A stretch of 64,000 nt of DNA from contig JAHJQO010000014.1 of NCBI GenBank assembly GCA_018819305.1, positions 34,832-98,831 of the forward strand, in the 5' to 3' direction. The position numbers were made by a program, and so were the translations under genes. How positions within the stretch are numbered: the first letter of the stretch is position 1; the number at the start of each line of letters is the position of its first letter. The notes under the pieces are model-generated. The model searched no databases, had not been told where the DNA came from, and saw nothing but the letters and a program-made list of their open reading frames with translations. The DNA comes from Nanobdellota archaeon (GTDB lineage: Archaea > Nanobdellota > Nanobdellia > Woesearchaeales > SM23-78). Shown piece after piece: positions 1 through 64,000 of this stretch.

Positions 1-533
1 AACAAGATAAAGTCAATACAGGACCTAAAAAAGCCCAAGGTATACTTCTTGGAATTAGCATAATTATCATTCTCTGTGGAATTTTTGCTGGTTGTTTTGT
101 GTATTTGAAAAAAATAAAAAAGAGGTCACTGCCAAAACCTAAAAAACCTAAAATAACAAAAAAAACTAAAGTTGAAGAAAAGAAAGGAGAACAGAAGAGC
201 GTAAAAAAAAGTATAGAATCCAAACCCTATGCTGAAAATATCAAAAAATTAGATGAATTTCTGGAGCAAGCAATACCTAAATACCATGACAAAGATAAGA
301 TAGAACAAGCACTTGTTGACAAAGGATGGTCAAAAGAAGTTATTGAAGAGGAAATTGAAAAAATCCAAGAAAAGATTGCTGCTAACTTCATAAACAAAGT
401 CGATCACTTAATAATTGATGCTGTTAAGCAAGGGTATGATAAGGAGAAAATTAAAGAAATGCTCATAAAAAAAGGCGTGAACAAGGATTTAGTTCATGAA
501 GAGATTGAAAAGATACTGAAAAAGAAAAAATAA
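1..533 (+). CDS. 5'-partial CDS. It has a hydrophobic TM segment (GILLGISIIIILCGIFAGCFVYL) followed by a lysine-rich, low-complexity cytoplasmic tail. The reading frame is open from nt 3 with no stop before the listed ORF at 99.
   Basis: Frame-0 translation from the window start is stop-free and reads ...GILLGISIIIILCGIFAGCFVYLKKIKKR..., joining ORF 99..533. The tail is a K/E-rich repeat. Confidence 0.4.
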   Translation, partial: QDKVNTGPKKAQGILLGISIIIILCGIFAGCFVYLKKIKKRSLPKPKKPKITKKTKVEEKKGEQKSVKKSIESKPYAENIKKLDEFLEQAIPKYHDKDKIEQALVDKGWSKEVIEEEIEKIQEKIAANFINKVDHLIIDAVKQGYDKEKIKEMLIKKGVNKDLVHEEIEKILKKKK

Positions 534-570
534 GTAAATTATTTATATCACTGTTCATAAATCTTAATCT

Positions 571-1497
571 ATGATAGGCATAGGTTCAGCAAAAAAACGT
601 ACCAAAGAAAGTTCTTATAAAATTGTCGAATTCTTTAATAGTATTAGTTTTGGACAGGTGTTTTTGTACTGGTTCCTTATAATAATAATTTTTGGTGCAG
701 TATATTTCTTGCTGAGTATGACTCCAAACAACACATTAATGTACCGTGGAGAAATTATTGCTTTTAATAAAGCGGGTTTTATCAATAGCCTTTACTTCTC
801 TTTTATAACCTCCACTTCTCTTGGTTATGGTGATATTGCTCCTCTTGGCATCTGCAAGTTCTTGTCAGGGTTTGAAGTCATGTTAGGCCTTATCATGTAT
901 GGTGTCCTTATTTCGAAAATAGTAGGTGTGAAACAGGAGATTATTCTCGAGGAAGTTTATGATATCAGTTATGAAGAAGTTATTGACAGACTTAGAAGCG
1001 GATTATATCTATTCAGGTCTGATGCTAACAGAATTATTGAAAAAATAGAAACAGGCACTATCAAACAGAGAGAAGTTAGGGATTTATGGATTCTTTTCTC
1101 TAATCTGGACAATAATCTAACCAAGATAAAGCATCTCATGATACCAAAAAAAGTCAATAAATATTACTATAAAAAACTTGATGTTTTCAGGCTTGAGCTC
1201 TTCCTGAACAGCATCCAGCTTTCCATGGACAAGATTGTAGAGTTGCTCAAGGCTCTCCAATCACATGAGCTTAACTGGAAAACAGAGCTGTTATTGACAA
1301 GCATTGACACAGATACCCGACTGGTTAATGATATTATTGAATTCCAGTCAAAAAAGAGCAGTGATAAAAAAGTTGTTGACAAGTTAAAAGAACTTCAAAA
1401 AACTATTGAAGAAATAGAAAAAGAAGTGAACATAAAAGAAATACTTGGAGACAAACAAGACAATAAACAAGATAATAAAGAGAAAAAAACTAAATGA
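571..1497 (+). CDS. Potassium channel (2-TM KcsA-like pore) with a ~190-aa C-terminal cytoplasmic domain.
   Basis: The canonical K+ selectivity-filter signature TSTSLGYGD (TxGYGD) lies between two hydrophobic helices. The N-terminus has hydrophobic TM segments. Confidence 0.7.
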   Translation: MIGIGSAKKRTKESSYKIVEFFNSISFGQVFLYWFLIIIIFGAVYFLLSMTPNNTLMYRGEIIAFNKAGFINSLYFSFITSTSLGYGDIAPLGICKFLSGFEVMLGLIMYGVLISKIVGVKQEIILEEVYDISYEEVIDRLRSGLYLFRSDANRIIEKIETGTIKQREVRDLWILFSNLDNNLTKIKHLMIPKKVNKYYYKKLDVFRLELFLNSIQLSMDKIVELLKALQSHELNWKTELLLTSIDTDTRLVNDIIEFQSKKSSDKKVVDKLKELQKTIEEIEKEVNIKEILGDKQDNKQDNKEKKTK

Positions 1498-2222
1498 AAA
1501 AGATAGAAAAAAAAGTAAAAGAAAAAAAATTAACAGATTTATCACAAAAATTATATTGGAAAAAGGTTTTTTGTGATAAAAAATTCCTTATCATATTGGG
1601 AATTATTGTTTTATTGATTATTGGTATCATTGTTGGAGCTCTTATTGATCCATGGATTAACTATTATGAAAAAGGGCAGCTTGATGCATACCAAAAAAAG
1701 ATTAATAGTTCTGTTTCTAATGAAGATTTTCTTGAAGAGCTTGTCAATCAGAATATTGAACAGAGAGACAGGATTATGGAGCTTGAAGGCGAAGTTGCAA
1801 ATCAAGGTCTCATTGTCAACTATTTAATGGAAAGACTTAATATGAGCATGGGCTTGCAAACCAATCCATTTAGACGAATTAGCCAAGAGGACATAATGGT
1901 TTATAATGATCGAGTCATCATATATGTAAACAAGGCTTTTCCTGCGGGCTTTACAAAGACAAAGTCAATGTATCCTTTCATAAGAGAAGGAGCATTTGCC
2001 CTGGAAATCATGCCTGAGGGACCTGAAGAGCTCAGAATGGGTGATGTTATTGGTTTTAAATCAAAAGTTTATAATACTACTATCATCCACCGCATCATAG
2101 AGCTGGGTGAAGATGAGCAGGGATGGTATGCAATTACCAAAGGCGACAATAATCCTGCTCCTGACAAAGAAAAAGTGCGCTTTGAAAATGTGCAAGGCGT
2201 ACTGGTTGGACTCATTTATTGA
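1494..2222 (+). CDS. Type I signal peptidase (archaeal Sec11/S26-like).
   Basis: An N-terminal TM anchor is present. Box B-like KSMYPF (Ser nucleophile context) and box E-like ITKGDNNPAPD (GDN motif) are present. The start overlaps the upstream stop (ATGA). Confidence 0.6.
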   Translation: MKKIEKKVKEKKLTDLSQKLYWKKVFCDKKFLIILGIIVLLIIGIIVGALIDPWINYYEKGQLDAYQKKINSSVSNEDFLEELVNQNIEQRDRIMELEGEVANQGLIVNYLMERLNMSMGLQTNPFRRISQEDIMVYNDRVIIYVNKAFPAGFTKTKSMYPFIREGAFALEIMPEGPEELRMGDVIGFKSKVYNTTIIHRIIELGEDEQGWYAITKGDNNPAPDKEKVRFENVQGVLVGLIY

Positions 2223-2295
2223 CCGGATTTATCGATATTTATTAAAATTAAATAACATCAACTCGCAGGGATTTAGAGGTGAAGAAACAAAATAG

Positions 2296-2592
2296 GTGAT
2301 TTTAATGAAAAACAAACTTACTTTTTTGTTGGTAGTATTATTGGTAATCAGCATAGTAGTGAATATTTTGCTCTTAATCGCGCCTGGCAAAGACAGAATT
2401 TCTTCATCAGACCCTACTGGTTTTGTAACAACAGAAAATAATGAAAACACTATGTTAGAGCAGGATTTAATTGAGATTAACAAAGAAGAACTTTTTGCAT
2501 GCTGTTCTTTTATTAACAGCAAAGGAGAAGAAGACACTTGTTATGTATTAAAAGACTTTGACTGCGGTTATTGTACTGATTACTGCTCTTAG
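2296..2592 (+). CDS. Small membrane-anchored, cysteine-rich protein (hypothetical).
   Basis: It has an N-terminal hydrophobic helix. The C-terminus has clustered Cys (CCSF..CYV..DCGYCTDYCS). Confidence 0.3.
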   Translation: MILMKNKLTFLLVVLLVISIVVNILLLIAPGKDRISSSDPTGFVTTENNENTMLEQDLIEINKEELFACCSFINSKGEEDTCYVLKDFDCGYCTDYCS

Positions 2593-2626
2593 ATGGTTTC
2601 GAAGTTTAGAAACAGGATTGATAAAT

Positions 2627-2914
2627 TTATTTTTCTTCTAATTCTTTTATTCTTTTTCTTACTTTAGCAACAAATTTCTTTTGGTCAAACTCTTTCTTTA
2701 TGGCTTTGGCAAGAACATCATCACCAAGAACCTCTAGAATCCAGCGGTAAAAATCATTTTTTTCCTTATTAAGATGATATTCAAAAGTCTTGCTGTCGCA
2801 TGCTTCAACATCATTTACAAGCTCATAGATGTTTCTGACAATAGTTCCATTTGTGAACCAGAAAGCCATGTGCGGCTGTGGAACATCTGAAAGCACTCTA
2901 TTGGGGTCTACCAC
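2627..2914 (-). CDS. Hypothetical protein carrying a ~60-aa conserved domain (WF...NDF..WI...LA motif). The same domain is found in the proteins at 20003..20650 and 20719..21102.
   Basis: Shared motif: HMAFWF...TFEYHL.KEKNDFYRWILEVLGDDVLAKAI aligns with ...NDFANWIEGVFGESVLAQ and ...NDFANWIEDIFKDMELAQ. Confidence 0.4.
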   Translation of the reverse strand: MVDPNRVLSDVPQPHMAFWFTNGTIVRNIYELVNDVEACDSKTFEYHLNKEKNDFYRWILEVLGDDVLAKAIKKEFDQKKFVAKVRKRIKELEEK

Positions 2915-3062
2915 TGAAATCTCACCTCTTATGAACTCTAATAATAATGAATATAAATAATATATATTACTTTATAATATAAATTTTTTGATAATTGATA
3001 ATAAAAAACGAAAGATTTAAGAGACTTAAAAGTCAAAAATTGACTATTAACAGAGAAATTGT

Positions 3063-3809
3063 ATGAAAATGATAAAAAGAGATAGTAAGCCCATAATTGA
3101 ACTTAGAAATGTTTGGAAAATATATCAAATGGGAGTAGTTAAGGTTAATGCTTTATGCAACATGGATTTGGTTGTAAAAAAAGGTGAATTTGTCTCAATT
3201 ATGGGTCCTTCTGGTTCTGGCAAAAGCACTGCAATGAACATGATAGGAGCTCTTGACATACCTACAAAAGGAACTATTCTGCTTGAAGGTCATGATATTG
3301 CTAAAATGACAGAATCCAATCTGGCACAGATAAGAGGCAGGAAAATAGGATTTATATTTCAACAATTTAATCTCATTCCAACACTTAGTGCGCTTGAAAA
3401 CATAACCCTGCCAATGATATTTCAGGGAATTCCAAGCGGGGAAAGAAAAATAAGAGCCAAAAAACTGCTTGAATTGGTGGATTTAGGAGATCGGATTCAT
3501 CACAAGCCTACTGAATTATCTGGAGGGCAGCAGCAAAGAGTAGCAATTGCAAGGGCTTTATCCAACAACCCTGAAGTTATACTTGCTGATGAACCTACTG
3601 GCAATCTTGACTCTAAAACAGGGCAGTCAGTGATAGGATTCCTAAAAAAACTTCATGAGGAAGAAGGAAAAACAATTATCATGGTTACACACGATTTAAA
3701 TGTAGCGAAACATGCTAACAGGACGGAGTATCTTTTAGATGGTAGAATTGTAAAATCTTTGAATAATAATAACCATCATGAACATAAAAAAGTAAGCATA
3801 AAAAGGTGA
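3063..3809 (+). CDS. ABC transporter ATP-binding protein, MacB/LolD-like.
   Basis: Walker [13 protein letters not shown] signature [15 protein letters not shown], Walker [12 protein letters not shown] and H-loop VTHD are all present. Confidence 0.85.
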
Positions 3810-5080
3810 ATGAAATGAAGAAAGAATTGAAATTTGTAAGTTTGTTTCTTATTGCAATGCTAGTTATAGTTGTTCCTGCTTTTGCAGTGCAGACTGGATT
3901 CACAACATTTCCACAGATATCTGTAACTTTGATTAATAATGAGCCTGATCCTGTTGCGCCCGGAAGTACAGTTAATATGAAATTCAGAATTGAAAATGAA
4001 GGAGGCGGTCCTGCAGAAGATGTTGAAGCAAAACTTGTACTTAAGCATCCTTTTTCATTTTATGGAGAAGAAGAAGTGAAAAATGTTGGCACTGTTGCCG
4101 GAAGCCAAACTAATGATATTGGTGTACGAGAAGACTGGACTCTTCTTGTTGATTCTGAAGCAATCAGTGGTAACCACATTGTAGAGTTTTGGTACAGGAT
4201 TGACCAAGGATCATGGATAAAATCAGGAGATTACACAGTATCCATCAGAAGCAGGGATGCTGTTCTTGCAATTAATGAGATAAAAACAGACTATGAAAAT
4301 ATAGTTCCTGGTACAAAAACAAAAGTCTCTTTTGTATTGGAAAATCTTGCAGATAATACTTTAATTGACATAAAACTTAAACTAGACATCCTGGCTCAGC
4401 TTACTACATCAACGTCTATTAGTTACAGGGAACTTCCTTTTACTCCTATTGGCTCTGGAAATGAGAAAACCCTGAAAAACCTCATGCCTGGAAAATCACA
4501 AGAAATAGTGTTTGATTTATTCACAGATGCTGATGCAGAGTCAAAGGTTCACAAAGTTCCTTTTACTTTGACATATTCTGATGCAGCAGGAACCAACTTC
4601 ACCAGAGAAGGAATTGTAGGCTTAATTGTTGAATCTTTCCCAGATCTCTCAATTAACATAGAAAGCAATCAAGCCAAAACAGCTGGAGCCAAAGGAATAA
4701 TAGAAATCAAAATTGTGAACAAAGGTTTTAGTGATGTCAAGTTCTTGAATGTCATACTCTCAGAGGGTGATCAGTATGAAATCTTGTCTAATCCAGAAGT
4801 ATACGTTGGAAAGCTTGATTCTGATGACTATGAAACAGCTGACTACACACTTCAGATAAGCAAGCTTGCAAAAGATAAAGTTATGCTACCTCTTACAATT
4901 GATTACAGAGATGCTAATGGCAAGCTTTTCCAAAGAGAAATAGAACTTGATTTTAAAGTAGACAAACCCAAGAGCCCTGTTGTAAGCATAATAATCTGGA
5001 TTATAATTATTATAATAATTGTAGGCGCAATAATCTTAATCAGGAAAAGAAGAAAAAAGCGCAGGGCAATAAAAGACTAA
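3806..5080 (+). CDS. Secreted cell-surface protein. It has an N-terminal signal peptide and a C-terminal TM anchor with a basic tail (KRRKKRR). It is co-operonic with the MacB-type transporter.
   Basis: The N-terminus has a hydrophobic signal (LFLIAMLVIVVPAFA). The body is predicted beta-rich. The C-terminus reads IIIWIIIIIIIVGAIILIRKRRKKRR. Confidence 0.5.
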   Translation: MNEMKKELKFVSLFLIAMLVIVVPAFAVQTGFTTFPQISVTLINNEPDPVAPGSTVNMKFRIENEGGGPAEDVEAKLVLKHPFSFYGEEEVKNVGTVAGSQTNDIGVREDWTLLVDSEAISGNHIVEFWYRIDQGSWIKSGDYTVSIRSRDAVLAINEIKTDYENIVPGTKTKVSFVLENLADNTLIDIKLKLDILAQLTTSTSISYRELPFTPIGSGNEKTLKNLMPGKSQEIVFDLFTDADAESKVHKVPFTLTYSDAAGTNFTREGIVGLIVESFPDLSINIESNQAKTAGAKGIIEIKIVNKGFSDVKFLNVILSEGDQYEILSNPEVYVGKLDSDDYETADYTLQISKLAKDKVMLPLTIDYRDANGKLFQREIELDFKVDKPKSPVVSIIIWIIIIIIIVGAIILIRKRRKKRRAIKD

Positions 5081-5164
5081 TAAGGACCCTGAAAAAAATT
5101 ACAGGGAAGATTCCTGGATTAAATCTTTTCATATAGACATATAATTAATACTGGAAAACAGAAG

Positions 5165-6391
5165 ATGTTTGCTGATTATCTACGCATAGCTTTAAGAAGC
5201 ATTGCTAAAAGAAGAACAAGAACCTATCTCACAATGATAGGCATTTTCATAGGCATAGCTGCAGTTGTTTCTCTTATGGGACTTGGCCAGGGCTTAAGAG
5301 TTGCTATAACTTCCCAGTTTGGTATTCTTGGAACAGATGTTCTCAGTGTTCGGGCCTCAGGAGCAAGTTTCGGAGGACCGCCAGGCGCAGGAGCATTAAC
5401 TCCTCTTACTAAAGATCTGGTGGACAAAATTGATAGGATAAATGGTGTTGATGTTGCTTTTGCAAGATATATTGAAAGCGGAACCATGGAGTTCAATGAC
5501 GAGCAGGTTATTGGATTCGCTACTTCTATTCCAAGCGGAGATGAAAGAAAAGTGGTTGAGAGAATGCTCAATCTTGAAACAGAGCAAGGTAGATTACTAA
5601 GAGATGATGATGTAAAAGGTATTGTCCTTGGAAATAACTTCAAAAATGACGACACTTTTGGCAGAGGCATTACCTCAGGAGACAGAGTGCTGCTGAATGA
5701 TGTAGAATTCAGGGTTGTTGGAATACTTGAGAAGAAAGGAAGTTTTCTCCTTGACGGAGGAGTATTTTTAAATGAAAAAGCCATGTTTGACTTTCTTGAA
5801 ACAGATGAGGATGAGGTTGATATTATTGCTATAAAAGTAAAAGATGAAAAAGAAATAGATGCTGTACAGAAAAGGATTGAAAACCTGCTTAGAAAAGAAA
5901 GAGATGTTGATGAAGGAGAAGAGGATTTTGAAGTTCAAAGCCCTCAAGCAATGCTTGAATCATTAGACTCCACCTTGTTTGCAGTCCAGCTCTTTGTAAC
6001 AATAATCGCATTAATATCTTTGCTTGTAGGTGGTATTGGTATAATGAACACCATGTACACAGCAGTATTGGAGAGAACCAAAGAAATAGGAATAATGAAA
6101 TCAATAGGAGCAAGGAACAGCACTATATTCACACTCTTTTTTATTGAATCCGGCTTCCTGGGAATGGTCGGAGGAATAATAGGCATAATCCTGGGCATGA
6201 TATTTGCTTATGGCTTGGCAGCTATTGGACGCCTGGCTCTTGGCGCTGATTTAATACAGGCAAGCATAGGATTTGATTTAATCATAGGAGCACTTATCTT
6301 TTCATTTGTAATGGGAACTATATTTGGAGTGATGCCTGCTGTCAGGGCTTCAAAACTAAATCCAGTCGATTCATTAAGACGTGCAAAATAA
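5165..6391 (+). CDS. ABC transporter permease, FtsX/MacB family (MacB periplasmic core domain plus 4 TM).
   Basis: It has an N-terminal TM, a large extracytoplasmic domain, a C-terminal FtsX-like 3-TM bundle, and the conserved segment IMNTMYTAVLERTKEIGIMKS.GA. Confidence 0.8.
   Translation: MFADYLRIALRSIAKRRTRTYLTMIGIFIGIAAVVSLMGLGQGLRVAITSQFGILGTDVLSVRASGASFGGPPGAGALTPLTKDLVDKIDRINGVDVAFARYIESGTMEFNDEQVIGFATSIPSGDERKVVERMLNLETEQGRLLRDDDVKGIVLGNNFKNDDTFGRGITSGDRVLLNDVEFRVVGILEKKGSFLLDGGVFLNEKAMFDFLETDEDEVDIIAIKVKDEKEIDAVQKRIENLLRKERDVDEGEEDFEVQSPQAMLESLDSTLFAVQLFVTIIALISLLVGGIGIMNTMYTAVLERTKEIGIMKSIGARNSTIFTLFFIESGFLGMVGGIIGIILGMIFAYGLAAIGRLALGADLIQASIGFDLIIGALIFSFVMGTIFGVMPAVRASKLNPVDSLRRAK
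6041..6104 (+). repeat. 64-nt perfect direct repeat shared by the two FtsX permease paralogs (copy 1).
   Basis: ataatgaacaccatgtacacagcagtattggagagaaccaaagaaataggaataatgaaatca is identical at 6041..6104 and 7269..7332. The flanking sequence is diverged. Confidence 0.8.
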
Positions 6392-7613
6392 GGTATATAA
6401 AATGAACCTAGATGAAATAAATTATTCCTTGAAAAATTTGAGAAGCAGAAAAATGAGAAGCGGTCTTTCTATTCTTTCAATACTCATAGGTATCACATCA
6501 ATCTTTGCTCTTATAAGCTTTGGCATGGGAATACAGAGTTACATGGATACCCTTGCAGAAGACGCAGGAGCAAGTAATCTTTACATACAGCCCAAAGGAG
6601 CAGGTATTCCTGGACTAGATGACAACTTTTTCTTAACCCAAGAGGATATTGATTTCGTTGAAAAAATTAATGGAGTTGACGACATAACAGCAGCATACTT
6701 TAAAGCTGCTGAAATAAAGCACAGAAAACAAACAAAATATTACTTTGCCTTTGGAATGAATATTGATGATCTGGAATTCCTTTTGAAAGGCTTTAATGTT
6801 GAGATAATCAAGGGTAGGGGTTTGAAAAAAGGAGACATGAATAAAGTAGTGCTGGGATATAATTATCAGATTGAAAATAGGATATTCAATAAAGTGGTAA
6901 AAGTTGGAGACAAAATTGAGATTAATGGAGTAGAATTTGAGGTTATTGGATTTTACAGTGAAGTAGGCAATCCCCAGGATGATGCTCAGGCATACCTCAC
7001 ACTTGAAGCATTTGAAGAATTATACCCTGATACAGCAGGAAAATTCGGATTTGTACTTTTAAATGCAGAAAAAGGAGTTGATCCAACCGACCTCGCAGAC
7101 AAGATTACAGACAAGCTAAGAAAATTTAAGGGACAGGAAGAAGGAAAAGAAGACTTCTTTGTCCAGTCTTTTGCAGATATAATGGAAACCTTTGGAAGCA
7201 TAATAAATATTCTTAATGGAATCCTAGTCTTAATAGCCCTTATATCTATAGTTGTGGCTACTGTTAACATAATGAACACCATGTACACAGCAGTATTGGA
7301 GAGAACCAAAGAAATAGGAATAATGAAATCAGTGGGTGCCAGGAACAATAATATCTTGTTCATATTTGTATTTGAATCAGGAGTAATAGGACTGATAGGT
7401 GGAATACTGGGAGTGATAGTTGGGTTTGGCATCGCAAGCATGGGAGGAATAATAGCAGCAACATCAGGTTATAGTATGTTACAGCCAATCTTTCCATGGT
7501 ATCTAATACTTGGGTGCATAGCCTTCTCATCCTTTGTAGGAGCAGGAGCAGGATTAATGCCGGCAATAAGGGCTTCAAAGTTAAAGCCAGTGGATGCACT
7601 GAGGTATGAATAG
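6381..7613 (+). CDS. Second ABC transporter permease, FtsX/MacB family (paralog of 5165..6391).
   Basis: It has the same architecture as 5165..6391 and shares a 64-nt perfectly identical stretch with it. Confidence 0.8.
   Translation: MQNKVYKMNLDEINYSLKNLRSRKMRSGLSILSILIGITSIFALISFGMGIQSYMDTLAEDAGASNLYIQPKGAGIPGLDDNFFLTQEDIDFVEKINGVDDITAAYFKAAEIKHRKQTKYYFAFGMNIDDLEFLLKGFNVEIIKGRGLKKGDMNKVVLGYNYQIENRIFNKVVKVGDKIEINGVEFEVIGFYSEVGNPQDDAQAYLTLEAFEELYPDTAGKFGFVLLNAEKGVDPTDLADKITDKLRKFKGQEEGKEDFFVQSFADIMETFGSIINILNGILVLIALISIVVATVNIMNTMYTAVLERTKEIGIMKSVGARNNNILFIFVFESGVIGLIGGILGVIVGFGIASMGGIIAATSGYSMLQPIFPWYLILGCIAFSSFVGAGAGLMPAIRASKLKPVDALRYE
7269..7332 (+). repeat. 64-nt perfect direct repeat (copy 2).
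   Basis: See copy 1 at 6041..6104. Confidence 0.8.
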
Positions 7614-7627
7614 GATAAATATTAAAA

Positions 7628-8266
7628 TTATCTTAAATATTTTTCAAATTCTTTATGATTCATTATTACATCTATATTATCACACATACTAATTCGTCCT
7701 TTTCTACTAATATCCGATAATTTAAATCCTGTGTAACCATCATCTAATCTATAATCTAATCTGCAAATTTCTATATCATATTTAATTGAAGATATTGGTT
7801 CTTTGCGTCTATCACTTTCAGCCACGGAGTACCACGGCCGGTCTAGATACCAAGGGATTTCTTTAGAGTCTTTAAACATATTTTCAGGAATGTTTTTTTT
7901 CATTAAATCCATAAAAATATCTTTTTCTTTTGTTCGTTGTTCTAGGGAATTGAAGGTTCTTTTTATTCTCCTAAAATTTCTTTCCCAATAACTATCTCTA
8001 AAACGTACATGAACTAAAAAATGGTTATGTTCGATATTCTGTTCTTCTTGGGCAAGATGAATTTTTATATCATTAAAATGGCCATCATATAATTCAGCGT
8101 GCTTAAGATACTGTTCAATAGATTCGTTGTTATGAAATCGCCTTACCAATTCTTCCTTAGTAACAAATAATTGTTTAATTGACCATATCTGTTGAATAAA
8201 TTCTTTTGTTTTATCATGCATTCTAACATCTCCTTTATCTAAGATCGTATAGTTGTAACCATACAA
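7628..8266 (-). CDS. Hypothetical protein, 212 aa, no recognisable motifs.
   Basis: Long ORF with coding-like composition. No family assignment is possible by eye. Confidence 0.35.
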   Translation of the reverse strand: MYGYNYTILDKGDVRMHDKTKEFIQQIWSIKQLFVTKEELVRRFHNNESIEQYLKHAELYDGHFNDIKIHLAQEEQNIEHNHFLVHVRFRDSYWERNFRRIKRTFNSLEQRTKEKDIFMDLMKKNIPENMFKDSKEIPWYLDRPWYSVAESDRRKEPISSIKYDIEICRLDYRLDDGYTGFKLSDISRKGRISMCDNIDVIMNHKEFEKYLR

Positions 8267-8339
8267 TTACTTAAATCTTTGTTGTAATATTATCACTACA
8301 ATAATAAAATTTATATATAAGCTCTTCATCCATATTTAT

Positions 8340-9059
8340 ATGAAACCAAAATTACTCCAAAACCTTGGACTTACTAAAAACGAGTCCAAAATATATGTTT
8401 CCCTAGTAAAACTAAAAATTGCTTCTGTTAACGAGTTATCCCGTTCAACAGACGTGCCCAGAGTAAACATTTATGATGTTCTTGAATCATTAAAAGCCAA
8501 AGGCCTTGTTGCTTCTGTAACAAAATCAAACAAAATGTATTTTGAACCAGCAAACCCAGACAGAATAATGGATTTATTTGAAAAAAAGCAGCGAGAAATG
8601 AAGGAAGTCAAAGAACAAATAACTCAACTCTCCGCCGTATTTAAAGAAGGTTCAATAAAGAAAGAAGTGGGTTTGTACAAAGGAAAATTAGGTTTGAAAA
8701 CAGTTCTTAAAGATGTGTTGACATCAAAAACAGAAATTCTTAACTATGGTTCATCAGGAATGTTTCCAAAATTCTACTCTGAATATTTCAATATATGGGA
8801 AGCTCATAGAGTAAGGAACAACATAAAAATGAGAATAGTTGCTTCCAAATCTATAAAAGGAAAAGCTCCAAAAAAGAAATTGCAAACAATAAAACATATC
8901 AATTTAGAGTTTAAAAATCTAACATCAACTTTTGTTTATGAAAATAAAGCCGCAATATTCATGTGGGTAGAAGATCCAATAGCGATCCTAATAGAAAACA
9001 AAGAACTAGCAGATTCACATAGAAACTATTTTGAAGTATTGTGGAAGACAGCGAAATAA
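8340..9059 (+). CDS. TrmB-family transcriptional regulator (N-terminal wHTH plus C-terminal effector domain).
   Basis: N-terminal LGLTKNESKIYVSLVKLKIASVNELSRSTDVPRVNIYDVLESLKAKGLV matches the TrmB HTH pattern. Confidence 0.6.
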   Translation: MKPKLLQNLGLTKNESKIYVSLVKLKIASVNELSRSTDVPRVNIYDVLESLKAKGLVASVTKSNKMYFEPANPDRIMDLFEKKQREMKEVKEQITQLSAVFKEGSIKKEVGLYKGKLGLKTVLKDVLTSKTEILNYGSSGMFPKFYSEYFNIWEAHRVRNNIKMRIVASKSIKGKAPKKKLQTIKHINLEFKNLTSTFVYENKAAIFMWVEDPIAILIENKELADSHRNYFEVLWKTAK

Positions 9060-9120
9060 AAAGAATAGTTTTATTAAGACTGTGAATTTATACAAAAAAT
9101 TGGGAACATGAGGTGATTAT

Positions 9121-9657
9121 ATGTCAGAACAAGATTATCTTAAAGATGAATTAGAAGCAATAAAGCTTTCAATTGCAAATGAAATAAAAGTCAGAGATTT
9201 TTATTTAGAACATGCTGGAAAGATAAAAAATAAGCTTGCAAAAAAAACTTTTATTTTTCTTGCAGATGAAGAGCTCAGGCATATTGATGAAATAAAGGCT
9301 TTTGACAAAGCAATTCATGATGGAGCAGAGCCAACTATTGAATCAGGTACAGAAGATGAAGCAATTAACAGAAGCAGAGAATTTTTCTCAACAAGTGCAA
9401 AAGCAATGGCTGAAAAAGTTGTGGCTGAGGATGATGATATTAAAGTTTATGAGTTAGGCTTGGAAATGGAGCTAAAAGGATATGATTTTTACAAGCAGGC
9501 TGCTGAAAAAGCAGAGCATCCAAATGTGAAAAACCTTTTTGAGTTTTTAATGAAAGAAGAAAATGCTCACTATGCATTGATAAGCAATGCAATAAATTAC
9601 CTTAAAAGCCCTGATGATTTTTTCCAAGAACAGGAATCCTGGTTTTTTGAAGGTTGA
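9121..9657 (+). CDS. Ferritin-like/rubrerythrin-family diiron four-helix-bundle protein.
   Basis: Two ExxH motifs (EELRH, EENAH) pair with two upstream Glu-containing helices (EIKVRDFY, ELKGYDFY), which is the rubrerythrin-like spacing. Confidence 0.55.
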   Translation: MSEQDYLKDELEAIKLSIANEIKVRDFYLEHAGKIKNKLAKKTFIFLADEELRHIDEIKAFDKAIHDGAEPTIESGTEDEAINRSREFFSTSAKAMAEKVVAEDDDIKVYELGLEMELKGYDFYKQAAEKAEHPNVKNLFEFLMKEENAHYALISNAINYLKSPDDFFQEQESWFFEG

Positions 9658-9742
9658 TAATGGATAATAAGGTTCAAATCAACAAAGTTTAAATAAAAAA
9701 CAAGACTATCTCAAAAAGATTAAAAGAGAAAGAGGTTGGGCC

Positions 9743-10780
9743 ATGAACGTAAATAAAGTATCTAAATATGTTTTTATTGGTTTACTTCTCGTATTATTAT
9801 ACCTCACTTTTAAATTAGTTCAGCCATTTTTCACTTACATCTTTCTTGGCTTAATATTAACAATAGCTCTTCATCCTCTCTACAGATGGTTTACACAAAG
9901 AATAAAACATGAAAAAACAAGCAGCATCATCGTTATAATTCTAATATTAATCATACTTATTATTCCTTCATATTTCATCATAACAGCCCTGGTAAAACAA
10001 TCAATAGGATTAATTAATTCTTTTAATGCAGCATCAATAGAAACCATAAACAACTATGTAATAAATATTCTTGGTCCTAGAGCTGATCTTGTAGCTAATT
10101 TCAACAATGTCATACTTGCAATAAGAGATTTTATTTTAAAATCAGCTCCTTCTATTGCAGGTTCTGTTGCTGAAATGACACTAGGAATATTCATAATGTT
10201 CTTTATAATGTATTATGGGTTTGTTGAAGGCAATAACTGGTTTAAACAGCTTAGAATTATTATTCCTTTTAAAAAAAAACATGGTGAAAAACTTGTTCAT
10301 GAAATCAAGAATGTCACTCAGGCTGTTATTTATGGCCAGATATTTATTTCTATCCTGCAGGGACTTTTGGGGGGAATAGGATTTTTTATTGTCGGTATTC
10401 CAAACCCTGTTTTCTGGGGATTTATAATGACTATTCTTGCTTTTTTGCCTGTTATCGGAACAGGTTTTATCTGGGCACCTGCAGCCATAATAGAAATTGC
10501 AAATAGCAATTATTTGGGAGGAATATTTCTATTAATATATGGTTTCTTTATTGTCTCAGGTGTTGATAATATATTAAGACCAAAAATCATATCTGGAAAA
10601 GGTAGAATACATCCAATAGTTGCATTGATTGGTGTGCTTGGAGGGTTAAAAGTTTTTGGATTCCTTGGAATCATTATCGGACCGCTCATCGCAGCTTTGT
10701 TCATCACACTTGTAGGATTTTATTATGAAGATTATGTAAATAAAAAACCAAAACAGCCAAACCCTAAAACAGCGAAATAG
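9743..10780 (+). CDS. Polytopic membrane protein, probably an AI-2E (UPF0118/PerM) family transporter.
   Basis: It is ~345 aa with ~8 predicted TM helices and a Gly-rich C-terminal half typical of AI-2E family proteins. Confidence 0.45.
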   Translation: MNVNKVSKYVFIGLLLVLLYLTFKLVQPFFTYIFLGLILTIALHPLYRWFTQRIKHEKTSSIIVIILILIILIIPSYFIITALVKQSIGLINSFNAASIETINNYVINILGPRADLVANFNNVILAIRDFILKSAPSIAGSVAEMTLGIFIMFFIMYYGFVEGNNWFKQLRIIIPFKKKHGEKLVHEIKNVTQAVIYGQIFISILQGLLGGIGFFIVGIPNPVFWGFIMTILAFLPVIGTGFIWAPAAIIEIANSNYLGGIFLLIYGFFIVSGVDNILRPKIISGKGRIHPIVALIGVLGGLKVFGFLGIIIGPLIAALFITLVGFYYEDYVNKKPKQPNPKTAK

Positions 10781-10782
10781 CA

Positions 10783-11748
10783 CTAAGCTTTTTTCATTTT
10801 TCTTAAATAAGAATTTAATTTCTGCTTTATTCTCTCTTTGAAGTCAGCATCCAATTTCAGACTATCAACTTCTGCATTCCAGTTAACATCTGGAAGCATA
10901 GTAAGCGTGCCTTGAAACTTCCTGCCAGCTAATCTAGCTTGTTTTTCAATTTCTTTAGCTTTTTCAGAGCCAAATAATCTTATTGCAGGAAACTTGCTTA
11001 TGCTGTTAGCGCCTGCTTTCAGAAGCTCACTCACTCTACCAACACGGTCAATCCAAATACCAAACTGAATATCAATATCAGGAAACGCATCTCTAGTTTT
11101 TTTAATCCATTCTGCCTGATATTCTGAACTAGGCGGCTCTGTGTTTTCAAAAGATGTGCCTTTGTGAGGATTAAGACCATAGATATGAATCTTTTCCACT
11201 CCATAAGTTTCTATCATCTCTTTAAGCTTGTCAAAATCATCAATAGTTTCACCAAGACCAATAATAATTGTGATTGCTCTTTTTAATCCAATCTCTTTTG
11301 CATATTCAAACATTTCCAAGTAAGGCGCAATTGGCTTTGAAGGGCAGACTTTGTCATGGATTTCAGGATTGACTGTTTCTATTGAAGCAACAACTCCTTT
11401 TGCATAAGGTTTGAATAATTGAAGTTCTTCTTGAGAAAGAGCACCTATGTTAAGCCAAATTTTTTCACCGATAACAGCAAATAGGTCCTTGAGAACTTCC
11501 AAAAATTCTTCTGTTTTATAAGCACCAATTCCACCTGAAAAAAAACCAATTTGCCAGCCTAGTTTTTTACAAAGAATTGCTTCTGCTAAAATTGATTCTG
11601 TTGAGCGTCGAGGAAGTTGTTTATTTTGTTTTCCATCTTTCTTTCTCAGCTCTGGTTGTGTTGACATATAACAATAAGCACAGTCTTTTATCTTGCATCC
11701 CCAACTGAAAAATATTGCTCTTTCAAAACATGTTGTTTTAAGGTTCAT
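10783..11748 (-). CDS. Radical-SAM-like TIM-barrel enzyme (BioB/ThiH/HydE-like).
   Basis: It has an N-terminal Cys cluster GCKIKDCAYC (Cx4Cx2C variant), a Gly-rich FFSGGIG segment and an IIIGLGET motif reminiscent of the BioB family. Confidence 0.45.
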   Translation of the reverse strand: MNLKTTCFERAIFFSWGCKIKDCAYCYMSTQPELRKKDGKQNKQLPRRSTESILAEAILCKKLGWQIGFFSGGIGAYKTEEFLEVLKDLFAVIGEKIWLNIGALSQEELQLFKPYAKGVVASIETVNPEIHDKVCPSKPIAPYLEMFEYAKEIGLKRAITIIIGLGETIDDFDKLKEMIETYGVEKIHIYGLNPHKGTSFENTEPPSSEYQAEWIKKTRDAFPDIDIQFGIWIDRVGRVSELLKAGANSISKFPAIRLFGSEKAKEIEKQARLAGRKFQGTLTMLPDVNWNAEVDSLKLDADFKERIKQKLNSYLRKMKKA

Positions 11749-11839
11749 TTGCTACATCCTTCACTATATTATTCATTATAAAACAAGAAAAAAAGTTTAT
11801 TTAAAAAGTTTACAATTGTTAACAATTATTTACACAAAT

Positions 11840-13237
11840 TTACAAGATTTTGAGTAATTCATGCTCATCTGGCATAAGCATTGATTGCAGGTATTTTTTA
11901 TGAGTTTCTATTTCTTTTCTCTTGATTTTCACAAAATCAGTTAGAAAACGCTCTCCAATAACACTTTTTACAAGTTCACTCTTCTCAGCCAGATTCACAG
12001 CTTCTTCAAGGCTTCCTGGCAGGCTCTTGATGCCGAGCTCGTTTCGTCCTGTCTGGTTTAGTTCATAAACATTTAAATTGCTGGGCTTAGGTTTAGGAAG
12101 TTTTTCTTTTATTCCTTGCAGACCTGCTGCTATCATCATAGCACTTGCTAAATAAGGATTAGCTGCAGGGTCAGGGCTTCGAAGTTCCAATCGCATTGCT
12201 TTTTCACTGCCAGGCTCGTATTGAGGAATTCTTATAAGGTTTGACCTATTTTGCGGGTCCCAACAAATGTATACTGGTGCTTCATAGCCAGGAATCAGTC
12301 TTTTGTATGAATTTTCCCATTGATTGAGAAAAACAGTTATCTCAGGAACATATTTCATTAATCCTGCCATATACTGATATGCTATTTCTGACAAGCCAAA
12401 TTCAGCACTCCTGTCAAAAAACAAATTTTTGCCTTGCTTAAACAAAGATTGATGCATATGCATACCACTTCCATTTACACCTGGCAAAGGTTTTGGCATA
12501 AAACTGGCAAAGATTCCTTTGGCCTTGGCCACTTTTTTCACAACATACCTATAAAGCATCATAAAATCTGCCATGTCAACAGCATTATTATAATGCACAT
12601 CTATTTCGTGCTGGCCAGGAGCAGCTTCATGATGGTCATATTCAAATTTATAACCCATCTCACTCATCAGGAGCTGAACTTCTTTTCTAAGCCTACCTTT
12701 TCCTCCAAGTTTAAAATAAGTTCCACTGTCCAAAGGCACAGGTTGATTATTTTTTATAACTGGTTTTCCTAGCTCATCCATTTGAAACAAAAAAAACTCC
12801 ATCTCAGGACCAAGGTAAATAGTGTCTGCACCTGTTGTTTTTGTTGCATCTTTAAGAACATTTTTCAACTTGCTTCGGGAGTCATAAACATATTCTTTTC
12901 CATCTGTATCAACTACATCTCCAAAGACAATGACTTCTTTCCATTTTTTTTCAAATCCCGGCGTGTCTGTCTTGTATGTCACTGGGAAAATTCTTGCAGT
13001 GGTCGGATCAAATTTTGCAAGCTTGTCGCTTTCTTTAATTCTTTCAGGATATAGAGAGGACGCGTCAAAACCTTTTTCTAAGTTTCCTTTAGAAAGAGTT
13101 TCTTTAGGAACAGTAAAGCTGCATTCTCTTTCTCCAAGCATATCTGCTGTTATAAATCTAACAAACTCTACTTCTTTATTCGTTTCTAGCATTTGAAGAA
13201 ACTCAACTTCATTTTCAAAACCAAAATTCTCCGTCAT
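11840..13237 (-). CDS. glnA: Glutamine synthetase (type I). The listed ORF extends to 13333, but the likely start is the internal Met at MTENFGF.
   Basis: GS motifs are present: GPEMEFFLF, SGMHMHQS, the NPYL region, and catalytic Glu/His/Arg patterns. The length is ~466 aa. Confidence 0.85.
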   Translation of the reverse strand: MTENFGFENEVEFLQMLETNKEVEFVRFITADMLGERECSFTVPKETLSKGNLEKGFDASSLYPERIKESDKLAKFDPTTARIFPVTYKTDTPGFEKKWKEVIVFGDVVDTDGKEYVYDSRSKLKNVLKDATKTTGADTIYLGPEMEFFLFQMDELGKPVIKNNQPVPLDSGTYFKLGGKGRLRKEVQLLMSEMGYKFEYDHHEAAPGQHEIDVHYNNAVDMADFMMLYRYVVKKVAKAKGIFASFMPKPLPGVNGSGMHMHQSLFKQGKNLFFDRSAEFGLSEIAYQYMAGLMKYVPEITVFLNQWENSYKRLIPGYEAPVYICWDPQNRSNLIRIPQYEPGSEKAMRLELRSPDPAANPYLASAMMIAAGLQGIKEKLPKPKPSNLNVYELNQTGRNELGIKSLPGSLEEAVNLAEKSELVKSVIGERFLTDFVKIKRKEIETHKKYLQSMLMPDEHELLKIL

Positions 13238-13280
13238 AAAAACCACCTCTGCTTTTGTTGATTTTATGCTTTGATTGATT

Positions 13281-15134
13281 TTATTGTGTTTGCGGATGCA
13301 ATTCATGCCAAAGCTCAATAAAAGTAGCTGCACTCCATGCCTGGCTTAAACAGCCTTCACTCTTCATATGCTTTGCACTGCTAAGTTCTGCACAACAGCC
13401 AATAAAGCCTGAGAAAAGCATTTCTTCTTCACTGGCTTTAAGAATTCTCTTAATCTGTTTTGAATAATAATTACTGTCAAGCCTGTGCATTGCAATAGCA
13501 GCAAAATTATTTACATAATACCACGAATCACCATTATGATAACTTAAATCATCTGTACCTGTATATTCTGACTTAAACAAAGGACTCTTGTGCCCAATTG
13601 ACGACAAGCCGCCCCAGTCAAGCCATAAATCATTTAAAACAATATCAAATGCTTTTTTCCATTCTTTTTTTGAGAGCAGCTCTGGGTAAATATAATAAGC
13701 AAGAAACATATTGGGCCTTGGTGTCTCTTTTGGAAGCCTGCCATAAACATTATCGTAAAGCATGCCTGTCTGCGGATTAAAAAAGATTCTTCTCACATTT
13801 TCTTTTACATCTTTTTCCAGGATTTTAAAGAGCTGCTTTGACCTTGTAATTCCAGCAATATAATTATGCAGCTTAATCATTGCAAGAAACAATGCCTGAA
13901 CTTCAATGCCTGCTCCTCCTCTTTGAGCAGCAGCAGTGTCCATCCATGTTTCCTGTTCATTATTCATAATAAATCCTTCTTTAGCATGCCAATGTGCAAG
14001 TGCCTGTATTGTTTTTTCCAGGGTTCTCTTAATTGTTATTATTTCTGAAACAGACAAATATTCGTTAAGGAGTTTTTTTAAGACAAGAAAATCCATATAA
14101 TCTTTTAACCTTACAAACAGCCAGCCAATAGCATCAACACTTTTTACATCTCCCTTGTTAAGCGGCAGCCGGCTTGGAAGAAAGCCATCAGCAAAAATGT
14201 TATGCATATATTTGAAAAGAATGCTTTTTACAAGATAATATTTATGCTGGTGTAACAGAGCTTTTATGCTTATGAGTTCGTCCCGAGCCCAGAATTGATA
14301 AAACCAAGGAAGTCCTGCAAATATACCTACACTTCTTTCTTTTCTGTCAACACTCATTAGCAAATCATCAAGAGATTTTTTTGCAATGCTCAAAGGAAAG
14401 TCTTTATTTGAAAAAGAATGCGTTACATAACTCTTATACGAATTCAGCAAGTACTCTCGATTCTCAAATATTTTTTCAGCATGAACCTTGGCAGTTTCCT
14501 TGTCTTTTGCAAAAGAAAAAGCCAGATTAAGGTGCTTATTGACTTTAATGCTAAGTGCATTGTATATATAGAATTCTGATTTTGATTTTCTTCTTGCATC
14601 ATAAGTATATTGTTTTTTTATCCATTCATTAATAATATTAAAGTTTTTTGCACCTTTAATAGCCATAAACCTTGTCTTATCCAGCACAGACAAACTATCA
14701 TCTATATATTTTTCATATTTTATAATTATAAAATCATCTTCCTGCGTAATTGTGTATATTCTTCCTTTGTCATCAAAATCAAACATTGGCCTAAAATCCA
14801 GCTCCAGTTTGATTTTTCCATTATAATTTTTTATAGAATAAATCATTGAATCATTAAAAAGATTAAATTTCTCCTCAGCACCATCTCTATACTTTCTCTG
14901 AACATTGAACAAATTGTTCTGAATAACACTCATCTCCTGGTCAATTCTTATGTCTTCTATTGTTTTAAAGAGATTCCAGTCTTCACAATCAAAAAAAAAC
15001 AATCCTTGCGTATGAGAGAAATTTTCTTTACCAAGAGAAACATAATTTCCTTTTTTATTAGTTATAAAAAAGCCTGTTTCTCTGCTTGTGTGTTCATCAA
15101 CAACTTTTTGATTAAATGAATGTATTATATGCAA
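13281..15134 (-). CDS. Glycogen debranching enzyme / amylo-alpha-1,6-glucosidase family (GDE C-terminal (alpha/alpha)6 domain).
   Basis: GLPWFYQFWARDELISIKAL matches the GDE_C signature (WF..FGRD). It is adjacent to other glycogen genes. Confidence 0.6.
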   Translation of the reverse strand: MHIIHSFNQKVVDEHTSRETGFFITNKKGNYVSLGKENFSHTQGLFFFDCEDWNLFKTIEDIRIDQEMSVIQNNLFNVQRKYRDGAEEKFNLFNDSMIYSIKNYNGKIKLELDFRPMFDFDDKGRIYTITQEDDFIIIKYEKYIDDSLSVLDKTRFMAIKGAKNFNIINEWIKKQYTYDARRKSKSEFYIYNALSIKVNKHLNLAFSFAKDKETAKVHAEKIFENREYLLNSYKSYVTHSFSNKDFPLSIAKKSLDDLLMSVDRKERSVGIFAGLPWFYQFWARDELISIKALLHQHKYYLVKSILFKYMHNIFADGFLPSRLPLNKGDVKSVDAIGWLFVRLKDYMDFLVLKKLLNEYLSVSEIITIKRTLEKTIQALAHWHAKEGFIMNNEQETWMDTAAAQRGGAGIEVQALFLAMIKLHNYIAGITRSKQLFKILEKDVKENVRRIFFNPQTGMLYDNVYGRLPKETPRPNMFLAYYIYPELLSKKEWKKAFDIVLNDLWLDWGGLSSIGHKSPLFKSEYTGTDDLSYHNGDSWYYVNNFAAIAMHRLDSNYYSKQIKRILKASEEEMLFSGFIGCCAELSSAKHMKSEGCLSQAWSAATFIELWHELHPQTQ

Positions 15135-15205
15135 AAACCATCAACCTCTTTTTTCTTGCTTAGTTTCTTTTTTTTCTTTTTGCCTGAATTATTTCTTAAT
15201 TATAA

Positions 15206-16207
15206 TTATTTTTTATATGGCTCGCCAACCACCACAGAATGGTCTCCGAGCATTAGTTCTTTGAATTTGCCTGTAAGCTGAACATCTTCTCCAATAATTG
15301 CTTTCTCGACAAAAGCATCTATTATTTTTGTTCTCTCATCAATAATAGAATCCTTGACAGTGCTATTATTTATCTCAACACCTTTTGCTATTGTCACATA
15401 TGGTCCAATCTCTGAATTTTTTATCTTAGCACCATCTGCGATGTGAACAGGAGGAATAATCTTGCTGTTTTCTGTTTTTATGGTCTTGTTCCTGCCTTTA
15501 TCCAAATAAATTCTATTGGTTTCAAGAAGAGTGGCTGGAACACCAAAATCATGCCAGCTACTAATCTCAGGGCATTTGAATTTTGCACCTTGTTTTATCA
15601 TATGGACCATTGCATCAACCACATAATATTCACCTTTAATTGTAATTTTATTATCATAAATATGTTTAATGCCTTCAAACAAAGCCTTGTAATCCTTAAT
15701 ATAATAAACACCTATGCTGCAAAGATCTGAAATAAATTCCTTGGGTTTCTCAACAAACTTAGTTAGGTAACCTTCTTTATTCAGGACACACACACCCATT
15801 CTATTCCAATCTTTTCTTGTCTGCACCCAAATAAGACCATCTTCATCATCTTTTAATTTATTCATCAAGCTAAGATTTGTGTCAAAGATAGCATCAGCAT
15901 AAACAAGAAAAATCGGCTCATCAACATAAGGTTCTGTCAGCTTAACAGCACCTGCAGTCCCATCTCTCACTTTTTGCTCTATAAATCTAAATTTAAAATC
16001 AGGATACTTCTTTATCACATATTCTTCAATCTGTTCTTTTAAATAGCCTGTTATAAATATTATTTCTGAAACATCATGTTCTTTAAGCTCATCTAAGATA
16101 TAATCCAAACCTGGTTTGCCAGCAACTAAAAGAAGCGCTTTATGCTTGGTGTATGTAAGAGGAAAAAGTCTTGTTCCTACACCTGCTATTGGTATTATTA
16201 CCTTCAT
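15206..16207 (-). CDS. Sugar-1-phosphate nucleotidyltransferase with a C-terminal left-handed beta-helix (glucose-1-phosphate adenylyl/uridylyltransferase-like).
   Basis: N-terminal MKVIIPIAGVGTRLFPLT.K.KALL (the G-x-G-T-R-L motif). The C-terminal hexapeptide repeats read (I/V)G....V. The likely start is the internal Met (MKVII). Confidence 0.7.
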   Translation of the reverse strand: MKVIIPIAGVGTRLFPLTYTKHKALLLVAGKPGLDYILDELKEHDVSEIIFITGYLKEQIEEYVIKKYPDFKFRFIEQKVRDGTAGAVKLTEPYVDEPIFLVYADAIFDTNLSLMNKLKDDEDGLIWVQTRKDWNRMGVCVLNKEGYLTKFVEKPKEFISDLCSIGVYYIKDYKALFEGIKHIYDNKITIKGEYYVVDAMVHMIKQGAKFKCPEISSWHDFGVPATLLETNRIYLDKGRNKTIKTENSKIIPPVHIADGAKIKNSEIGPYVTIAKGVEINNSTVKDSIIDERTKIIDAFVEKAIIGEDVQLTGKFKELMLGDHSVVVGEPYKK

Positions 16208-16282
16208 AATCCCACCATCCTTAACTATAAAATAATCAAATAAAGGATATTTATAAACATTATGGTATAATGCGGGTATATA

Positions 16283-17416
16283 TTGCCACTTGGGAAAGAA
16301 GCACAAAGTTTTTATAAAGAAATCACAAAAATTAGATTTATGCCTTCAATCATTGGACTGCCAGAGATGCTTAAAAATCTGAATAAGAAAAACAAAGATT
16401 TATTTAATCGGTTTTTCTCTGTCCAACGAAGCACAGGCCGCCTTGTTCTGCCAGAAAGCATGAAAAAATGGGCTGAAAATACTTTTGGACATCAAAACCA
16501 TGTGGAAGAGCAGGTCATTGTAAAGATTCTTGACAAATTAGTTTTTGAAGAAGCTCTTTATAATGAATTAAGAGCCAAAAGACCTATTCAAGCTAAAGAA
16601 AATGAGGATTTTGAAAAAATTATAAAGCAAAGCGCAGGAGGACCTTTTAGCAAGCCTTTGCAATTAACTCCTGAAGACATGTTTGGCAGAATCAAAGGCA
16701 AGCATTGCGTCACAGCAAGTAATGTTGCAAAATACGACGGCATGCATGGCCTGGTTGTATTTAAGAAGCATAATCCTCTTGATTTTAATCAAGAAGACCT
16801 TTATGATTACTTTGACACAGCTCTCAAATGGTTTGAAAAAGCCCATAAAACAAATGAAAAAGCTATTTATCCTTTTCTCTTATGGAACTGCTTGTGGCGC
16901 TCAGGAGCAAGCATTATCCACGGTCACATACAAATGGTGCTTGGAGAAGGTTTTCATTATGGTGATGTTGAAAAAGAAAACAAAGTGAGACTGGAATATC
17001 ACAAGAAGTATAAAAGTGATTATTTTAAGGATTTTTTTAGGATTCACAAACAAATTGGTCTTGGTTTTGAAGAAGAAGGACAGCAAATATTTATGAACAT
17101 TGTTCCAAGAGAAGACAAAGAAGTGACTATCATTGCAAAAAAACTTGACAGAAATTGCGTGCGTGCTATTTACAAGATCGCCAAATGCCTGACAGATGAT
17201 TTTGGAGTTGTCAGCTTTAATCTGGGTGTTGTTTTCCCTCCATTAAAAAAAATGCAGAACTGGAAAGACTTCCCTGTTATTGTCAGGATTGTTGACAGAG
17301 GCAAACTCAGCAGCAAAACAACAGACATTGGCGGCATGGAAATCTATGACATGGGTAATGTTATTTCTACTGACCCTTACAAAGTTTTTGAAAAGATAAA
17401 GAAAAGCTTTGCATAA
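16283..17416 (+). CDS. HIT-superfamily GalT-like nucleotidyltransferase/phosphorylase (tentative).
   Basis: The HxHxQ motif (IHGHIQMV) is at the position expected for GalT-branch HIT enzymes. It is ~370 aa and sits in a glycogen/NDP-sugar context. Confidence 0.4.
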   Translation: MPLGKEAQSFYKEITKIRFMPSIIGLPEMLKNLNKKNKDLFNRFFSVQRSTGRLVLPESMKKWAENTFGHQNHVEEQVIVKILDKLVFEEALYNELRAKRPIQAKENEDFEKIIKQSAGGPFSKPLQLTPEDMFGRIKGKHCVTASNVAKYDGMHGLVVFKKHNPLDFNQEDLYDYFDTALKWFEKAHKTNEKAIYPFLLWNCLWRSGASIIHGHIQMVLGEGFHYGDVEKENKVRLEYHKKYKSDYFKDFFRIHKQIGLGFEEEGQQIFMNIVPREDKEVTIIAKKLDRNCVRAIYKIAKCLTDDFGVVSFNLGVVFPPLKKMQNWKDFPVIVRIVDRGKLSSKTTDIGGMEIYDMGNVISTDPYKVFEKIKKSFA

Positions 17417-17625
17417 TAAGTTTATTTCTTCTTCGCGTTTACAAGAAGAAACTTACAACTAAAAGAATAATTAAGCCCTGTTGTCTGGACTTTATCATTT
17501 ATAACTCCTGATTCATATATTTTGAGCGCGTAGTTCTTTAAAATGTTTTTAAGGAAGGCTCTTGCTTCTTCTAATTCATAGTTAGGACTATTCTCTTTAA
17601 AATACAATGTCCCATCAGGTATTAC

Positions 17626-18168
17626 TCATTTAATATCTGTAGCAAAATCAAATATAATCTCACTGCATGGTTTCAAAACACGATTTATCTCAGAAAGTAT
17701 CTTCTTCACGAACTCTTTAGGAAAAAGATGCAATACGCCTGTGCAAAAAACTCCGTCAAAAGATTCGTCTTCAAATGGGAAACGATTAATAATATTAAAT
17801 ACTTTGATTTCTAATTTAGATCTCTGTTTTTTAGAAGTATTATGCCATAATTTGCTCAAAGCACTTTTATCAATGTCAGAAGCTACAACAAAATCTGCTT
17901 TTTTTAAGAGAATATTATTGTAACGCCCATCGCCCGCAGCTAAGTTTAACCATTTCCCAGAAAAAGATTTCTTATTCAAGAAATCCAGAGTCAGCTTTTC
18001 TCCTTCACCCCATATAGATTCTTTGCCTGTTTTAAAATAATTTAATCCTTCTGTAAAAACACATTTTTTCTCATCTGATTTGAAAGGTTCTGTGATTTTT
18101 TCCATATCATTCAAAATAAAGCAGAAAGTATAAATATTTTTCTCATTATTATTGTTTCTCCAAAGCAA
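17626..18168 (-). CDS. Class I SAM-dependent methyltransferase.
   Basis: Motif I-like LNLAAGDGRYN and an acidic motif II VVASDID. Overall Rossmann MTase pattern. Confidence 0.55.
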   Translation of the reverse strand: MLWRNNNNEKNIYTFCFILNDMEKITEPFKSDEKKCVFTEGLNYFKTGKESIWGEGEKLTLDFLNKKSFSGKWLNLAAGDGRYNNILLKKADFVVASDIDKSALSKLWHNTSKKQRSKLEIKVFNIINRFPFEDESFDGVFCTGVLHLFPKEFVKKILSEINRVLKPCSEIIFDFATDIK

Positions 18169-19927
18169 GGTTATGCGCCACTATGTAGAATTTTACAAAA
18201 TGTTTCCAGTCTGCAAGGTTGGACAGGTATTTGGCATTTATTTTGTTCTGAACTCTTTCTGAATGGTCAAGCATTGCATATTTATACATTATATCTGCCA
18301 GGTCTTTGACTGATTGTTCGTCTGTCATGCCAAAGCGTTTGAGAACATAAATACCTGCTTGTTCTTTTAACAGTTTGTTTTGTATGAATCTACCAAAGCC
18401 TGCTAAGTCACTTGTTAATGATGCGATTCCCATTGCTGCTGATTCAAGAGGAGTATATCCCCATGATTCATAGTAAGAGGGAAATATTCCAAAATGGCAG
18501 CCTGCCATTGCATCATAAGCAGGCAGGTCAAGCAAACCGTCATTTCCTGAGAGATAAACAGGGTAAATAATTATTTTTACTTTATCATCTGACCTGTTGT
18601 CAAGACCCTCTAACAATAATCCTTGAACAATTGCATCAGACTCTGCATTTGCAATATTATGAGTGAGTATAGGCGGGTTTCCTTTTCTCTGAAAATTAAG
18701 TATATTGCTTCTAACTTCTTTCATAAAGTCTTTTTCAAAAAAGCTTTCATTCATCTGAAGTTTTCGGGAAATAAAATCATCAATTATTTGCTGAAGAATC
18801 TGGTTTGATTTTGTATCTACTAAACTTTTTATGTGCCTGTAATAATTTTTGTTTTCTAAAAGCTCTACTTTCACACCATATGTTTTCATGGGCACCCAGA
18901 AAAACACACTTACAGTACGCAGTGTATCTTCTTTTTTTAGTTTTTCATTAAGAATACCTAATGCTTTGATAAGTATGTCCATTCCTTTATTGTGAAATTC
19001 ATATCTGCTTGCAAAAAAGAACATAAGATTATGCTCTAAATCAAAGGTATGATATGGGAAGAAATAATATTTTAGGAATTCTCGAAGAATATTCTTGCAT
19101 GTTACGTGCTTTATTGAAGTCTCTTCAATTGTAGGATAGTTCTCAATATCAATTCCATTTAACACCAAAACATCTGCTTTTTTACCCAGTATGTGTTCTG
19201 CTTCAATGCTTGTTATTTCACTCACAGTTGTAAATGCATCTGCATTATGCGCGCATGCCATTTCCATTGTGTGCTTGGCAAGCATATTGTATTCTCTGGC
19301 TTTTTGAATCGAATCAAAATTTCCCAGTTGATGATATAAATCAAAACCAGAACCTGCAAGCGTTCTGCCCAACATAGTTGCGTGAGTTGTAAAAACTGTT
19401 TTAACTCTTGATTTCTGCCTTTTAAGATATAAAAGCCCTGAACCACTTAGCCATTCATGAAAATGAGCCACAATTTTCATCTTAGGAATATCCTGGCTTA
19501 TGCTTTCTAATAATAATCCTGTACACCATGACCAGACAACTGGCTCGTCAAAATCAGAAGGGGCAAAAAGCGAGTCAACTTGAAAAGATTCCCACATCTT
19601 TCCCTTAATATCATTTGTTTTATTATACATGCTTTGGAAATCAATAAGAATAACTTTAGGATCTCCTCGAATCTCCCAGGTTCCATAATGGCAAATAATC
19701 CCCTGGCTTTTTAATTCAAGGAACGCTCCTTTAAGAAAATCAGGAACTTCTTCTTTTCTTAATTCAACGTCTGCTTTTTCCTGAAAATAAGGCCCGATTA
19801 AGAAATAATTAGTATAATAATCAAGCATGTGAGGAGCTTTTGTCTTGATAACAGTATTTATCCCTCCTGTCTTATTGCACACTTCCCAGGATACTTCAAA
19901 AACATAATCTGCATTTGGTCTTATCAC
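18149..19927 (-). CDS. Glycogen (starch) synthase, GT3 family (eukaryote-type).
   Basis: N-terminal FEVSWEVCNKTGGINTVIKTKA closely parallels the GT3 glycogen synthase signature (EVAWEVANKVGGIYTV). It is ~590 aa, GT-B length. Confidence 0.6.
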   Translation of the reverse strand: MIRPNADYVFEVSWEVCNKTGGINTVIKTKAPHMLDYYTNYFLIGPYFQEKADVELRKEEVPDFLKGAFLELKSQGIICHYGTWEIRGDPKVILIDFQSMYNKTNDIKGKMWESFQVDSLFAPSDFDEPVVWSWCTGLLLESISQDIPKMKIVAHFHEWLSGSGLLYLKRQKSRVKTVFTTHATMLGRTLAGSGFDLYHQLGNFDSIQKAREYNMLAKHTMEMACAHNADAFTTVSEITSIEAEHILGKKADVLVLNGIDIENYPTIEETSIKHVTCKNILREFLKYYFFPYHTFDLEHNLMFFFASRYEFHNKGMDILIKALGILNEKLKKEDTLRTVSVFFWVPMKTYGVKVELLENKNYYRHIKSLVDTKSNQILQQIIDDFISRKLQMNESFFEKDFMKEVRSNILNFQRKGNPPILTHNIANAESDAIVQGLLLEGLDNRSDDKVKIIIYPVYLSGNDGLLDLPAYDAMAGCHFGIFPSYYESWGYTPLESAAMGIASLTSDLAGFGRFIQNKLLKEQAGIYVLKRFGMTDEQSVKDLADIMYKYAMLDHSERVQNKINAKYLSNLADWKHFVKFYIVAHNLALEKQ

Positions 19928-20002
19928 TCTGCTTACCTCACATCTTTTTTTATCTCAATCTCTTCTTTTTCAGTTTATCTTAAAGTTAAATCATCTTAAA
20001 AG

Positions 20003-20650
20003 TTAAATCGCACCAATTGAATTATATATGATGCCCAGCAATATGAAGCCAAAAATCAACCCTAAAACAAAACCATAAATGAATTCCTTTACAATAAACT
20101 TATGATGTTCATGTTTATGGATTTCATGTTCATGATGCCTTAAATCGCTTAATTTCGGTTCATGCTCAGACTTGTGTTCTTTTTCACGCAGAACTTCTTT
20201 TGCTTCACCAACCATATCTTTTAATTCCTGCTCTGTTAGTATTTTTTCTTCATGCTTAGGATACTCAAAAATCTTAATCTCGTCAGGCATGATAACTTTT
20301 TGATTTTCTTCCGTAGGTTTATGTTCCTGATTTTTATGCTCAGCAAGGATGTGTTCCTTATGAAGTTCATGATGTTTCTGCTCGTAGTGCTGATGCACTA
20401 AGTCCTTATTCTTTAGAAATTCTTCTAAAATAATAATCAAGCCTTCTCTTTCAGAAACTTCTCTCATGCTTTGCGCAAGAACTGACTCTCCAAACACCCC
20501 TTCAATCCAGTTTGCAAAATCATTTCTGTTGATGTTTACATGATGTCCAAATGTTGATTCATCCATGTGTGAAAGTTCATTTTTTAATTCTTCAATGCTT
20601 TTTATGCTTCCTCCTCCTTCAAAGAAGAACCATTTATCTTGACTAATCAT
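20003..20650 (-). CDS. Membrane-anchored protein with the conserved WF...NDFANWIE domain, a His-rich repetitive segment and a C-terminal TM.
   Basis: The domain is shared with 2627..2914 and 20719..21102. H/E/K-rich tract: HEHKSEHEPK..HHEHEIHKHEHHK. C-terminal hydrophobic helix: FVLGLIFGFILLGIIY. Confidence 0.4.
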   Translation of the reverse strand: MISQDKWFFFEGGGSIKSIEELKNELSHMDESTFGHHVNINRNDFANWIEGVFGESVLAQSMREVSEREGLIIILEEFLKNKDLVHQHYEQKHHELHKEHILAEHKNQEHKPTEENQKVIMPDEIKIFEYPKHEEKILTEQELKDMVGEAKEVLREKEHKSEHEPKLSDLRHHEHEIHKHEHHKFIVKEFIYGFVLGLIFGFILLGIIYNSIGAI

Positions 20651-20718
20651 ACTTGACCACCTCTTTTTTCAGTTTTGATTTGAATTAATTTGAAAATTTA
20701 AATTTTGAAAACAAAAAA

Positions 20719-21102
20719 TTACCACAACTTGTGTGTTATGTGCTTGTAAATCACAAGCTGCATGTGCTTCTTCTCCTTTGCTCCTGCAAGTTTTTGTGCC
20801 AGTTCCATATCCTTAAAAATGTCTTCTATCCAATTTGCAAAGTCATTTTTGTCAGATGTTACATGATGGTCAAACACATGTTCCTCAATCTCATCCATCA
20901 CATCTGCCAGTTCTTTGACATTTTTCACAGGCTGGCCATTGCACAGAACAAAGTAATTCATTTCTGGCGCATCTTTGCAAATATCTGGTTTTTTCTGTAT
21001 TGTCGTCTTTGTGTCAGTTGTCTGTGTTGTTGGTTTCTTTTTGCCAGTTGTTTTCTTTTTAGGAGGTCGTCCTCTTTTTCTTTTCTTTGTTGTTGTAGGC
21101 AT
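20719..21102 (-). CDS. Small protein with an N-terminal AT-hook-like basic tail (KRKRGRPPKKK) plus the conserved WF...NDFANWIE domain.
   Basis: The GRP core of the AT-hook is flanked by K/R residues. The C-terminal domain aligns with 20003..20650 and 2627..2914. Confidence 0.4.
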   Translation of the reverse strand: MPTTTKKRKRGRPPKKKTTGKKKPTTQTTDTKTTIQKKPDICKDAPEMNYFVLCNGQPVKNVKELADVMDEIEEHVFDHHVTSDKNDFANWIEDIFKDMELAQKLAGAKEKKHMQLVIYKHITHKLW

Positions 21103-21143
21103 ACTCTTTTACCTCATCTCAATTTTTTCAATTTTTTAATAAA

Positions 21144-22463
21144 CTACTCAATTTTTGACAAGCTAATTTCAGGATCAATAAGTGTTAAACTGGGAGTCTC
21201 GCTTATCATATTGTGTGAAAACTCCACTTGTGTTGTTTGAGCATAAGTAAGCTTCTTGTCTTCACTTTGCTTTTGTTTTTGCAACTCTCGCACTCTGATA
21301 ATAATATCATTCAGCACATTCATAAAAGTGATAAAACCTTCATAAGGCGTATCATAGGGATTAAAGTATTTGTGAACATCTCCATCAGAAAACCACTTGA
21401 TGCACATGTAATAGAAGTGGTCACTTGTTGTGAGCTTTCTCCAGTCACTTAATAATGCAGGGTCGCCTGTTTTTTTTACAATAGTCCCAATCTTATAGAG
21501 TTCTTGAGCAGCAGAGTTCTGCAAAGAATTTCCAAGCCATGCACTAAGGTCTCTTTCAACATCGGCCCAAGACATAAAATTATGAATATCAAGCTCTGCC
21601 ACAGAAGGATATTTCTCAGCCGCCTCACTCACTGTTACAAAATCATTATCAGGATGTTTTAAGATTTCTTCAGGCAGTTTTTCCATGAATTCAAAGATTC
21701 CTGTATCTTCCCACTGGTGCTCTCCAAAAGTCTCATAATCCATGAATAAATTGATTAAATGCCCATTTCCATTATTTTCAGATATCCAGCGTCCATATTT
21801 CTCAACTGTTAATGGATGTTCGTTCCATCCTTTGTTGCTAAATCTAAATGCAACATCATCACTAAGCTTGTAGTTCTTTAGCAGAAGTTTCATGTTTTCT
21901 GCTGTTTTAGGAGTATAAATAAAATTTGGGCTTTTCCAGCCGAGAATATGGTCTGCGCCTTCTGCTAAAATCGCATTATAACCCATGCCTTGCACAAAAT
22001 TTGCCAACTCATTATTATAAACCAACTCTGTATTTCTAAAAACTTTTGGCTCCTGATCAAACAAATCTTTTATTTTTTGCTTGTGCATTAATACCTGCTG
22101 TTTGAATTCTTGTTTATCAAAGAGAAATGATAATGAGTGATGATATGTTTCACTTAAAAACTCTACTTGGCCTGTTTTTGCCAGCTCTCTGAATGAATGA
22201 AGCACTTCAGGTGCGTATTTTTCAAATTGTTCAAGAGCAACCCCTGAAATTGAAAAACTCACTTTAAATTTTCCTTCGTGCCTCTTTATGAGTTTGAGAA
22301 GCAGTTTGTTTGTTGGCAAATAGCATTTTTTAGCTACTTTTTTTATTATTTCCTTGTTTTTTTCTTCATCAAAATAATCTGAATTATTACCTATGTCAAA
22401 TACACTGTATTTTTTCAGCCTAAAAGGCTGGTGTACTTGGAAATAAAAACAAACCGATACCAT
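21144..22463 (-). CDS. Glycoside hydrolase family 57 (alpha-amylase/4-alpha-glucanotransferase-like).
   Basis: N-terminal CFYFQVHQPFR (GH57 HQP motif) and Glu-containing conserved blocks (DYETFGEHQWE). Confidence 0.6.
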   Translation of the reverse strand: MVSVCFYFQVHQPFRLKKYSVFDIGNNSDYFDEEKNKEIIKKVAKKCYLPTNKLLLKLIKRHEGKFKVSFSISGVALEQFEKYAPEVLHSFRELAKTGQVEFLSETYHHSLSFLFDKQEFKQQVLMHKQKIKDLFDQEPKVFRNTELVYNNELANFVQGMGYNAILAEGADHILGWKSPNFIYTPKTAENMKLLLKNYKLSDDVAFRFSNKGWNEHPLTVEKYGRWISENNGNGHLINLFMDYETFGEHQWEDTGIFEFMEKLPEEILKHPDNDFVTVSEAAEKYPSVAELDIHNFMSWADVERDLSAWLGNSLQNSAAQELYKIGTIVKKTGDPALLSDWRKLTTSDHFYYMCIKWFSDGDVHKYFNPYDTPYEGFITFMNVLNDIIIRVRELQKQKQSEDKKLTYAQTTQVEFSHNMISETPSLTLIDPEISLSKIE

Positions 22464-22511
22464 ATTTAATTGTCACCTTTTTTATTGTCTTGTTTATTAT
22501 TTATTATCATA

Positions 22512-23753
22512 TTACCGGTTACCTGCTAGTTCTTTGTAAATATCCATGCATTTTTGTGCGGGTCCTTCCCAAGTCATGTTTCTGACTTCCAAGGCTCCGT
22601 GTTGTTTGATTTGCTGATGTAATGACCTGTAATGTAATAGTGCTAATGTTTTTGCTGCGATATCATTCACATCCCAAAAGTCAACCTTAAGTACATGGTT
22701 AAGGACTTCTGAAACTCCTGACTGTCTTGATATTATTGCTGGTGTTTCCTGCCACATTGCTTCAAGCGGCACCAATCCAAATGGTTCTGATACAGATGGC
22801 ATAACAAACACATCAGCAATCTTGTTAAGCTTTGCAACTTCATCTCGGGATACAAAGCCAGGAAATATGAATTTATTAGCAATACCAATCTCTGCTACGC
22901 GCTCTATCATTCTAGGAAGCATGTCTCCTGTGCCAGCCATTATGAACTTAACATTTTGGTCTTTTTCAAGCACTTTTCTGGCTGCTTCAACAAAATAATC
23001 AGGTCCTTTTTGTAGAGTTATCCTACCAATAAAAAGCACGATTTTGTCTGTTTCTTTTATTTTGCTTGCATCATGGTCTGCGGTTTCATCCATCATCTCT
23101 GCTGCGTTGTGCACAACCCTAATTTTTTCTTCTGGCACACCATAATTGTTCATAAGCCGTTGTTTTACGAAATTACTGACAACAATCACTAAATCTGCTG
23201 CATGCATGCCTTCGCGCTCCATATCATACACTCTCTGGTTAACTCCTGTGCCTCCGGTTTTGTCAAACTCAGTTATATGAACATGAACAATCAATGGCTT
23301 ACCAGATGCTTTTTTTGCTGCTATTGCAGCTGGAAATGTCCAATGATCATGCGCATGAATCACATCAAAATCTTCATTAAATGCAATTAACCTTACTTTT
23401 CTTGCAAATAGCTGAGCTTCTTGAAATACATTTGGACCATACAATGATTTTGAGCGGTCTTTGGATGAAAGTGAAGCAAGGTATTTCTGATAATCTTCCC
23501 CATAACTCTCAGGTGTTGTATAAGCTCCAATCAGTGTTTCAACTTCTTTTAGCTTAAATCTCAGCTTTGGAAATAAGTGGTCTGCTACCATTATTTTCAT
23601 GTAGCCGCTGCATATCATCCGCGGACCAAATGGCATGACATAAGTCACATCAACTCCATGATCACATAGAGCTTTGGTCAGATGATAGCAAACCATTCCT
23701 ACTCCGCCTGCAAAAAAAGGCGGCAATTCCCATCCTAACATTAATACTTTCAA
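22512..23753 (-). CDS. GT-B glycosyltransferase (GT4/GT5, archaeal glycogen-synthase-like).
   Basis: N-terminal MKVLMLGWELPPFFAGGVGMV (the GGLG-type motif of GT5/GT4). The C-terminal half has an E-x7-E-like region (EPFGLVPLEAM). Confidence 0.6.
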   Translation of the reverse strand: MKVLMLGWELPPFFAGGVGMVCYHLTKALCDHGVDVTYVMPFGPRMICSGYMKIMVADHLFPKLRFKLKEVETLIGAYTTPESYGEDYQKYLASLSSKDRSKSLYGPNVFQEAQLFARKVRLIAFNEDFDVIHAHDHWTFPAAIAAKKASGKPLIVHVHITEFDKTGGTGVNQRVYDMEREGMHAADLVIVVSNFVKQRLMNNYGVPEEKIRVVHNAAEMMDETADHDASKIKETDKIVLFIGRITLQKGPDYFVEAARKVLEKDQNVKFIMAGTGDMLPRMIERVAEIGIANKFIFPGFVSRDEVAKLNKIADVFVMPSVSEPFGLVPLEAMWQETPAIISRQSGVSEVLNHVLKVDFWDVNDIAAKTLALLHYRSLHQQIKQHGALEVRNMTWEGPAQKCMDIYKELAGNR

Positions 23754-24293
23754 ATTTATTTCTCACCCTCTTTTTCCTGGAAAAAATCTAAAAAAATGAT
23801 TTTTTAATTTATTTTTCTTTTTTGGAAAAATATTCAAAAATCTTTGATTTTTGTTTTGTTTTTATTTGAGTTAATTGTTTTGTTTTAATAGTTTGAATTT
23901 AATAATTAATTAAGTATTTTTCATTGACTTTTTGTTATTTTTTTATTATTTTTATCGACGGTAAAAAATCAGTTATTTTTTTATTTATTTCTTTATTTTA
24001 TTTATTTTTATTCATTATTTATTTATTGTTTATCATGATTTAATTATGGCTTGATTTTTATTTTTCATAGTATTATCTTTAGATTATTTTTTATTAATAT
24101 AGCTCTTTTTTTTAATAATAACTTATTCACCTGCACCCCGAAATCCGATTATTAATAATTATTAATAAGATGTATTTATTTCTTTATAAATGTTGTTTAT
24201 ATAGACGACATATAATAATTTTGAAACTTATTAAGTTATTAAATAAAGTAAAATCAAAAGATTTATAAAGAAGAAGAACAAAAAAATTATATC

Positions 24294-24968
24294 GTGGATA
24301 CTGAAGAGTTGTTGTCAAAAAGCAGATGGAAGATTCTCAAAGAGCTAGCTAAAGCACCAAGGTCTGCTGTTGAGATTGCAAAGAAAACAAGCCAGAGTGT
24401 TGCTAATGTCACACAGCAGTTGCAGCTGCTAGAAGCATATCATCTGATTAAAAAGGCAAGTGATGAAAAAGACCCAAAAGAGCATAAACCAGGAAAACCA
24501 AAGACAAGATACTTATTAAGTCAGGAAATACTGCTAACAACAGTGCTAAAGTCTGGAATAGCTGAAAAAAAAGTATTAAAATTCAAAGAGGCAGATGACT
24601 TTCAAAAATTCCTTATAAACCTGTTTTTTATTATTGATCCTGAGTATCACAATCATCTTATTAAGTTCGTTAGCATTACAGATATGATACAAAAAGCAGA
24701 CACAATAGCATATTTGAAATCAGGTGAAAAAGAAATCGAGATAATGATAATCACAGAACACATCAAAGAAGTTAGGGAAAAATACAGCAACATGAATGTT
24801 GTTGGGTTTGATGGCAAAACCAAAAAGATTATAAGCTGGAGTCACAATAAAAAAGAAGTCGAAGAAGGGTTGGAAAGAAAAGAAGAATATTTTATTAATT
24901 TAGTAAAAAACAGCATTGTGCTGCTTGATAAAAAAGACTATTTAGCAGAATTAAAGCAAAAGCTGTAG
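24294..24968 (+). CDS. HTH (ArsR/wHTH-like) transcriptional regulator. GTG start as listed.
   Basis: N-terminal SRWKILKELAKAPRSAVEIAKKTSQSVANVTQQLQLLEAYHLIKK is a winged-helix pattern. Confidence 0.45.
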   Translation: MDTEELLSKSRWKILKELAKAPRSAVEIAKKTSQSVANVTQQLQLLEAYHLIKKASDEKDPKEHKPGKPKTRYLLSQEILLTTVLKSGIAEKKVLKFKEADDFQKFLINLFFIIDPEYHNHLIKFVSITDMIQKADTIAYLKSGEKEIEIMIITEHIKEVREKYSNMNVVGFDGKTKKIISWSHNKKEVEEGLERKEEYFINLVKNSIVLLDKKDYLAELKQKL

Positions 24969-25007
24969 ATTTTTTGCAAAACTAAGAGGTGGGCGGAGCA
25001 GAATACC

Positions 25008-25292
25008 ATGAATAGGCTTGCAAAGCTCATAGACCGTCTTGATAAAGAAGACTTAGCACTGATTAAAAAAGACCTTGAATTTGGAAATATAGAAAAATTA
25101 ATAAACAAAAAGCTATTAGAAAAAAGAGAGGAATACTCAAATCAGATATGTCCTGTTTGTCAGTCAGACAACATGGAAGAGGGCTTTACATTAATATTTG
25201 GGCCAAAAGGCTTGCGAAAAAAAGCAAGTTTTTGCGCTCTTGATTGCTTGGAATATTTTTTGCAGAAATTAAAAGCTGATAAAAAACAGTGA
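25008..25292 (+). CDS. Small hypothetical protein with Cys pairs (possible Zn ribbon).
   Basis: CPVCQ ... CALDC. Confidence 0.3.
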   Translation: MNRLAKLIDRLDKEDLALIKKDLEFGNIEKLINKKLLEKREEYSNQICPVCQSDNMEEGFTLIFGPKGLRKKASFCALDCLEYFLQKLKADKKQ

Positions 25293-25603
25293 GGAAAAAC
25301 AACATGTGGGAACTTAAAAAAGAATTAGAAATGCGCAAAGAAAACCTGATTTATACTTTGCAAAGCAAAAAAGACTTCTTAGAACTAGAAAAACAACATC
25401 AAATATATGGTGCCATTAAAGAACTTGACCATATTTTAAAACTCTTTGAGAACTATAGAGAAGAGGAAATGCTTACAAAGCACAGAGCCATGGTTCTAAA
25501 CACATCTGAAACACATGAAGAGCCTGTTATGAAAAAAGTAGAAGAAAAAACAAAGAAATTTAAAATTCCTATTAGATTTAAGTTTGCAAAAGACGACGCT
25601 TAG
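25289..25603 (+). CDS. Small hypothetical protein (overlaps upstream stop).
   Basis: Coding-like composition and ATGA-type coupling to the upstream ORF. Confidence 0.3.
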   Translation: MRKNNMWELKKELEMRKENLIYTLQSKKDFLELEKQHQIYGAIKELDHILKLFENYREEEMLTKHRAMVLNTSETHEEPVMKKVEEKTKKFKIPIRFKFAKDDA

Positions 25604-25900
25604 CACGCATAAAAATTCTTCCATTGCGGGTTTCTAATTGCCTGTGGCAGACAGAATGTTCTTTATCATTTACTGTAATAAAATTATAAATTCTAGAATT
25701 ATTACTCTCTTGTAATGTTATAAATTCCAATTTTTACCCCTAAACTATGCTAGCAAACACGTATTTGTTTTTAAAGTTTATTGACTAGATATACGGAAAG
25801 GTATGTTAAGAGCGAAAACTATTTATATGATAAAAAAGTCCTTATTTACAGGGGGTGGAGGTAATATTCTCCAATTAGTTAAAAAACTCCTTGGCTAAAA

Positions 25901-26173
25901 ATGGATGAAGCTGAATTTGAAGAACTGATGCGAATACAAAGAATGACCCTTCGCACAGTCACAAATGAAAGTGAGACAGATGATAAAATAAAATTAATGA
26001 ATATAATCAACGATTTAGTTACTGATAAAAACAAAAAAATCCAAAAAGAAAGCATACTTCTAGAAGCCCAAGTTGAAGGCATGGCTGAAACAGAAATTGA
26101 ACGAATTCTTGGGCTTTTGAAAAGTGATAGATTTATAAGAGAAATTGAAGATGGATTCATAATAAGAATTTGA
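25901..26173 (+). CDS. Small hypothetical acidic protein.
   Basis: 90-aa ORF. The antisense 93-aa ORF at 25879..26160 is less protein-like. Confidence 0.25.
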   Translation: MDEAEFEELMRIQRMTLRTVTNESETDDKIKLMNIINDLVTDKNKKIQKESILLEAQVEGMAETEIERILGLLKSDRFIREIEDGFIIRI

Positions 26174-26193
26174 GCTTAAACTACTGTTCCTGC

Positions 26194-29100
26194 TTATTTC
26201 TTACCAAACCCAAACAAAGTCTGTTGGCTGCTGCCAGCAAGTATGTCATCAAAGGATTGGCCATAGAATCCAAGAACACTGTCTGCCAATGGCTTGATTT
26301 GCTTTTCAATATAATGCTCATAATCTATTTTATGCTTTTGCTTCTGGATTGGCTCAGGACCTGCTGTTGTCATCACATATTCAATCAAAGTTCCATCTAA
26401 TTCTTTGCCAAGCAGCCGCGCTGCTTTGACATGCGGAGGAGTTGTTTTTGTGTATTCTGCAACACCTTTTCTAATTGATTTTCTATAGATTAAGGATTTA
26501 TCATGCTTGCCATTTTTGATTTCTTCAACAATATTTTTTACATATTCTGCTACTTCTTGTTTTTTGAAAATCCTGTCCAAGAGTTCCTGCTGAAATTGTT
26601 TTGCAATATCTGTCCAGTCTTTGCGCACAAATTCAAGCCCTACAAAATCCATCTTTGTCTTGCCTTTTTCATCTTCAATAAAGCCTGCATATCTTTTTTT
26701 GCTGCCTTTTTCAGAATGCCTGGCCATTGGCATTAAGAATCTCTTGTAAACTTTTTCAAATTCCAGCTCAAGATAGTTTTTTCTTTTGTAATCCTTTTGC
26801 GTATGCTCTTCAAAAAACTTGTTCATTATTCTTGCTATTTTGTTGCCTATTTTTTGCGCATCAGCATAGTTATTGACATTGAGATTTACAAAAATTGAAT
26901 CAGTGTTATGAACTAGAACTCCATTAGCAAAAAATCTATGGTTGTCTTTTACTTCCAAATCATAAACATAATCTTTGTATAATATTTCTTCAACCCTTTT
27001 AACACTCGAGATATCAAAATCATACTTCCTTATGGTTCTCTTTTGCTTTGAATTGACAGGTATTTTTTTTAACCTTTTGTTTTTTCTATTTAAAACAAAA
27101 CCAACGAATTTATTATATGAAAGGATATCCCTTACTACGATATGCAAAGAAATTGTATCGCTCTTCACAGAACAGTACTTATTTTTATTTGTTTCAGAGA
27201 AAAACGAACAAGGAATACTTATGAGCTGCAATAATTTCTGAATTTGATTAATAAATTCCTTGTTTGTGTTTGTGAATCTAACTATGGGTGAACCATTCCT
27301 AATCATGACTGTGCCGTCAGCAGAAAAAAGCCCCCTTAAAAAGCTTGCAATATTTTCATTTGATTCATTGAAAATAAATTCAGGAATGCATTTATGTTTA
27401 TCACGTAAAAGATTTTCATTAAAAAAATAAACTATTTTAGTACCATTAATACAAATATCTCCTTTAGGCTTTTTCCAATAATTTCTTATCCAACCTTGAC
27501 TCTTTAGTGGAACAATAACTTTTCTAATAATCTCATTCTGATCCAAGCCTGCTGCTAAATGGAGATAGTAATTTTTCTTTTTCATAGAATCAAAAGAACC
27601 GTCACCAATAAACAACCCCATAAATTCATAAAACTCTTTAGAAAAACCTTTAGTAGTTATCTTTTGATGGGGAACCGATTTTATCGAAACAACACTTTTA
27701 ACATTTTTTCCTAACTCGTTAGGTTTTACTTCAACTAAACGATCCATATCAGAAAGTTTTGCTTTTTTTGATTTGTTAATATATCCAATCAAAGAATGAT
27801 CTTCAGTTACATCAACAAACCAAGAATTTGTAAGATATACCCTGTGCATTTTTTTATTAACTTTGTGTCGCATAACATAAGAAATTGGCTTAAAAACTGA
27901 TTTACCAGAAGAATCAATTGTTAAAACACTGTAAGGAATATTCAAAGAATACGACTTTCCATCAGATGATCTTTTATCAACTTTAAAAAAAATATCTGAA
28001 ATGTTTTTATACAAAACATTACCGTTCGCATCTTGAACAATAACTTCGCTATCAGCAGCAACACTGTCTCCATATATCACTTCATAGCCCATATCTTTGA
28101 CTTTCTGCGCAGTCATCTTTATGAAATGCTGGCCAAAATAAGTGATTGCATTTGAAATATCTCTATTGTGAAACCTGCAGTTGTTGTTGCCTAGCACACC
28201 ATAGAATGAATTCATTAGAATTTTTATTGCGAATCTTGCAAATTCATTTTTTTCTTTTCTTGCTTTTTCTCTTTGCGACCAAAGCCTTTGAATAATTATT
28301 GGCAACAGTCCATCCTGATTCTTAAAACAAGCTCCATTTGGTGCTTTAACAAGATTTTTTCCTTTACAGTCAGCTACAAAGCTCAATGGGTCAATATTAA
28401 ATGTCCTTATTATGCTCGGATACAGACTTTTGAAGTCGCACACAATCACATAATCATATATTCCTGGTTTTGGCTCCATTACAAACCCTCCTAAGCCAGG
28501 TGCTTCATCTGGATTATATGTGGATGTTCCTGCAACATAGTCTTTTTTTCTAAGTTCTTTAAGATAAAGCGAGTCAAGACTTGCAATACTTGCCCTGACA
28601 CGGTCCAATGGCATTCCTGTCAGCAATGAACGCTGGATTGAAAGGCTAAGTGCTGTGCTTTTGTAAAGAATATCATAAGCTAGTTTTGAATCCAGCAGAT
28701 TATAGTCCACCAAAAGCTGCTGGTCTTTTTTATATGCATTTTCAATTTGCTCAAATCTGTTTTTGCCTGTGAAAATCTTTGATGTTCCTAAGAAATGCTG
28801 TGCTGCTGTTTCCAGTTTATAATTTGGCAGTCCAATAAAATTGTTTTTTAGCACCTGAATGCCGTCAAGTATCATTCTGCCTGGAAAGTCAGCTCTTGAA
28901 TCCTGGAAAAATGAATTAAATATTCTTAATGAGCATTTCATGTTTCCTCTGCCCAGCAAGAAAGGTATGTTGTATTTACTAAATTTGTTTTCTAAAAATT
29001 TTAAGTCAAAGTCTATAAGATTCCATCCTGTGATAATGTCGGGATTGACTTTTAGCAATAATTCCTGGAATTTGAAAATCAATTCTTTTTCATCTGCCAC

Positions 29101-29673
29101 ACTGATTGCTTTTTTGAGCTTTTTGTCAGATATAATTATTACTTTTTTAAAATCATCAGTGTAAAGAGAAACAGCATAAATTTGCTTGTGAGTGATGTCG
29201 GTTTCTATGTCTATGGATAAAACTTTTAGGTTTTTAGGTGTATAATCTGCTGGCTTGAGCTCAGGATCTAAATAAACCCTGTCAATTTCTTCTCCTTTTG
29301 CATAATTACCCTCAATTTCAAGGCTTCCCTGAAACCTGTGGTCATACATAAACCTGTATTCAAAGCGAATGTCTGCTTCATAACAGGAAATATTTTGTTC
29401 CAAGAGTTTGTTTCTCAATGGTTTTATTTGTGGAGGAACATGCATTATTATTTTTACAACAGGCTCTTCATCAAAAGTCTTGTATTTGGTTTCCTTGTAA
29501 TCAAACTTTTCAATTTCCAGGGCTGTGTTTAAATCTGATTGTTTTATAAAAAAATAAGGCCTGAACTCATTGATTGTTAAGAAAGATTCTCCATTCTGCA
29601 ATCTGCCAAATAGATATACATAAGCTTTACCATCCTTTATCTTATAAGTAGGATGAACAATAAACCCCTTCAT
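26194..29673 (-). CDS. polB: Family B DNA polymerase (archaeal PolB) interrupted by one intein.
   Basis: Exo I LSIDIETD, motif A DFKSLYPSII, motif B KILMNSFYGVLG, motif C split as VIYGD | intein | TDSIFV. Extein total ~772 aa. Confidence 0.9.
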   Translation of the reverse strand: MKGFIVHPTYKIKDGKAYVYLFGRLQNGESFLTINEFRPYFFIKQSDLNTALEIEKFDYKETKYKTFDEEPVVKIIMHVPPQIKPLRNKLLEQNISCYEADIRFEYRFMYDHRFQGSLEIEGNYAKGEEIDRVYLDPELKPADYTPKNLKVLSIDIETDITHKQIYAVSLYTDDFKKVIIISDKKLKKAISVADEKELIFKFQELLLKVNPDIITGWNLIDFDLKFLENKFSKYNIPFLLGRGNMKCSLRIFNSFFQDSRADFPGRMILDGIQVLKNNFIGLPNYKLETAAQHFLGTSKIFTGKNRFEQIENAYKKDQQLLVDYNLLDSKLAYDILYKSTALSLSIQRSLLTGMPLDRVRASIASLDSLYLKELRKKDYVAGTSTYNPDEAPGLGGFVMEPKPGIYDYVIVCDFKSLYPSIIRTFNIDPLSFVADCKGKNLVKAPNGACFKNQDGLLPIIIQRLWSQREKARKEKNEFARFAIKILMNSFYGVLGNNNCRFHNRDISNAITYFGQHFIKMTAQKVKDMGYEVIYGDSVAADSEVIVQDANGNVLYKNISDIFFKVDKRSSDGKSYSLNIPYSVLTIDSSGKSVFKPISYVMRHKVNKKMHRVYLTNSWFVDVTEDHSLIGYINKSKKAKLSDMDRLVEVKPNELGKNVKSVVSIKSVPHQKITTKGFSKEFYEFMGLFIGDGSFDSMKKKNYYLHLAAGLDQNEIIRKVIVPLKSQGWIRNYWKKPKGDICINGTKIVYFFNENLLRDKHKCIPEFIFNESNENIASFLRGLFSADGTVMIRNGSPIVRFTNTNKEFINQIQKLLQLISIPCSFFSETNKNKYCSVKSDTISLHIVVRDILSYNKFVGFVLNRKNKRLKKIPVNSKQKRTIRKYDFDISSVKRVEEILYKDYVYDLEVKDNHRFFANGVLVHNTDSIFVNLNVNNYADAQKIGNKIARIMNKFFEEHTQKDYKRKNYLELEFEKVYKRFLMPMARHSEKGSKKRYAGFIEDEKGKTKMDFVGLEFVRKDWTDIAKQFQQELLDRIFKKQEVAEYVKNIVEEIKNGKHDKSLIYRKSIRKGVAEYTKTTPPHVKAARLLGKELDGTLIEYVMTTAGPEPIQKQKHKIDYEHYIEKQIKPLADSVLGFYGQSFDDILAGSSQQTLFGFGKK
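26905..28065 (-). mobile_element. Intein (387 aa) with a LAGLIDADG homing endonuclease domain, inserted in polymerase motif C (YGD|TDS, the pol-c site).
   Basis: The intein starts with Ser (S537) right after YGD and ends ...VLVHN, followed by +1 Thr (TDS). The two dodecapeptides are EFMGLFIGDGSF and ASFLRGLFSADGTV. Confidence 0.8.
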
Positions 29674-29779
29674 TACAAAGCGAGAGGCTGGAGAAGTTTA
29701 TATAGTTTTTTAATATATATTTTTAATATAGTTTTTCTCTATAGATTTTTAAGTTAAAATATTTTTTTTAAGTTATATA

Positions 29780-30409
29780 TTATTTCTTGTTTTCAAACTG
29801 CTGTTTCATAGCCTCTCTAAACATTCTTCCCATTGCACCACTCATCATTGCTCCTTTAGTCAGATTATGCATCTCAATTACAAGCTTAGGATTTTTCTTT
29901 TTTTTGCCTATTTCAGATACATAATCACAAATATTGCTAATTGTTCTTTTAGCCTCAACCTCTTTTTCATTAAAGGTATATAACTCAAGGTCTTTAAGAT
30001 AACCAAAGAACTCTTTTTTTTCATTATCATTTAGATTTGCTTTGTGTCTTATTATTTTACCAACTGTCTGGCCTGCTTTTATACCTACATAAGTAGCTAT
30101 TCCTGTTTCAGCAGCAAGAGTTAAGTAAGATAAGGAATTCAGATCTTGATTTGTGTTGACAACACTCACCAAAAAAGCGTTTCCCATTGAAACTGCAGCT
30201 TCTAATTTAGAACGAGCAGAATTTAATTTATCATATTTTTTAATATCATTCTTATCACATTCTTCTGTCTTGTCGCAGTCTTCACATCCTTTATTTGCAT
30301 ATTCTGCTAAATCATGACTAAAACCAATTTTTCTGTCAGTATAAAATCCAAAAGCAAAACCACTGGCAAAACCATAAGCAGCGCCTCCAATTATTCTTTC
30401 AAGAGTCAT
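29780..30409 (-). CDS. Hypothetical protein, last gene of the E1/JAMM/AAA operon.
   Basis: Gly-rich hydrophobic N-terminus (GGAAYGFASGFAFGF) and Cys cluster CEDCDKTEEC. The start overlaps the upstream gene stop. Confidence 0.35.
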   Translation of the reverse strand: MTLERIIGGAAYGFASGFAFGFYTDRKIGFSHDLAEYANKGCEDCDKTEECDKNDIKKYDKLNSARSKLEAAVSMGNAFLVSVVNTNQDLNSLSYLTLAAETGIATYVGIKAGQTVGKIIRHKANLNDNEKKEFFGYLKDLELYTFNEKEVEAKRTISNICDYVSEIGKKKKNPKLVIEMHNLTKGAMMSGAMGRMFREAMKQQFENKK

Positions 30410-32031
30410 TTTTTAACCTCCATAAAAACCTTGTCAAGCTTTTCTGAAATCATGTTCAAAATAGGCGTTCTTGCTAAGTATTCTCCTACTTTTCCTTTGC
30501 TTTCAAAAGATTCTTTTATCTGCTCAAATGAATTGTTTCCTACTTTTTTCTTGGGATTTATTAATTCTACATGATTCCTCTGAATATCAAAAATATAAGG
30601 AGTTCCATGACGATCTCCTGTAAAATGATGAAACTCAATATCTATCTTTCCACCTCCATCTCTTTTAACATAACCCCAGCTACCATTTTTAGTATGAGTA
30701 TAATTATCTCCGCTCTTTACAATCTTAACTTTAACACCTGCTCTAAATACATCTTCTTGCTTTGCCTCTTCTAACAAGAACTGTGTGCAAAGATTCTCAT
30801 AACCATTATGATTCAACTTTTTAGGGAAAGTTTGATTATCCTTATTTATTGCAATTTCTAAATCACTAATTTTAAGACATTTAGTATCACCTTTAAAATT
30901 AATTTCCCATGTGGCTCCTGAATTGCATGTGCAAGAGTCAGTTTTTCCAATAATTCCTTTATACTCATCATAGTACTCACTGCCTTTTTTTACTCTTACT
31001 TTCAGGTTTTCCTTATGATCCTTTATTTTTGCTGGTTTAAAATAATAACCTGCTTCAAATTTAAACTCTGTTTGGTTAAGCTTCAATTCTGCTTGATTAG
31101 AATACTCTGATATCACTGCCTTAAATAGAGCTGCAAAATCTGGTTCTGCCCTATCATGCGCTCTCTTATGTTTATTTAATTCGTTATAAACATCATTCTT
31201 TGCAAATATACTGCGAACTATTTTTGGGTCATCAACAAGTTCAGATAAACATGCTGCCTGTTCATAAACATTCATATCATGACCAAACAGCTCAATCATG
31301 GCATTTTCAACTAATCCTTTGTTAACCTTTTCTTCATTTTTTATTGATTCCAATAATTTAAAATAGTTAGAGCATTCCCCTGCAAAGAACAGTTCAACTC
31401 CTTTGTACAGCATTTCATTGCTTGTTAATAATTTATCCTGTGATAACTCTAATAATCTATTTTTCACATCATCATTTCGTGCAGATGAAACGAGTTGAGA
31501 ATAGACTATTGTATTTGACAAATCATCAGGAGTATCCAACTTATCTACTTGTGAAGCAAGGAATGGTATTTTTTCTAAGAGATTCTGCGCAGCCATAGAT
31601 GAAATTACATTAGTACCTATGTACTGTAATACATGGGGCTCTATTTTTGCCTTTTTCACCTTATCTTTTTTTATATTTTTTGTATAATCCTTTAGGAGGT
31701 GAAGAGGTGATGTTTCTGGAGCTAATCTTGAAATTAAAGAATCATGGTTAGGTGTATATTTTAATCTTATGAAGTCTGAAAAAGCTTTTTCAGGATCCTT
31801 GGCAATCATTTGCTTTGCTTTTTTCTTATCAATGTCATTTGCAAAATAATATGCTAAACTTGTATCTGGGAGATTTGTTCCTGTTAACTCATCAAAACCG
31901 AATCTGGGTTGCTGTGCCTCCAGAATCTTTGATATTTTTCTAACTGGATTCATATCTGCTGCTAAAACAACTATTTCTTCAAGGGCTTCTTCTTCATTTA
32001 ACTCTTCTAACAAATCAATTTCATCATTCAT
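30406..32031 (-). CDS. Hypothetical 541-aa protein with an acidic N-terminus and C-terminal small beta-rich repeats (possible SH3/KOW-like) plus a CxC..C..C motif.
   Basis: Operon position. The repeated V(R/K)VK..KSG.. blocks and SCTCNSG...KCLK...LCTQ were seen directly in the sequence. Confidence 0.4.
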   Translation of the reverse strand: MNDEIDLLEELNEEEALEEIVVLAADMNPVRKISKILEAQQPRFGFDELTGTNLPDTSLAYYFANDIDKKKAKQMIAKDPEKAFSDFIRLKYTPNHDSLISRLAPETSPLHLLKDYTKNIKKDKVKKAKIEPHVLQYIGTNVISSMAAQNLLEKIPFLASQVDKLDTPDDLSNTIVYSQLVSSARNDDVKNRLLELSQDKLLTSNEMLYKGVELFFAGECSNYFKLLESIKNEEKVNKGLVENAMIELFGHDMNVYEQAACLSELVDDPKIVRSIFAKNDVYNELNKHKRAHDRAEPDFAALFKAVISEYSNQAELKLNQTEFKFEAGYYFKPAKIKDHKENLKVRVKKGSEYYDEYKGIIGKTDSCTCNSGATWEINFKGDTKCLKISDLEIAINKDNQTFPKKLNHNGYENLCTQFLLEEAKQEDVFRAGVKVKIVKSGDNYTHTKNGSWGYVKRDGGGKIDIEFHHFTGDRHGTPYIFDIQRNHVELINPKKKVGNNSFEQIKESFESKGKVGEYLARTPILNMISEKLDKVFMEVKK

Positions 32032-32043
32032 TTTACATCCTCA

Positions 32044-33558
32044 TTACATCCTCTTTCCATCCAAATAAACTTCTTTTATTATTTGGCCATCTACTTCTAT
32101 TTCCTTGATTTGAACTCTTTTTTTGTCAGGAAGCTCTAATGACTTTGCTTTTTTTGTATGACAATCACAAATAGATTCTAATTCACTCACTCCTCCTCTG
32201 GATTCAAAGTCAGAGATGTACTTGATTTCGCCATTTACAGGGCTGCCATAAATATCTGGTCTTAGCGCACACATGGCTTCCCCTATCATCAAAGCAGTGG
32301 CTATCTGGTTGATCATAATAACAGAAGGGTTGGGTGCTTGTATACAGCTAGTTCTCCTGATAATCTCAGCTCTGATAGCAAGGTCTGAAAGATTAATCTG
32401 GCAGTCAAAACATGAAGTTTCTCCTTGCTTATAAGCTAGAACTGTTGCTGCCCTATAATCTGTGCCTCCACTAATAATAGGGATGTTGTGTTTTTTTGCA
32501 TAATTATGAAGAATAGCCTTTGTGTAAAAACTATCCACTCCGTCAAAGATTAAATCATATTTTGTATCGAATTTGGATTTTTCTGTGAACTTATCAACAA
32601 TTGCATTTATCTGTGTTTTTCCTTTTGAAATCTTTTGCATAGTCTCTGCTATTCTTTCTGCCTTTAACTTGCCGACTGCATCATAAAAACTTACCTGCCT
32701 GTTGAGATTATGGTCTTCAACAACATCATAATCCATAACGTCAATTCTTCTCGGGCTTAAATTAGATATTGCTGCTGGTCCTAACAAGCAGCCCAGTGCG
32801 CCAGCTCCAACCATGAGAATATTCTTATCTTTGAAAGCATTAGCTATTACTTTTATCTCCTTGTCTGAAATATGACCAAAACGTTTATTTGATTCTAAAT
32901 TATAATTATAAATTATGTTTAAAGGCTCATCTTTTCTCATTAACAACTTCTTGACTTCCTCAGCCACCATTCCGCCTAGTTCTAAAGATACAAAATCACC
33001 TTGCTTTTTTCCTTCAAACATAGGCATTAACATAGCCAGGTTGTTTTCTCCGGCACCTGAAAAAGCAACTTTTCCATTATACTTATCAGCAGAAGAGCTA
33101 ATTATTGGAACGCCTTTTTTAAGATGATAATCTAAAACATGACTCTTTGATATCTTATCATTGGTTGCATCAACTATAACATGGCTTCCTTCTAAAAAAT
33201 ACTGAGCAGCAATAGTTGATAAATCAGAGTTTATTCCAATAACATTTACCTCTGGATTAATCTTCTTTAATGCTTGCTCAAGGCTTTGAGCTCTGGATTT
33301 TCCTTTTAGAGGCAAGTCAAGAAGCATATCATTTGCTGTTCCTTTGGCAGAATCAATTATTCTTATAGTGCCTACTCCTAAAGCTGCTAATGGCATGGCA
33401 ATGTACCTGGCAAGAACATCAGAGCCAATTATAGTAACAATTCCATTCTTCAGTTTCTCCTGATTCCAGTCCTTAATTAAGAGTTGCCTGTCATACCTGT
33501 GAATATTTTTTTCAATTTTTTCTTCAATATCTTCTAAAATGTCTTTTTTATATTTCAT
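32044..33558 (-). CDS. E1-like enzyme with tandem ThiF/MoeB-type Rossmann domains (a degenerate N-terminal domain plus a catalytic C-terminal adenylation domain) and C-terminal Cys motifs.
   Basis: Domain 1 (IIGSDVLARYIAMPLAALGVGTIRIIDSAKGTAND) lacks GxGxxG and the NLNRQ motif. Domain 2 has MVGAGALGC...VMDYDVVEDHNLNRQ. CxxC (SCFDC) and ICDC follow. Confidence 0.65.
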   Translation of the reverse strand: MKYKKDILEDIEEKIEKNIHRYDRQLLIKDWNQEKLKNGIVTIIGSDVLARYIAMPLAALGVGTIRIIDSAKGTANDMLLDLPLKGKSRAQSLEQALKKINPEVNVIGINSDLSTIAAQYFLEGSHVIVDATNDKISKSHVLDYHLKKGVPIISSSADKYNGKVAFSGAGENNLAMLMPMFEGKKQGDFVSLELGGMVAEEVKKLLMRKDEPLNIIYNYNLESNKRFGHISDKEIKVIANAFKDKNILMVGAGALGCLLGPAAISNLSPRRIDVMDYDVVEDHNLNRQVSFYDAVGKLKAERIAETMQKISKGKTQINAIVDKFTEKSKFDTKYDLIFDGVDSFYTKAILHNYAKKHNIPIISGGTDYRAATVLAYKQGETSCFDCQINLSDLAIRAEIIRRTSCIQAPNPSVIMINQIATALMIGEAMCALRPDIYGSPVNGEIKYISDFESRGGVSELESICDCHTKKAKSLELPDKKRVQIKEIEVDGQIIKEVYLDGKRM

Positions 33559-34916
33559 TTTTCTTTTTTCTCAACTTTTTCTTCAGGTCTATTTTCTTCT
33601 TTTTCTTTTATCTCTTTTTTCTCTCTTTCTTGTGCTTCTTTAGTCTTTAAGCCGTATTTACTCTGGAAATATGAATCCATAATCTGCATCTGCTCATCTC
33701 TTCTATATGATTCATCTAATTTAACCATCATCTTAACAAATGATTTTATTTCACCAATACTTGGATCATCTGTTCTTTTCTCATATTCATTTACTTTCCC
33801 CTCAAGAGTTTTTAGAAATGGCCTAGACAAGTAGAATGCGTTTTGATAAGTACCACCATAATGATTGTCATACTGAGCATAATATCCTTGAGCATCCCAT
33901 TTCTGTGCATTTGCACCAACAGAAACATACTTTCCTTTTTTGCCTTTAGCTCCTTTCCAGTTGACAAAAACCCATTTCTTAGGAAGATCAATATTAGCTT
34001 TGATTTCCTCTTCTAAAGACTGTCTTGTGACTTCTATGTCATTCTTAACAAAAACCTTTGAAATCTCTACTTTGTCAATTAATTCAGAGGAATTTCCTTT
34101 AGTAATAGCTTTTTCAGTGGAAAGTCCAATAGCGGTATAAGGCTTAATATTAGGTATGTTGCTCATAATAGCATAATAAGCAAAACCAAAAATATGAGAT
34201 TGATAATAATTTATTTGAGTTGTATCAAGTAATGAATTTAACAGATGAACAGCTTTGTCCTTTGCATTTTCCTTTTGAAAATCAACACCATTTCTTTTTA
34301 AAATTCTTTCCAAGCGCTTATCATGGTTCAGAACATACTCAATTATTGCATCATCTACAGATCTACCAGAAAACCTTATTCTTCCGTTTTCTCTGTTCTT
34401 TGTAATCTGAGTTTCAATAAGTTTTAATGGAATATTAATGTGTTGTTCTGTGTTAAGGCTGACAGAATTCAGCACAGTTTCAAAGTTTTCCATATCCACA
34501 CTTGAAGGTCCTAAGTGGCGTGCATCTCCATGGCCATGAGGCCAACCAATAATATATAAATTGCTTCCATTTGCATTGTTTTTTTCCTCTAACTGATTAT
34601 TTGCTTTAGCCACATCATCTCCGCTAATCTTAACAGTTCCAAGAGTGATATCCTGGCCTTTCTGTATCAAAAGATCACGTATAACATAATTAGGGTCTCC
34701 TTGTTGTGTTAGAAAATATGCTGACCATTCATAGTCTCTGCCAGTAAGCTCTTTTATAAGAGGACCTATCATCTCTAATTTCTTATGCGCCCCTAATGTG
34801 ATTGGCATTTTTTTAGGAATTAAATCTTTTGGAGATACTATCCTTTTTTCATGATTGTTCTCTGCTTGCACAAGCAGTTCATCAAGTTCATCAAATTGTT
34901 GTTCATTATTTTTCAT
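33555..34916 (-). CDS. Protein with a central JAMM/MPN+-like metalloprotease motif (candidate deubiquitinase-like isopeptidase). K/E-rich C-terminal tail.
   Basis: YIIGWPHGHGDARHLGPSSVD matches GWYHSHP.......SSVD (HxHx7-8Sx2D), with Glu residues upstream (LEEK). Confidence 0.45.
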   Translation of the reverse strand: MKNNEQQFDELDELLVQAENNHEKRIVSPKDLIPKKMPITLGAHKKLEMIGPLIKELTGRDYEWSAYFLTQQGDPNYVIRDLLIQKGQDITLGTVKISGDDVAKANNQLEEKNNANGSNLYIIGWPHGHGDARHLGPSSVDMENFETVLNSVSLNTEQHINIPLKLIETQITKNRENGRIRFSGRSVDDAIIEYVLNHDKRLERILKRNGVDFQKENAKDKAVHLLNSLLDTTQINYYQSHIFGFAYYAIMSNIPNIKPYTAIGLSTEKAITKGNSSELIDKVEISKVFVKNDIEVTRQSLEEEIKANIDLPKKWVFVNWKGAKGKKGKYVSVGANAQKWDAQGYYAQYDNHYGGTYQNAFYLSRPFLKTLEGKVNEYEKRTDDPSIGEIKSFVKMMVKLDESYRRDEQMQIMDSYFQSKYGLKTKEAQEREKKEIKEKEENRPEEKVEKKEK

Positions 34917-34917
34917 T

Positions 34918-36267
34918 TTAACCTCTATTCCAATCCCATCTGTTTGTTATTAACAGACCTTTTTTCTTAGCCTTCTCAATAGTAGTCTTTCTTGGAGATA
35001 GCTTTTTATCTAATGAATCACCAAAATATTCACCACCATCTCTTTCATCACCACCATGCCCTCTTATGCTATGTGGTGTTAAACCGTGCATAATTAAGTT
35101 TTTAGCATCATCAAGCGCCTTTGCAACCCATTCAACATTACTGCCATTTCTTGAGGGAACATTCCCCCCGCAAAGACCTTGAAAAGCTTGATTCTTATTC
35201 GATGTAAATGGATGCCATTCAGGTTCAAAGAGTTCAGGTTTATCCAAATAAATATCTCCGTCATATTGGATTCTCAATCCCACTCTTAATCTTGGAAATT
35301 CATAACAAACACCTTTCTTAGTTGGTCTTGGATCTAGCATTGCAAAAGGAGGTATTATCTGGTAAACATAGACGCTTCCATCTTTTCTTAAGAAACCAAC
35401 ATCACCATCATTAAACTCCTTAAGCTTTATAATTCCATCAAAGTCCTTTAATGCCTTTAGTCTGGTCCTCTGCACATCCTTAATGTAATCAGAAAATTCG
35501 TCAATGGCTTCTATCTTTGCAGTCCATTCCAAGAAATCAGAGTAATTCTTTTCTATATTCTCAACTTTTGCAAGAGGTAATAATTCTGATTTTTCAGAAA
35601 CTCCATTAAGACAGATTTCTAACTGGGATTGATTACCATTTGAATTTGCTAGCTGATAAACTTTTTCACCAAGAGTCAATATATTTTTTCCCTGTATTAC
35701 ATCTAAGAAATGAGTGACTTCATCTTTTGCAGTTCCATTAAAATTCTTTTTTGCATAATCCTGCTGCTGTGCATACAGCTTTCTTTTAACCTCTTCAATA
35801 CTTCCAAGCAATTCTTTTTCATCGACTTCTTTAGAATCCTTTTTCCTTTGTTTATTTACTTCATCACCTAGTAAAGCAGATAAATCCTCTTTATGCCCGC
35901 TCATGTAGGGCATTAATTCTTTTATTATAAAAGAAAAAAGCTTTCTGTCTCCTATCTCTCTTTCTCTTTGCTCAGCAGTCTGAAATCCTTTGTCAACCTT
36001 ACTCTCAATAAAAGCTTTTTTTAGAGCAAATATCTCATCTTCATTTATATGATTGTAGAATCTGACTAAATCATCCAGATTACCAGCAGGAACCAAACCC
36101 AGTTTAACATTTGAGCCAGAAAACCCAATATAATTATCTCTGTGATTGCCCTTATTACCTTCTTTATAGTTTGGTTTATAGTTTGGGCTAACAAGATAAA
36201 CCTCTTTACCTCTAATAAGGAGAGGTCCTCTTGATGCGAGTTCTGAAAAAAAGGTTTGAAGTTTCAT
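34918..36267 (-). CDS. Hypothetical 449-aa protein. The C-terminal region has a pattern reminiscent of the UBC (E2) fold (tentative).
   Basis: YEFPRLRVGLRIQYDGDIYLDKPELFEPEWHPFTSNKNQAFQGLCGG....W resembles EFP..YP..PP.V.F....HPN.....G.IC...W. Confidence 0.35.
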   Translation of the reverse strand: MKLQTFFSELASRGPLLIRGKEVYLVSPNYKPNYKEGNKGNHRDNYIGFSGSNVKLGLVPAGNLDDLVRFYNHINEDEIFALKKAFIESKVDKGFQTAEQREREIGDRKLFSFIIKELMPYMSGHKEDLSALLGDEVNKQRKKDSKEVDEKELLGSIEEVKRKLYAQQQDYAKKNFNGTAKDEVTHFLDVIQGKNILTLGEKVYQLANSNGNQSQLEICLNGVSEKSELLPLAKVENIEKNYSDFLEWTAKIEAIDEFSDYIKDVQRTRLKALKDFDGIIKLKEFNDGDVGFLRKDGSVYVYQIIPPFAMLDPRPTKKGVCYEFPRLRVGLRIQYDGDIYLDKPELFEPEWHPFTSNKNQAFQGLCGGNVPSRNGSNVEWVAKALDDAKNLIMHGLTPHSIRGHGGDERDGGEYFGDSLDKKLSPRKTTIEKAKKKGLLITNRWDWNRG

Positions 36268-36331
36268 GTCATTTCCTCTTTATCTTTTATTTTTCCTGTT
36301 GGTTGAAATCCTTTTATCTTAACATAATATT

Positions 36332-36760
36332 TTATCTTAACATATAATCAATACTTTTTTTTGCGCCTTCCTGTCTTGCAGCTACAATTATCTCTGCTTC
36401 AAGATACTCTCTTCCTGCTGTAGAAGTTGCGTCTCTAAGATAATCTGTAATTTTTTCTGTTCCTTTTATTGCCTGACCATTAACAGAAATACCATACTTA
36501 TCTTTCATCTCTATTCTAATTTTGTCTTGGTAACGAAGTTGCTCTCTTGTAAACCCGTCTTCTTCTCCTAATTCCAAAGCATGGCTAACAATCTTATCTA
36601 TCGACATGTCAGCCATGTGGTCAGGTAACAAAAACCTCAATGACTTCTCTGCCGCTGTCCCTGGCTTGACCCTTACAATTACTGGTTTATTTGCATCAGG
36701 TAAGTCTGCGCCTTTATCTCCTGTTGTTCTATTATCTTTTTTCTTTTTTTGTTCTAACAT
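36332..36760 (-). CDS. Small protein (142 aa) with a disordered basic N-terminus. Candidate modifier or adaptor of the operon. No C-terminal GG.
   Basis: Operon position between the AAA ATPase and the E2-like gene. PVIVRVKPG and ISVNGQAI segments are beta-grasp-like, but this is weak. Confidence 0.35.
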   Translation of the reverse strand: MLEQKKKKDNRTTGDKGADLPDANKPVIVRVKPGTAAEKSLRFLLPDHMADMSIDKIVSHALELGEEDGFTREQLRYQDKIRIEMKDKYGISVNGQAIKGTEKITDYLRDATSTAGREYLEAEIIVAARQEGAKKSIDYMLR

Positions 36761-36773
36761 TTTTTTTGCCTCC

Positions 36774-38258
36774 TTAAATTATATTTCTAATATCTTTGAT
36801 TTGGTCATAGCGATCATTTGCTATTGAACGAATATCTGATTCAGTTAATGATCTCTTTACGTTTTGCCCCATTTCTTTGAATTCAGCATCTATTGCTCTT
36901 AGCAAATCTGATAACCCCAAACCTTTATCGTGTGAATTACCCTTGCCATTGCCAATTTCTCTTTTTATTGCATAATCAGCTGCTCTCTGGACACTGGCCT
37001 CAATAATTGCGCCACTAACAAGATTCTTATATCTTACTGGTTCTGATGTTTGATCATAGAATTCCATTAAAGCAAGTACGCTCTCATCTGAGAATAATTT
37101 TTTTACACCTTCAGATGATAAGTAGTCTACTTCTGGAAAACCAGCTTTTTTTGCTGCTTTTCTTAATTCCCTGTTAAAGGGCATGTCTTTTAGATAAATA
37201 TCATAAATCTGCTTAGCACCTTTATCATTAGGTCTTGGAATTTCCAGTTTTCTATCAATTCTTCCAGGCCTTAAAACTGCAGGGTCTATCATATCCTCCC
37301 TGTTGGTTGCCATGACAAGAACAACATTGTAATTTGAATCAAGACCATCCATCTCTGCCAGGAACTGAGGAACTATGGAATCATAGATATCTGTGGATAT
37401 ACCACTTCCTCTTCTTTTGAAAACTGATTCTGCCTCATCAATAAATATTACGACTGGCTCATTGGTTTCAGAACTCTTGTCTCTTGCACTTGCAAATATT
37501 TGCCTGATTGTTTCTTCTGATGCTCCGACATATTTGTTTAATATTTCTGGTCCTTTGATGTTCAGAAAGTAGCCGTTTTGATTATTGCCTGTTCTGGCTG
37601 CTATTGACTTTGCAAGATTATAAGCCATTGCTTTTGCCACAAGAGTCTTTCCACATCCTGGAGGACCGTAAAGCAACACTCCCTTTGGAACCCTCTTATT
37701 ATATTTCTTATAGAGATCCTTGTGCAAAAATGGTGTCTCAATAACATCTTTTATTGTCTCTATAATATGATCTAATCCACCTACTTTGCTCCATGGAATT
37801 TCAGGTACTCCTTCTAAAGTAAATCTCTTGTTTTGTTTTCCAAGGTTATCTAGAACTACAGATTCACTATCATCAATAACTACACAGTCTCCTCTTTTTG
37901 CACCATTATTTCCATAAAGGATGGTTTGATTACCGTTTATGTTTACTTTGACTCTATTATTATCTAGAACTTCGCTAACAACAACAACATTTCCTTCTTT
38001 TCTTGGATCAGATACATCTACAATAGCATAATTATTATTTAAAGAAACACTTTTCCCTCTTTGCAGTTTGTCCTTCATTCTAGGATTATACGATACCTCA
38101 TAAGTTTGATTTCCAACTATCACTTCAACTTTTTTATCAAATACCTCTGTAATAATTCCTTTTCTAAGCGGCGGAAGTGATAATGATTTGATAATCTCTT
38201 CTTGGTCTGCAATTTCTTCTTCAAGCTTTGAAACTCTTTCTCTTAGATCTTGAGTCAT
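36774..38258 (-). CDS. AAA+ ATPase of the ARC/Mpa/PAN type: N-terminal coiled coil, tandem OB-like domains and an AAA module (proteasome-associated-ATPase-like unfoldase).
   Basis: Coiled coil RERVSKLEEEIADQEEIIKSL. Two OB-like beta segments. GVLLYGPPGCGKTLVAKAMAYNLAKS, GYFLNIKGPEILNKYVGASE, VIFIDEAESVF and ATNREDMIDPAVLRPGRIDRKLEIPRP are strikingly Mpa/ARC-like. Confidence 0.8.
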   Translation of the reverse strand: MTQDLRERVSKLEEEIADQEEIIKSLSLPPLRKGIITEVFDKKVEVIVGNQTYEVSYNPRMKDKLQRGKSVSLNNNYAIVDVSDPRKEGNVVVVSEVLDNNRVKVNINGNQTILYGNNGAKRGDCVVIDDSESVVLDNLGKQNKRFTLEGVPEIPWSKVGGLDHIIETIKDVIETPFLHKDLYKKYNKRVPKGVLLYGPPGCGKTLVAKAMAYNLAKSIAARTGNNQNGYFLNIKGPEILNKYVGASEETIRQIFASARDKSSETNEPVVIFIDEAESVFKRRGSGISTDIYDSIVPQFLAEMDGLDSNYNVVLVMATNREDMIDPAVLRPGRIDRKLEIPRPNDKGAKQIYDIYLKDMPFNRELRKAAKKAGFPEVDYLSSEGVKKLFSDESVLALMEFYDQTSEPVRYKNLVSGAIIEASVQRAADYAIKREIGNGKGNSHDKGLGLSDLLRAIDAEFKEMGQNVKRSLTESDIRSIANDRYDQIKDIRNII

Positions 38259-38860
38259 TTTCTCCCCCCTATTATTTTGTTTATTTTTTTGTTTATGATT
38301 TTATTTTTCATTATTCTTCTTTAGTTTTGATTCTTAATTTCCCCTATGTCTTCTTAATATATAGGATAGTGAATTGATAATATATACTTAACGTACATAC
38401 AGGCATTAAAACATGTTTTGTACATACTATTTTGACAATTTTTCATTTTCATCCGTTCATATTTTTAATCACTGTAAAGTTATTAATTATTTAAATATTT
38501 GTTGTTGATATTTCTACAACAGATATTTTTCTAGTCCTTGGCTTTCTGGACGATGCAGTTTGTAGTGTTTTTGCAAACCTTCTGCCCACTTAGCTTCTGG
38601 TAGTAATATTTCGTATCTCATCTTCCTATGATAACTACAAAGTAGTGACGATATATAAAACATTGTAGAAGAATTTTTGGATATACGCGTAAAGATGCTA
38701 CTTTTTTTTAGTTATAATCAATAAATTAATATAATGGTTTTATAAATGAAAAAATAATTTATTACGCTTAATAACTCTGCTAGGTTTTGTTTTTACAACT
38801 AAATAAAATCACATCTTATTTAAGAATAACTTTATAAAACTCAAAAAAGAACTAAATATC

Positions 38861-38956
38861 ATGACACGTATATGTATAGTTAAGAAGGAGAAATGCAGCC
38901 CTGTGAGCTGTGGAAATTTTCTTTGCATTAGAGTGTGCCCTCTGAATCGCAAGTAA
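38861..38956 (+). pseudogene. Orphan 31-codon fragment encoding an intact ABCE1 N-terminal 4Fe-4S motif (MTRICIVKKEKCSPVSCGNFLCIRVCPLNRK*).
   Basis: It matches the archaeal ABCE1 N-terminus (M.RIA.ID.DKC.P.KCG.FLCERVCPVNR). It is followed by a stop and sits in a different frame from the downstream genes. Confidence 0.6.
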
Positions 38957-39074
38957 TCGTATTGGTTGGGGAAAAATTTAAATAATGTGACCTTTTTCTG
39001 ATATCATCAAAGCTTTTTATTCCAAAAACTTCATCATTTTTTAGCAATTTAAACATTTTTTAAAGAGTGCAAAA

Positions 39075-40448
39075 ATGTTAAATTACAAAAATGACTCCTT
39101 ATTATTGAACAAAGAAACTGCTAACGATTTAATTAGAAATAAGAATACTGACTTCATTTTTATCGATAAAGAAAAGAAAATATTGAATTTATTCTCGGCT
39201 TTTGTAAAAAAAGATGACTTCATTAAGAAAGATGAACTATGTCAACCGCTACAAAAAACCATTTATGTGAAAATAACTCAAAAACTCTTAAATAAAATTA
39301 AAAACAGATTCAAAGATAAAAAAGAAATTATAATAATTCTAGAAAAATATACTGATCGAAGAATTGTCACAAAAGAAGGGGTTAATAGATGGTTTAACAC
39401 CAGAATAATTCCTTTTATTCTTTTAAGAATATTAAGCAAAGATAATGAAGAATTTGCAGAATTCATAAAAGAAATTGATTACATTACTGATTTCTTAAAT
39501 AAAAGCAAATTTTACTGTCCGAAAACATTAGATGAATTATTAACACCAAAAATATTTTATCTCTGTGGATGCTCAGTTGGAGACGGTCATATAGATAAAA
39601 CAGGCAAAAGATGGGTTTTGGTGGATGGAAGCTCTAACAAAGAAAGATTACTTCAATCTCACAAATTCGTAGTTAACTTATCAAATTTACTTGAAAATTT
39701 AGGGATGAAATCAAGTATAAAATTAAAGAAAACAAAATGTATTTTAACAGCAAATAACAAACCTTTTTGTAGGTTTCTAAACTTCTTCTTTGGCTTGCCT
39801 TATGGAAAGAAAAAAGAAGTTGTATTAAGAAAACCAATTATACTAAATCAGAGTAAGAAAGATTTAGAAAAATACTTCTGGAGAGGATGTTTTGACACAG
39901 ACGGGAGTGTGAATAAAGATGGTACAATAGATTTATGTTCTTCAGATAATAATCTACTAACTGAATGTGAATCATATTTGGAAAACATAGGTATTAAAAC
40001 AAAAAAAAACAATATATTAATTACCATTAATATTCAAGAACTAAAGAAATTCACACAAATCGGTTTTGCTCATCAACGAAAACAAAAAGAATTCTTAAAA
40101 ATACTTAGACGAGGATTAAAACAGGAAAAAATGAATATAAGAGACAGTGAAAAGGTAGATACAAATTTATCAAGGATACATGATTTAATAAGAATCGATG
40201 GCAACTACAGAATAAGAATTCACAGAAGAAACCTTAAAAAGAGCGATATTGATGAAGAGGGAATAAGAAAAATCATTAAAGAAATGTTTGGATATGATCT
40301 AAAAGAAACAAGGAAATTACTTTATTTCAAATCCAAAAAAGTATATGAATACTTAAATAAGCGTCTTAAATCAGAGTCATATTGGAAACCTATAAATACT
40401 CAAGAAGAAGCCCAATTATTAGAAGAATGGAATGAGGTTTGGAATTAA
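39075..40448 (+). mobile_element. Free-standing LAGLIDADG homing endonuclease gene (457 aa). Its stop abuts the ABCE1 start (TAAATG).
   Basis: The two dodecapeptide motifs are IFYLCGCSVGDGHI and YFWRGCFDTDGSV, ~110 aa apart. No intein splicing blocks (no N-terminal C/S, no terminal HN). Confidence 0.7.
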
Positions 40449-42185
40449 ATGACAAGATTAGCTATTGTTGACAATAACAAACTAAAAGATATGGCTTTGA
40501 AAAAACACATACAAAGTTTATGTCCTGTTAATAGAACAGGAAGTGATTGCATGTATTTTGAGGGTTCAAAGCTTTTAATAGATGAAGCTTTATGCATTGG
40601 ATGCGGAATTTGCACTAAACCCGCTTTAGAAGCAATTCACATAGTTAATCTGCCAGAGGAATTAAAAAAAGAACCTGTGCATCGTTATGGAAAAAATGGT
40701 TTTGCTCTTTACAGCCTGCCAATCCCAATCAATGGAAAAGTTGTTGGTATTGTTGGAAAAAACGGCATTGGAAAAACCACTGCTCTTAAAATTCTTGCAG
40801 GTATTGAAAAGCCTAACTTTGGAATTCCAGGGGCAGAAGCAAGTTATGATGAGTTGATTGATTATTTTAAAGGTAGTGAGGCGCAGGGTTTTTTTGAAAA
40901 GCTCAAAAAAGGCGAAGTTGTTATTAGTTACAAGCCTCAGCAAGTTGATTTGATTCCTAAGCAATACAAAGGAACTGTCAAGGATTTGCTTGTCAAAGTT
41001 GACGAGAAAAAAGAACTTGACAAAATGGCTGAAGTGCTAGAGTTAAAAGAGATTCTTGACCATGATATTTCTAAGATTAGTGGCGGTGAACTTCAAAGAG
41101 TTGCTATTGCTGCCTGTGTTCTGAAAAAAGCAAATGTTTATTTTTTTGACGAACCAACCAGTTTTCTGGATGTCAAGCAAAGACTTAAGATAAGTCAGTT
41201 CATAAGAAACCTTGTTAATGAAGAAACTGGCGTAATTGTTGTTGAGCACGACCTGATAATTCTTGACTACATGGCTGACTTGATTCATTTGATGTATGGT
41301 AAACCAGGTGCTTTTGGAGTTGTAAGTCAGCCAAAGAGTGCAAAAGGTGGTATTAATGTTTATTTGTCTGGATTTTTAAAAGAAGAAAATGTGAGGTTCA
41401 GGGATGAAACAATAAAATTTGAAGCCAGACCTCCTATTGACATGAAACGAATGCATTTATTAACAGAGTGGGAAGGTTTCAAGCAAAAACTTGAAAGCTT
41501 TGAATTAGTAGCAGAAAAAGGAAATATCTATAAGCAGGATATTGTTGGTGTTCTTGGAGAAAACGGCATTGGAAAAACAACTTTTGTAAGAGTTCTTGCA
41601 GGTGAAATCAAAGGTCATGAATTAGAAGGACTTGGAATAAGTTATAAGCCACAGTATCTTGATTCAAGTGATGAACTTGTTATGAGTTTTATTCCGCTTG
41701 CAGTTCACAAATATGATGCTCAGCTTGTAAAGCCACTGGGCTTAAAGAATTTATTAATGAGAAAATTAAATGAGCTAAGTGGTGGAGAGTTGCAAAGAGT
41801 GTGGATTGCAAAATGTTTGAGTGAAGATTCTGATTTGATTCTTATGGACGAACCATCTGCTTATCTTGATGTAGAACAAAGGCTAAGCTTAGGAAAGATT
41901 ATACGAGATATGCTAAAGATTACAGGCAGAAGTGCACTTATAGTTGATCATGACTTATTGTTTATTGACACAATTTCTGACAGGCTCACTGTTTTTGAAG
42001 GAAAACCAGCAGTGCATGGCAAAGTAACAGGCCCATTCCCAATGGAAGAAGGCATGAATCACTTCCTTGACCACATCGACGTAACCTTCAGAAGAGATGA
42101 AGAAAGCAAAAGACCTCGCATCAACAAGCTAGGCAGCCAAAAAGACAAAGAACAGAAAAGAACAGGAAAATTGTATTATTCTTAA
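40449..42185 (+). CDS. abcE1: ABCE1 (RNase L inhibitor/Rli1, ribosome recycling ATPase) with twin ABC domains. Its N-terminal FeS domain is degenerate.
   Basis: Two Walker A motifs (GIVGKNGIGKTT, GVLGENGIGKTT), two signatures (ISGGELQRVAIA, LSGGELQRVWIA), and a C-terminal ...KLGSQKDKEQKRTGKLYY tail. The N-terminus retains CIGCGIC but lacks the CxxxxCxxxCxxxCP Cys residues. Confidence 0.9.
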   Translation: MTRLAIVDNNKLKDMALKKHIQSLCPVNRTGSDCMYFEGSKLLIDEALCIGCGICTKPALEAIHIVNLPEELKKEPVHRYGKNGFALYSLPIPINGKVVGIVGKNGIGKTTALKILAGIEKPNFGIPGAEASYDELIDYFKGSEAQGFFEKLKKGEVVISYKPQQVDLIPKQYKGTVKDLLVKVDEKKELDKMAEVLELKEILDHDISKISGGELQRVAIAACVLKKANVYFFDEPTSFLDVKQRLKISQFIRNLVNEETGVIVVEHDLIILDYMADLIHLMYGKPGAFGVVSQPKSAKGGINVYLSGFLKEENVRFRDETIKFEARPPIDMKRMHLLTEWEGFKQKLESFELVAEKGNIYKQDIVGVLGENGIGKTTFVRVLAGEIKGHELEGLGISYKPQYLDSSDELVMSFIPLAVHKYDAQLVKPLGLKNLLMRKLNELSGGELQRVWIAKCLSEDSDLILMDEPSAYLDVEQRLSLGKIIRDMLKITGRSALIVDHDLLFIDTISDRLTVFEGKPAVHGKVTGPFPMEEGMNHFLDHIDVTFRRDEESKRPRINKLGSQKDKEQKRTGKLYYS

Positions 42186-42232
42186 CTTACCATTACAAAA
42201 TTAATAAAAAGCCAACATTTAAATATTATGTA

Positions 42233-43105
42233 ATGGTACTTATTCTTATGAGAGTAATAAAAAGAAAAAAAGGCAGCAAAGAATACTATTATCTTCAGCA
42301 TTCATTCAGAATAAAGGGCAAAGTGGTGACTAGAGAAAAATATCTTGGTAAAGAAATACCTGTAATCATAGAAGAAATAAAAAAAGCTTTTGAAGAAAAA
42401 ACATCTAAACAAGAATTGTATAAAAAACTAGAGAAAATAAAACAAGGCTTTCAAAAAGAGTGGAAAAAATACCCTGAAAGCATAAAAAACAAGATAAAAA
42501 AACAGATTTCGATAGAATTAACCTATAACACAAACGCAATAGAAGGCTCAACAATAACACTAGAAGAAACAAGAGAAATAATAGAAGACCAAATAGCGCC
42601 AAACAAACCATTAAAAGATGTAAAAGAAACAGAATCACACTCAGAACTTTTTCTAAAAATACTAAAAAACAAAGAAAAGATAAGCATAAAAACAATGATA
42701 AAATGGCACAAAGAACTATTCAAAGACACTAAACAAGACATTGCAGGAATAATAAGAGAATACAATGTGAGAGTTGGAAACCACACAGCACCTGACTGGC
42801 AAGAAATTAAAAAACTACTGAAAAAACTAATTGATTTCTATAAAAAAAATAAAGAAACAAACCCTGTTGAATTAGCAGCCAAAACACATTATCAATTCGA
42901 GAAGATCCATCCCTTTGGAGATGGCAATGGCAGAATAGGAAGACTCATAATAAATAATACGCTTTGGAGCGCAGGATATCCAATGCTGATAATCGAGTAC
43001 AAGAAACGAAAAGGTTATTACAAAGCATTGCAAAAAGACGAAGAAAAATTTTTCAATTATTTTGCAAGAAAATATTTGAAAGTGCATAGCAAATATTTGA
43101 AATAG
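42233..43105 (+). CDS. Fic/Doc family protein (AMPylation domain).
   Basis: Fic motif HPFGDGNGRIGRL (HPFx[DE]GNGR). Confidence 0.8.
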   Translation: MVLILMRVIKRKKGSKEYYYLQHSFRIKGKVVTREKYLGKEIPVIIEEIKKAFEEKTSKQELYKKLEKIKQGFQKEWKKYPESIKNKIKKQISIELTYNTNAIEGSTITLEETREIIEDQIAPNKPLKDVKETESHSELFLKILKNKEKISIKTMIKWHKELFKDTKQDIAGIIREYNVRVGNHTAPDWQEIKKLLKKLIDFYKKNKETNPVELAAKTHYQFEKIHPFGDGNGRIGRLIINNTLWSAGYPMLIIEYKKRKGYYKALQKDEEKFFNYFARKYLKVHSKYLK

Positions 43106-43110
43106 AAAAA

Positions 43111-44235
43111 TCACCTCAAACTTTCATATCCGCCAGGAATTCCTTTTTTTGAAAGCACTATCTGCCATAACTGGTTGTTTCTTGCTCTGAAACCTCCTGC
43201 ACAGCTTAGTATATAATATTCCCACATTCTAAAGAATCTGTCATCGTATTTTGGATTCTTTTTTATTTCATTCCAGTTCTTTGTAAAATTATCATACCAA
43301 GCCATTAATGTTTTATCATAATCTGCTCCAAAATTATGCCAGTCTTCAATCATAAACAATCCTTCGATTGCTTTTGTCAGCTGAACAGGAGAAGGAAGCA
43401 TTCCATCAGGAAAAATATATTTATGCATCCATGGCTCTCCTATAACAGAACTCTTGTTGCCTGCTATTGTATGCAAGAGAAACAAACCGTCATCTTTTAA
43501 ACAATTATTTGCAATTTCCATATAAGTTCTATAGTTCTTATATCCGACATGTTCTATCATTCCAACAGATACTATTCTGTCAAACTTGCCTTTAATATTT
43601 CTGTAATCTTCTAATTTTATTTCAACATTTAATCCTTTACATATATCTACTGCAAGTTTTGCCTGTTCTTTGGAAACAGTTATACCCACAACTTTTACTT
43701 TACATTTCTCTGCAGCATATTTTGCAAAGCCTCCCCAACCGCATCCTATATCAAGTACTCGCATGCCTTTTTTTAATCCTAGTTTTTTGCAGATTAAGTC
43801 AAGTTTTGCTTCCTGCGCCTGGTCAAGGGTTTTTGCATTTTTCCAATAGCCGCAGCTATAATTCATTCTTTTATCAAGCATTAGTTTGTATAGGTCATTG
43901 CCTATATCATAATGAGCTTTCCCAATATTATATGCTCGGGATTTTTTTTGAAGATTAAACAGTTTTGCCTTCAGAGCAATCATCAATACAGGTGCTCCTT
44001 GCACTTGGTCTCTTAAATTAGCCATTAAGAATTTATGAAAGAACTGATCAAGTGCTTTGCAATCCCACCAGGCGTCCATATAACTTTCTCCAAGGCCTAG
44101 TGTGCCCTGGCTAAGAACTCTTTTGTAAATTCTTTCATCATGCACTTGAATGTCCCAAGGCCTGCTGCCATTAATCTTCACATCAGCAAGAGCTAATATT
44201 TGTTTTGCAGTTTGTATATAATTGTTTTTTGCCAT
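43111..44235 (-). CDS. Cyclopropane-fatty-acyl-phospholipid synthase family SAM methyltransferase.
   Basis: VLDIGCGWGGFAKYAAEKCKVKVVGITVS (the CFA synthase/mycolic acid MTase motif I region). The length (374 aa) and overall collinearity fit the CFA family. Confidence 0.75.
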   Translation of the reverse strand: MAKNNYIQTAKQILALADVKINGSRPWDIQVHDERIYKRVLSQGTLGLGESYMDAWWDCKALDQFFHKFLMANLRDQVQGAPVLMIALKAKLFNLQKKSRAYNIGKAHYDIGNDLYKLMLDKRMNYSCGYWKNAKTLDQAQEAKLDLICKKLGLKKGMRVLDIGCGWGGFAKYAAEKCKVKVVGITVSKEQAKLAVDICKGLNVEIKLEDYRNIKGKFDRIVSVGMIEHVGYKNYRTYMEIANNCLKDDGLFLLHTIAGNKSSVIGEPWMHKYIFPDGMLPSPVQLTKAIEGLFMIEDWHNFGADYDKTLMAWYDNFTKNWNEIKKNPKYDDRFFRMWEYYILSCAGGFRARNNQLWQIVLSKKGIPGGYESLR

Positions 44236-44296
44236 GAAAATCCTCTCAATAAGAAAAAGTAATCAGAACGATTTTATAATATTTGCGATAATAAAA

Positions 44297-45004
44297 CTAT
44301 CTCCCTCCTAAATATATACTCTTTATCTTGGGATTATTGACGATGTTTTTTCCGCCTGTCAGAGCGACTTTACCATCTTCAAGAACATAAGTCCTGTGCG
44401 CAATTTTTATTGCCTGCTTTGCATTCTGCTCAACAATCAAAACTGCTGTTCTTTCTTTATTTATATCTATTATTTTTTGAAAGATTTCCTTTGTTAGTTT
44501 TGGAGAAAGACCAAGACTTGGTTCATCTAAAAGCAACAACTGAGGGTCCTGCATGAGTGCTCTTCCCATTGCCAGCATTTGCTGCTGTCCTCCGCTCAGA
44601 GCAAAACCATATTGATTTGTTTTTTCTTTGAGCACTGGAAACTTTGCAAACACATCTTTCATCTTCTTTTTTATCAATACTTTGTCATCTGTGATAAAAG
44701 CTCCCATTTCAAGATTCTCTTTAACTGTAAGAGAAGAAAACACTTGTCTTCCCTGAGGCACATAACTAATTCCTAATCTTACTAACTCACTGGTATTTAA
44801 CTTTGTAATATTCTTGTCTCTATAAATTATCTTTCCACCATAATTTGTTGTCAAGCCAAATATGGATTTGAGAACAGTGCTCTTGCCAGCGCCATTAGGA
44901 CCAATAAGAGCAACAATCTCATCAGGTTTTATGGTTATATCTACATCTTCCAAAACCCTGAACTTTCCATACCCTGCTGCTAAATCCTTAATTGATAAAA
45001 TCAT
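44297..45004 (-). CDS. livF: Branched-chain amino acid ABC transporter ATP-binding protein (LivF-like).
   Basis: GPNGAGKST, LSGGQQQMLAMGRAL and LLLDEP are present. It is ~235 aa, the last gene of the liv operon. Confidence 0.8.
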   Translation of the reverse strand: MILSIKDLAAGYGKFRVLEDVDITIKPDEIVALIGPNGAGKSTVLKSIFGLTTNYGGKIIYRDKNITKLNTSELVRLGISYVPQGRQVFSSLTVKENLEMGAFITDDKVLIKKKMKDVFAKFPVLKEKTNQYGFALSGGQQQMLAMGRALMQDPQLLLLDEPSLGLSPKLTKEIFQKIIDINKERTAVLIVEQNAKQAIKIAHRTYVLEDGKVALTGGKNIVNNPKIKSIYLGGR

Positions 45005-45762
45005 TTTCCTAAATAAGCCTCAAGGACTTTTTTGTTTTTTCTTACTTTTCCTGGCTTGTCAGCCATTAATTTTTTTCCTGCATCAAGCACTATCACCTCA
45101 TCTGATAAACTCATTACAAAATCCATGTCATGCTCAATCAATAATATTGTTTTCCCCTGACTTCTGAGTTTTCTCAGCAAAACCTTTAATCTTTTTCTAA
45201 TAAATGGATTAACTCCTGCTGTTGGCTCGTCAAGCATTAATAATTTATAATCCATCATTAATGCTCTTGCAAGTTCAACTAATCTTTTCTGCCCATAAGA
45301 TAATTCAGATGTTAATGTTGATAATGGCTTTGTCAGTCCAACCAAGTTCACAACCTGTTTGACTTTTTTCAATAGGGATTTGCTCGGCTTTCTTGTGAAA
45401 AAAAATGATTTAAAGAAATTCTCTCCAGGATGATGCTTTGCAAGCAACAGATTTTCTTCAATTGTCAAATTATCAAATAGTCTTACTTTTTGAAAAGTCC
45501 TTGCCAGGCCTTTGTTAGCAATATAATGTGTTGGCTTATCTGTTATATCTTCATTCATAAATATTATATTGCCGCTGTTGGTTTTCAGCAGACCAGTAAT
45601 TAAGTTAAAAGCAGTTGTTTTTCCAGCGCCATTAGGACCGATTAAGCCTGTTATCTGGCCTTTTTTAACATAAAAAGAGCAGTTCCTAACTGCTTTGACC
45701 CCTCCAAAATGTTTCGATACATTATTGAATTCTAGTATTGTATCTGGCTGTTTTGTATTCAT
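45001..45762 (-). CDS. livG: Branched-chain amino acid ABC transporter ATP-binding protein (LivG-like).
   Basis: GPNGAGKTT, LSYGQKRLVELARAL and LMLDEPTAG. Confidence 0.8.
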   Translation of the reverse strand: MNTKQPDTILEFNNVSKHFGGVKAVRNCSFYVKKGQITGLIGPNGAGKTTAFNLITGLLKTNSGNIIFMNEDITDKPTHYIANKGLARTFQKVRLFDNLTIEENLLLAKHHPGENFFKSFFFTRKPSKSLLKKVKQVVNLVGLTKPLSTLTSELSYGQKRLVELARALMMDYKLLMLDEPTAGVNPFIRKRLKVLLRKLRSQGKTILLIEHDMDFVMSLSDEVIVLDAGKKLMADKPGKVRKNKKVLEAYLGK

Positions 45763-46640
45763 TATGATTCACCAAGTTCTACTCTGCCAAATATTCCTTT
45801 TGGCCTGAAATAAAGTATTAACAACAAAATTAATGCATAAAGTATCTGCCTGGCAGGCCCTACAATGCTGCTTGGAAATCCCAGGAATCTTAAAGGCTCT
45901 GGAAGTATTAATAATATGATCGCGCCCACTATTGCTCCTTTGCTGCTTCCCAAGCCGCCAACAATAATTATGCTGAATAACAAGATTACTTCCAGCAAAC
46001 TGAAAGTAGTCGGATCAATAAAGGATATATAATGAGCATAAAGACTTCCTGCTATTCCTGCAAAAAAAGCAGAAACAGTCAGGGCAATTGCTTTTGTTTT
46101 GTAAACATCTTTTCCTAATGTACTGGCAGCGACTTCATCATCTCTTGTTGCTTCAAGCATTCTACCAAACGGACTTTTTTCAACTCTGACAATCAAGAAT
46201 ACACAAATAGCCATTACAACTGCGCTAAAAATTAAGTAGCCTAGCTGCGAACTGACTGTTATGCCAAAGAATTCTGGCCTTGGAATGCCTGGCAGACCCA
46301 GAGGGCCTCTTGTTAATGAAACCCAGTTTTTCAGAACACTCTCAATTATAAATGCAAAGCCAAGGGTTGCAACTGCAAGATAATCTCCTTTAAGTTTTGT
46401 TGTTGGAAGCGACAATACAAATCCTGCAATACCTGCCATTATTGCTCCTGCAATGAGTGCTGGCAAAAATGGAGTTCCTCCAAGTGTCAGCAATGCAGAA
46501 GTGTATGCTCCTATTCCAAAGAACGCAACATGACCCATGTTAAGCATTCCTGCAAAACCAACAGTTAAATCCAAGCTTACAGCCAAGACTATGTAAATGC
46601 AAATCAAAATTAAGATATGGATTAAGTAGGCTTCTATCAT
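45762..46640 (-). CDS. livM: Branched-chain amino acid ABC transporter permease (LivM-like).
   Basis: Polytopic membrane protein with operon context. Start overlaps (ATGA). Confidence 0.75.
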   Translation of the reverse strand: MIEAYLIHILILICIYIVLAVSLDLTVGFAGMLNMGHVAFFGIGAYTSALLTLGGTPFLPALIAGAIMAGIAGFVLSLPTTKLKGDYLAVATLGFAFIIESVLKNWVSLTRGPLGLPGIPRPEFFGITVSSQLGYLIFSAVVMAICVFLIVRVEKSPFGRMLEATRDDEVAASTLGKDVYKTKAIALTVSAFFAGIAGSLYAHYISFIDPTTFSLLEVILLFSIIIVGGLGSSKGAIVGAIILLILPEPLRFLGFPSSIVGPARQILYALILLLILYFRPKGIFGRVELGES

Positions 46641-47521
46641 TTATTATTAACACCTCTTTTAATCCCAAGTATTCCTTGAGGCCTGATTAACAAGAATATA
46701 AATAAGAGAACAAATGCAATTGCATCTTTGTAGCCAGATGGCAGGAACCAAATTCCAAAGTTCTCAACCAATCCAAGTAGGTAAGAACCAAGCACTGCAC
46801 CAGGCACCATGTGAATTCCTCCAATAATCGCACCTGTAAAACCCTTGATGATTAAACTAAAGCCCATGTTAGGCTCAACATTCTGCTCAAGAGCAATTAG
46901 CACTGCTGCAATGCCTGCAATAGCACTGCCAATCATAAATGTTATGTTGTAGATTTTCTCAGGATTAATGCCCACAGTCTGGGCAACTTCTTTATTATCA
47001 GCAACTGCTCGCATAGCTTTTCCAAGTCTTGTTTTTTTCATAAAAAGCCATAATAATACAAGGAGAATAACTGACACTAGAACAATGATTATCTGCAACT
47101 CGGTTATTATTCCTCCAAAAACATTTAAGCCTGTGCTTATCTGTCCTAAGCGCACAGTTTTAATGTCAGCTCCAAACACTGCAATCATCAAAGACTGGAA
47201 CAAGATAAACATTGCCAGACTGGCAATTAGCAATACTGCATTTGTTGCTTTTCGCTTTCTCATAGGCCTATAACACAACAAGTTCATTAACAAGCCAAAC
47301 AATGCTGCAAAGATGATTGTTAAGATGGCTGACAGCCAAAAAGGAAATTTAAGCATTCCTGCAAAGAAAAACAAAATAAAAGCAGACACAGTAACAACAG
47401 CGCCATGAGCAAAATGCATGAACTTAGCCACAGAATAAATTAGGCTGAAGCCAGAGGCTATCAAAGCATAAATACTACCTGCAATAATACTATTTATCAA
47501 TAATTGAACAACAATACTCAC
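46637..47521 (-). CDS. livH: Branched-chain amino acid ABC transporter permease (LivH-like).
   Basis: Polytopic membrane protein with operon context. Confidence 0.75.
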   Translation of the reverse strand: MSIVVQLLINSIIAGSIYALIASGFSLIYSVAKFMHFAHGAVVTVSAFILFFFAGMLKFPFWLSAILTIIFAALFGLLMNLLCYRPMRKRKATNAVLLIASLAMFILFQSLMIAVFGADIKTVRLGQISTGLNVFGGIITELQIIIVLVSVILLVLLWLFMKKTRLGKAMRAVADNKEVAQTVGINPEKIYNITFMIGSAIAGIAAVLIALEQNVEPNMGFSLIIKGFTGAIIGGIHMVPGAVLGSYLLGLVENFGIWFLPSGYKDAIAFVLLFIFLLIRPQGILGIKRGVNNK

Positions 47522-47594
47522 TTTAACCTAATTCTCGTAAAATAGTTATTTAAAGCTTTTCATCAAAACCCTCAGTTCATATTTGATTTTCAAC

Positions 47595-47867
47595 TCAGTC
47601 TAATTGGTACGGTGCAATAACAAGTTCGCCCTGATCATTTAATTTCAGATAGTAAGGCTTGCCATCATATTTCAGCATGGTTTCAGGAATGCCATCTAAA
47701 TTCATATCTCGACAATATATTTGAATTTTTCTTGGCACGGCAAAATCCTGTTCCACAATATTGTTGTAAGGAACCGCCCTGCCTTTCGAATGCATTATTA
47801 TTCCTGTTGAAAAGACGCCTATAAAACTAGCAACCAAAGCCCCTGCTAAATAATCTTTTGCTCCCAT
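47595..47867 (-). CDS. Small membrane-anchored hypothetical protein.
   Basis: N-terminal TM (LAGALVASFIGVFSTGIIM). It lies between livJ and livH. Confidence 0.3.
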   Translation of the reverse strand: MGAKDYLAGALVASFIGVFSTGIIMHSKGRAVPYNNIVEQDFAVPRKIQIYCRDMNLDGIPETMLKYDGKPYYLKLNDQGELVIAPYQLD

Positions 47868-48079
47868 TTTTATCCCTCCATTTTCAATTATAAAACAATT
47901 TAATATAAAAAAAATAAAAAAATATTATTATTCAGATAAAATTCTGTAAACTTCCTCCCTTAGTCCATCATACTTCACTCTGTGCAATGCATTCTTGATG
48001 TCATCTGGGTCGGTTCCTACTTGTCTCATAATAGCTACAAGTATTCTAACAGCATCACAGGTATGATGTGTGGTTATCA

Positions 48080-49249
48080 TTACCTAATCACTGCCTCACT
48101 ATATTCTACAAGCACTGCTTCTCTATTAACTAACTCCTTAACTGCTCCTTTTATTCCCAACACATCTCCTTTCTTATCAAACTTGTATTTCCCAATGGTT
48201 CCTAAGTACCAGTCCATATCATAGAGGTAGTCTCTTATGCAATCAGTGTCCTCGCCACACTCTTCAAGTGCATTCTTGGTTATGTAAACAGTATCATATC
48301 TTGCTCCTGCATCCCAAAAGCTGAAAGGCTCTTTGTATCTTGAGTTATACTTTTCCATGAAAGCATCTGCTTTGGGATTAGACTTGTCTAAGAGTGGAGC
48401 ATCAAATACCTTTGCTCCTTCAAGCAAGTCACCAACAAGTTCTACAGACTCAGGTGCAAATAATAGAAAATTGCCGTATATTTTTACATCCATGCCTAGT
48501 TCTGCAGCCTGTTTTATTATAAGTCCAGGAGTATTACCACTGGTAGCTACATTGATAAACAAGGCATCTGGATTTACTGATTTTATCTTTGTCAGATAAG
48601 TCCTGAAATCTTTTTCTCCCGAAGCATAGCGCTCATCTGCTACAATATCAACATTAAAAGAGGGTAATTGTTCCTTAAGTCCTTTTCTTATTCCTATAGC
48701 ATAATCACTATTCTCTGTTATTATAGCAATCCTTTTGTTCTCTGCTATATAATGCAATAACGGACCAATTAAGTCTGGGTGAGTGTCTGGTATCGTTGTT
48801 CTAAAAACATAGTCTCCTGCATATGTTATGTCAGGGCTGCTTGAAAAAGCTGAGAAAAGAATTACTTTGTTTGCCTCTGTTATAGGAGCTGCTCCTAAGG
48901 TTTCACTTGAACAGGCACCTCCTAAAATTATTTTAACATTATCAATATTTATTAATTTCTGAGCTGCAGTAGCTGCTTCTTTACCACTACATTTACCATC
49001 TTCAAAGATTGCTTGTAAAGGTCTTCCATCTATTCCTCCTGCATTATTTATTTCTTCTACTGCTATATCAACTGCATTCTTTTCACCAATGCCAACAACA
49101 GCAGCATCCCCTGTAAGAGGACCAATAAAACCAATCTTAATTACTTCTTCTTTTTTAACAACTTCTCCTGTCGGTGTCTGGCTGCATCCAGCTATTAATA
49201 ATGCAAGCAAAGCAAGGCTTGCTAAAACAACAAAATTAATTTTTTTCAT
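48080..49249 (-). CDS. livJ: Periplasmic (extracytoplasmic) substrate-binding lipoprotein, LivJ/LivK-like.
   Basis: Signal peptide plus lipobox LLIAGCSQ. Type I PBP fold pattern (IKIGFIGPLTGDAAVVG). Confidence 0.7.
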   Translation of the reverse strand: MKKINFVVLASLALLALLIAGCSQTPTGEVVKKEEVIKIGFIGPLTGDAAVVGIGEKNAVDIAVEEINNAGGIDGRPLQAIFEDGKCSGKEAATAAQKLINIDNVKIILGGACSSETLGAAPITEANKVILFSAFSSSPDITYAGDYVFRTTIPDTHPDLIGPLLHYIAENKRIAIITENSDYAIGIRKGLKEQLPSFNVDIVADERYASGEKDFRTYLTKIKSVNPDALFINVATSGNTPGLIIKQAAELGMDVKIYGNFLLFAPESVELVGDLLEGAKVFDAPLLDKSNPKADAFMEKYNSRYKEPFSFWDAGARYDTVYITKNALEECGEDTDCIRDYLYDMDWYLGTIGKYKFDKKGDVLGIKGAVKELVNREAVLVEYSEAVIR

Positions 49250-49415
49250 TTTATATCACCTTTTACTACTCATAGCTAAGTAAAACTCTCTCATATGCTG
49301 TCACTCAAGAATAACTAGTTAATAAAATATATATTTTGTCCATATACTATATATACTAATATTAATCCCTATATTTTCGAAATATTTATATACTTACTTT
49401 ACCCTCTTCTAGAGC

Positions 49416-50321
49416 ATGAAAAGAAAAATCATCAAACTAGGCAATGCAACCCTAGTAACATCTCTGCCAAGCAAATGGGTAAAAAAATACGGATTAAAAC
49501 AAGGAGATGAAATAGACATAGATGAGCAAGAAAGAAGTCTCCAACTTTCAACAGCCAAGAGCTTTCAGATGAGCAAAACAGAAATAGATGTTACAACCAT
49601 TGACCTGCTAATGAAAAGAATCGTAGTGGCGCGTTATCTTGCAGGCTATGATGTTATTAGAATAAAGATTGACAGTATAGAAAAAGCAAGAACAATACAA
49701 AAAAGAGCAAAAGATCTCATAGGTATGGAAGTGGTAAATCAAGGCAAAGACTTTGTAGAACTCAAAGAAATATCATACATAAATGAAGAAAGTTTTGAGC
49801 CAATGCTGAGAAGAGTATTTCTCTTGCTCCTAACTATTTCAGAAGAAAGTGAAAAAGCAATATTTGCATCGCAAACAGACCTGGAATATATTAAAGACAT
49901 GGAACAAAATGTTAATAATTTCACAGACTACTGCTTCAGAATACTGAACAAAAGAGGATATTCAAAATATAATAAAACACCAGATGTTTATTGTGTGGTA
50001 AATAACCTTGAATTTATAGGAGACGATTATAAGAAATTAGTATCATACATAACAGATAACAACTTGAAATTATCAAAAGAAAACAAAAACCTTTACGCTA
50101 AAATCAACAAGCTCTTAAGAGAATTATATGAAATTTATTACAAGTATTCAGATGACAAAGCAATTGCATTGGCAGAGCACAGGGATGAAATAATAAAAAC
50201 AATTGAAACAGCAACAAATAAAACAAAATCAGTAAAAGAAGCAGTATTATTACAGAAGTTCTACAACATTACAGAATTAATCATTAATGTTCTGGGGCAC
50301 ATACTAATTATACAAAGCTAG
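49416..50321 (+). CDS. AbrB/SpoVT-type DNA-binding domain fused to PhoU-like repeats (archaeal phosphate-uptake-regulator-like).
   Basis: N-terminal KLGNATLVTSLPSKWVKKYGLKQGDEIDI (AbrB swapped hairpin). C-terminal helical repeats in PhoU-like register. Confidence 0.5.
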   Translation: MKRKIIKLGNATLVTSLPSKWVKKYGLKQGDEIDIDEQERSLQLSTAKSFQMSKTEIDVTTIDLLMKRIVVARYLAGYDVIRIKIDSIEKARTIQKRAKDLIGMEVVNQGKDFVELKEISYINEESFEPMLRRVFLLLLTISEESEKAIFASQTDLEYIKDMEQNVNNFTDYCFRILNKRGYSKYNKTPDVYCVVNNLEFIGDDYKKLVSYITDNNLKLSKENKNLYAKINKLLRELYEIYYKYSDDKAIALAEHRDEIIKTIETATNKTKSVKEAVLLQKFYNITELIINVLGHILIIQS

Positions 50322-52322
50322 TTACTTTTTAGAAGGACCAAATTTAGAATCATAAGCAGCAGTTGCTAAATCCATTGTTTCTTTAAACCAATTTTTTATA
50401 GTTATACCTTTATTCACATCCATACGAATAGGAGTATCAACATAACCATCTTGCCTAATTACTTCATCAACAGTAAAATAAAAATATATATGGTTTTCTT
50501 CTAAATAAGGTCTTAAGACATCATAATCTTCAGAACCTGTTTGCCTAATTGCTTCAATAGCAAGGTAATGATTTAAATAAAATAATCTGCCAGTTCTAGT
50601 ATCTTTAAATTGTTTTTCAGCATACTCAATCCTGGCTTCTGCCAGAAACATCCTTATATCCTCATCTTTTTCACGAGCCATTTGCAAAAGAGATACCTTT
50701 GTATCCAAGTCCATATCTTTTTTTAACTGAATTTTTTCTTGCTCTAGATTATTTGTTTTTTTATTCATAACATACCAGCTGGCACCAGCAACAGCAGCAA
50801 GTGCAATGGCTCCATAAACAGTCCACTTCTGCCAGGTTCTGATGTTCTTACCTCTTTTTAGGCCTTGTTTCAGTTTTCTCAGTGTTTTATTTTTTTGCTT
50901 GTCATCTGTCTGGTCAAGCAGGTACTCTTTGATCTGTATTGAAGCCATGTTTTCCTGAGAACCAAGAGCATGAGGATTATAATCTTTCAGATAATCTCCC
51001 AACTGACTCCCTAAATCTGTGAGTGAATCATCAAATGTTCCTATGTATTCTGTGATTTTTTCTTTGAAATCTCCCGGCAGCAAGCTTTTTTCAACAACAT
51101 GGTCAAGCCTATTCAAGGCAAGAGTATAAGCAACATCTGCCATTGTTGATAAAGCCGTGGACTTCTCAATAACAGGAGTTTTCTTCAAACGTCTATTCTT
51201 GAAATCAAGTTTAATTTTGGATTTCTTAACATGATTTGACCTCATCTTATATCTGACTGCTGTTAACAAGTCCTGAACAACAGCATTCAAAGCATATCTT
51301 TTATGAGATGCTTGTATATCTTGTTCTGTTAATTCTCTGCCTTCTAAATTCGCAAGGTTTCCAGAGGCATAACTTATAATTCTTTCCTGTGCATCATAAT
51401 CAACTCCTACTTTGGTTAAGAGTCTTTCATAATCAAATTCTAAGAATCCCTTGCTTAAGCCTTCCATGTCAATTATTTTAATATTATCTTCATCAATCAA
51501 AACATTGCTATGTATTAAATCTCTGTGAATCACATAATTATTTGCATTATTAATTTCTGTAAAGCATTCGGCTAAATGTTCATTGATATCTTGTTTAAGA
51601 TTCTCTCTTTCAGCAGGTACATGAAGCCCCTGGGAGGACAACTGATCATAATCTTGCATTCTTTGAAAAAAGAATTTGTTAAAAGCTTTTTCTACTGTTA
51701 ATAAATCGTCCAAGGTTTGTTTTCCTTTTTTATCTTGGAATATGTACTTGTTTTCAGTGAGATTCAATGACAATCTTTGATAAGTATCAATAATGTTCTT
51801 TATTGTTTCTTCTTTTTCCTGAGGATTCATATCCTGGCAAGCATCTGCAAATGAGCTTGCATTAATCATTGGATAGGATATAATCTGTTTATTATCATTA
51901 GTGAATGAAGGAGGAACAATTATGTTTTCCAAGTCTGTTCCCTGAAGATGAGTGTAAACCCTTTCTTGCATATCCAGAGCTCTTTTGTATGATTCTTTTG
52001 TTGAGAATAATTTGACAAAATTGTCAATTGCAAGGTCTTTGGTTATTGGAAGGGTTACTCTGAATAATTCACCTCCAGCAACAGTATGTTTTGTAGCATA
52101 TTTCATCTGAATTGCAGGAATGTCAAACAGCTTATTGCCGCTTTTTTTAACAAGCTTAGTCAAGCGCTCAACAGTAAGAACATCAATTTTTCCCTGGTCC
52201 AGCCATTCTTCAACAGGTTTGTAGATAAAGTCCTGAAGAAAAGTCTTGTAATCATTGCCAAGAATCTGTTTTAAAGAAAGTCGGATTCCTTCCTGATTTG
52301 TCAGAGGATTAGATAGGGTCAT
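50322..52322 (-). CDS. Membrane-anchored protein-kinase-like (ePK-fold) protein with a C-terminal TM and a ~170-aa extracytoplasmic tail.
   Basis: Catalytic-loop-like VIHRDLIHSNVLID and DFG-like IIDMEG. TM is WTVYGAIALAAVAGASWYV. Confidence 0.5.
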   Translation of the reverse strand: MTLSNPLTNQEGIRLSLKQILGNDYKTFLQDFIYKPVEEWLDQGKIDVLTVERLTKLVKKSGNKLFDIPAIQMKYATKHTVAGGELFRVTLPITKDLAIDNFVKLFSTKESYKRALDMQERVYTHLQGTDLENIIVPPSFTNDNKQIISYPMINASSFADACQDMNPQEKEETIKNIIDTYQRLSLNLTENKYIFQDKKGKQTLDDLLTVEKAFNKFFFQRMQDYDQLSSQGLHVPAERENLKQDINEHLAECFTEINNANNYVIHRDLIHSNVLIDEDNIKIIDMEGLSKGFLEFDYERLLTKVGVDYDAQERIISYASGNLANLEGRELTEQDIQASHKRYALNAVVQDLLTAVRYKMRSNHVKKSKIKLDFKNRRLKKTPVIEKSTALSTMADVAYTLALNRLDHVVEKSLLPGDFKEKITEYIGTFDDSLTDLGSQLGDYLKDYNPHALGSQENMASIQIKEYLLDQTDDKQKNKTLRKLKQGLKRGKNIRTWQKWTVYGAIALAAVAGASWYVMNKKTNNLEQEKIQLKKDMDLDTKVSLLQMAREKDEDIRMFLAEARIEYAEKQFKDTRTGRLFYLNHYLAIEAIRQTGSEDYDVLRPYLEENHIYFYFTVDEVIRQDGYVDTPIRMDVNKGITIKNWFKETMDLATAAYDSKFGPSKK

Positions 52323-52606
52323 TTTGTTTCCACCTCCTCTAGAACATCTATTGTCAGTCTTACAATTGTTTTCGGCTTTAGATAGTTTTCAAGAATCCTA
52401 GGGACAACAATGATTGCTTGATTACTATGCTTAGCAACTTTTTTTGTGATTATGAATTGTTTGATTGGCAAAATATTCCCCCTAAAATGTATAATTTAGA
52501 CATATTGCTATTCTTATCATTTATAAATGTTTTGATTTTTAGCTACTTTTCAGTAGTGAAAGATTGTTGGAAAGGTTTTTATAAGCAGCAACATTCATAA
52601 CAGAGG

Positions 52607-53287
52607 GTGGGTGAAATAAAGAAAAAACCAACAGAGCAAAAAACACTTGTAATTCTCTCTGCAATCTTAATAATCATTATCTTGTTCTCAGCCAGCTTTT
52701 TTATGGTCTTGTTTGACAAGAAATTATATGACAAGCAGTTTGAGCAGAGCGGCATATATGAAGAAATTGGTGTCTTTGGCATAAGGAACACAGTTGACTA
52801 TTTAATTAAATACTTAACTAGTGGAAATACTGAAATTAATGAAATACCAGAACTGGCAGTGTTCTCAGAAGCAGAAAGATCTCATTTGGAAGATGTCAGA
52901 TACATTATAATCTGGGCTAAGGCTCTTGGGATCGCAGCCTTTGTTCTTCTCATCATATTTATTCTTCGTCTTAACCAGCTCAAAGACTATGCTTTGAATT
53001 TCAGAAGAATTCTAATTTATGGAGGCATAGCAACTTTGGCTGTGCTCGCAATAATTTTTTTCCTAAGCTTGAATTTTCCTGCATTTTTCGATGCATTTCA
53101 TAGATTATTGTTTCCGCAGGGAAATTATACTTTTCCAGTAAATTACTTGTTAATCAAAATGTTTCCACAAGTATTTTTTAATGCATATGCAATAAAAATG
53201 TTTTTTCATGTATTAATCATGAGCTTGGTGCTTATATTCTTAGGTTCTTCTTCAGCTCTGGCCTTCAGAAAGACCAGACGCAATTAA
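52607..53287 (+). CDS. Integral membrane protein (possibly DUF1461/TIGR01906-like).
   Basis: It has 4-5 predicted TM helices. Weak resemblance only. Confidence 0.35.
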   Translation: MGEIKKKPTEQKTLVILSAILIIIILFSASFFMVLFDKKLYDKQFEQSGIYEEIGVFGIRNTVDYLIKYLTSGNTEINEIPELAVFSEAERSHLEDVRYIIIWAKALGIAAFVLLIIFILRLNQLKDYALNFRRILIYGGIATLAVLAIIFFLSLNFPAFFDAFHRLLFPQGNYTFPVNYLLIKMFPQVFFNAYAIKMFFHVLIMSLVLIFLGSSSALAFRKTRRN

Positions 53288-53815
53288 ATGAGCAACACGA
53301 ATAGGTTCTGGCAAATTAGAATGAGTACATGTTATTTTTAGCAATTTCTTTGTGTCTTCCAGATTTATACCAACATGCTGAACATAAATATCATCTATCT
53401 TAACTGGCTTTGGCATCTTCTTAATAATATCAATTTTTTTATCCATGCGAAGGCCTTTTAATGCAGCAAATATTTTTTTATAATCGGGATGATCTCGGAT
53501 GACAATAATCACAGGAATCTTTAATTCTTTGTTCAGAACAACAGGATTAATCACATTAAAGCCAGCAACAGCAATTCCTTTCAAAAAAATAGCTTGAATC
53601 TGTGGTCTGAACTTAGAATCCTTAACCATCTCAATTATTCTAAGAGTTGCATCTTCTCCATCTTTCTTAACATTACAAGAAAGAAGACCGTCCATAAAGT
53701 TGCCGCCTCGAAAAAGAGTAGCAACAACTCTCACATATTTCTGCAGAGGGTCAAACTTATCAAAGCAAGTGTCTGCAATTCCTAAAACACGGAGTTCTTT
53801 TTTTAGTTTATTCAT
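53252..53815 (-). CDS. Conserved archaeal hypothetical protein (possibly the UPF0215/DUF99 family).
   Basis: Length ~187 aa. The pattern is weak, so the assignment is low confidence. Confidence 0.3.
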   Translation of the reverse strand: MNKLKKELRVLGIADTCFDKFDPLQKYVRVVATLFRGGNFMDGLLSCNVKKDGEDATLRIIEMVKDSKFRPQIQAIFLKGIAVAGFNVINPVVLNKELKIPVIIVIRDHPDYKKIFAALKGLRMDKKIDIIKKMPKPVKIDDIYVQHVGINLEDTKKLLKITCTHSNLPEPIRVAHLIASGLSEGQS

Positions 53816-54591
53816 TTTAACTTCCTAACAAATGTCAAGAAAGCTGTATGCCCATGGTCTTTTGTTTTTGGCCTGCTTCTCTTGGCATCAACAGCCCATT
53901 CTCTCTCAATAACCTCAATTGTTTTTTCTATTAATAATTCTTCAGGTAATTCTTTGACAAAATCCTGCACCTGAGTAATGTTTGGAAGATAAATAACCAG
54001 AAATCCGCCAATCTTTAGCACTTTTTGTGCTGTCTTTATTGCTTTCCCAGGATCAGGAACATCAAGCACAAATATATCTATATTTTTCTCATTAATCTTT
54101 GTATAAGAATATATGTTGCCTTCTTTAACAGTGATGTTCCTTAAGCCCAAAGATTGAATGTTTTCTGTGGTGGTTTCAAGACTGGATTTATCAATATCAT
54201 AAGATATAACTTTCTTGGCAAGCATTGCAAGAAAACAAGCAATTGCACCTGAACCAGAACCAGCATCAAGAACAACAGAATCTTTTGTAATGCCTGTGTT
54301 AGCAATAATTGCACCAATATCTTTAAGTGTGATTATCTGCGCCATTCTTTTAATGCGCTTGTAATGGTCAAGAAAAACAGGGTCAAGAATAATAAATTCA
54401 TGGTTTTTGACTTTTACAACAGAGCCTGCTTTTTTTAGCAGGTCTTTCTTAGATATTATTCCATGTTTTGTGTGAAAATCCTTGTCAGCATCAACATAAT
54501 GCTTTTCAAAACCGGAAATAACTCTCTCTTTATCATCCACTTGAATTTTTTTCTCTTTTTTAATCAGGATTTTCTTTTTTGCCATTTTCAA
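53812..54591 (-). CDS. tRNA (adenine-N1)-methyltransferase, TrmI/Gcd14-like.
   Basis: SAM motif VLDAGSGSGAIACFLAML and DIFVLDVPDP (cf. TrmI FLDLPAPW). N-terminal beta-barrel-like region. Confidence 0.55.
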   Translation of the reverse strand: MKMAKKKILIKKEKKIQVDDKERVISGFEKHYVDADKDFHTKHGIISKKDLLKKAGSVVKVKNHEFIILDPVFLDHYKRIKRMAQIITLKDIGAIIANTGITKDSVVLDAGSGSGAIACFLAMLAKKVISYDIDKSSLETTTENIQSLGLRNITVKEGNIYSYTKINEKNIDIFVLDVPDPGKAIKTAQKVLKIGGFLVIYLPNITQVQDFVKELPEELLIEKTIEVIEREWAVDAKRSRPKTKDHGHTAFLTFVRKLK

Positions 54592-54606
54592 GAATAGTAA
54601 AAGGAG

Positions 54607-54709
54607 AGCGGGAGGGGAGACTCGAACTCCCGATCAGTGGGTTGCAGCCACTTGCCTTAGCCGCTTGGCCTTAGGAAAAAACCTCAAAAATGATAGTCTT
54701 TACTCCCGC
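54607..54709 (-). tRNA. tRNA-Cys (anticodon GCA) with a ~31-nt non-canonical intervening sequence between nt 9 and the D-stem (approx. 54670..54700). The mature length is ~72 nt; CCA is not encoded.
   Basis: Acceptor GCGGGAG/CTCCCGC (7 bp), U8A9, D-arm GCCA-AGCGGCTA-AGGC, anticodon arm AGTGG-CTGCAAC-CCACT (anticodon GCA), variable GATC, T-arm GGGAG-TTCGAGT-CTCCC, discriminator T. The 5' acceptor strand is separated from the D-arm by 31 nt. Confidence 0.6.
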
Positions 54710-54714
54710 AAAAA

Positions 54715-55440
54715 CTAAGGTCGCTCTCCTGCTAAAGCAGACAAAAGCTTTATCTGCTTATTGGGTGTGTTAAAGCCTATATATTTATAAAAGTTTCCGA
54801 AAGAAGACTTCTCTATTTCAAAACGCATCTCTACACTTTGAGAACCGTCTTTTCTAATATTTAGATTCCAATATCTAATAGGGGAAGCCTTAATATAAAA
54901 ATTATTTAACAAAGATCTTATTTGACTCAAGAATCGTAAGCCATCATCTAATAAATCTTTATTTTTACAAAAAGTCAAAGAGATTCGCCACCGTACATAA
55001 TTCTTATATTGCTTTGTGAAAAAAATTGAACCTTCGCAATCAAACAAACTTCTAAGATAAGCACTTTTTATTTCATTAGAACCATTTATAATCCACCCCG
55101 GAACTTGAAAAGGAGTGTTTGTTTTGTTACCTTTAGGAACACCAACTCGTTTAAGAAACAAAGCAGTTGATTTAGAAATAAAGAATAATTTATACCTTAA
55201 GTTAAGAGTTATAACTTTTTTGCCCGGACTTCTATCTTCATATATTCTTCCTTCAACATCAAATACTTTTTTAAATAATTTTTTAACTCTATTTATTTCA
55301 TCTAAATCTTTTGAATAAAAAGAAGTTAGATACCTCCATTCTTTTATTTGCAAATGACCATCTGAAGTTATAAGTGCAGCTATTTGTGCAAGTTCTAGAG
55401 TTAATTTATTTTTCATCTCGCCCCGAGTTGATGAAAGCAT
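54715..55440 (-). mobile_element. Free-standing LAGLIDADG homing-endonuclease-like gene (241 aa), directly upstream of the intron-containing tRNA-Cys.
   Basis: Dodecapeptides LAQIAALITSDGHL and AYLRSLFDCEGSIF are ~110 aa apart. The stop is 5 nt from the tRNA 5' end. Confidence 0.6.
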
Positions 55441-55558
55441 AAATTAATGGAAGGATGATTATATATAAGACTGACGTCAACATGTCCAGTGCTCGCAGTA
55501 CATTAGACTGAGAAAAACAGGCTTAATAAAGGTTACGAAAAAAATAGAATTTCCAGAA

Positions 55559-56161
55559 TCATTTCTTTCTTGCATTCTTGATTGCTTGGTCTAGGTCATT
55601 TTTAGAAATCTTATGTTTTCTGAATTTTTTTTGTATTTCTTCAGATAATTCTTTGAATTTCTTTTTTAGAGCAATTTTTTTCAGTTCGCTTCTATACTTC
55701 TCAATTTCATTATTAGTAATATTAGAAACAATCTCATCAAACAATGATACAAATAATTTTGCTTCTTTAAGTATTTGTTTAACCTGTGCTTCTTTACCAA
55801 TTTTTATATAATATTGGGCATCTATTCTTTTTTCTTTGTGTTGATTTACCACATTTATTTTATCATCTCCTAATAAAAAACCTACTGCTGATATTGAACA
55901 AGAATGAATCTCGCAGTTAACACCTATTTTTTGCAGAAAAGAGTATAATGCATAATAATCTGCATAATAGATAACTACAGTACTCCAGAGCAAGTCATTG
56001 TCTTCAAAATCCTTTTCTGCTCTTTTTAATGATGATTTAGCTTCTTTTAGATACAAATCCGAAAGTCTTTTGTTTGGCTCAACTATTCTTAATCCATCTT
56101 TAATTCCAAAACACCAACTCAATTTCTTATCCTGCATAGTAACTCCACATATTATCAACAT
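55559..56161 (-). CDS. HEPN-like domain protein (partner of the adjacent nucleotidyltransferase). Assignment is tentative.
   Basis: Helical N-terminus with a HEPN-like register (LKEAKSSLKRAEKDFEDNDLLWSTVVIYYADYYALY) and a KRIDAQYY (R-x4-Y) region. It overlaps the upstream NTase gene. Confidence 0.35.
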   Translation of the reverse strand: MLIICGVTMQDKKLSWCFGIKDGLRIVEPNKRLSDLYLKEAKSSLKRAEKDFEDNDLLWSTVVIYYADYYALYSFLQKIGVNCEIHSCSISAVGFLLGDDKINVVNQHKEKRIDAQYYIKIGKEAQVKQILKEAKLFVSLFDEIVSNITNNEIEKYRSELKKIALKKKFKELSEEIQKKFRKHKISKNDLDQAIKNARKK

Positions 56162-56714
56162 AAAAAGAATGATTGTTTAGGATGACATGATTTTCTTCTA
56201 TCTCTTTTATTATTGTTTCTTGTTGGCTTAGTGATTTTATAAAAGTTGCTTCTGTCATATCAATCTTATGAAGTTCGTATGGAAGCAGATGAAGAGGTAA
56301 TTTTAATTCATTCATTGATATTTTTAATAAATCCAAATCTGAATTCTTATCTGCTTTGAATCTAGCAAAGCTTCCAAAAATAATTAAAGGAGTTAATGTT
56401 TTAATTTCTTTTAGAAAGGTTTTGAATACAGGATATTTTTCCAGGAACAAGAATGTTTTATATATCTCTGCTTGTAAAAGATAGAATTTTGTTTGTATAT
56501 TGCTTAAATTTAGTTTAAAGTATTTATTTTTTCCTTCCTGGCTTCCTATAAGTATGTTTTTTTGTTCAAGTTCTTTTATCTTGTTCTGTGTTGTCTTAAG
56601 AGGTGTCTTTGTTAATCTGCTTATTTCCCTTAGGTAAAACTGTTTCTTATAATCGTTTAGGTATAGCATTATTATCCCAAGTTCTTTGTTTCTTTTTAGA
56701 TACATATGTATCAT
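56127..56714 (-). CDS. wHTH plus minimal nucleotidyltransferase (MNT) domain protein (MNT-HEPN toxin-antitoxin-like module).
   Basis: NTase motif IIFGSFARFKADKNSDLDLL (GS...x9-13 DxD). N-terminal HTH: LREISRLTKTPLKTTQNKIKELEQKNILI. Confidence 0.6.
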   Translation of the reverse strand: MIHMYLKRNKELGIIMLYLNDYKKQFYLREISRLTKTPLKTTQNKIKELEQKNILIGSQEGKNKYFKLNLSNIQTKFYLLQAEIYKTFLFLEKYPVFKTFLKEIKTLTPLIIFGSFARFKADKNSDLDLLKISMNELKLPLHLLPYELHKIDMTEATFIKSLSQQETIIKEIEENHVILNNHSFYVDNMWSYYAG

Positions 56715-56800
56715 AAAATATACGATTGTTTAAATATTTTTCGATAAAAAAACAAAATCAGAACTAATATGTAAGCCTGACTTAGAGATGTCCAGTGGAG

Positions 56801-56880
56801 AACGAAAATTTTACGAAAAAAACAAATTTTTGACTCGCATAACAAAAAAGTTATGCGATAACGAAAATTTTACGAAAAAA
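56801..56880 (+). repeat. Two 21-nt direct repeats (aacgaaaattttacgaaaaaa) at 56801 and 56860, bracketing an 8-bp inverted repeat (cgcataac-aaaaaa-gttatgcg). Candidate operator or attachment-like element.
   Basis: Seen directly in the sequence. It lies in the intergenic region between the NTase gene and the AlkD-like gene. Confidence 0.5.
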
Positions 56881-56906
56881 GTTAAATAAGAGTACTAATA
56901 ACTCAG

Positions 56907-57614
56907 TTGATAATGAATGCAAAAGACGTCAAAAAAGACCTGAAAAAGCTTGCAAACCCGGAGCAAGCAAAGCTATTGCAAAGATTCTTCAAAACAGGAC
57001 TTGGAGAATATGCTGAAGGGGATGTTTTTCTAGGAATAAAGGTTCCTGTTCAAAGAAAAGTTGCAAAGAACTATATTGATTTAAGTTTAAAAGATGTTCA
57101 GGAATTACTTAGCAGCAAAATTCATGAGCATAGATTATCAGCATTATTCATTCTTATAGACAAATACAAAAAATCAGATCTTAAGGGTAAAAAACAAATA
57201 TTTGATTTCTACTTAAAAAACACTCAACATATCAATAACTGGGATTTAATTGATTTATCTGCTCCAAATATTGTTGGAAACTACCTGTTGGATAAAGACA
57301 GAAAAATACTCTATAAACTTGCAAAATCAAAGAGCTTGTGGGAGAAAAGAATCTCTGTTCTTGCAACTTTTAGTTTTATCAACAATAAAGAAACCAAAGA
57401 TATACTTAAAATTGCTGAAATCTTACTGCATGACAAGCATGACTTAATACACAAAGCAGTCGGATGGATGCTCAGAGAGATTGGCAAAAGAGTTAGCCAG
57501 GCAGAAGAAGAAAAATTTCTCAAAAAACATTACAAAGTAATGCCAAGAACAATGCTCAGGTATGCTATTGAAAGATTTGATGAGAAGAAAAGAAAGTTTT
57601 ATATGAAGAAATAA
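56907..57614 (+). CDS. DNA alkylation repair enzyme (AlkD/AlkC-like HEAT-repeat DNA glycosylase family).
   Basis: LANPEQAKLLQRFFKTG...EGDVFLGIKVPVQRKVAK and NNWDLID are characteristic of the AlkD-like family. Confidence 0.6.
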   Translation: MIMNAKDVKKDLKKLANPEQAKLLQRFFKTGLGEYAEGDVFLGIKVPVQRKVAKNYIDLSLKDVQELLSSKIHEHRLSALFILIDKYKKSDLKGKKQIFDFYLKNTQHINNWDLIDLSAPNIVGNYLLDKDRKILYKLAKSKSLWEKRISVLATFSFINNKETKDILKIAEILLHDKHDLIHKAVGWMLREIGKRVSQAEEEKFLKKHYKVMPRTMLRYAIERFDEKKRKFYMKK

Positions 57615-58346
57615 TCAATCTTTAGCTTTTTCCCACTGCTCATTAAAGAATCTTTGCCATCGAACATAATTTTCTCTTGATTTTATTAAGAATCCAACTG
57701 GCTTTTTTCCCCATATCACATTTAACAAATGGTCTTTAAAGATAAAGATTCCTGTGGGAAACTCTTGTCTAGTGTATTTTATTTTGATAAGTTCATATTG
57801 ACTGTAAAATTGTTTAAAAATATGTTTCCATTTAATATTATGCAAGGTTCTTATTCTTATTTTCATATCTAACCTTTTTTTAAAGACTTGGGCCCAGAAA
57901 ATTTGTAGTTCTTCTTTAGCCAGGAGCTCTCCTAATGGCAGTCCGCAATATTCACTATTTTTTCCAATATAATCATACATTTCATAAAAAACAGATTTTA
58001 TGGCGCGAGCTCCTTCATATATCCTTGCATCATATTCAACTTCTTTTTTTTGCCTTATTATCTGTAGTTCATCTACGGTCTCACTTAAGTTTGCTTTTTT
58101 TTCTTCATAAAAATTCATTAAGGTGTTTGGATCAGAAGCCTGAAAATATTTTGTTTTTCCTTTTAAAACATAATTGCATAAACCTTTTTTCATCAATTTA
58201 TCTAATGTTTCATAAATTTTAGAGTTTTGAACTCCTGAATCTTTAACTAAAGGTCCTGTTGTTGTACTGCCCAGCTTTAACAACACCAAAAATACTGCTA
58301 TTTCTCTTTCTGAAAGGCCTAGGTCTAAAAGGATTTGTTTGTTCAT
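57615..58346 (-). CDS. TrmB-family transcriptional regulator.
   Basis: N-terminal LGLSEREIAVFLVLLKLGSTTTGPLVKDSGVQNSKIYETLDKLMKKGL. Confidence 0.55.
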   Translation of the reverse strand: MNKQILLDLGLSEREIAVFLVLLKLGSTTTGPLVKDSGVQNSKIYETLDKLMKKGLCNYVLKGKTKYFQASDPNTLMNFYEEKKANLSETVDELQIIRQKKEVEYDARIYEGARAIKSVFYEMYDYIGKNSEYCGLPLGELLAKEELQIFWAQVFKKRLDMKIRIRTLHNIKWKHIFKQFYSQYELIKIKYTRQEFPTGIFIFKDHLLNVIWGKKPVGFLIKSRENYVRWQRFFNEQWEKAKD

Positions 58347-58446
58347 TCATAAGAGAATATTAATCAACATATAAAAAACTTTCCTATTACTACCGTCAGA
58401 AGGGGTAAATAGTTTTTAAATAGAGATTTTTATTCACCTAACTAAA

Positions 58447-59418
58447 ATGACCACAAAAAAACAAGTCTCAAAAATAATTATTATTATAACAGTAATATTT
58501 CTAGCAATAATAACAACAAGCTGCAATAAGGAAACTGAAACCTTAAAGGTGGCCTGGATGACGACATGGACTGATGGAGGGTTGACAGCACAAGCACTCA
58601 AAAACACTGACATTCTTGAAAAAAATAATGCAAATGCAGAGATGATTTCTTTTCTTTACGGTCCTCCAATGGTAGAAGCAGCACTGTCAAACCAAGTGGA
58701 TGTGCTTTTTGTAGGCTGGGTGCCTGCAGTAAATTTAATGTCAAAATCAGATGACTGGATTATTGTATCCAAACTGGCATATTTCCCTATGGAACTAATG
58801 GCTAGAGAAGGTTCTGGGATTCAAAGTGTAAATGATTTGAAAAATAAAAAAATAGGAGTGCCTTATGCAACAGGGCCTTATCCGCATGTTGTTAATTCTC
58901 TTAAAGAAAAAGGACTCATCGCAGGAAAAGACTATGAACTCGTGAACCTAAAGCCGTCTGACATGGGAACTGCACTGGAAAGAGCATATGTAGATGCTGT
59001 TTCATGGAGCGAACCCAGTCTTACTTTATTTGCACAAAAAAAACTTGCTTATCCAATCGAAGAATACACAGATATAAGCTTTATTGTAGTGTCAAAGTCT
59101 TATGCTGAGAATCATCCAGAGCAAATGAAAAACTTTCTCAAAGCAATTAAGGAAGCGCAGTTTTATGTGTCTCAACATAAGGAAGAAGTTTTTGGATGGT
59201 TTGCAGAGGAATCCAGATTTGACCTTTCGCTTGTAAAATCATTAAAAATAATAGAGCCAAACTATGATGCCAACAGTATTGAAGAAGTAGATCTGACAAT
59301 ATCTGATTTCTGGATTAAAGAAACACAAAAGAAAATAGATTTTGAATATCAAGAGGGAATCCTAAGCAAGAAATTGGTTCTTAGCAAAAAAATAGATCAA
59401 AGTTATATAAGCGATTAG
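58447..59418 (+). CDS. ABC transporter substrate-binding protein, NMT1/SsuA/TauA-like (NitT/TauT family). N-terminal lipoprotein-like signal.
   Basis: Signal peptide plus TSCNKE lipobox-like. Type II PBP pattern. It is in an operon with a permease and an ATPase. Confidence 0.6.
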   Translation: MTTKKQVSKIIIIITVIFLAIITTSCNKETETLKVAWMTTWTDGGLTAQALKNTDILEKNNANAEMISFLYGPPMVEAALSNQVDVLFVGWVPAVNLMSKSDDWIIVSKLAYFPMELMAREGSGIQSVNDLKNKKIGVPYATGPYPHVVNSLKEKGLIAGKDYELVNLKPSDMGTALERAYVDAVSWSEPSLTLFAQKKLAYPIEEYTDISFIVVSKSYAENHPEQMKNFLKAIKEAQFYVSQHKEEVFGWFAEESRFDLSLVKSLKIIEPNYDANSIEEVDLTISDFWIKETQKKIDFEYQEGILSKKLVLSKKIDQSYISD

Positions 59419-59421
59419 AAA

Positions 59422-60171
59422 ATGAACAAAAAACTTCATACTGTTAAAGAAGTAATAATATCAATAATCATATTCATATGCGCATGGTACCTTCTGTCAA
59501 TTATATTAAAAAGCTATTTTCTGCCAAGACCAGAAATTGTGCTAAAAACCCTAGTTGTTCTTTTAGTCAAAGGAGAAATAACCATTCATTTAATAGCAAG
59601 CCTGAAAAGGACCTTGCTGGGCTTTACACTGGCTTTACTCGCAGGTTCATTAACTGCTTATATGCTGGGTTTATCAAAGAGCATAGGTAAATACTTTCAT
59701 CCTATGATTGAATTTATCAGGCCAATACCTCCCTTGGCATGGATTCCTCTGGCAATTGTCTGGTTTGGCATAGGAAATGGCTCTGCAATATTTGTTATAT
59801 TCATAGCAACCTTTTTTCCAATATTCACTAGTACTTACTTTGGTGTTAAAACTATTCTAAACGAGCACAAAAGATTAAAACATCATTATCAACTAAACAA
59901 CATCCAATACTTCACACACATAGTCTTTCCACACAGTCTTCCTTATTTATTATCAGGTTCAAAAACAGGCTTGGGCATGTCATGGATGGCCGTAATAGCA
60001 GCAGAAATAATAGCTGCAAACACAGGTCTTGGATATTTCATAGAAATAAACCGAGTGCTGCTTAACATCGAAATAGTAATAGCAACAATGATTATTATTG
60101 GAATTATAGGTTATACAATGGCATTAATTCTAAAATATATAGAGACAAAGATCTTGTACTGGGTGGATTAA
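59422..60171 (+). CDS. ABC transporter permease (binding-protein-dependent transport inner-membrane component, SsuC/TauC-like).
   Basis: It has 6 TM helices and the EAA-like region (GMSWMAVIAAEIIAANTGLGY). Confidence 0.7.
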   Translation: MNKKLHTVKEVIISIIIFICAWYLLSIILKSYFLPRPEIVLKTLVVLLVKGEITIHLIASLKRTLLGFTLALLAGSLTAYMLGLSKSIGKYFHPMIEFIRPIPPLAWIPLAIVWFGIGNGSAIFVIFIATFFPIFTSTYFGVKTILNEHKRLKHHYQLNNIQYFTHIVFPHSLPYLLSGSKTGLGMSWMAVIAAEIIAANTGLGYFIEINRVLLNIEIVIATMIIIGIIGYTMALILKYIETKILYWVD

Positions 60172-60174
60172 AAA

Positions 60175-60888
60175 ATGAACCAAACATATTTATTGGATTT
60201 AAAAAACATTTATTTTAGTTATCCTGATGAATCAGAAATAATAATTCTGAGAGATTTCTCATTAAAAATAAAAAAAGGAGAGATTATATCCATACTCGGT
60301 GCTAATGGCTGTGGAAAAACCACCTTACTTAATATAATATCAGGATTCCTAAAACCTGACAAAGGGAACATTATATGGTCTGAAAAAAACAAAAAAAGTC
60401 TTCTGACCTCATTAGTTTTCCAACAAGCAAATCTATTGGAATGGAAAACAGGGTACCAAAACATAGAATTATCATTAATAAGTCATATCTCTGACAAGAA
60501 AAAAAGAAAAAAAATAGTAAATAACATGTTGAATCTTTTAGAAATATACCCTCATAAAAACAAATTACCAAGGCAAATGTCAGGAGGAATAAAACAAAGA
60601 ACAACTGTAGCAAGAGCATTGGCACCAAAGCCACAAATACTTCTTTTAGATGAGCCATTCAGCGCAGTAGATATTGCTAGTAAAGAAAAACTAATGAAAG
60701 ATATAAAAAAAGTAATAAAAAAACAAGAGCAAAGTACAATTCTGGTTACACATAATCTTGATGAAGCATTATTATTTGCAGATAAAATATTGATTATGAA
60801 TTCTAAAAAAAGAAATATAAAAGAAATCGATAATATTAGGCAAATATCAAAAAAAGAAATAATTAGGATACTAAATATGAAGAAATAA
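60175..60888 (+). CDS. ABC transporter ATP-binding protein (SsuB/TauB-like).
   Basis: GANGCGKTT, MSGGIKQRTTVARAL and LLLDEPFSAVD. Confidence 0.8.
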   Translation: MNQTYLLDLKNIYFSYPDESEIIILRDFSLKIKKGEIISILGANGCGKTTLLNIISGFLKPDKGNIIWSEKNKKSLLTSLVFQQANLLEWKTGYQNIELSLISHISDKKKRKKIVNNMLNLLEIYPHKNKLPRQMSGGIKQRTTVARALAPKPQILLLDEPFSAVDIASKEKLMKDIKKVIKKQEQSTILVTHNLDEALLFADKILIMNSKKRNIKEIDNIRQISKKEIIRILNMKK

Positions 60889-61374
60889 TTATTCTTTTGG
60901 ATTCTCCTTCAATCCAAACAATCCACTCTTGTAATTCTTAATCTGTCTGAAGATTGTACCAAATAGACCTGGAATACTGTAGCCGACAAGAGGCGCCAGA
61001 TAATATGGAACAAAACTTGTTTCTAATAGGAAATAATGAAGTAATATCTGAAGCACACCTGTAATTAGCAATGCACCACTATTTGCTTTTAATAATTCAT
61101 AAATATATTGTTTAGGATAAGGCTGCCCTTTGAATAGATAAGAATAAGCTATTCTGTGAGCTATCATGTTTCCAGCCCAAAAAGCAGTGTGCATAGCCAG
61201 AAATGTAGCAATAGCATTGAATTCATTGCCAAAACCACTATTTTTAAAGTAAATTGTTGCAAGGGTTGCAACCACATAACCTGATAAAGCTCCCCCAAGC
61301 TCAGCTATAATATAATCAATATTATCTTTAGAAAAAATTTCGTGAATAATTCCTTTACTCTTTTTTTTAGTCAT
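60889..61374 (-). CDS. Small polytopic membrane protein (possibly GtrA-like). The listed ORF's first 42 codons are a translated tRNA, so the real start is MTKKKSKG.
   Basis: The listed N-terminus (ARSLAWIGRRPSKPKVRGSNPLGLT) overlaps tRNA-Arg exactly. The hydrophobic helices begin after MTKKK. Confidence 0.35.
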   Translation of the reverse strand: MTKKKSKGIIHEIFSKDNIDYIIAELGGALSGYVVATLATIYFKNSGFGNEFNAIATFLAMHTAFWAGNMIAHRIAYSYLFKGQPYPKQYIYELLKANSGALLITGVLQILLHYFLLETSFVPYYLAPLVGYSIPGLFGTIFRQIKNYKSGLFGLKENPKE

Positions 61375-61379
61375 AAAAG

Positions 61380-61454
61380 TGAGCCCGAGGGGATTCGAAC
61401 CCCTGACCTTCGGCTTAGAAGGCCGACGCCCTATCCAGGCTAGGCTACGGGCCC
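61380..61454 (-). tRNA. tRNA-Arg (anticodon TCT), 75 nt, no encoded CCA.
   Basis: Acceptor GGGCCCG/CGGGCTC (one GU). D-arm GCCT-AGCCTGGATA-GGGC. Anticodon arm TCGGC-CTTCTAA-GCCGA. Variable AGGTC. T-arm AGGGG-TTCGAAT-CCCCT. Discriminator A. Confidence 0.85.
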
Positions 61455-61496
61455 AATAAAAGAATAGTATTCTATTTTGTTTATAAAAGTTTTCTC

Positions 61497-62915
61497 TCAA
61501 AGCCTTAATTTGTTAGCCATGAGCACAAGAATGAAGTATATTGGTGCTGCTAGTATCAGCAAGACAAAGGCCAATATCTTGAACAAAACAATCAATCCCA
61601 TTGTTTGAGCCACCCATGAGCCTATTGGTATGAGGATAATAAAGGGGATTACAATTGCAATGCTCAGGGCTGCAAAAAATATTTTTCTTTTTTCTTCAGG
61701 CAGGAGTTTTCTCAATAAAAGTCCTTGTCCCATGCCAAGTATGGCTGCTCCTAAAACGGACAATGCATTTGCCACGCTAACACTCAGAAAATGGGGATTA
61801 TAAGCAGATACCAATGGCATCATGGCAATCAGCAGAGTTCCAAAAACAAGAGTTGGCGCTAATCCAACTTTTTTATTCAGGAATTTTGAAAACATTGGCC
61901 CTAAAAAAGACACAACAATAGCAAATGTGAAAATCATTGCCACATTCATAAATCCTCCGAGAGCTGCAAACTGAAACTGCTTATATATAAATATTCCATA
62001 AAAAGAATTTCCAAGAATCTGAACAAGCCCTGTAATTGAACTGGCAAAAAGCAAAGTCAATAAATACTTGTTTTTTACAAACAGCTTGGTTTGCTCTCTT
62101 ATTCTGTTGTAAAAAGCAGACACAAACTCTTTAACTTTCTCAGTTTCAACTTTTTTCTCTTTAAAATAATGCAAAACATAACCTGAAAGAATAAATACAA
62201 TAGCTGTAATTTCAAAAGAAATCAAATAACCATATAGAGGAAGGCTTTTTCCAAACAACACCAGCTTTGTTGCATTAAACATTGGAAACTTGTCAAAAAG
62301 AAAACCTGCAATCAAAAGAGATGCTCCTGTAATCAAGACACCATAATGAGATATCCTGAGCAGGAACTTGCTCATTTTTTCTTTTTTCAGGGTCTGCTCT
62401 ACAAGCTTGTTATACAAATCGCCGTATGTCACCACGCCAATACTGCCTGCTAAAAGAGCAATTGCAAATAAAGGAAGAGACTTGATTACTACAGCCATAG
62501 CAATGAATAAAAAACTAATCCCAAAGAAAATTCCTGCTTTACTCAGGAATTTTTTGCTTATTTCCCTGACTTTAGAATATTCTTCTAAAAATGAAGAAAT
62601 AACAAGTGAAAGAATTGTTCTTAATCCATTAATAATACCTATTAAGAAAAAACCAGCTCCTGTTAAGTAAAACAATATGTTGATGAATTGCACACTTGCA
62701 AAACCATAGCCAATACGGTCAAGGATTTCTTTGACAGTCAGAAGACTAATGTTCTTTTTTTCATCCTGAGATCTTTCAGTACCTTTAATGTTCTGAATAG
62801 CATCCAGCACTTCTTCTTCCATATATCCTTCACTAACAAGATCTGAGCGAACTTCATCTATTGCTCTATCTTCTTCAAAAGCCTGCCTGACTCTTTCAAA
62901 TACCTCTTTTCCCAT
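61497..62915 (-). CDS. Polytopic membrane transporter (MFS-like, ~12 TM) with a soluble N-terminal ~60-aa domain.
   Basis: Hydrophobicity pattern only. No sharp motif. Confidence 0.4.
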   Translation of the reverse strand: MGKEVFERVRQAFEEDRAIDEVRSDLVSEGYMEEEVLDAIQNIKGTERSQDEKKNISLLTVKEILDRIGYGFASVQFINILFYLTGAGFFLIGIINGLRTILSLVISSFLEEYSKVREISKKFLSKAGIFFGISFLFIAMAVVIKSLPLFAIALLAGSIGVVTYGDLYNKLVEQTLKKEKMSKFLLRISHYGVLITGASLLIAGFLFDKFPMFNATKLVLFGKSLPLYGYLISFEITAIVFILSGYVLHYFKEKKVETEKVKEFVSAFYNRIREQTKLFVKNKYLLTLLFASSITGLVQILGNSFYGIFIYKQFQFAALGGFMNVAMIFTFAIVVSFLGPMFSKFLNKKVGLAPTLVFGTLLIAMMPLVSAYNPHFLSVSVANALSVLGAAILGMGQGLLLRKLLPEEKRKIFFAALSIAIVIPFIILIPIGSWVAQTMGLIVLFKILAFVLLILAAPIYFILVLMANKLRL

Positions 62916-63019
62916 TACAATAAACTTTTGATATTTGTGTTTATAAATTTATTGCTAAGAAGAAATAATTTGATTTATCCGAAAACTATTTATAGCTTAT
63001 TCTCGTAATTATTAGTTAA

Positions 63020-64000
63020 ATGGGCAAAATTACTTTTGCTTTTCGAAAGCTTTCAAAAAAGAGGGTTGGCCGTATTGACAGGAAGTGGGATTTTGATGCA
63101 CAGAGTGCTATAACCAGTCCACCGCTTGTTGTTGATATTGATGGTGACGGCAAGAAAGAGATAGTTTTTGGAACAAAAAAAGGAAAGCTCTTTGTTCTTG
63201 ATGCTAAATCAGGCATCAAATGGTTTTATGACACAAATGAAACAGTTGATGATGTCGAACTGATGTTTCTTGACAGCGATACCATGAGCAGCATAGGTGC
63301 TGTTCCAAACATTGCAGATATCAACAGAGACGGCAAGAATGAGATTGTTTTTGGCACAGAACTGGGAATAATTTATGTTCTTGATACTCGAGGCAAGCTG
63401 CTCTGGAAATACAAGACAGGAGGAGCTGTGAGAGGACAAATCCTGATTTATGATTTATATGGAGATGGTGATCCAAAAATCATTTTTGGATGTGCTGATG
63501 GCAAGCTTTATGTGCTAAATTCAAAAGGAAATCTGGTCTGGCAGTATGATGCAGGCAGTGAAATTAACAGCACCCCTGGAATCCTGCATAAAGACAAGCT
63601 AATAATTATTTTTGGTGCTGATAATGGAAGTATCTTTGGTGTTAATACTAAAGGTGACCTCGTCTGGAAATTTCAAGCTAAAGACAAGGTATTTGCACAG
63701 CCTGCAATTGGAAAATTATTCAATGATGACAGAATGTTCATAGTAATTGGCAGCAATGACCAGCATCTTTATGTTCTTGATGAAGCAGGCGAATTATTTT
63801 GGGATTACAAGACTGAAGGTGCTATTCTGGCAAAAGCCTGCCTGGCAGACATTAATGATGACAATAAATTAGAGATTATTTTTGGCAGCTGCGACAATAA
63901 TGTTTATGCCCTAACCCCATATGGTGACAAGATTTGGAGTTATGAAACTGATTTTTGGGTTGCAAGCGAACCAATTGTCGAAGATATAGATGGTGACAAT
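63020..64000 (+). CDS. 3'-partial CDS for a PQQ-like/FG-GAP-like beta-propeller repeat protein. It runs off the window end.
   Basis: Frame from ATG 63020 is open to the window end. Repeats: DIDGDGKKEIVFGT.KGKLFVLDAKSG..W, NRDGKNEIVFGT..GIIYVLDTRGKLLWKY, DGDPKIIFGCADGKLYVLNSKGNLVWQY, etc. Confidence 0.5.
   Translation, partial: MGKITFAFRKLSKKRVGRIDRKWDFDAQSAITSPPLVVDIDGDGKKEIVFGTKKGKLFVLDAKSGIKWFYDTNETVDDVELMFLDSDTMSSIGAVPNIADINRDGKNEIVFGTELGIIYVLDTRGKLLWKYKTGGAVRGQILIYDLYGDGDPKIIFGCADGKLYVLNSKGNLVWQYDAGSEINSTPGILHKDKLIIIFGADNGSIFGVNTKGDLVWKFQAKDKVFAQPAIGKLFNDDRMFIVIGSNDQHLYVLDEAGELFWDYKTEGAILAKACLADINDDNKLEIIFGSCDNNVYALTPYGDKIWSYETDFWVASEPIVEDIDGDN

Follow-up and report, generated by a model that had tools for sequence, protein, structure and literature searches.

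The window analysed here is a stretch of 64,000 nucleotides from the genome of a Nanobdellota archaeon (contig JAHJQO010000014.1). On its plus strand lie, in this order, a mini-ORF that resembles the 5' end of ABCE1, a spacer, a gene for a LAGLIDADG homing endonuclease (HE) and a full-length ABCE1 gene. The mini-ORF (38861..38956) consists of 31 codons, MTRICIVKKEKCSPVSCGNFLCIRVCPLNRK, and a stop, and contains an intact CX4CX4CX3CP motif. The initial annotation had recognized it as the first FeS motif of ABCE1, and the matches to Pfam Fer4_RLI (E 5e-4) and to positions 1-30 of the NCBIfam RLI model agree with this. A TATA-like box, ATAACTTTATAAAA (38826..38839), precedes the mini-ORF ATG by about 26 nt on the same strand and presumably belongs to the native ABCE1 promoter. 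The spacer of 118 nt (38957..39074) is AT-rich with 25 % GC. It includes a conserved 36-nt element, ATTGGTTGGGGAAAAATTTAAATAATGTGACCTTTT (38961..38996, plus strand), which is BRE/TATA-like and may act as a promoter.

The HE gene (39075..40448) then begins in a reading frame different from that of the mini-ORF and encodes a free-standing double-motif LAGLIDADG protein of 457 aa. Its stop codon TAA directly abuts the ATG of ABCE1 (TAAATG). Both features had been described correctly from the sequence. A GAGGT motif (40434..40438) that could function as a Shine-Dalgarno sequence precedes the ABCE1 ATG by 10 nt and lies within the HE codons for WNEVW. ABCE1 spans 40449..42185 and encodes 578 aa. 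An assembly artefact is ruled out, because three contigs recorded in NCBI, JGI, Logan and ENA contain the identical ABCE1, a JGI contig contains the identical HE, and the junctions are repeated in independent assemblies of two other genomes.

A chimeric ABCE1 and a displaced 5' end

The downstream gene is a full ABCE1, scoring 762 bits against the RLI equivalog NF009945 (cut-off 469) over positions 1-589 of 592, and ABC_tran matches it twice. It shares the FeS domain, the hinge and the twin nucleotide-binding domains with canonical ABCE1/Rli1 from human, yeast, Pyrococcus and Sulfolobus. The canonical protein has eight cysteines and two [4Fe-4S] clusters, with the ligand sets C16-C21-C25-C65 and C29(38)-C55-C58-C61 (PMC13255074). 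As summarized there from Barthelme 2007, yeast viability needs no fewer than seven of these cysteines. In an alignment to human ABCE1, residues L12, L17, I21 and A59 of the window protein occupy the positions of C16, C21, C25 and C65, and the equivalents of C29, C38, C55, C58 and C61 are retained; the loss of three of the four motif 1 cysteines and of the final KCP cysteine, pointed out in the initial annotation, is thus real. By its sequence the window ABCE1 falls short of the eight-cysteine, two-cluster type, and a Woesearchaeal clade likewise lacks one full ligand set. When this alignment is combined with the published ligand sets, the protein appears to lack exactly the four ligands of one cluster and to keep the four of the other, which suggests a one-cluster form.

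The same cysteine pattern occurs in 66 of 111 full-length close homologues, for which absence of the HE is assumed from its rarity and was checked at a handful of loci. At two loci that were inspected, L028 and L029, a one-cluster ABCE1 is accompanied by neither HE nor relic. Comparison of these sequences indicates that the one-cluster N-terminus is a conserved type shared by dozens of Woesearchaeota/Nanoarchaeota ABCE1s. Codons 1-65 of the window gene are under strong purifying selection (dN/dS ~0.05). Of the earlier suggestion of a genuinely FeS-degenerate ABCE1, the lineage trait therefore stands, given its frequency and L028 and L029, but "degenerate" is the wrong word, since one ligand set is lost precisely and the segment is strongly selected. 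Nor did this locus cause the loss, as L028 and L029 have the same N-terminus with neither HE nor upstream fragment, an outcome that the initial annotation had named as a refutation.

The window ABCE1 is a chimera with a foreign one-cluster N-terminus on a native two-cluster body. At positions 1-63, diagnostic residues are of the single-cluster clade in 16 cases and of the two-cluster clade in none, while at positions 66-578 the two-cluster clade accounts for 47 and the single-cluster clade for 6, which places the breakpoint at residues 64-66. Per-segment identity shifts abruptly near residue 70: the N-terminus is 70-80 % identical to the large single-cluster clade and has the same indels, and the body is mostly 75-90 % identical per segment to the two-cluster proteins P0004-P0030. 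Neighbour-joining trees from short alignments (the N-terminal one has 65 columns) place the N-terminus within the single-cluster group with 100 % bootstrap and the body within two-cluster clade A with 84 %. Codons 1-65 (40449..40643) thus encode a one-cluster FeS domain of single-cluster clade origin, and the remainder (40644..42185), with the hinge region, the two nucleotide-binding domains and the C-terminus, is the native body. We refer to the HE gene together with the 65 codons that follow it as the cassette.

The mini-ORF has a different affiliation. With residues 1-31 of P0006 it shares 81 % identity. P0006 belongs to the two-cluster clade (P0004-P0030), into which the closest relatives of the window ABCE1 body fall as well. 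Mini-ORF and TATA-like box align with the two-cluster 5' ends at the HE-free loci L003 and L030 through codon 31, after which the homology to these empty-site genes ends. The box aligns column for column with the box upstream of the intact two-cluster ABCE1 at both loci, and also with the box upstream of the relic in L001. By this alignment, the mini-ORF is the displaced native 5' end of the host ABCE1. Relics of the window type are also present in L005 and L001. Relic divergence matches that of the host body and not that of the cassette; in comparisons among the copies of the window, L005 and L001, substitutions at the three codon positions number [5,2,16], [5,5,17] and [1,3,12], with low dN.

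The cassette has a history separate from that of its surroundings. Between L001 and L002, the synonymous differences amount to 12/63 up to codon 66 and to 230/440 downstream (p 6e-7), with the breakpoint in synonymous divergence at codon 66. Two pairs that involve the window show the same contrast more weakly (p 5e-4 and 0.02). For the HE a dS of 0.63 was obtained, compared to at least 1.8 or saturation for the ABCE1 body, and these values are to be read as near saturation. The three chimeric genes are monophyletic in 0 % of the body-tree bootstraps and in 83 % of the N-terminus-tree bootstraps. Judged by synonymous sites, the cassette is therefore of more recent date than the gene around it, and the set of its carriers is polyphyletic. 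The left junction is identical at the three chimeric loci (window, L005, L001); independent invasions would need crossovers within a homology arm of ~90-130 nt, which is plausible. Alternatively, a single invasion may have been followed by recombination of the gene body between lineages, and this would still imply a mosaic history. At deeper loci that contain the HE, HE distances follow those of the ABCE1 body (r 0.65) and not those of the first 65 codons (r 0.21), so that co-transfer of the 5' segment is demonstrated only for the group of window, L001 and L002.

The endonuclease and its loci in relatives

LAGLIDADG_3 matches the HE in two stretches (Pfam, E 1.3e-12). The acidic residues of its motifs YLCGCSVGDG (D170) and FWRGCFDTDG (D274/D276) do not vary among 25 homologues, and D276 is aligned to the glutamate of PI-PfuI GLFDAEG. 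In the AF2 model (pLDDT 92.2, pTM 0.87) the protein is predicted to adopt the tandem alpha-beta-beta-alpha-beta-beta-alpha fold. Foldseek against the PDB gave I-Tsp061I (TM 0.68) and I-DmoI (0.57-0.67, target-normalised) as best matches, together with the endonuclease domains of PI-PfuI and TliVMA; WhiA is also among the matches. The monomeric double-motif fold and the acidic residues are shared with I-Tsp061I and I-DmoI from rRNA introns and with PI-PfuI and TliVMA from inteins. Unlike these enzymes, the window HE is borne by neither intron nor intein and has ~150 more residues at the N-terminus and ~110 more at the C-terminus, to which no fold match is assigned; residues 1-150 are predicted to be mostly helical and residues 335-457 to be alpha/beta. 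A C-terminal W-N-x-V-W is nearly invariant among the homologues. Since the catalytic acidic residues are invariant, the predicted fold is that of LAGLIDADG enzymes and dN/dS is 0.18 (vs L005), the HE, a real gene, probably encodes an active enzyme.

The family is small, with 33 clusters of homologues in a word-indexed search and 25 representatives among 1.84 billion at E<=1e-30. The gene has its own start and stop at more than 15 loci. Relatives with 45-78 % identity adjoin ABCE1 in every case with downstream DNA available, and at L006-L011, L017-L021, L026 and L027 a full ABCE1 follows them in the same orientation after a few to ~18 nt. L022 and L023 contain 5'-truncated HE remnants at the equivalent position. 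Two relatives share the window-type chimera: L002/L005 have it with an HE; in L001 chimera and relic are present, and the HE is deleted except for its last ~25 codons, with the GAGGT motif surviving. The initial annotation had proposed a search of related loci for an HE-free allele, and such alleles exist. L003, L004 and L030 are empty sites, L032 is the empty counterpart of L007, in which a 1463-nt insertion takes the place of 29 nt, and L031 is an intact two-cluster gene with only 41 nt of upstream sequence. This patchy distribution over empty, occupied and decayed sites is that of a mobile element.

ABCE1 5' relics precede the HE in L005, L009, L010, L011, L019, L021 and L026. Their endpoints vary by lineage, with loss of cysteines: the relic ends after KCHP in L010, after CGDF in L011 and after IEKE in L019, and that of L026 is frame-broken. 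In most of the aligned HE loci, the 36-nt element is found no more than ~100 nt upstream of where the HE starts; in L019, L021 and L027 it is weak or missing. L001 has retained it despite the deletion of the HE, and in L007 the cassette that bears it takes the place of the native TATA region of L032.

Origin of the locus

We consider it likely that a homing-endonuclease cassette has replaced the 5' end of the essential ABCE1 gene in this DPANN (Woesearchaeota/Nanoarchaeota) genome. The cassette would comprise the TATA-like element, the gene for the monomeric double-LAGLIDADG HE and replacement ABCE1 codons 1-65, the FeS domain, abutting the HE stop. The host would originally have had a canonical two-cluster ABCE1, which the HE may have cut between codons ~32 and ~65, a position that is bracketed only. 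Repair of the break would have copied the cassette in from a donor lineage whose ABCE1 naturally lacks the ligands C16, C21, C25 and C65 (human numbering). On the right side, the conserved IVNLPEEL hinge (codons 64-66) would be where repair switched back to the host gene. On the left side, the first 31 codons of the host and its native promoter would have been stranded as a dead stub, the present mini-ORF, and this relic may have served as left homology arm. Because the donor segment lacks one ligand set, the ABCE1 now made by the host would be a chimera of the one-cluster type. Transcription of ABCE1 probably runs through the HE, and its translation could occur by coupling at TAAATG or from GAGGT. 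With ABCE1 expressed via the HE region, the HE could be lost only by deletions that spare those signals.

The initial annotation had come closest with an HE insertion that split ABCE1 and duplicated its 5' end. The insertion holds, and a single ancient event of this kind, after which the downstream copy diverged and lost cysteines, would account for the two ABCE1 starts that flank the HE and for the left junction common to window, L005 and L001. However, the downstream N-terminus groups with the HE-free single-cluster clade, down to shared indels, as a foreign segment and not as a diverged duplicate. It is under strong purifying selection, its carriers are polyphyletic in clade A for the gene body, and the cassette is synonymously younger than its flanks, so that we regard duplication in place as very unlikely. 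Even more improbable, to the point of near exclusion, is the suggestion of an HE-carrying intein or intron (group I/II or bulge-helix-bulge) within a continuous ABCE1, in which an error of sequencing or assembly would explain the change of frame. LAGLIDADG_3 is a typical intein domain, and by sequence the solved proteins nearest to the HE are the intein endonucleases PI-PfuI (E 5e-4) and PI-SceI. Yet the mini-ORF lies in another frame and ends with a stop, an ATG and a stop of its own delimit the HE at every locus read (TAA in the window), the N-terminus with which the downstream gene opens is complete, conserved and under selection, and the junctions are identical across independent assemblies. 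No intein splice residues were found: the HE begins with MLNYKND and ends with WN, the next residue is Met, and there is neither a Cys/Ser nucleophile nor HN. In the AF2 model, compared to the PDB by Foldseek, no Hint (splicing) domain flanks the HE core. The fold matches are confined to the ~190-residue endonuclease core, those to intein structures covering ~180-260 columns centred there, and the flanking domains are predicted to be helical or alpha/beta. Among the catalogued RNA families of Rfam, none matched between 38000 and 42500 up to E = 1 on either strand.

The LAGLIDADG protein could also be a domesticated, WhiA-like DNA-binding partner that is co-expressed with ABCE1, relic and chimera being accidental. 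Its constant site beside ABCE1, its conservation over the full length with low dN/dS, the correlation of HE distances with those of the host ABCE1 body and the appearance of WhiA among the fold matches are in line with this. WhiA is not known to possess the acidic catalytic residues of the LAGLIDADG motifs, whereas these are invariant in both HE motifs. The HE family is very rare, whereas ABCE1 is abundant in these archaea, and the closest relatives have empty sites. Deleted and truncated HE copies exist, relics and replaced 5' ends recur across many lineages, and the cassette is of younger age than the sequence around it; domestication is thus very unlikely. For the mini-ORF itself, a function as a four-cysteine micro-protein of 31 aa, for example in providing FeS chemistry in trans for the one-cluster ABCE1, would fit the retention of native promoter, ATG and all four cysteines as well as the low dN, with substitutions mainly at third codon positions. 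The third-position bias is, however, also expected if the relic sat in a working gene until a recent invasion, and relic and host body have diverged to the same degree, unlike the cassette. Relics elsewhere end at other codons and have lost cysteines or frame, and the equivalent of C65, the fourth ligand of the lost cluster, is absent from the peptide. We give this function very little credence.

The replacement of the 5' end by a homing cassette has its closest known counterpart in the mORFs of fungal mitochondria, found in atp6 of Allomyces macrogynus, atp6, atp9, cox2 and nad3 of Glomus, atp9 of Rhizopus and cox2 of Mortierella (PMC3630166). There, a LAGLIDADG or GIY-YIG ORF moves together with a host-gene terminus of foreign origin, which takes the place of the native one to give a hybrid gene, and the displaced native segment stays beside the element and still resembles the version of close relatives. 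Both features recur in the window, with codons 1-65 as the foreign terminal segment that adjoins the HE and makes the gene hybrid and with the mini-ORF and its aligned promoter as the retained native segment. In mirror image to the mORFs, which replace the 3' end, the window cassette replaces the 5' end; therefore the promoter and the start codon remain with its relic, and the HE precedes the essential gene. mORFs reside in organelles and their HE is often fused in frame, whereas the window cassette lies in an archaeal chromosome with ABCE1 as target and its HE is a separate cistron. Unlike in mORFs, the swap would alter cofactor content from two clusters to one. The window cassette works like an mORF but stands outside that group, and we found no published description of such a 5'-end-replacing homing cassette.

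In the intronless homing of phages, an intergenic HE gene adjoins its presumed target gene and is propagated when double-strand breaks are repaired, flanking markers being co-converted, and carrier alleles must be resistant. The enzymes are of the GIY-YIG and HNH types, and syntenic neighbours provide two-sided homology. The free-standing HEs of T4-like phages and cyanophages (SegF, SegG, MobE, F-CphI) differ from the window in being viral, and they are not known to make a target-gene relic or to carry along a piece of a gene. Papers on these phage enzymes include PMC2790892 and PMC6083498. Fractured genes with split inteins from environmental microbial genomes also have a free-standing HE between host-gene pieces, which in the cases described by Dassa et al. 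2009 (PMC2677866) are complementary halves rejoined by split-intein trans-splicing. In the window, by contrast, the pieces overlap, both being N-termini, there is no intein, and the downstream gene is complete alone.

The HE family might further be a driver, and not just a passenger, of ABCE1 FeS-domain evolution in DPANN archaea, an idea that we put forward tentatively and hold to be rather doubtful. The HE may recognize the DNA that codes for the region of the second cysteine motif. Alleles with an altered or lost motif 2, including the one-cluster form that lacks the C65 equivalent and thereby a complete cluster, may resist cleavage, and resistant alleles may spread with the cassette or survive after HE loss. 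Two-cluster genes that bear an HE have unusual motif-2 variants in 11/12 loci, compared to 9/46 and 30/120 in relatives. If the HE family were such a driver, these variants would also be explained, and selfish-element pressure would help to explain the clade-wide loss of a supposedly invariant and essential cofactor site.

Anatomy of the ABCE1 locus

The locus begins with a mini-ORF of 31 codons (38861..38956, forward strand) that encodes MTRICIVKKEKCSPVSCGNFLCIRVCPLNRK* and matches Pfam Fer4_RLI (E 5e-4) and positions 1-30 of NCBIfam RLI. A spacer of 118 nt with 25 % GC, between 38956 and 39075, separates it from the 457-codon ORF of a free-standing homing endonuclease (HE; 39075..40448, forward strand) with two LAGLIDADG_3 stretches (E 1.3e-12). 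ABCE1 follows on the same strand at 40449..42185, and its 578-codon ORF matches the RLI/ABCE1 equivalog over the full length with 762 bits against a cut-off of 469. The TAA stop of the HE directly abuts the ATG of ABCE1 in the sequence, with no gap. This layout is present as described in the initial annotation, and family searches confirm all three labels. An assembly artefact is ruled out, as database look-up finds the identical ABCE1 recorded from three contigs in four repositories and the identical HE on a JGI contig. NCBI annotates the organism as a Nanoarchaeota MAG; its relatives are Woesearchaeota. The window holds no second ABCE1 or HE, only ordinary ABC ATPases of 25–30 % identity, and a search of the other frames for a continuation of ABCE1 past the mini-ORF returned nothing convincing.

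ABCE1s of the two-cluster type (clade A, P0004-P0030) share the N-terminus MTRICIVKKEKCNPxxCGNYLCIRxCPVNRKG, and this is the type preserved in the mini-ORF. About 26 nt 5' of it lies a TATA-like box, ATAACTTTATAAAA. In alignments with the intact genes at two HE-free clade A loci, L003 and L030, box and mini-ORF line up with the promoter and codons 1-31, and homology to these genes stops directly after ...CPxNRK. Judged from these alignments, the mini-ORF can be identified as the displaced native start of ABCE1, a relic. It has diverged to the same degree as the ABCE1 body (71–83 % nucleotide identity), with changes mostly in third codon positions ([5,2,16], [5,5,17] and [1,3,12]). Such a bias is expected if each relic belonged to a working gene until the arrival of the cassette, by which we mean a 36-nt element, the HE and the foreign ABCE1 codons 1-65.

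The upstream neighbour (36774..38258, reverse strand) is a PAN-like proteasomal-type AAA ATPase with an OB N-domain. Directly 3' of ABCE1 lies a Fic/DOC-family protein (42233..43105, forward strand); Fic is likewise found downstream of ABCE1 in the comparison locus L001, and related clade A loci have Lit and Endo_dU genes there. It is followed by a cyclopropane-fatty-acyl-phospholipid-synthase-like methyltransferase (43111..44235, reverse strand), which is unusual in an archaeon with ether lipids. Further away, Rfam gives a partial tRNA match (54615..54670, reverse strand; 34 bits over model positions 9-63) where ARAGORN calls none. Split, intron-containing or degenerate tRNAs are known from DPANN archaea, and this may be one of them.

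Origin and history of the ABCE1 N-terminus

Residues 1-30 and 31-70 of the window ABCE1 are about 60–80 % identical to the single-cluster ABCE1s (clade B, P0046 onward) and 33–57 % identical to clade A. By segment, residues 71-578 show mostly 51–80 % identity to clade B and mostly 73–93 % to clade A. Among clade-diagnostic residues, positions 1-63 carry 16 of the single-cluster type and none of the two-cluster type; positions 66-578 carry 47 of the two-cluster and 6 of the single-cluster type. The breakpoint lies between AIHI and VNLPEEL in a strongly conserved hinge. Trees from our own neighbour-joining code with bootstraps place the N-terminus with the single-cluster proteins (100 %) and the body within clade A (84 %). 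The window ABCE1 is a chimera of a clade B N-terminus and a clade A body.

The initial annotation offered three explanations for the locus: an HE insertion with a 5' duplication, an intron or intein combined with a frameshift, and a genuinely FeS-degenerate ABCE1. The HE lacks a Hint domain and splice residues, is not an in-frame fusion, and has no Rfam intron family match around it, so that both the intein and the intron reading, with the frameshift, are rejected. FeS degeneracy touches a real property of the protein. Aligned to human ABCE1, the window protein has L, L, I and A at C16, C21, C25 and C65 and retains equivalents of C29, C38, C55, C58 and C61. With ligand sets tabulated as C16-C21-C25-C65 and C29(38)-C55-C58-C61 in a 2026 review (PMC13255074), it lacks one complete set and keeps the other. 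Of the 120 closest ABCE1 homologues, 111 are full-length, and 66 of these share the cysteine pattern with its one-residue gaps; a typical N-terminus of this type reads MTRIAVVDNxKLKDMxKKKHIQSLCPVNR...CIGCGICxxAAPEAI. Both single-cluster loci inspected, L028 and L029, are free of HE and upstream fragment. The one-cluster pattern is a trait of a Woesearchaeal clade and not decay caused by the window locus; degeneracy therefore holds for the clade as a whole and fails as a local origin, the domain having been imported into the window. To judge from the ligand residues, these ABCE1s would carry a single cluster. The first explanation comes closest. Its HE insertion stands, and its duplication should read replacement by a foreign segment, since the N-terminus groups with the single-cluster clade. 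This replacement segment shows dN of 0.02–0.05 and dS of 0.4–1.0, which is strong purifying selection and implies that the foreign FeS domain is translated and functional.

A large Woesearchaeota/Nanoarchaeota ABCE1 clade, seen among P0031-P0120 and at L028 and L029, has no cysteines equivalent to C16, C21, C25 and C65 and comprises at least three conserved subtypes. Intermediates are P0077, with motif 1 lost and KKCP kept, and L027, with the first cysteine changed to His. A literature search for an ABCE1 clade lacking these four equivalents found none.

Related alleles reveal how the cassette is distributed. L002 and L005, two contigs of one MAG, contain the same relic, spacer, HE (78 % amino acid identity) and chimeric ABCE1 (84 %). 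In the decayed allele L001, the HE is deleted except for its last ~25 codons, which lie between the same chimera and the relic with about 100 nt of spacer that holds the 36-nt element. Under our model, these remains are what ABCE1 expression would need: the promoter elements upstream and the GAGGT-bearing 3' end of the HE. The three chimeric genes form a clade at 83 % in the N-terminus tree and at 0 % bootstrap in the body tree. One of them, P0002, has the intact two-cluster P0010, P0004 and P0013 as its nearest relatives in the body tree, and the P0013 locus (L030) is confirmed to be HE-free. The cassette shows proportionally fewer synonymous differences than the body: between L001 and L002 they are 12/63 up to the ML breakpoint at codon 66 and 230/440 downstream (p 6e-7), between window and L001 24/72 and 227/409 (p 5e-4), and between window and L002 23/75 and 185/413 (p 0.02). 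HE dS is 0.63 against a body dS of 1.8 or higher, or saturated. Taken together, tree conflict, synonymous differences, dS and relic divergence indicate movement of the cassette between hosts that had already diverged or, equivalently, a history unlike that of the DNA on both sides.

Distance correlations over all HE-bearing loci are 0.21 for HE and the first 65 codons, 0.65 for HE and body, and 0.60 for the first 65 codons and body. A general co-travel of the 5' segment with the HE is unsupported by these values; in the deeper loci, distances in the first 65 codons do not follow those of the HE. Given the weak correlation, we limit the claim of co-transfer to the group of window, L001 and L002.

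The endonuclease family and its insertion sites

The HE belongs to a small family: 5.8 billion clusters contain 33 homologues, and 1.84 billion contain just 25 representatives at E <= 1e-30. None of the relatives lies in a viral contig. The acidic residues of both LAGLIDADG helices (GDG and DTDG) are invariant in 25 aligned members, and dN/dS against the L005 copy is 0.18, so the HE is under selection. Its AlphaFold model (pLDDT 92, pTM 0.87) has a predicted core fold that matches I-Tsp061I, I-DmoI and the endonuclease domains of the PI-PfuI and TliVMA inteins; the nearest solved relative by sequence is PI-PfuI.

Loci of relatives were retrieved by exact look-up and from collections of genomes and metagenomes. 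HEs of 45–78 % identity lie a few to ~18 nt 5' of a complete, co-oriented ABCE1 wherever downstream DNA is available (L006-L011, L017-L021, L026, L027); these ABCE1s are only 44–57 % identical to that of the window. In L022 and L023, 5'-truncated HE remnants occupy the same position. An empty and an occupied allele are found as a clean pair without relic in L032 and L007, where a 1463-nt insertion replaces 29 nt holding the native TATA box. Relics of the ABCE1 5' end precede the HE in seven further loci. They are cut at different codons, always with the 36-nt element next, and include MPKRIAIIERQKCHPQDCGDYLCAKLCP in L009, MKRLAIIRKEECHPQECQELCARLCPVNKKGEDCI in L021, one ending ...CGDF in L011 and one ending ...KCHP in L010. 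Each differs from the N-terminus of the functional ABCE1 downstream. The element, AYTGGTTGnGGAAAAATTTAAATAAtnTGnCCTTTT, lies within about 100 nt 5' of the HE start in most aligned loci, is weak or absent in L019, L021 and L027, and looks like an archaeal BRE/TATA promoter. A derivation from ABCE1 cysteine motif 2 (CIGCG...CPF) was also considered. The two are colinear by eye, global alignment is ambiguous with the DGKVGINE region, and the idea is unsupported, with shuffle-test z mostly <2 and no consistent best position.

At its C-terminus the HE carries a nearly invariant W-N-E-V-W, encoded by ...TGGAATGAGGTTTGG... (40419..40451; alignment A2). GAGGT lies in this stretch, 10 nt 5' of the ABCE1 ATG, and L001 retains the stretch despite the loss of the rest of the HE. 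It may be conserved because it doubles as the ribosome-binding site of ABCE1. About ten short database ORFs of 70-160 aa match only the C-terminal ~60-150 HE residues (e.g. P0309, P0316, P0339, P0340, P0357, P0361, P0371 and P0386). They fit recurrent HE decay from the 5' side with the 3' end beside ABCE1 kept, contig truncation being the alternative.

More distant relatives are found at other genes. In L015 (613..3131) and L025 (1..1772), HEs of ~30 % identity lie directly 5' of class-I Trp/Tyr-tRNA synthetase genes (PF00579, E about 1e-45) with slight overlap. The L015 HE ORF starts with MNFTVTPWDVKGEVDY, followed by the conserved NDPLL motif. These first 16 residues are similar to the synthetase N-termini ..IDPWGQVNIKNY and ..INPWKSIDVKDY and possibly represent a relic of a displaced 5' end, joined in frame with the HE; this would extend the strategy to another essential translation gene. 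In L016 and L024 (3851..7200), a 513-aa relative of 25 % identity is convergent with ABCE1, with a 4-nt overlap at the 3' end of the latter; this could be a different HE lineage tied to the other end of ABCE1 or coincidence. In L014 (1343..2799), a relative directly follows a 197-aa ORF with only the PRPP synthetase N-terminal domain (Pribosyltran_N), possibly an intein or a prs gene that has been split or interrupted.

Proposed mechanism and significance

We propose that the HE cuts two-cluster ABCE1 between codon ~32, where the relic ends, and codon ~65, where the co-converted tract ends. The break would be repaired from a donor carrying relic, element, HE and 5' segment, with the right end pairing within the conserved hinge and NBD1 region and the left end with the donor relic. 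Owing to this left pairing, the recipient would keep its own first ~31 codons, and junction, spacer, HE and the foreign 65 codons would be copied in. Carriers would be resistant because the corresponding region is either different (one-cluster type) or deleted (relic). ABCE1 could be expressed from the native and/or a cassette promoter through the HE, with coupling at TAAATG or the embedded GAGGT.

A non-canonical second motif is present in 11 of 12 HE-bearing two-cluster loci, compared with 9/46 and 30/120 in relatives when phylogeny is ignored (CTSCGIC, CVSCGIC, CTGCSIC, CTGCTVC, CTGCHIC, CIGCNIC, CSGCQIC and others). These variants hint at a putative HE recognition site. As a marker of HE presence they are one-directional at best: the three non-canonical alleles looked up (L032, L033, L034) have no HE, relic or remnant, and the counts are uncorrected for phylogeny.

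To our knowledge, an HE with a portable replacement gene segment is documented only for the 3' ends of fungal mitochondrial genes. Free-standing phage HEs (Seg, Mob) sit beside their target and co-convert its flanks as proposed here, but unlike the window HE they leave no relic. The closest analogue are the fungal mitochondrial mORF elements (Allomyces atp6; Glomus atp6, atp9, cox2 and nad3), in which an endonuclease ORF brings a foreign C-terminal gene segment and the native C-terminus is left downstream (PMC3630166). The window is the mirror image of these, at the 5' end, on an archaeal chromosome and in ABCE1. In 'fractured genes' (PMC2677866), an HE lies between complementary halves that are rejoined by split inteins; the window has no such halves. 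The searched literature contains no paper pairing ABCE1 with homing endonucleases or LAGLIDADG, or LAGLIDADG with RNase L inhibitor, and the sole paper on ABCE1 and DPANN archaea concerns, by its title and abstract, release-factor evolution.

The HE colonises an essential chromosomal gene without intron or intein and brings the replacement for the part that it displaces; insertion at the 5' end puts an essential gene of an archaeon downstream of a parasite. Its distant relatives in front of Trp/Tyr-tRNA synthetase genes suggest that DPANN genomes may host this strategy more generally. The HE is possibly a new meganuclease, and being compact with a known target gene it would be of use for engineering. 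The transfer acts at the level of a domain inside a universal translation factor, and such mosaic history would mislead ABCE1 trees. A large archaeal clade, and the chimera on a two-cluster-type body, appear by their residues to work with ligands for one [4Fe-4S] cluster. This natural experiment makes the role of the second ABCE1 cluster, a long-standing question, directly testable. Specialists would expect neither the strategy of the element nor a natural one-cluster ABCE1, now also seen with a two-cluster-type body, and both can be tested directly.

Follow-up and report, generated by a model that had tools for sequence, protein, structure and literature searches.

In the 64-kb stretch of DNA that was analysed here in full (the window), a tRNA-Cys(GCA) gene is split between U8 and G9 by a 31-nt insert that we infer, with a probability of roughly 85%, to be an archaeal bulge-helix-bulge (BHB) intron removed by splicing. 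The gene is probably a functional, single-copy tRNA-Cys(GCA) of a DPANN (Woesearchaeota-type) archaeon. The insert belongs to a well-known class of introns and does not represent a new mechanism: it is an ordinary kind of archaeal intron at an uncommon position. It matters chiefly for how tRNAs are annotated in DPANN genomes, and because it supplies a clean natural pair of alleles, with and without the intron, in which intron gain can be studied.

The interrupted tRNA-Cys gene and its detection

The gene runs along the minus strand from nt 1 (G), at 54709, to the discriminator U73, at 54607; the preliminary description had the right place, the strand being the minus one. Read on that strand, it consists of exon 1 (5'-GCGGGAGU), the 31-nt insert (AAAGACUAUCAUUUUUGAGGUUUUUUCCUAA) and exon 2, which starts with GGCCAAGCGGCUAAGGC and continues as A AGUGG CUGCAAC CCACU GAUC GGGAG UUCGAGU CUCCC CUCCCGC U. 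Exon 2 thus provides G9, the D-arm, the anticodon arm (GCA at 54645-54643), a 4-nt variable loop, the T-arm, the acceptor 3' strand and U73, and it does not encode CCA. The coordinates of the features are collected in Table 1.

Table 1. Features of the interrupted tRNA-Cys(GCA) locus, in window coordinates.
Feature	Coordinates	Strand	Evidence or remark
TrmI/GCD14-type tRNA (m1A57/58) methyltransferase gene, directly downstream	53812..54585	-	Pfam GCD14
3' trailer CUCCUUUU	54599..54606	-	CUCC pairs with leader (predicted)
Exon 2, G9 through discriminator U73	54607..54670	-	Rfam RF00005 partial match; L100/L104 identity
BHB 3' bulge, A38 A39 G40	54670..54672	-	predicted cut between A39 and G40 (= mature G9)
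Predicted 31-nt BHB intron, pre-tRNA nt 9-39	54671..54701	-	BHB scan, folds, intron-free orthologues
BHB 5' bulge, G7 U8 A9	54701..54703	-	predicted cut between U8 and A9
Exon 1 (acceptor 5' strand nt 1-7 and U8)	54702..54709	-	complementary to CUCCCGC at 54608-54614
Conserved 5' leader AGGAGAGCG-A-CCUUAG-UUUUU	54710..54730	-	folds; conservation in L005 and L093
Free-standing LAGLIDADG ORF, 241 aa, directly upstream	54715..55440	-	Pfam LAGLIDADG_3, E = 6.8e-11

When ARAGORN was run on the 64-kb window, the sole tRNA reported was a tRNA-Arg(UCU) at 61379-61454, and nothing was called at 54607-54709, intron options included. The combination of intron options and lowered thresholds yielded spurious calls only (a tRNA-Phe with a 553-nt intron, among others), which were discarded. 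The Rfam tRNA model RF00005 gave a partial match above the gathering score (54615-54670, minus strand, model positions 9-63, 34.4 bits). However, the removal of 30-32 nt before the D-stem was sufficient for ARAGORN to call a tRNA-Cys(gca) at default thresholds. The complete cloverleaf with a GCA anticodon proposed in the preliminary description is therefore borne out by the spliced sequence, while the intron-aware ARAGORN search suggested there still missed the gene, which was called only once the insert had been deleted. The same description considered a chance occurrence of the 7-mer complementary to the 3' acceptor strand unlikely, and indeed GCGGGAG is found once per strand in the 64 kb, with about 0.0008 occurrences expected per 60-nt interval. 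Four independent assemblies (an NCBI MAG, an ENA assembly and two Logan assemblies) agree at 100% identity over a 151-nt region, so the interruption is not due to an assembly error.

ARAGORN is blind to the only tRNA-Cys gene candidate of the locus, and Rfam sees half of it; DPANN genomes scored by such tools will consequently appear to lack tRNA-Cys. A tRNA-Cys missed in this way distorts completeness estimates, as well as claims of reduced translation capacity or host dependence. It has been proposed that the incomplete tRNA sets of DPANN genomes point to undetected disrupted genes (PMC5829648).

The window also encodes a family-B DNA polymerase (PolB) with an intein, a PAN-type AAA ATPase, Endo_dU, TrmB regulators and GCD14/TrmI, the latter a called gene of 257 aa in L001. 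Its G+C content is about 33%, and the source labels of the window proteins and of their homologues read Nanoarchaeota or Woesearchaeota archaeon. The host is thus a DPANN archaeon (Woesearchaeota/"Nanoarchaeota"); it is described as a tiny groundwater archaeon of a mesophilic DPANN/Woesearchaeota lineage. Archaeal splicing follows the protein-only EndA/RtcB pathway, and in a DPANN host protein-catalysed BHB splicing is therefore the expected route of intron removal. Neither EndA nor RtcB was found among the 50 ORFs of the 64-kb window scanned with Pfam; EndA is reported for DPANN generally (PMC5829648).

The BHB motif and the predicted splice register

All pairs of junctions were scanned for a 4-bp central helix formed by exon nt p-5 to p-2 and intron nt -6 to -3, flanked by 3-nt bulges, with cleavage after the second nucleotide of each bulge. 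This convention is validated by the canonical-intron relatives L044 and L054, in which the rule lands exactly on 37/38, with central, outer and inner helix scores of (4,5,1) and (4,6,1), respectively. At the tRNA-Cys of the window, the exon-intron junctions form a strict hBHBh' 3-4-3 motif (3-nt bulge, 4-bp helix, 3-nt bulge), and RNAfold recovers this fold unaided from the 5' 45 nt, which answers favourably the earlier suggestion that a BHB-compatible fold be sought at the junctions. In the 8/9 register (p=8, q=40), exon 1 ends with U8 and exon 2 begins at pre-tRNA nt 40. The central helix is made of G3·U37, G4-C36, G5-C35 and A6-U34, that is, exon 1 nt 3-6 paired with the intron UCCU at nt 34-37; the outer pairs are G1-C42 and C2-G41, and the inner helix, of 4 or more bp, belongs to a hairpin spanning pre-tRNA nt 10-32. 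Among shuffled introns, 1.4% of the trials satisfied the central and inner requirements, and 0.2% did so at the observed inner-helix length.

When the 31-nt registers 7/8, 8/9, 9/10 and 10/11 were compared, all four central pairs were found in 8/9 only, which scores (4,2,4) for central, outer and inner pairs, as opposed to (2,1,3) for 9/10 and (3,0,4) for 7/8. The 9/10 position given in the preliminary description, with two of the four central pairs, thus gives way to 8/9, which is also the position indicated by the orthologues (U8-G9). A 30-nt register ending exon 1 at U8 forms four central pairs too, and it was set aside because an extra nucleotide would remain between the acceptor stem and the D-stem. 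The 8/9 splice would produce the ligated junction GCGGGAGU joined to GGCCAAGCGG, whose 20-mer, GCGGGAGTGGCCAAGCGGCT, is absent from the genome; a 9/10 splice would instead read GCGGGAGTAGCCAAG. The predicted junction of the circularised intron is ...TTCCTAA/AAAGACT....

It has to be considered that the intron may be real and yet use a different junction, either 9/10, with U8-A9-G10 in the product, or that of the 30-nt version. The sequence alone cannot separate 8/9 from 9/10, as ARAGORN accepts several splice registers for the tRNA-Cys, and A9 does exist in some relatives (L019, L071 and L076). However, only 8/9 combines the full central, outer and inner helices, the closest uninterrupted relatives carry U8-G9, and the additional nucleotide left by the 30-nt register stands against that version, so that a different junction is considered very unlikely.

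Uninterrupted orthologues and the three intron-bearing lineages

The loci compared were gathered from TrmI homologues, from 80 species-level genome loci and from a metagenome pattern scan, the TrmI gene serving as the synteny anchor for finding orthologous tRNA-Cys loci. In many Woesearchaeota a tRNA-Cys is located directly upstream of the TrmI gene, and the uninterrupted orthologues in this slot (L011, L024, L098, L100 and L104, among others) read N7-U8-G9-GCCAAGCGGCUAAGGC, which equals the predicted 8/9 junction. In L011 the junction is GCAGGAG-U-G-GCCAAGCGG, also given as GCAGGAGUGGCCAAGCGG, and L100 and L104 are identical to the exon 2 of the window from G9 to the end of the T-arm, that is, between the acceptor strands. 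The insertion of about 31 nt noted in the preliminary description is exactly of this length according to both the BHB structure and the orthologues, and the proposal of a non-canonically placed archaeal BHB-type intron is sustained by the archaeal host, the 3-4-3 motif and the existence of orthologues with the predicted ligated sequence.

Among the collected loci, the 8/9-interrupted form is present in three lineages only: that of the window, that of L005, L006 and L097, and that of L093. The introns are AAAGACUAUCAUUUUUGAGGUUUUUUCCUAA in the window, AGAAACUCUCGUUUUUGAGGUUUUUUCCUAA in L005 and AGAAACUCUCGUAUUUGAGGUUUUUUCCUAA in L093. The metagenome pattern AAGGCCAAGCGGCTAAGGC gave five matches, of which L093 and L097 are true intron-bearing tRNA-Cys genes and L094-L096 are unrelated chance or repeat sequences. 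No further 8/9 intron was found in the 80 species-level TrmI loci, and further sampling among the closest TrmI homologues gave tRNA-Cys genes that were uninterrupted or had a 59/60 intron only; as a result, covariation within the BHB is not obtainable from the TrmI loci examined. In the alignment of the three variants, 90 of 90 pair cells hold standard pairs. The BHB core (central helix, bulges and G1C2 outer pairs) never varies among them and is, for this reason, uninformative for covariation. Three pairs of the inner helix differ in a single partner (A-U to G·U, or the opposite change), and two pairs of the T-stem changed on both sides in a compensatory manner (G-C to A-U and A-U to G-C).

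The rate at which the intron has diverged bears on whether the gene is alive. The TrmI proteins of the window and of L005 are 78% identical, and the four-fold degenerate sites of their genes are 39% identical, while the two introns share 27 of 31 positions (87%; P about 4e-8 under neutrality). This fact, together with the T-stem compensation, argues that the interrupted allele has been maintained or recently transferred, and that it is not decaying; the high identity between lineages could derive from a recent lateral transfer instead of from constraint. The alternative of a decaying pseudogene or a 31-bp insertion scar, with another tRNA-Cys serving the cell, a possibility already raised in the preliminary description, could account for the failure of the tRNA finder and for the partial Rfam match, and the search for a second copy covered just 64 kb of the genome. 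However, the gene fills the orthologous slot in which its relatives keep their tRNA-Cys, the exons are full-length and intact with all the identity features (U73, GCA and A13-A22), a precise 3-4-3 BHB brackets the insert, and the allele is conserved far above neutral expectation, with the two compensatory changes occurring between intron-bearing lineages. A pseudogene is therefore highly improbable, and the same observations led to the rejection of an att-site remnant. Intron-plus and intron-minus alleles at an otherwise syntenic locus provide good material for studying intron gain or loss.

The LAGLIDADG neighbour

The adjacency of a LAGLIDADG ORF was confirmed: 5 nt separate its stop codon from nt 1 of the tRNA-Cys, and the ORF is outside the intron. 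L093 contains a 71% identical LAGLIDADG ORF arranged alike, and L005 a different LAGLIDADG gene, 24% identical to that of the window and on the opposite strand. Homologues of both types are found beside uninterrupted tRNA-Cys genes (L019, L022 and L049), as well as beside tRNA-Cys genes with other introns (L054 and L079). Because of its occurrence next to uninterrupted genes, the LAGLIDADG ORF has no specific tie to the 8/9 intron, and the link between the two that had been hinted at is non-specific.

These data are relevant to the notion that leader, exon 1 and intron constitute a laterally spreading cassette, possibly mobilised by the LAGLIDADG endonuclease, with the intron protecting the tRNA gene. 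In T4-like phages such an arrangement, in which an ORF-less intron is accompanied by a neighbouring free-standing homing endonuclease gene, is known as collaborative homing. The resemblance is that a free-standing ORF of a homing-endonuclease family adjoins a gene with an ORF-less intron; unlike the phage case, the intron of the window is of the BHB type, not group I, and the ORF is also found beside uninterrupted genes. Judged from TrmI identity, the lineages of the window and of L005 are not nearest to each other, with uninterrupted lineages interspersed among them, and the exon 2 bodies match different uninterrupted neighbours, which together mean that there could have been several losses or lateral spread. 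In addition, leader, acceptor stem and intron are shared at 87% identity despite saturated synonymous sites, and wherever upstream sequence of an intron-bearing lineage is available, a LAGLIDADG ORF stands beside the gene. However, two intron-bearing lineages possess LAGLIDADG genes with the low identity and opposite orientation mentioned above, both types flank intron-free genes, and the search for a second or transposed copy of the intron in the 64-kb window returned only one chance match with 3 mismatches. Moreover, the TrmI tree, built on identities of 77-85%, is poorly resolved, and the LAGLIDADG target site in tRNA-Cys is hypothetical. On balance, a mobile cassette is unlikely.

The putative 5' leader, the 3' trailer and the predicted fold of the precursor

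Directly upstream of exon 1, the intron-bearing alleles have a conserved sequence in common despite their differing upstream genes; in the window this sequence takes in the final codons of the LAGLIDADG ORF together with its stop. The corresponding leaders are GGAGAGCG-UU-CCUUAG-C-UUUUU in L005 and AGCGGGGG-AUUAAU-CCUUAG-C-UUUUU in L093. In the window, AGGAGAGCG (54722-54730) is predicted to pair with the 3' end CGCUCUCCU (54602-54610); CCUUAG (54715-54720) is complementary to the D-arm CUAAGG (54655-54660); and the U5 run (54710-54714) is predicted to pair with AAG/GG of exon 2. With this pairing to exon 2, the BHB would have an outer helix of about 13 bp. The element GGAGAGCG is complementary to C70-U73 and the CUCC of the trailer; the trailer of L093 lacks CUCC, and its leader, AGCGGGGG, would instead pair with C66-U73. 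The U-run of the trailer is likely a terminator. Compared with uninterrupted relatives, L005 has the TATA-like CTTTATTAA box that is typical of these genes displaced upstream by about 23 nt, which is consistent with a longer leader. In the window, a leader starting from one candidate TATA-like element would be too short to contain GGAGAGCG.

Fold energies were calculated with either the BHB or the acceptor stem enforced. Without leader and trailer, the cloverleaf-like fold of the window is favoured over the BHB conformer by about 12 kcal/mol (-26.8 for the BHB vs -38.9 kcal/mol), so that the model depends on the leader. With a leader of 24 nt and a trailer of 8 nt, the values are -47.0 for the BHB vs -44.2 kcal/mol for the acceptor stem in the window, -50.9 vs -47.2 kcal/mol in L005 and -45.1 vs -44.1 kcal/mol in L093; in L005, the unconstrained minimum free energy (MFE) fold with leader and trailer is essentially the BHB fold. 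These calculations suggest that the leader may make the splicing-competent fold competitive. The proposition that the leader acts as a chaperone, holding the precursor in that fold, would in our opinion be about evenly balanced between true and false. If correct, it would be a small, testable example of a leader whose sequence assists in presenting a splice motif.

The folds also bear on the idea that the insert is retained and that the tRNA works while carrying an additional hairpin between acceptor stem and D-arm. Positions 8-9 belong to the conserved core of tRNAs, and we know of no precedent for a functional tRNA keeping a hairpin at this place. When the bare pre-tRNA is folded without constraints, its acceptor, anticodon and T arms are preserved and the insert forms a hairpin of its own; however, the D-arm is mispaired in that fold, and both the precise BHB and the complementarity of the leader would be left unexplained. 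A retained insert is, accordingly, scarcely credible, and removal of the insert by BHB splicing is the preferred interpretation.

Proposed splicing mechanism

From these features, we infer that the leader would be transcribed, the precursor cleaved and ligated, and the ends processed in the following order. The primary transcript would begin with a leader of about 20 nt or more and end with a short trailer. In this precursor, G3-A6 would pair with the UCCU at the 3' end of the intron (the central 4-bp helix), and not with the 3' acceptor strand, while G1-C2 would form the outer helix with G10-C11 of exon 2, onto which the U5 run and CCUUAG of the leader would zip along the D-arm region. The remaining intron would fold as a hairpin (the inner helix), leaving G7-U8-A9 and A-A-G9 as the two 3-nt bulges, and the 5' end of the leader would pair with the 3' acceptor end and the trailer, so that the 3' strand would no longer compete for its 5' acceptor partner. 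EndA would then cut after the second nucleotide of each bulge, and an RtcB-type ligase would join ...GAGU to GGCC.... Since the leader would be part of the BHB scaffold, splicing should precede its removal by RNase P; the trailer would be trimmed and CCA added. The product would be a 72-nt tRNA-Cys with U73, A13-A22 and a GCA anticodon.

A joint reading can be formulated, in which leader, exon 1 and intron are a co-adapted, chaperoned module and are, at the same time, laterally mobile, possibly along with LAGLIDADG genes. In its chaperone part, the leader would mask the 3' acceptor strand and clamp exon 2, which would allow the 5' acceptor strand into the BHB, and it would enforce splicing before the action of RNase P; in its mobility part, if true, the intron would disrupt an endonuclease target in the tRNA gene, as a BHB-intron analogue of collaborative homing. 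We regard this joint reading as rather unlikely.

Relation to known systems

Group I introns have a ribozyme core of about 200 nt or more and are inserted in the anticodon loop. A self-splicing group I intron was discarded here, the insert being 31 nt long and located at 8/9, and the Rfam matches in the window being to tRNA only. A split or permuted tRNA gene was also discarded, as both exons are collinear within 103 nt.

The reviewed non-canonical positions of archaeal introns are 20/21, 22/23, 25/26, 29/30, 30/31, 45/46, 53/54, 56/57 and 59/60, with 3/4 as an extreme case in the acceptor stem (PMC4090602). Position 8/9 is not among the non-canonical positions given in the reviews consulted, and it would add a 5'-proximal site to those tolerating BHB introns. 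Like the non-canonical BHB introns of Thermoproteales, Thaumarchaeota and Nanoarchaeota, the insert described here is short, ORF-less, flanked by a 3-4-3 motif and located outside the anticodon loop, and its excision restores a standard cloverleaf. Unlike the reviewed introns, it occurs at 8/9 in a mesophilic DPANN/Woesearchaeota host, and its leader appears to pair with both exon 2 and the 3' end. When an intron lies near the 5' end, flanking sequence must contribute to the motif, and for this reason tRNAscan-SE 2.0 adds 60 nt to its candidates, so that introns close to the ends are caught (PMC8450103).

In the split tRNA genes of Nanoarchaeum equitans and Caldivirga, complementarity between leader and trailer builds the BHB (PMC4090602, PMC4390854). 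The likeness is that sequences outside the mature tRNA pair to assemble and stabilise a BHB cut by EndA, although for the window this pairing is predicted; unlike in split tRNAs, the exons are on one transcript, splicing would occur in cis, and the helper would be the gene's own 5' leader. Another related case is the pre-tRNA-Cys(GCA) of ARMAN-2 (Micrarchaeota, DPANN), whose 13-nt intron at 59/60 is cut in vitro by an epsilon2 EndA (PMC3239211). It shares with the gene studied here the isoacceptor, the superphylum and the fact that the intron is non-canonically placed, and differs from it in that the window intron is at 8/9, is 31 nt long and is enclosed in a strict hBHBh' motif, not a relaxed hBH.

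Other interruptions of tRNA genes in the order

Disruption of tRNA genes is frequent in this order. An ARAGORN-callable tRNA-Cys was found within 3 kb of TrmI in 30 of the 80 species loci, and interrupted tRNA-Cys genes are present in at least 12 of the 80. Introns at 37/38 occur in L020, L044, L054, L079 and L088, and T-loop introns at 59/60 in L014 and L043, and also in L101, these last being of a relaxed type (central 4, outer 5, inner helix absent) that matches, in position and kind, the intron demonstrated experimentally for the tRNA-Cys of ARMAN-2. The tRNA-Cys of L057 has an insert in the D-stem, and those of L029, L046, L055 and L056 show, by eye, two apparent insertions, in the anticodon loop and in the T-loop. 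In one archaeal order, a single isoacceptor is thus interrupted at four or more places (8/9, D-stem, 37/38 and 59/60), with uninterrupted sister lineages. The existence of these other non-canonical introns implies that the splicing enzyme of the order must handle non-canonical substrates, and DPANN EndAs with an extra loop (L3) have been associated with increased disruption of tRNA genes (PMC5829648). Non-canonical interruptions also affect the tRNA-Arg(UCU) located beside TrmI in L050, L088, L101 and L104.

Distribution of the 8/9 intron allele and its leader

Comparison of the TrmI proteins encoded next to tRNA-Cys (P0001, P0002, P0005-P0007 and P0009) bears on how the 8/9 intron is distributed. 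Two of the lineages that carry it share 77% TrmI identity and are not mutually closest, and uninterrupted lineages are interleaved with the intron-bearing ones at 81-85% identity. The exon-2 body of the window gene is identical to that of the uninterrupted locus L100, and that of the intron-bearing L005 is identical to the uninterrupted L098. Taken together, this interleaving and these exon matches suggest that the 8/9-intron allele has either been lost repeatedly or spread laterally. The intron-bearing alleles have a leader in common, the 5' segment of which shows complementarity to the trailer and the 3' end of the tRNA; in L093 both leader and trailer are altered, yet a helix between leader and 3' end is kept.

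Features at the tRNA-Cys/TrmI loci (L numbers, relatives and metagenomes) and elsewhere in the window
Feature	Locus	Positions	Strand
Leader of intron-bearing tRNA-Cys	window	54710-54731	
	L005	3866-3877	
	L093	~929-952	
tRNA-Cys, 59/60 intron	L014	~2867-3000	
	L043	~2219-2330	
	L101 (=L102)	~1110-1215	
tRNA-Cys, D-stem insertion	L057	2090-2200	
tRNA-Cys 37/38 intron, box C/D-like elements	L054	~2881-3010	
	L055	~2115-2260	
	L079	~1632	-
	L029	~2839-3000	
tRNA-Arg(UCU), insertions in anticodon stem and T-arm	L050	2033-2170	
tRNA-Arg(UCU), T-loop insertion	L088	2737-2850	
tRNA-Arg(UCU), D-loop insertion	L101	~966-1058	
	L104	~302-395	
tRNA-Arg(UCU), uninterrupted	window	61379-61454	-
LAGLIDADG ORF near tRNA-Cys/TrmI	window	54715-55440	-
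	L093	220-936	
	L019	2-433	
	L005	2963-3730	-
	L022	2011-2754	-
	L049, L054, L079, L050		
Family-B DNA polymerase	window	26194-29673	-
LAGLIDADG_3 ORF, 457 aa	window	39075-40448	+
HEPN and nucleotidyltransferase ORFs	window	55559-56714	-
ThiF/E1-like protein	window	32044-33558	-
Proteasomal-ATPase-like AAA protein	window	36774-38258	-

Other interruptions of tRNA genes in relatives

In three tRNA-Cys genes the T-loop holds a 59/60 intron of 29-49 nt, with a relaxed motif consisting of a 4-bp central helix and a 5-bp outer helix, without an inner helix; position and type match the intron of ARMAN-2 tRNA-Cys. Judged by eye, a 37/38 and a T-loop insertion are seemingly combined in L046, L056, L055 and L029. 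In the L057 gene an insertion of ~34 nt interrupts the D-stem on its 3' side (GGCUAAG/uuguugcgaacuccuuuuggucguagcuuaguaa/GCGACC); the gene is otherwise identical to the uninterrupted L076 gene, and its Rfam match begins at model position 7.

Several 37/38 introns of tRNA-Cys contain box C/D-like elements (GGGAUGAUGAGC ... CUGA), resembling the box C/D guide RNA in the tRNA-Trp intron of Euryarchaeota. Non-canonical insertions also occur in four tRNA-Arg(UCU) genes adjoining TrmI.

Homing-endonuclease-type elements and other gene clusters

Two distant types of free-standing LAGLIDADG ORF (24% identity) directly adjoin tRNA-Cys/TrmI in many Woesearchaeota, flanking interrupted and uninterrupted tRNA genes alike, and the locus looks like a favoured landing site for homing-endonuclease genes. 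Elements of the homing-endonuclease type are plentiful in this genome segment: the window's family-B DNA polymerase contains an intein with a LAGLIDADG domain, and a LAGLIDADG_3 domain is found in a separate ORF.

In the window, the LAGLIDADG ORF beside tRNA-Cys and the DNA-alkylation-repair gene flank a HEPN ORF that overlaps a nucleotidyltransferase ORF (Polbeta/NTP_transf_2). Together these form a typical toxin-antitoxin pair of the HEPN/MNT kind, which L005 and L009 lack at the equivalent site. A same-strand run at 29780-38258(-) comprises the ThiF/E1-like and AAA proteins and five ORFs (209, 541, 453, 449 and 142 aa) without any Pfam match, and is a candidate for either a conflict system or a ubiquitin-like modifier system.
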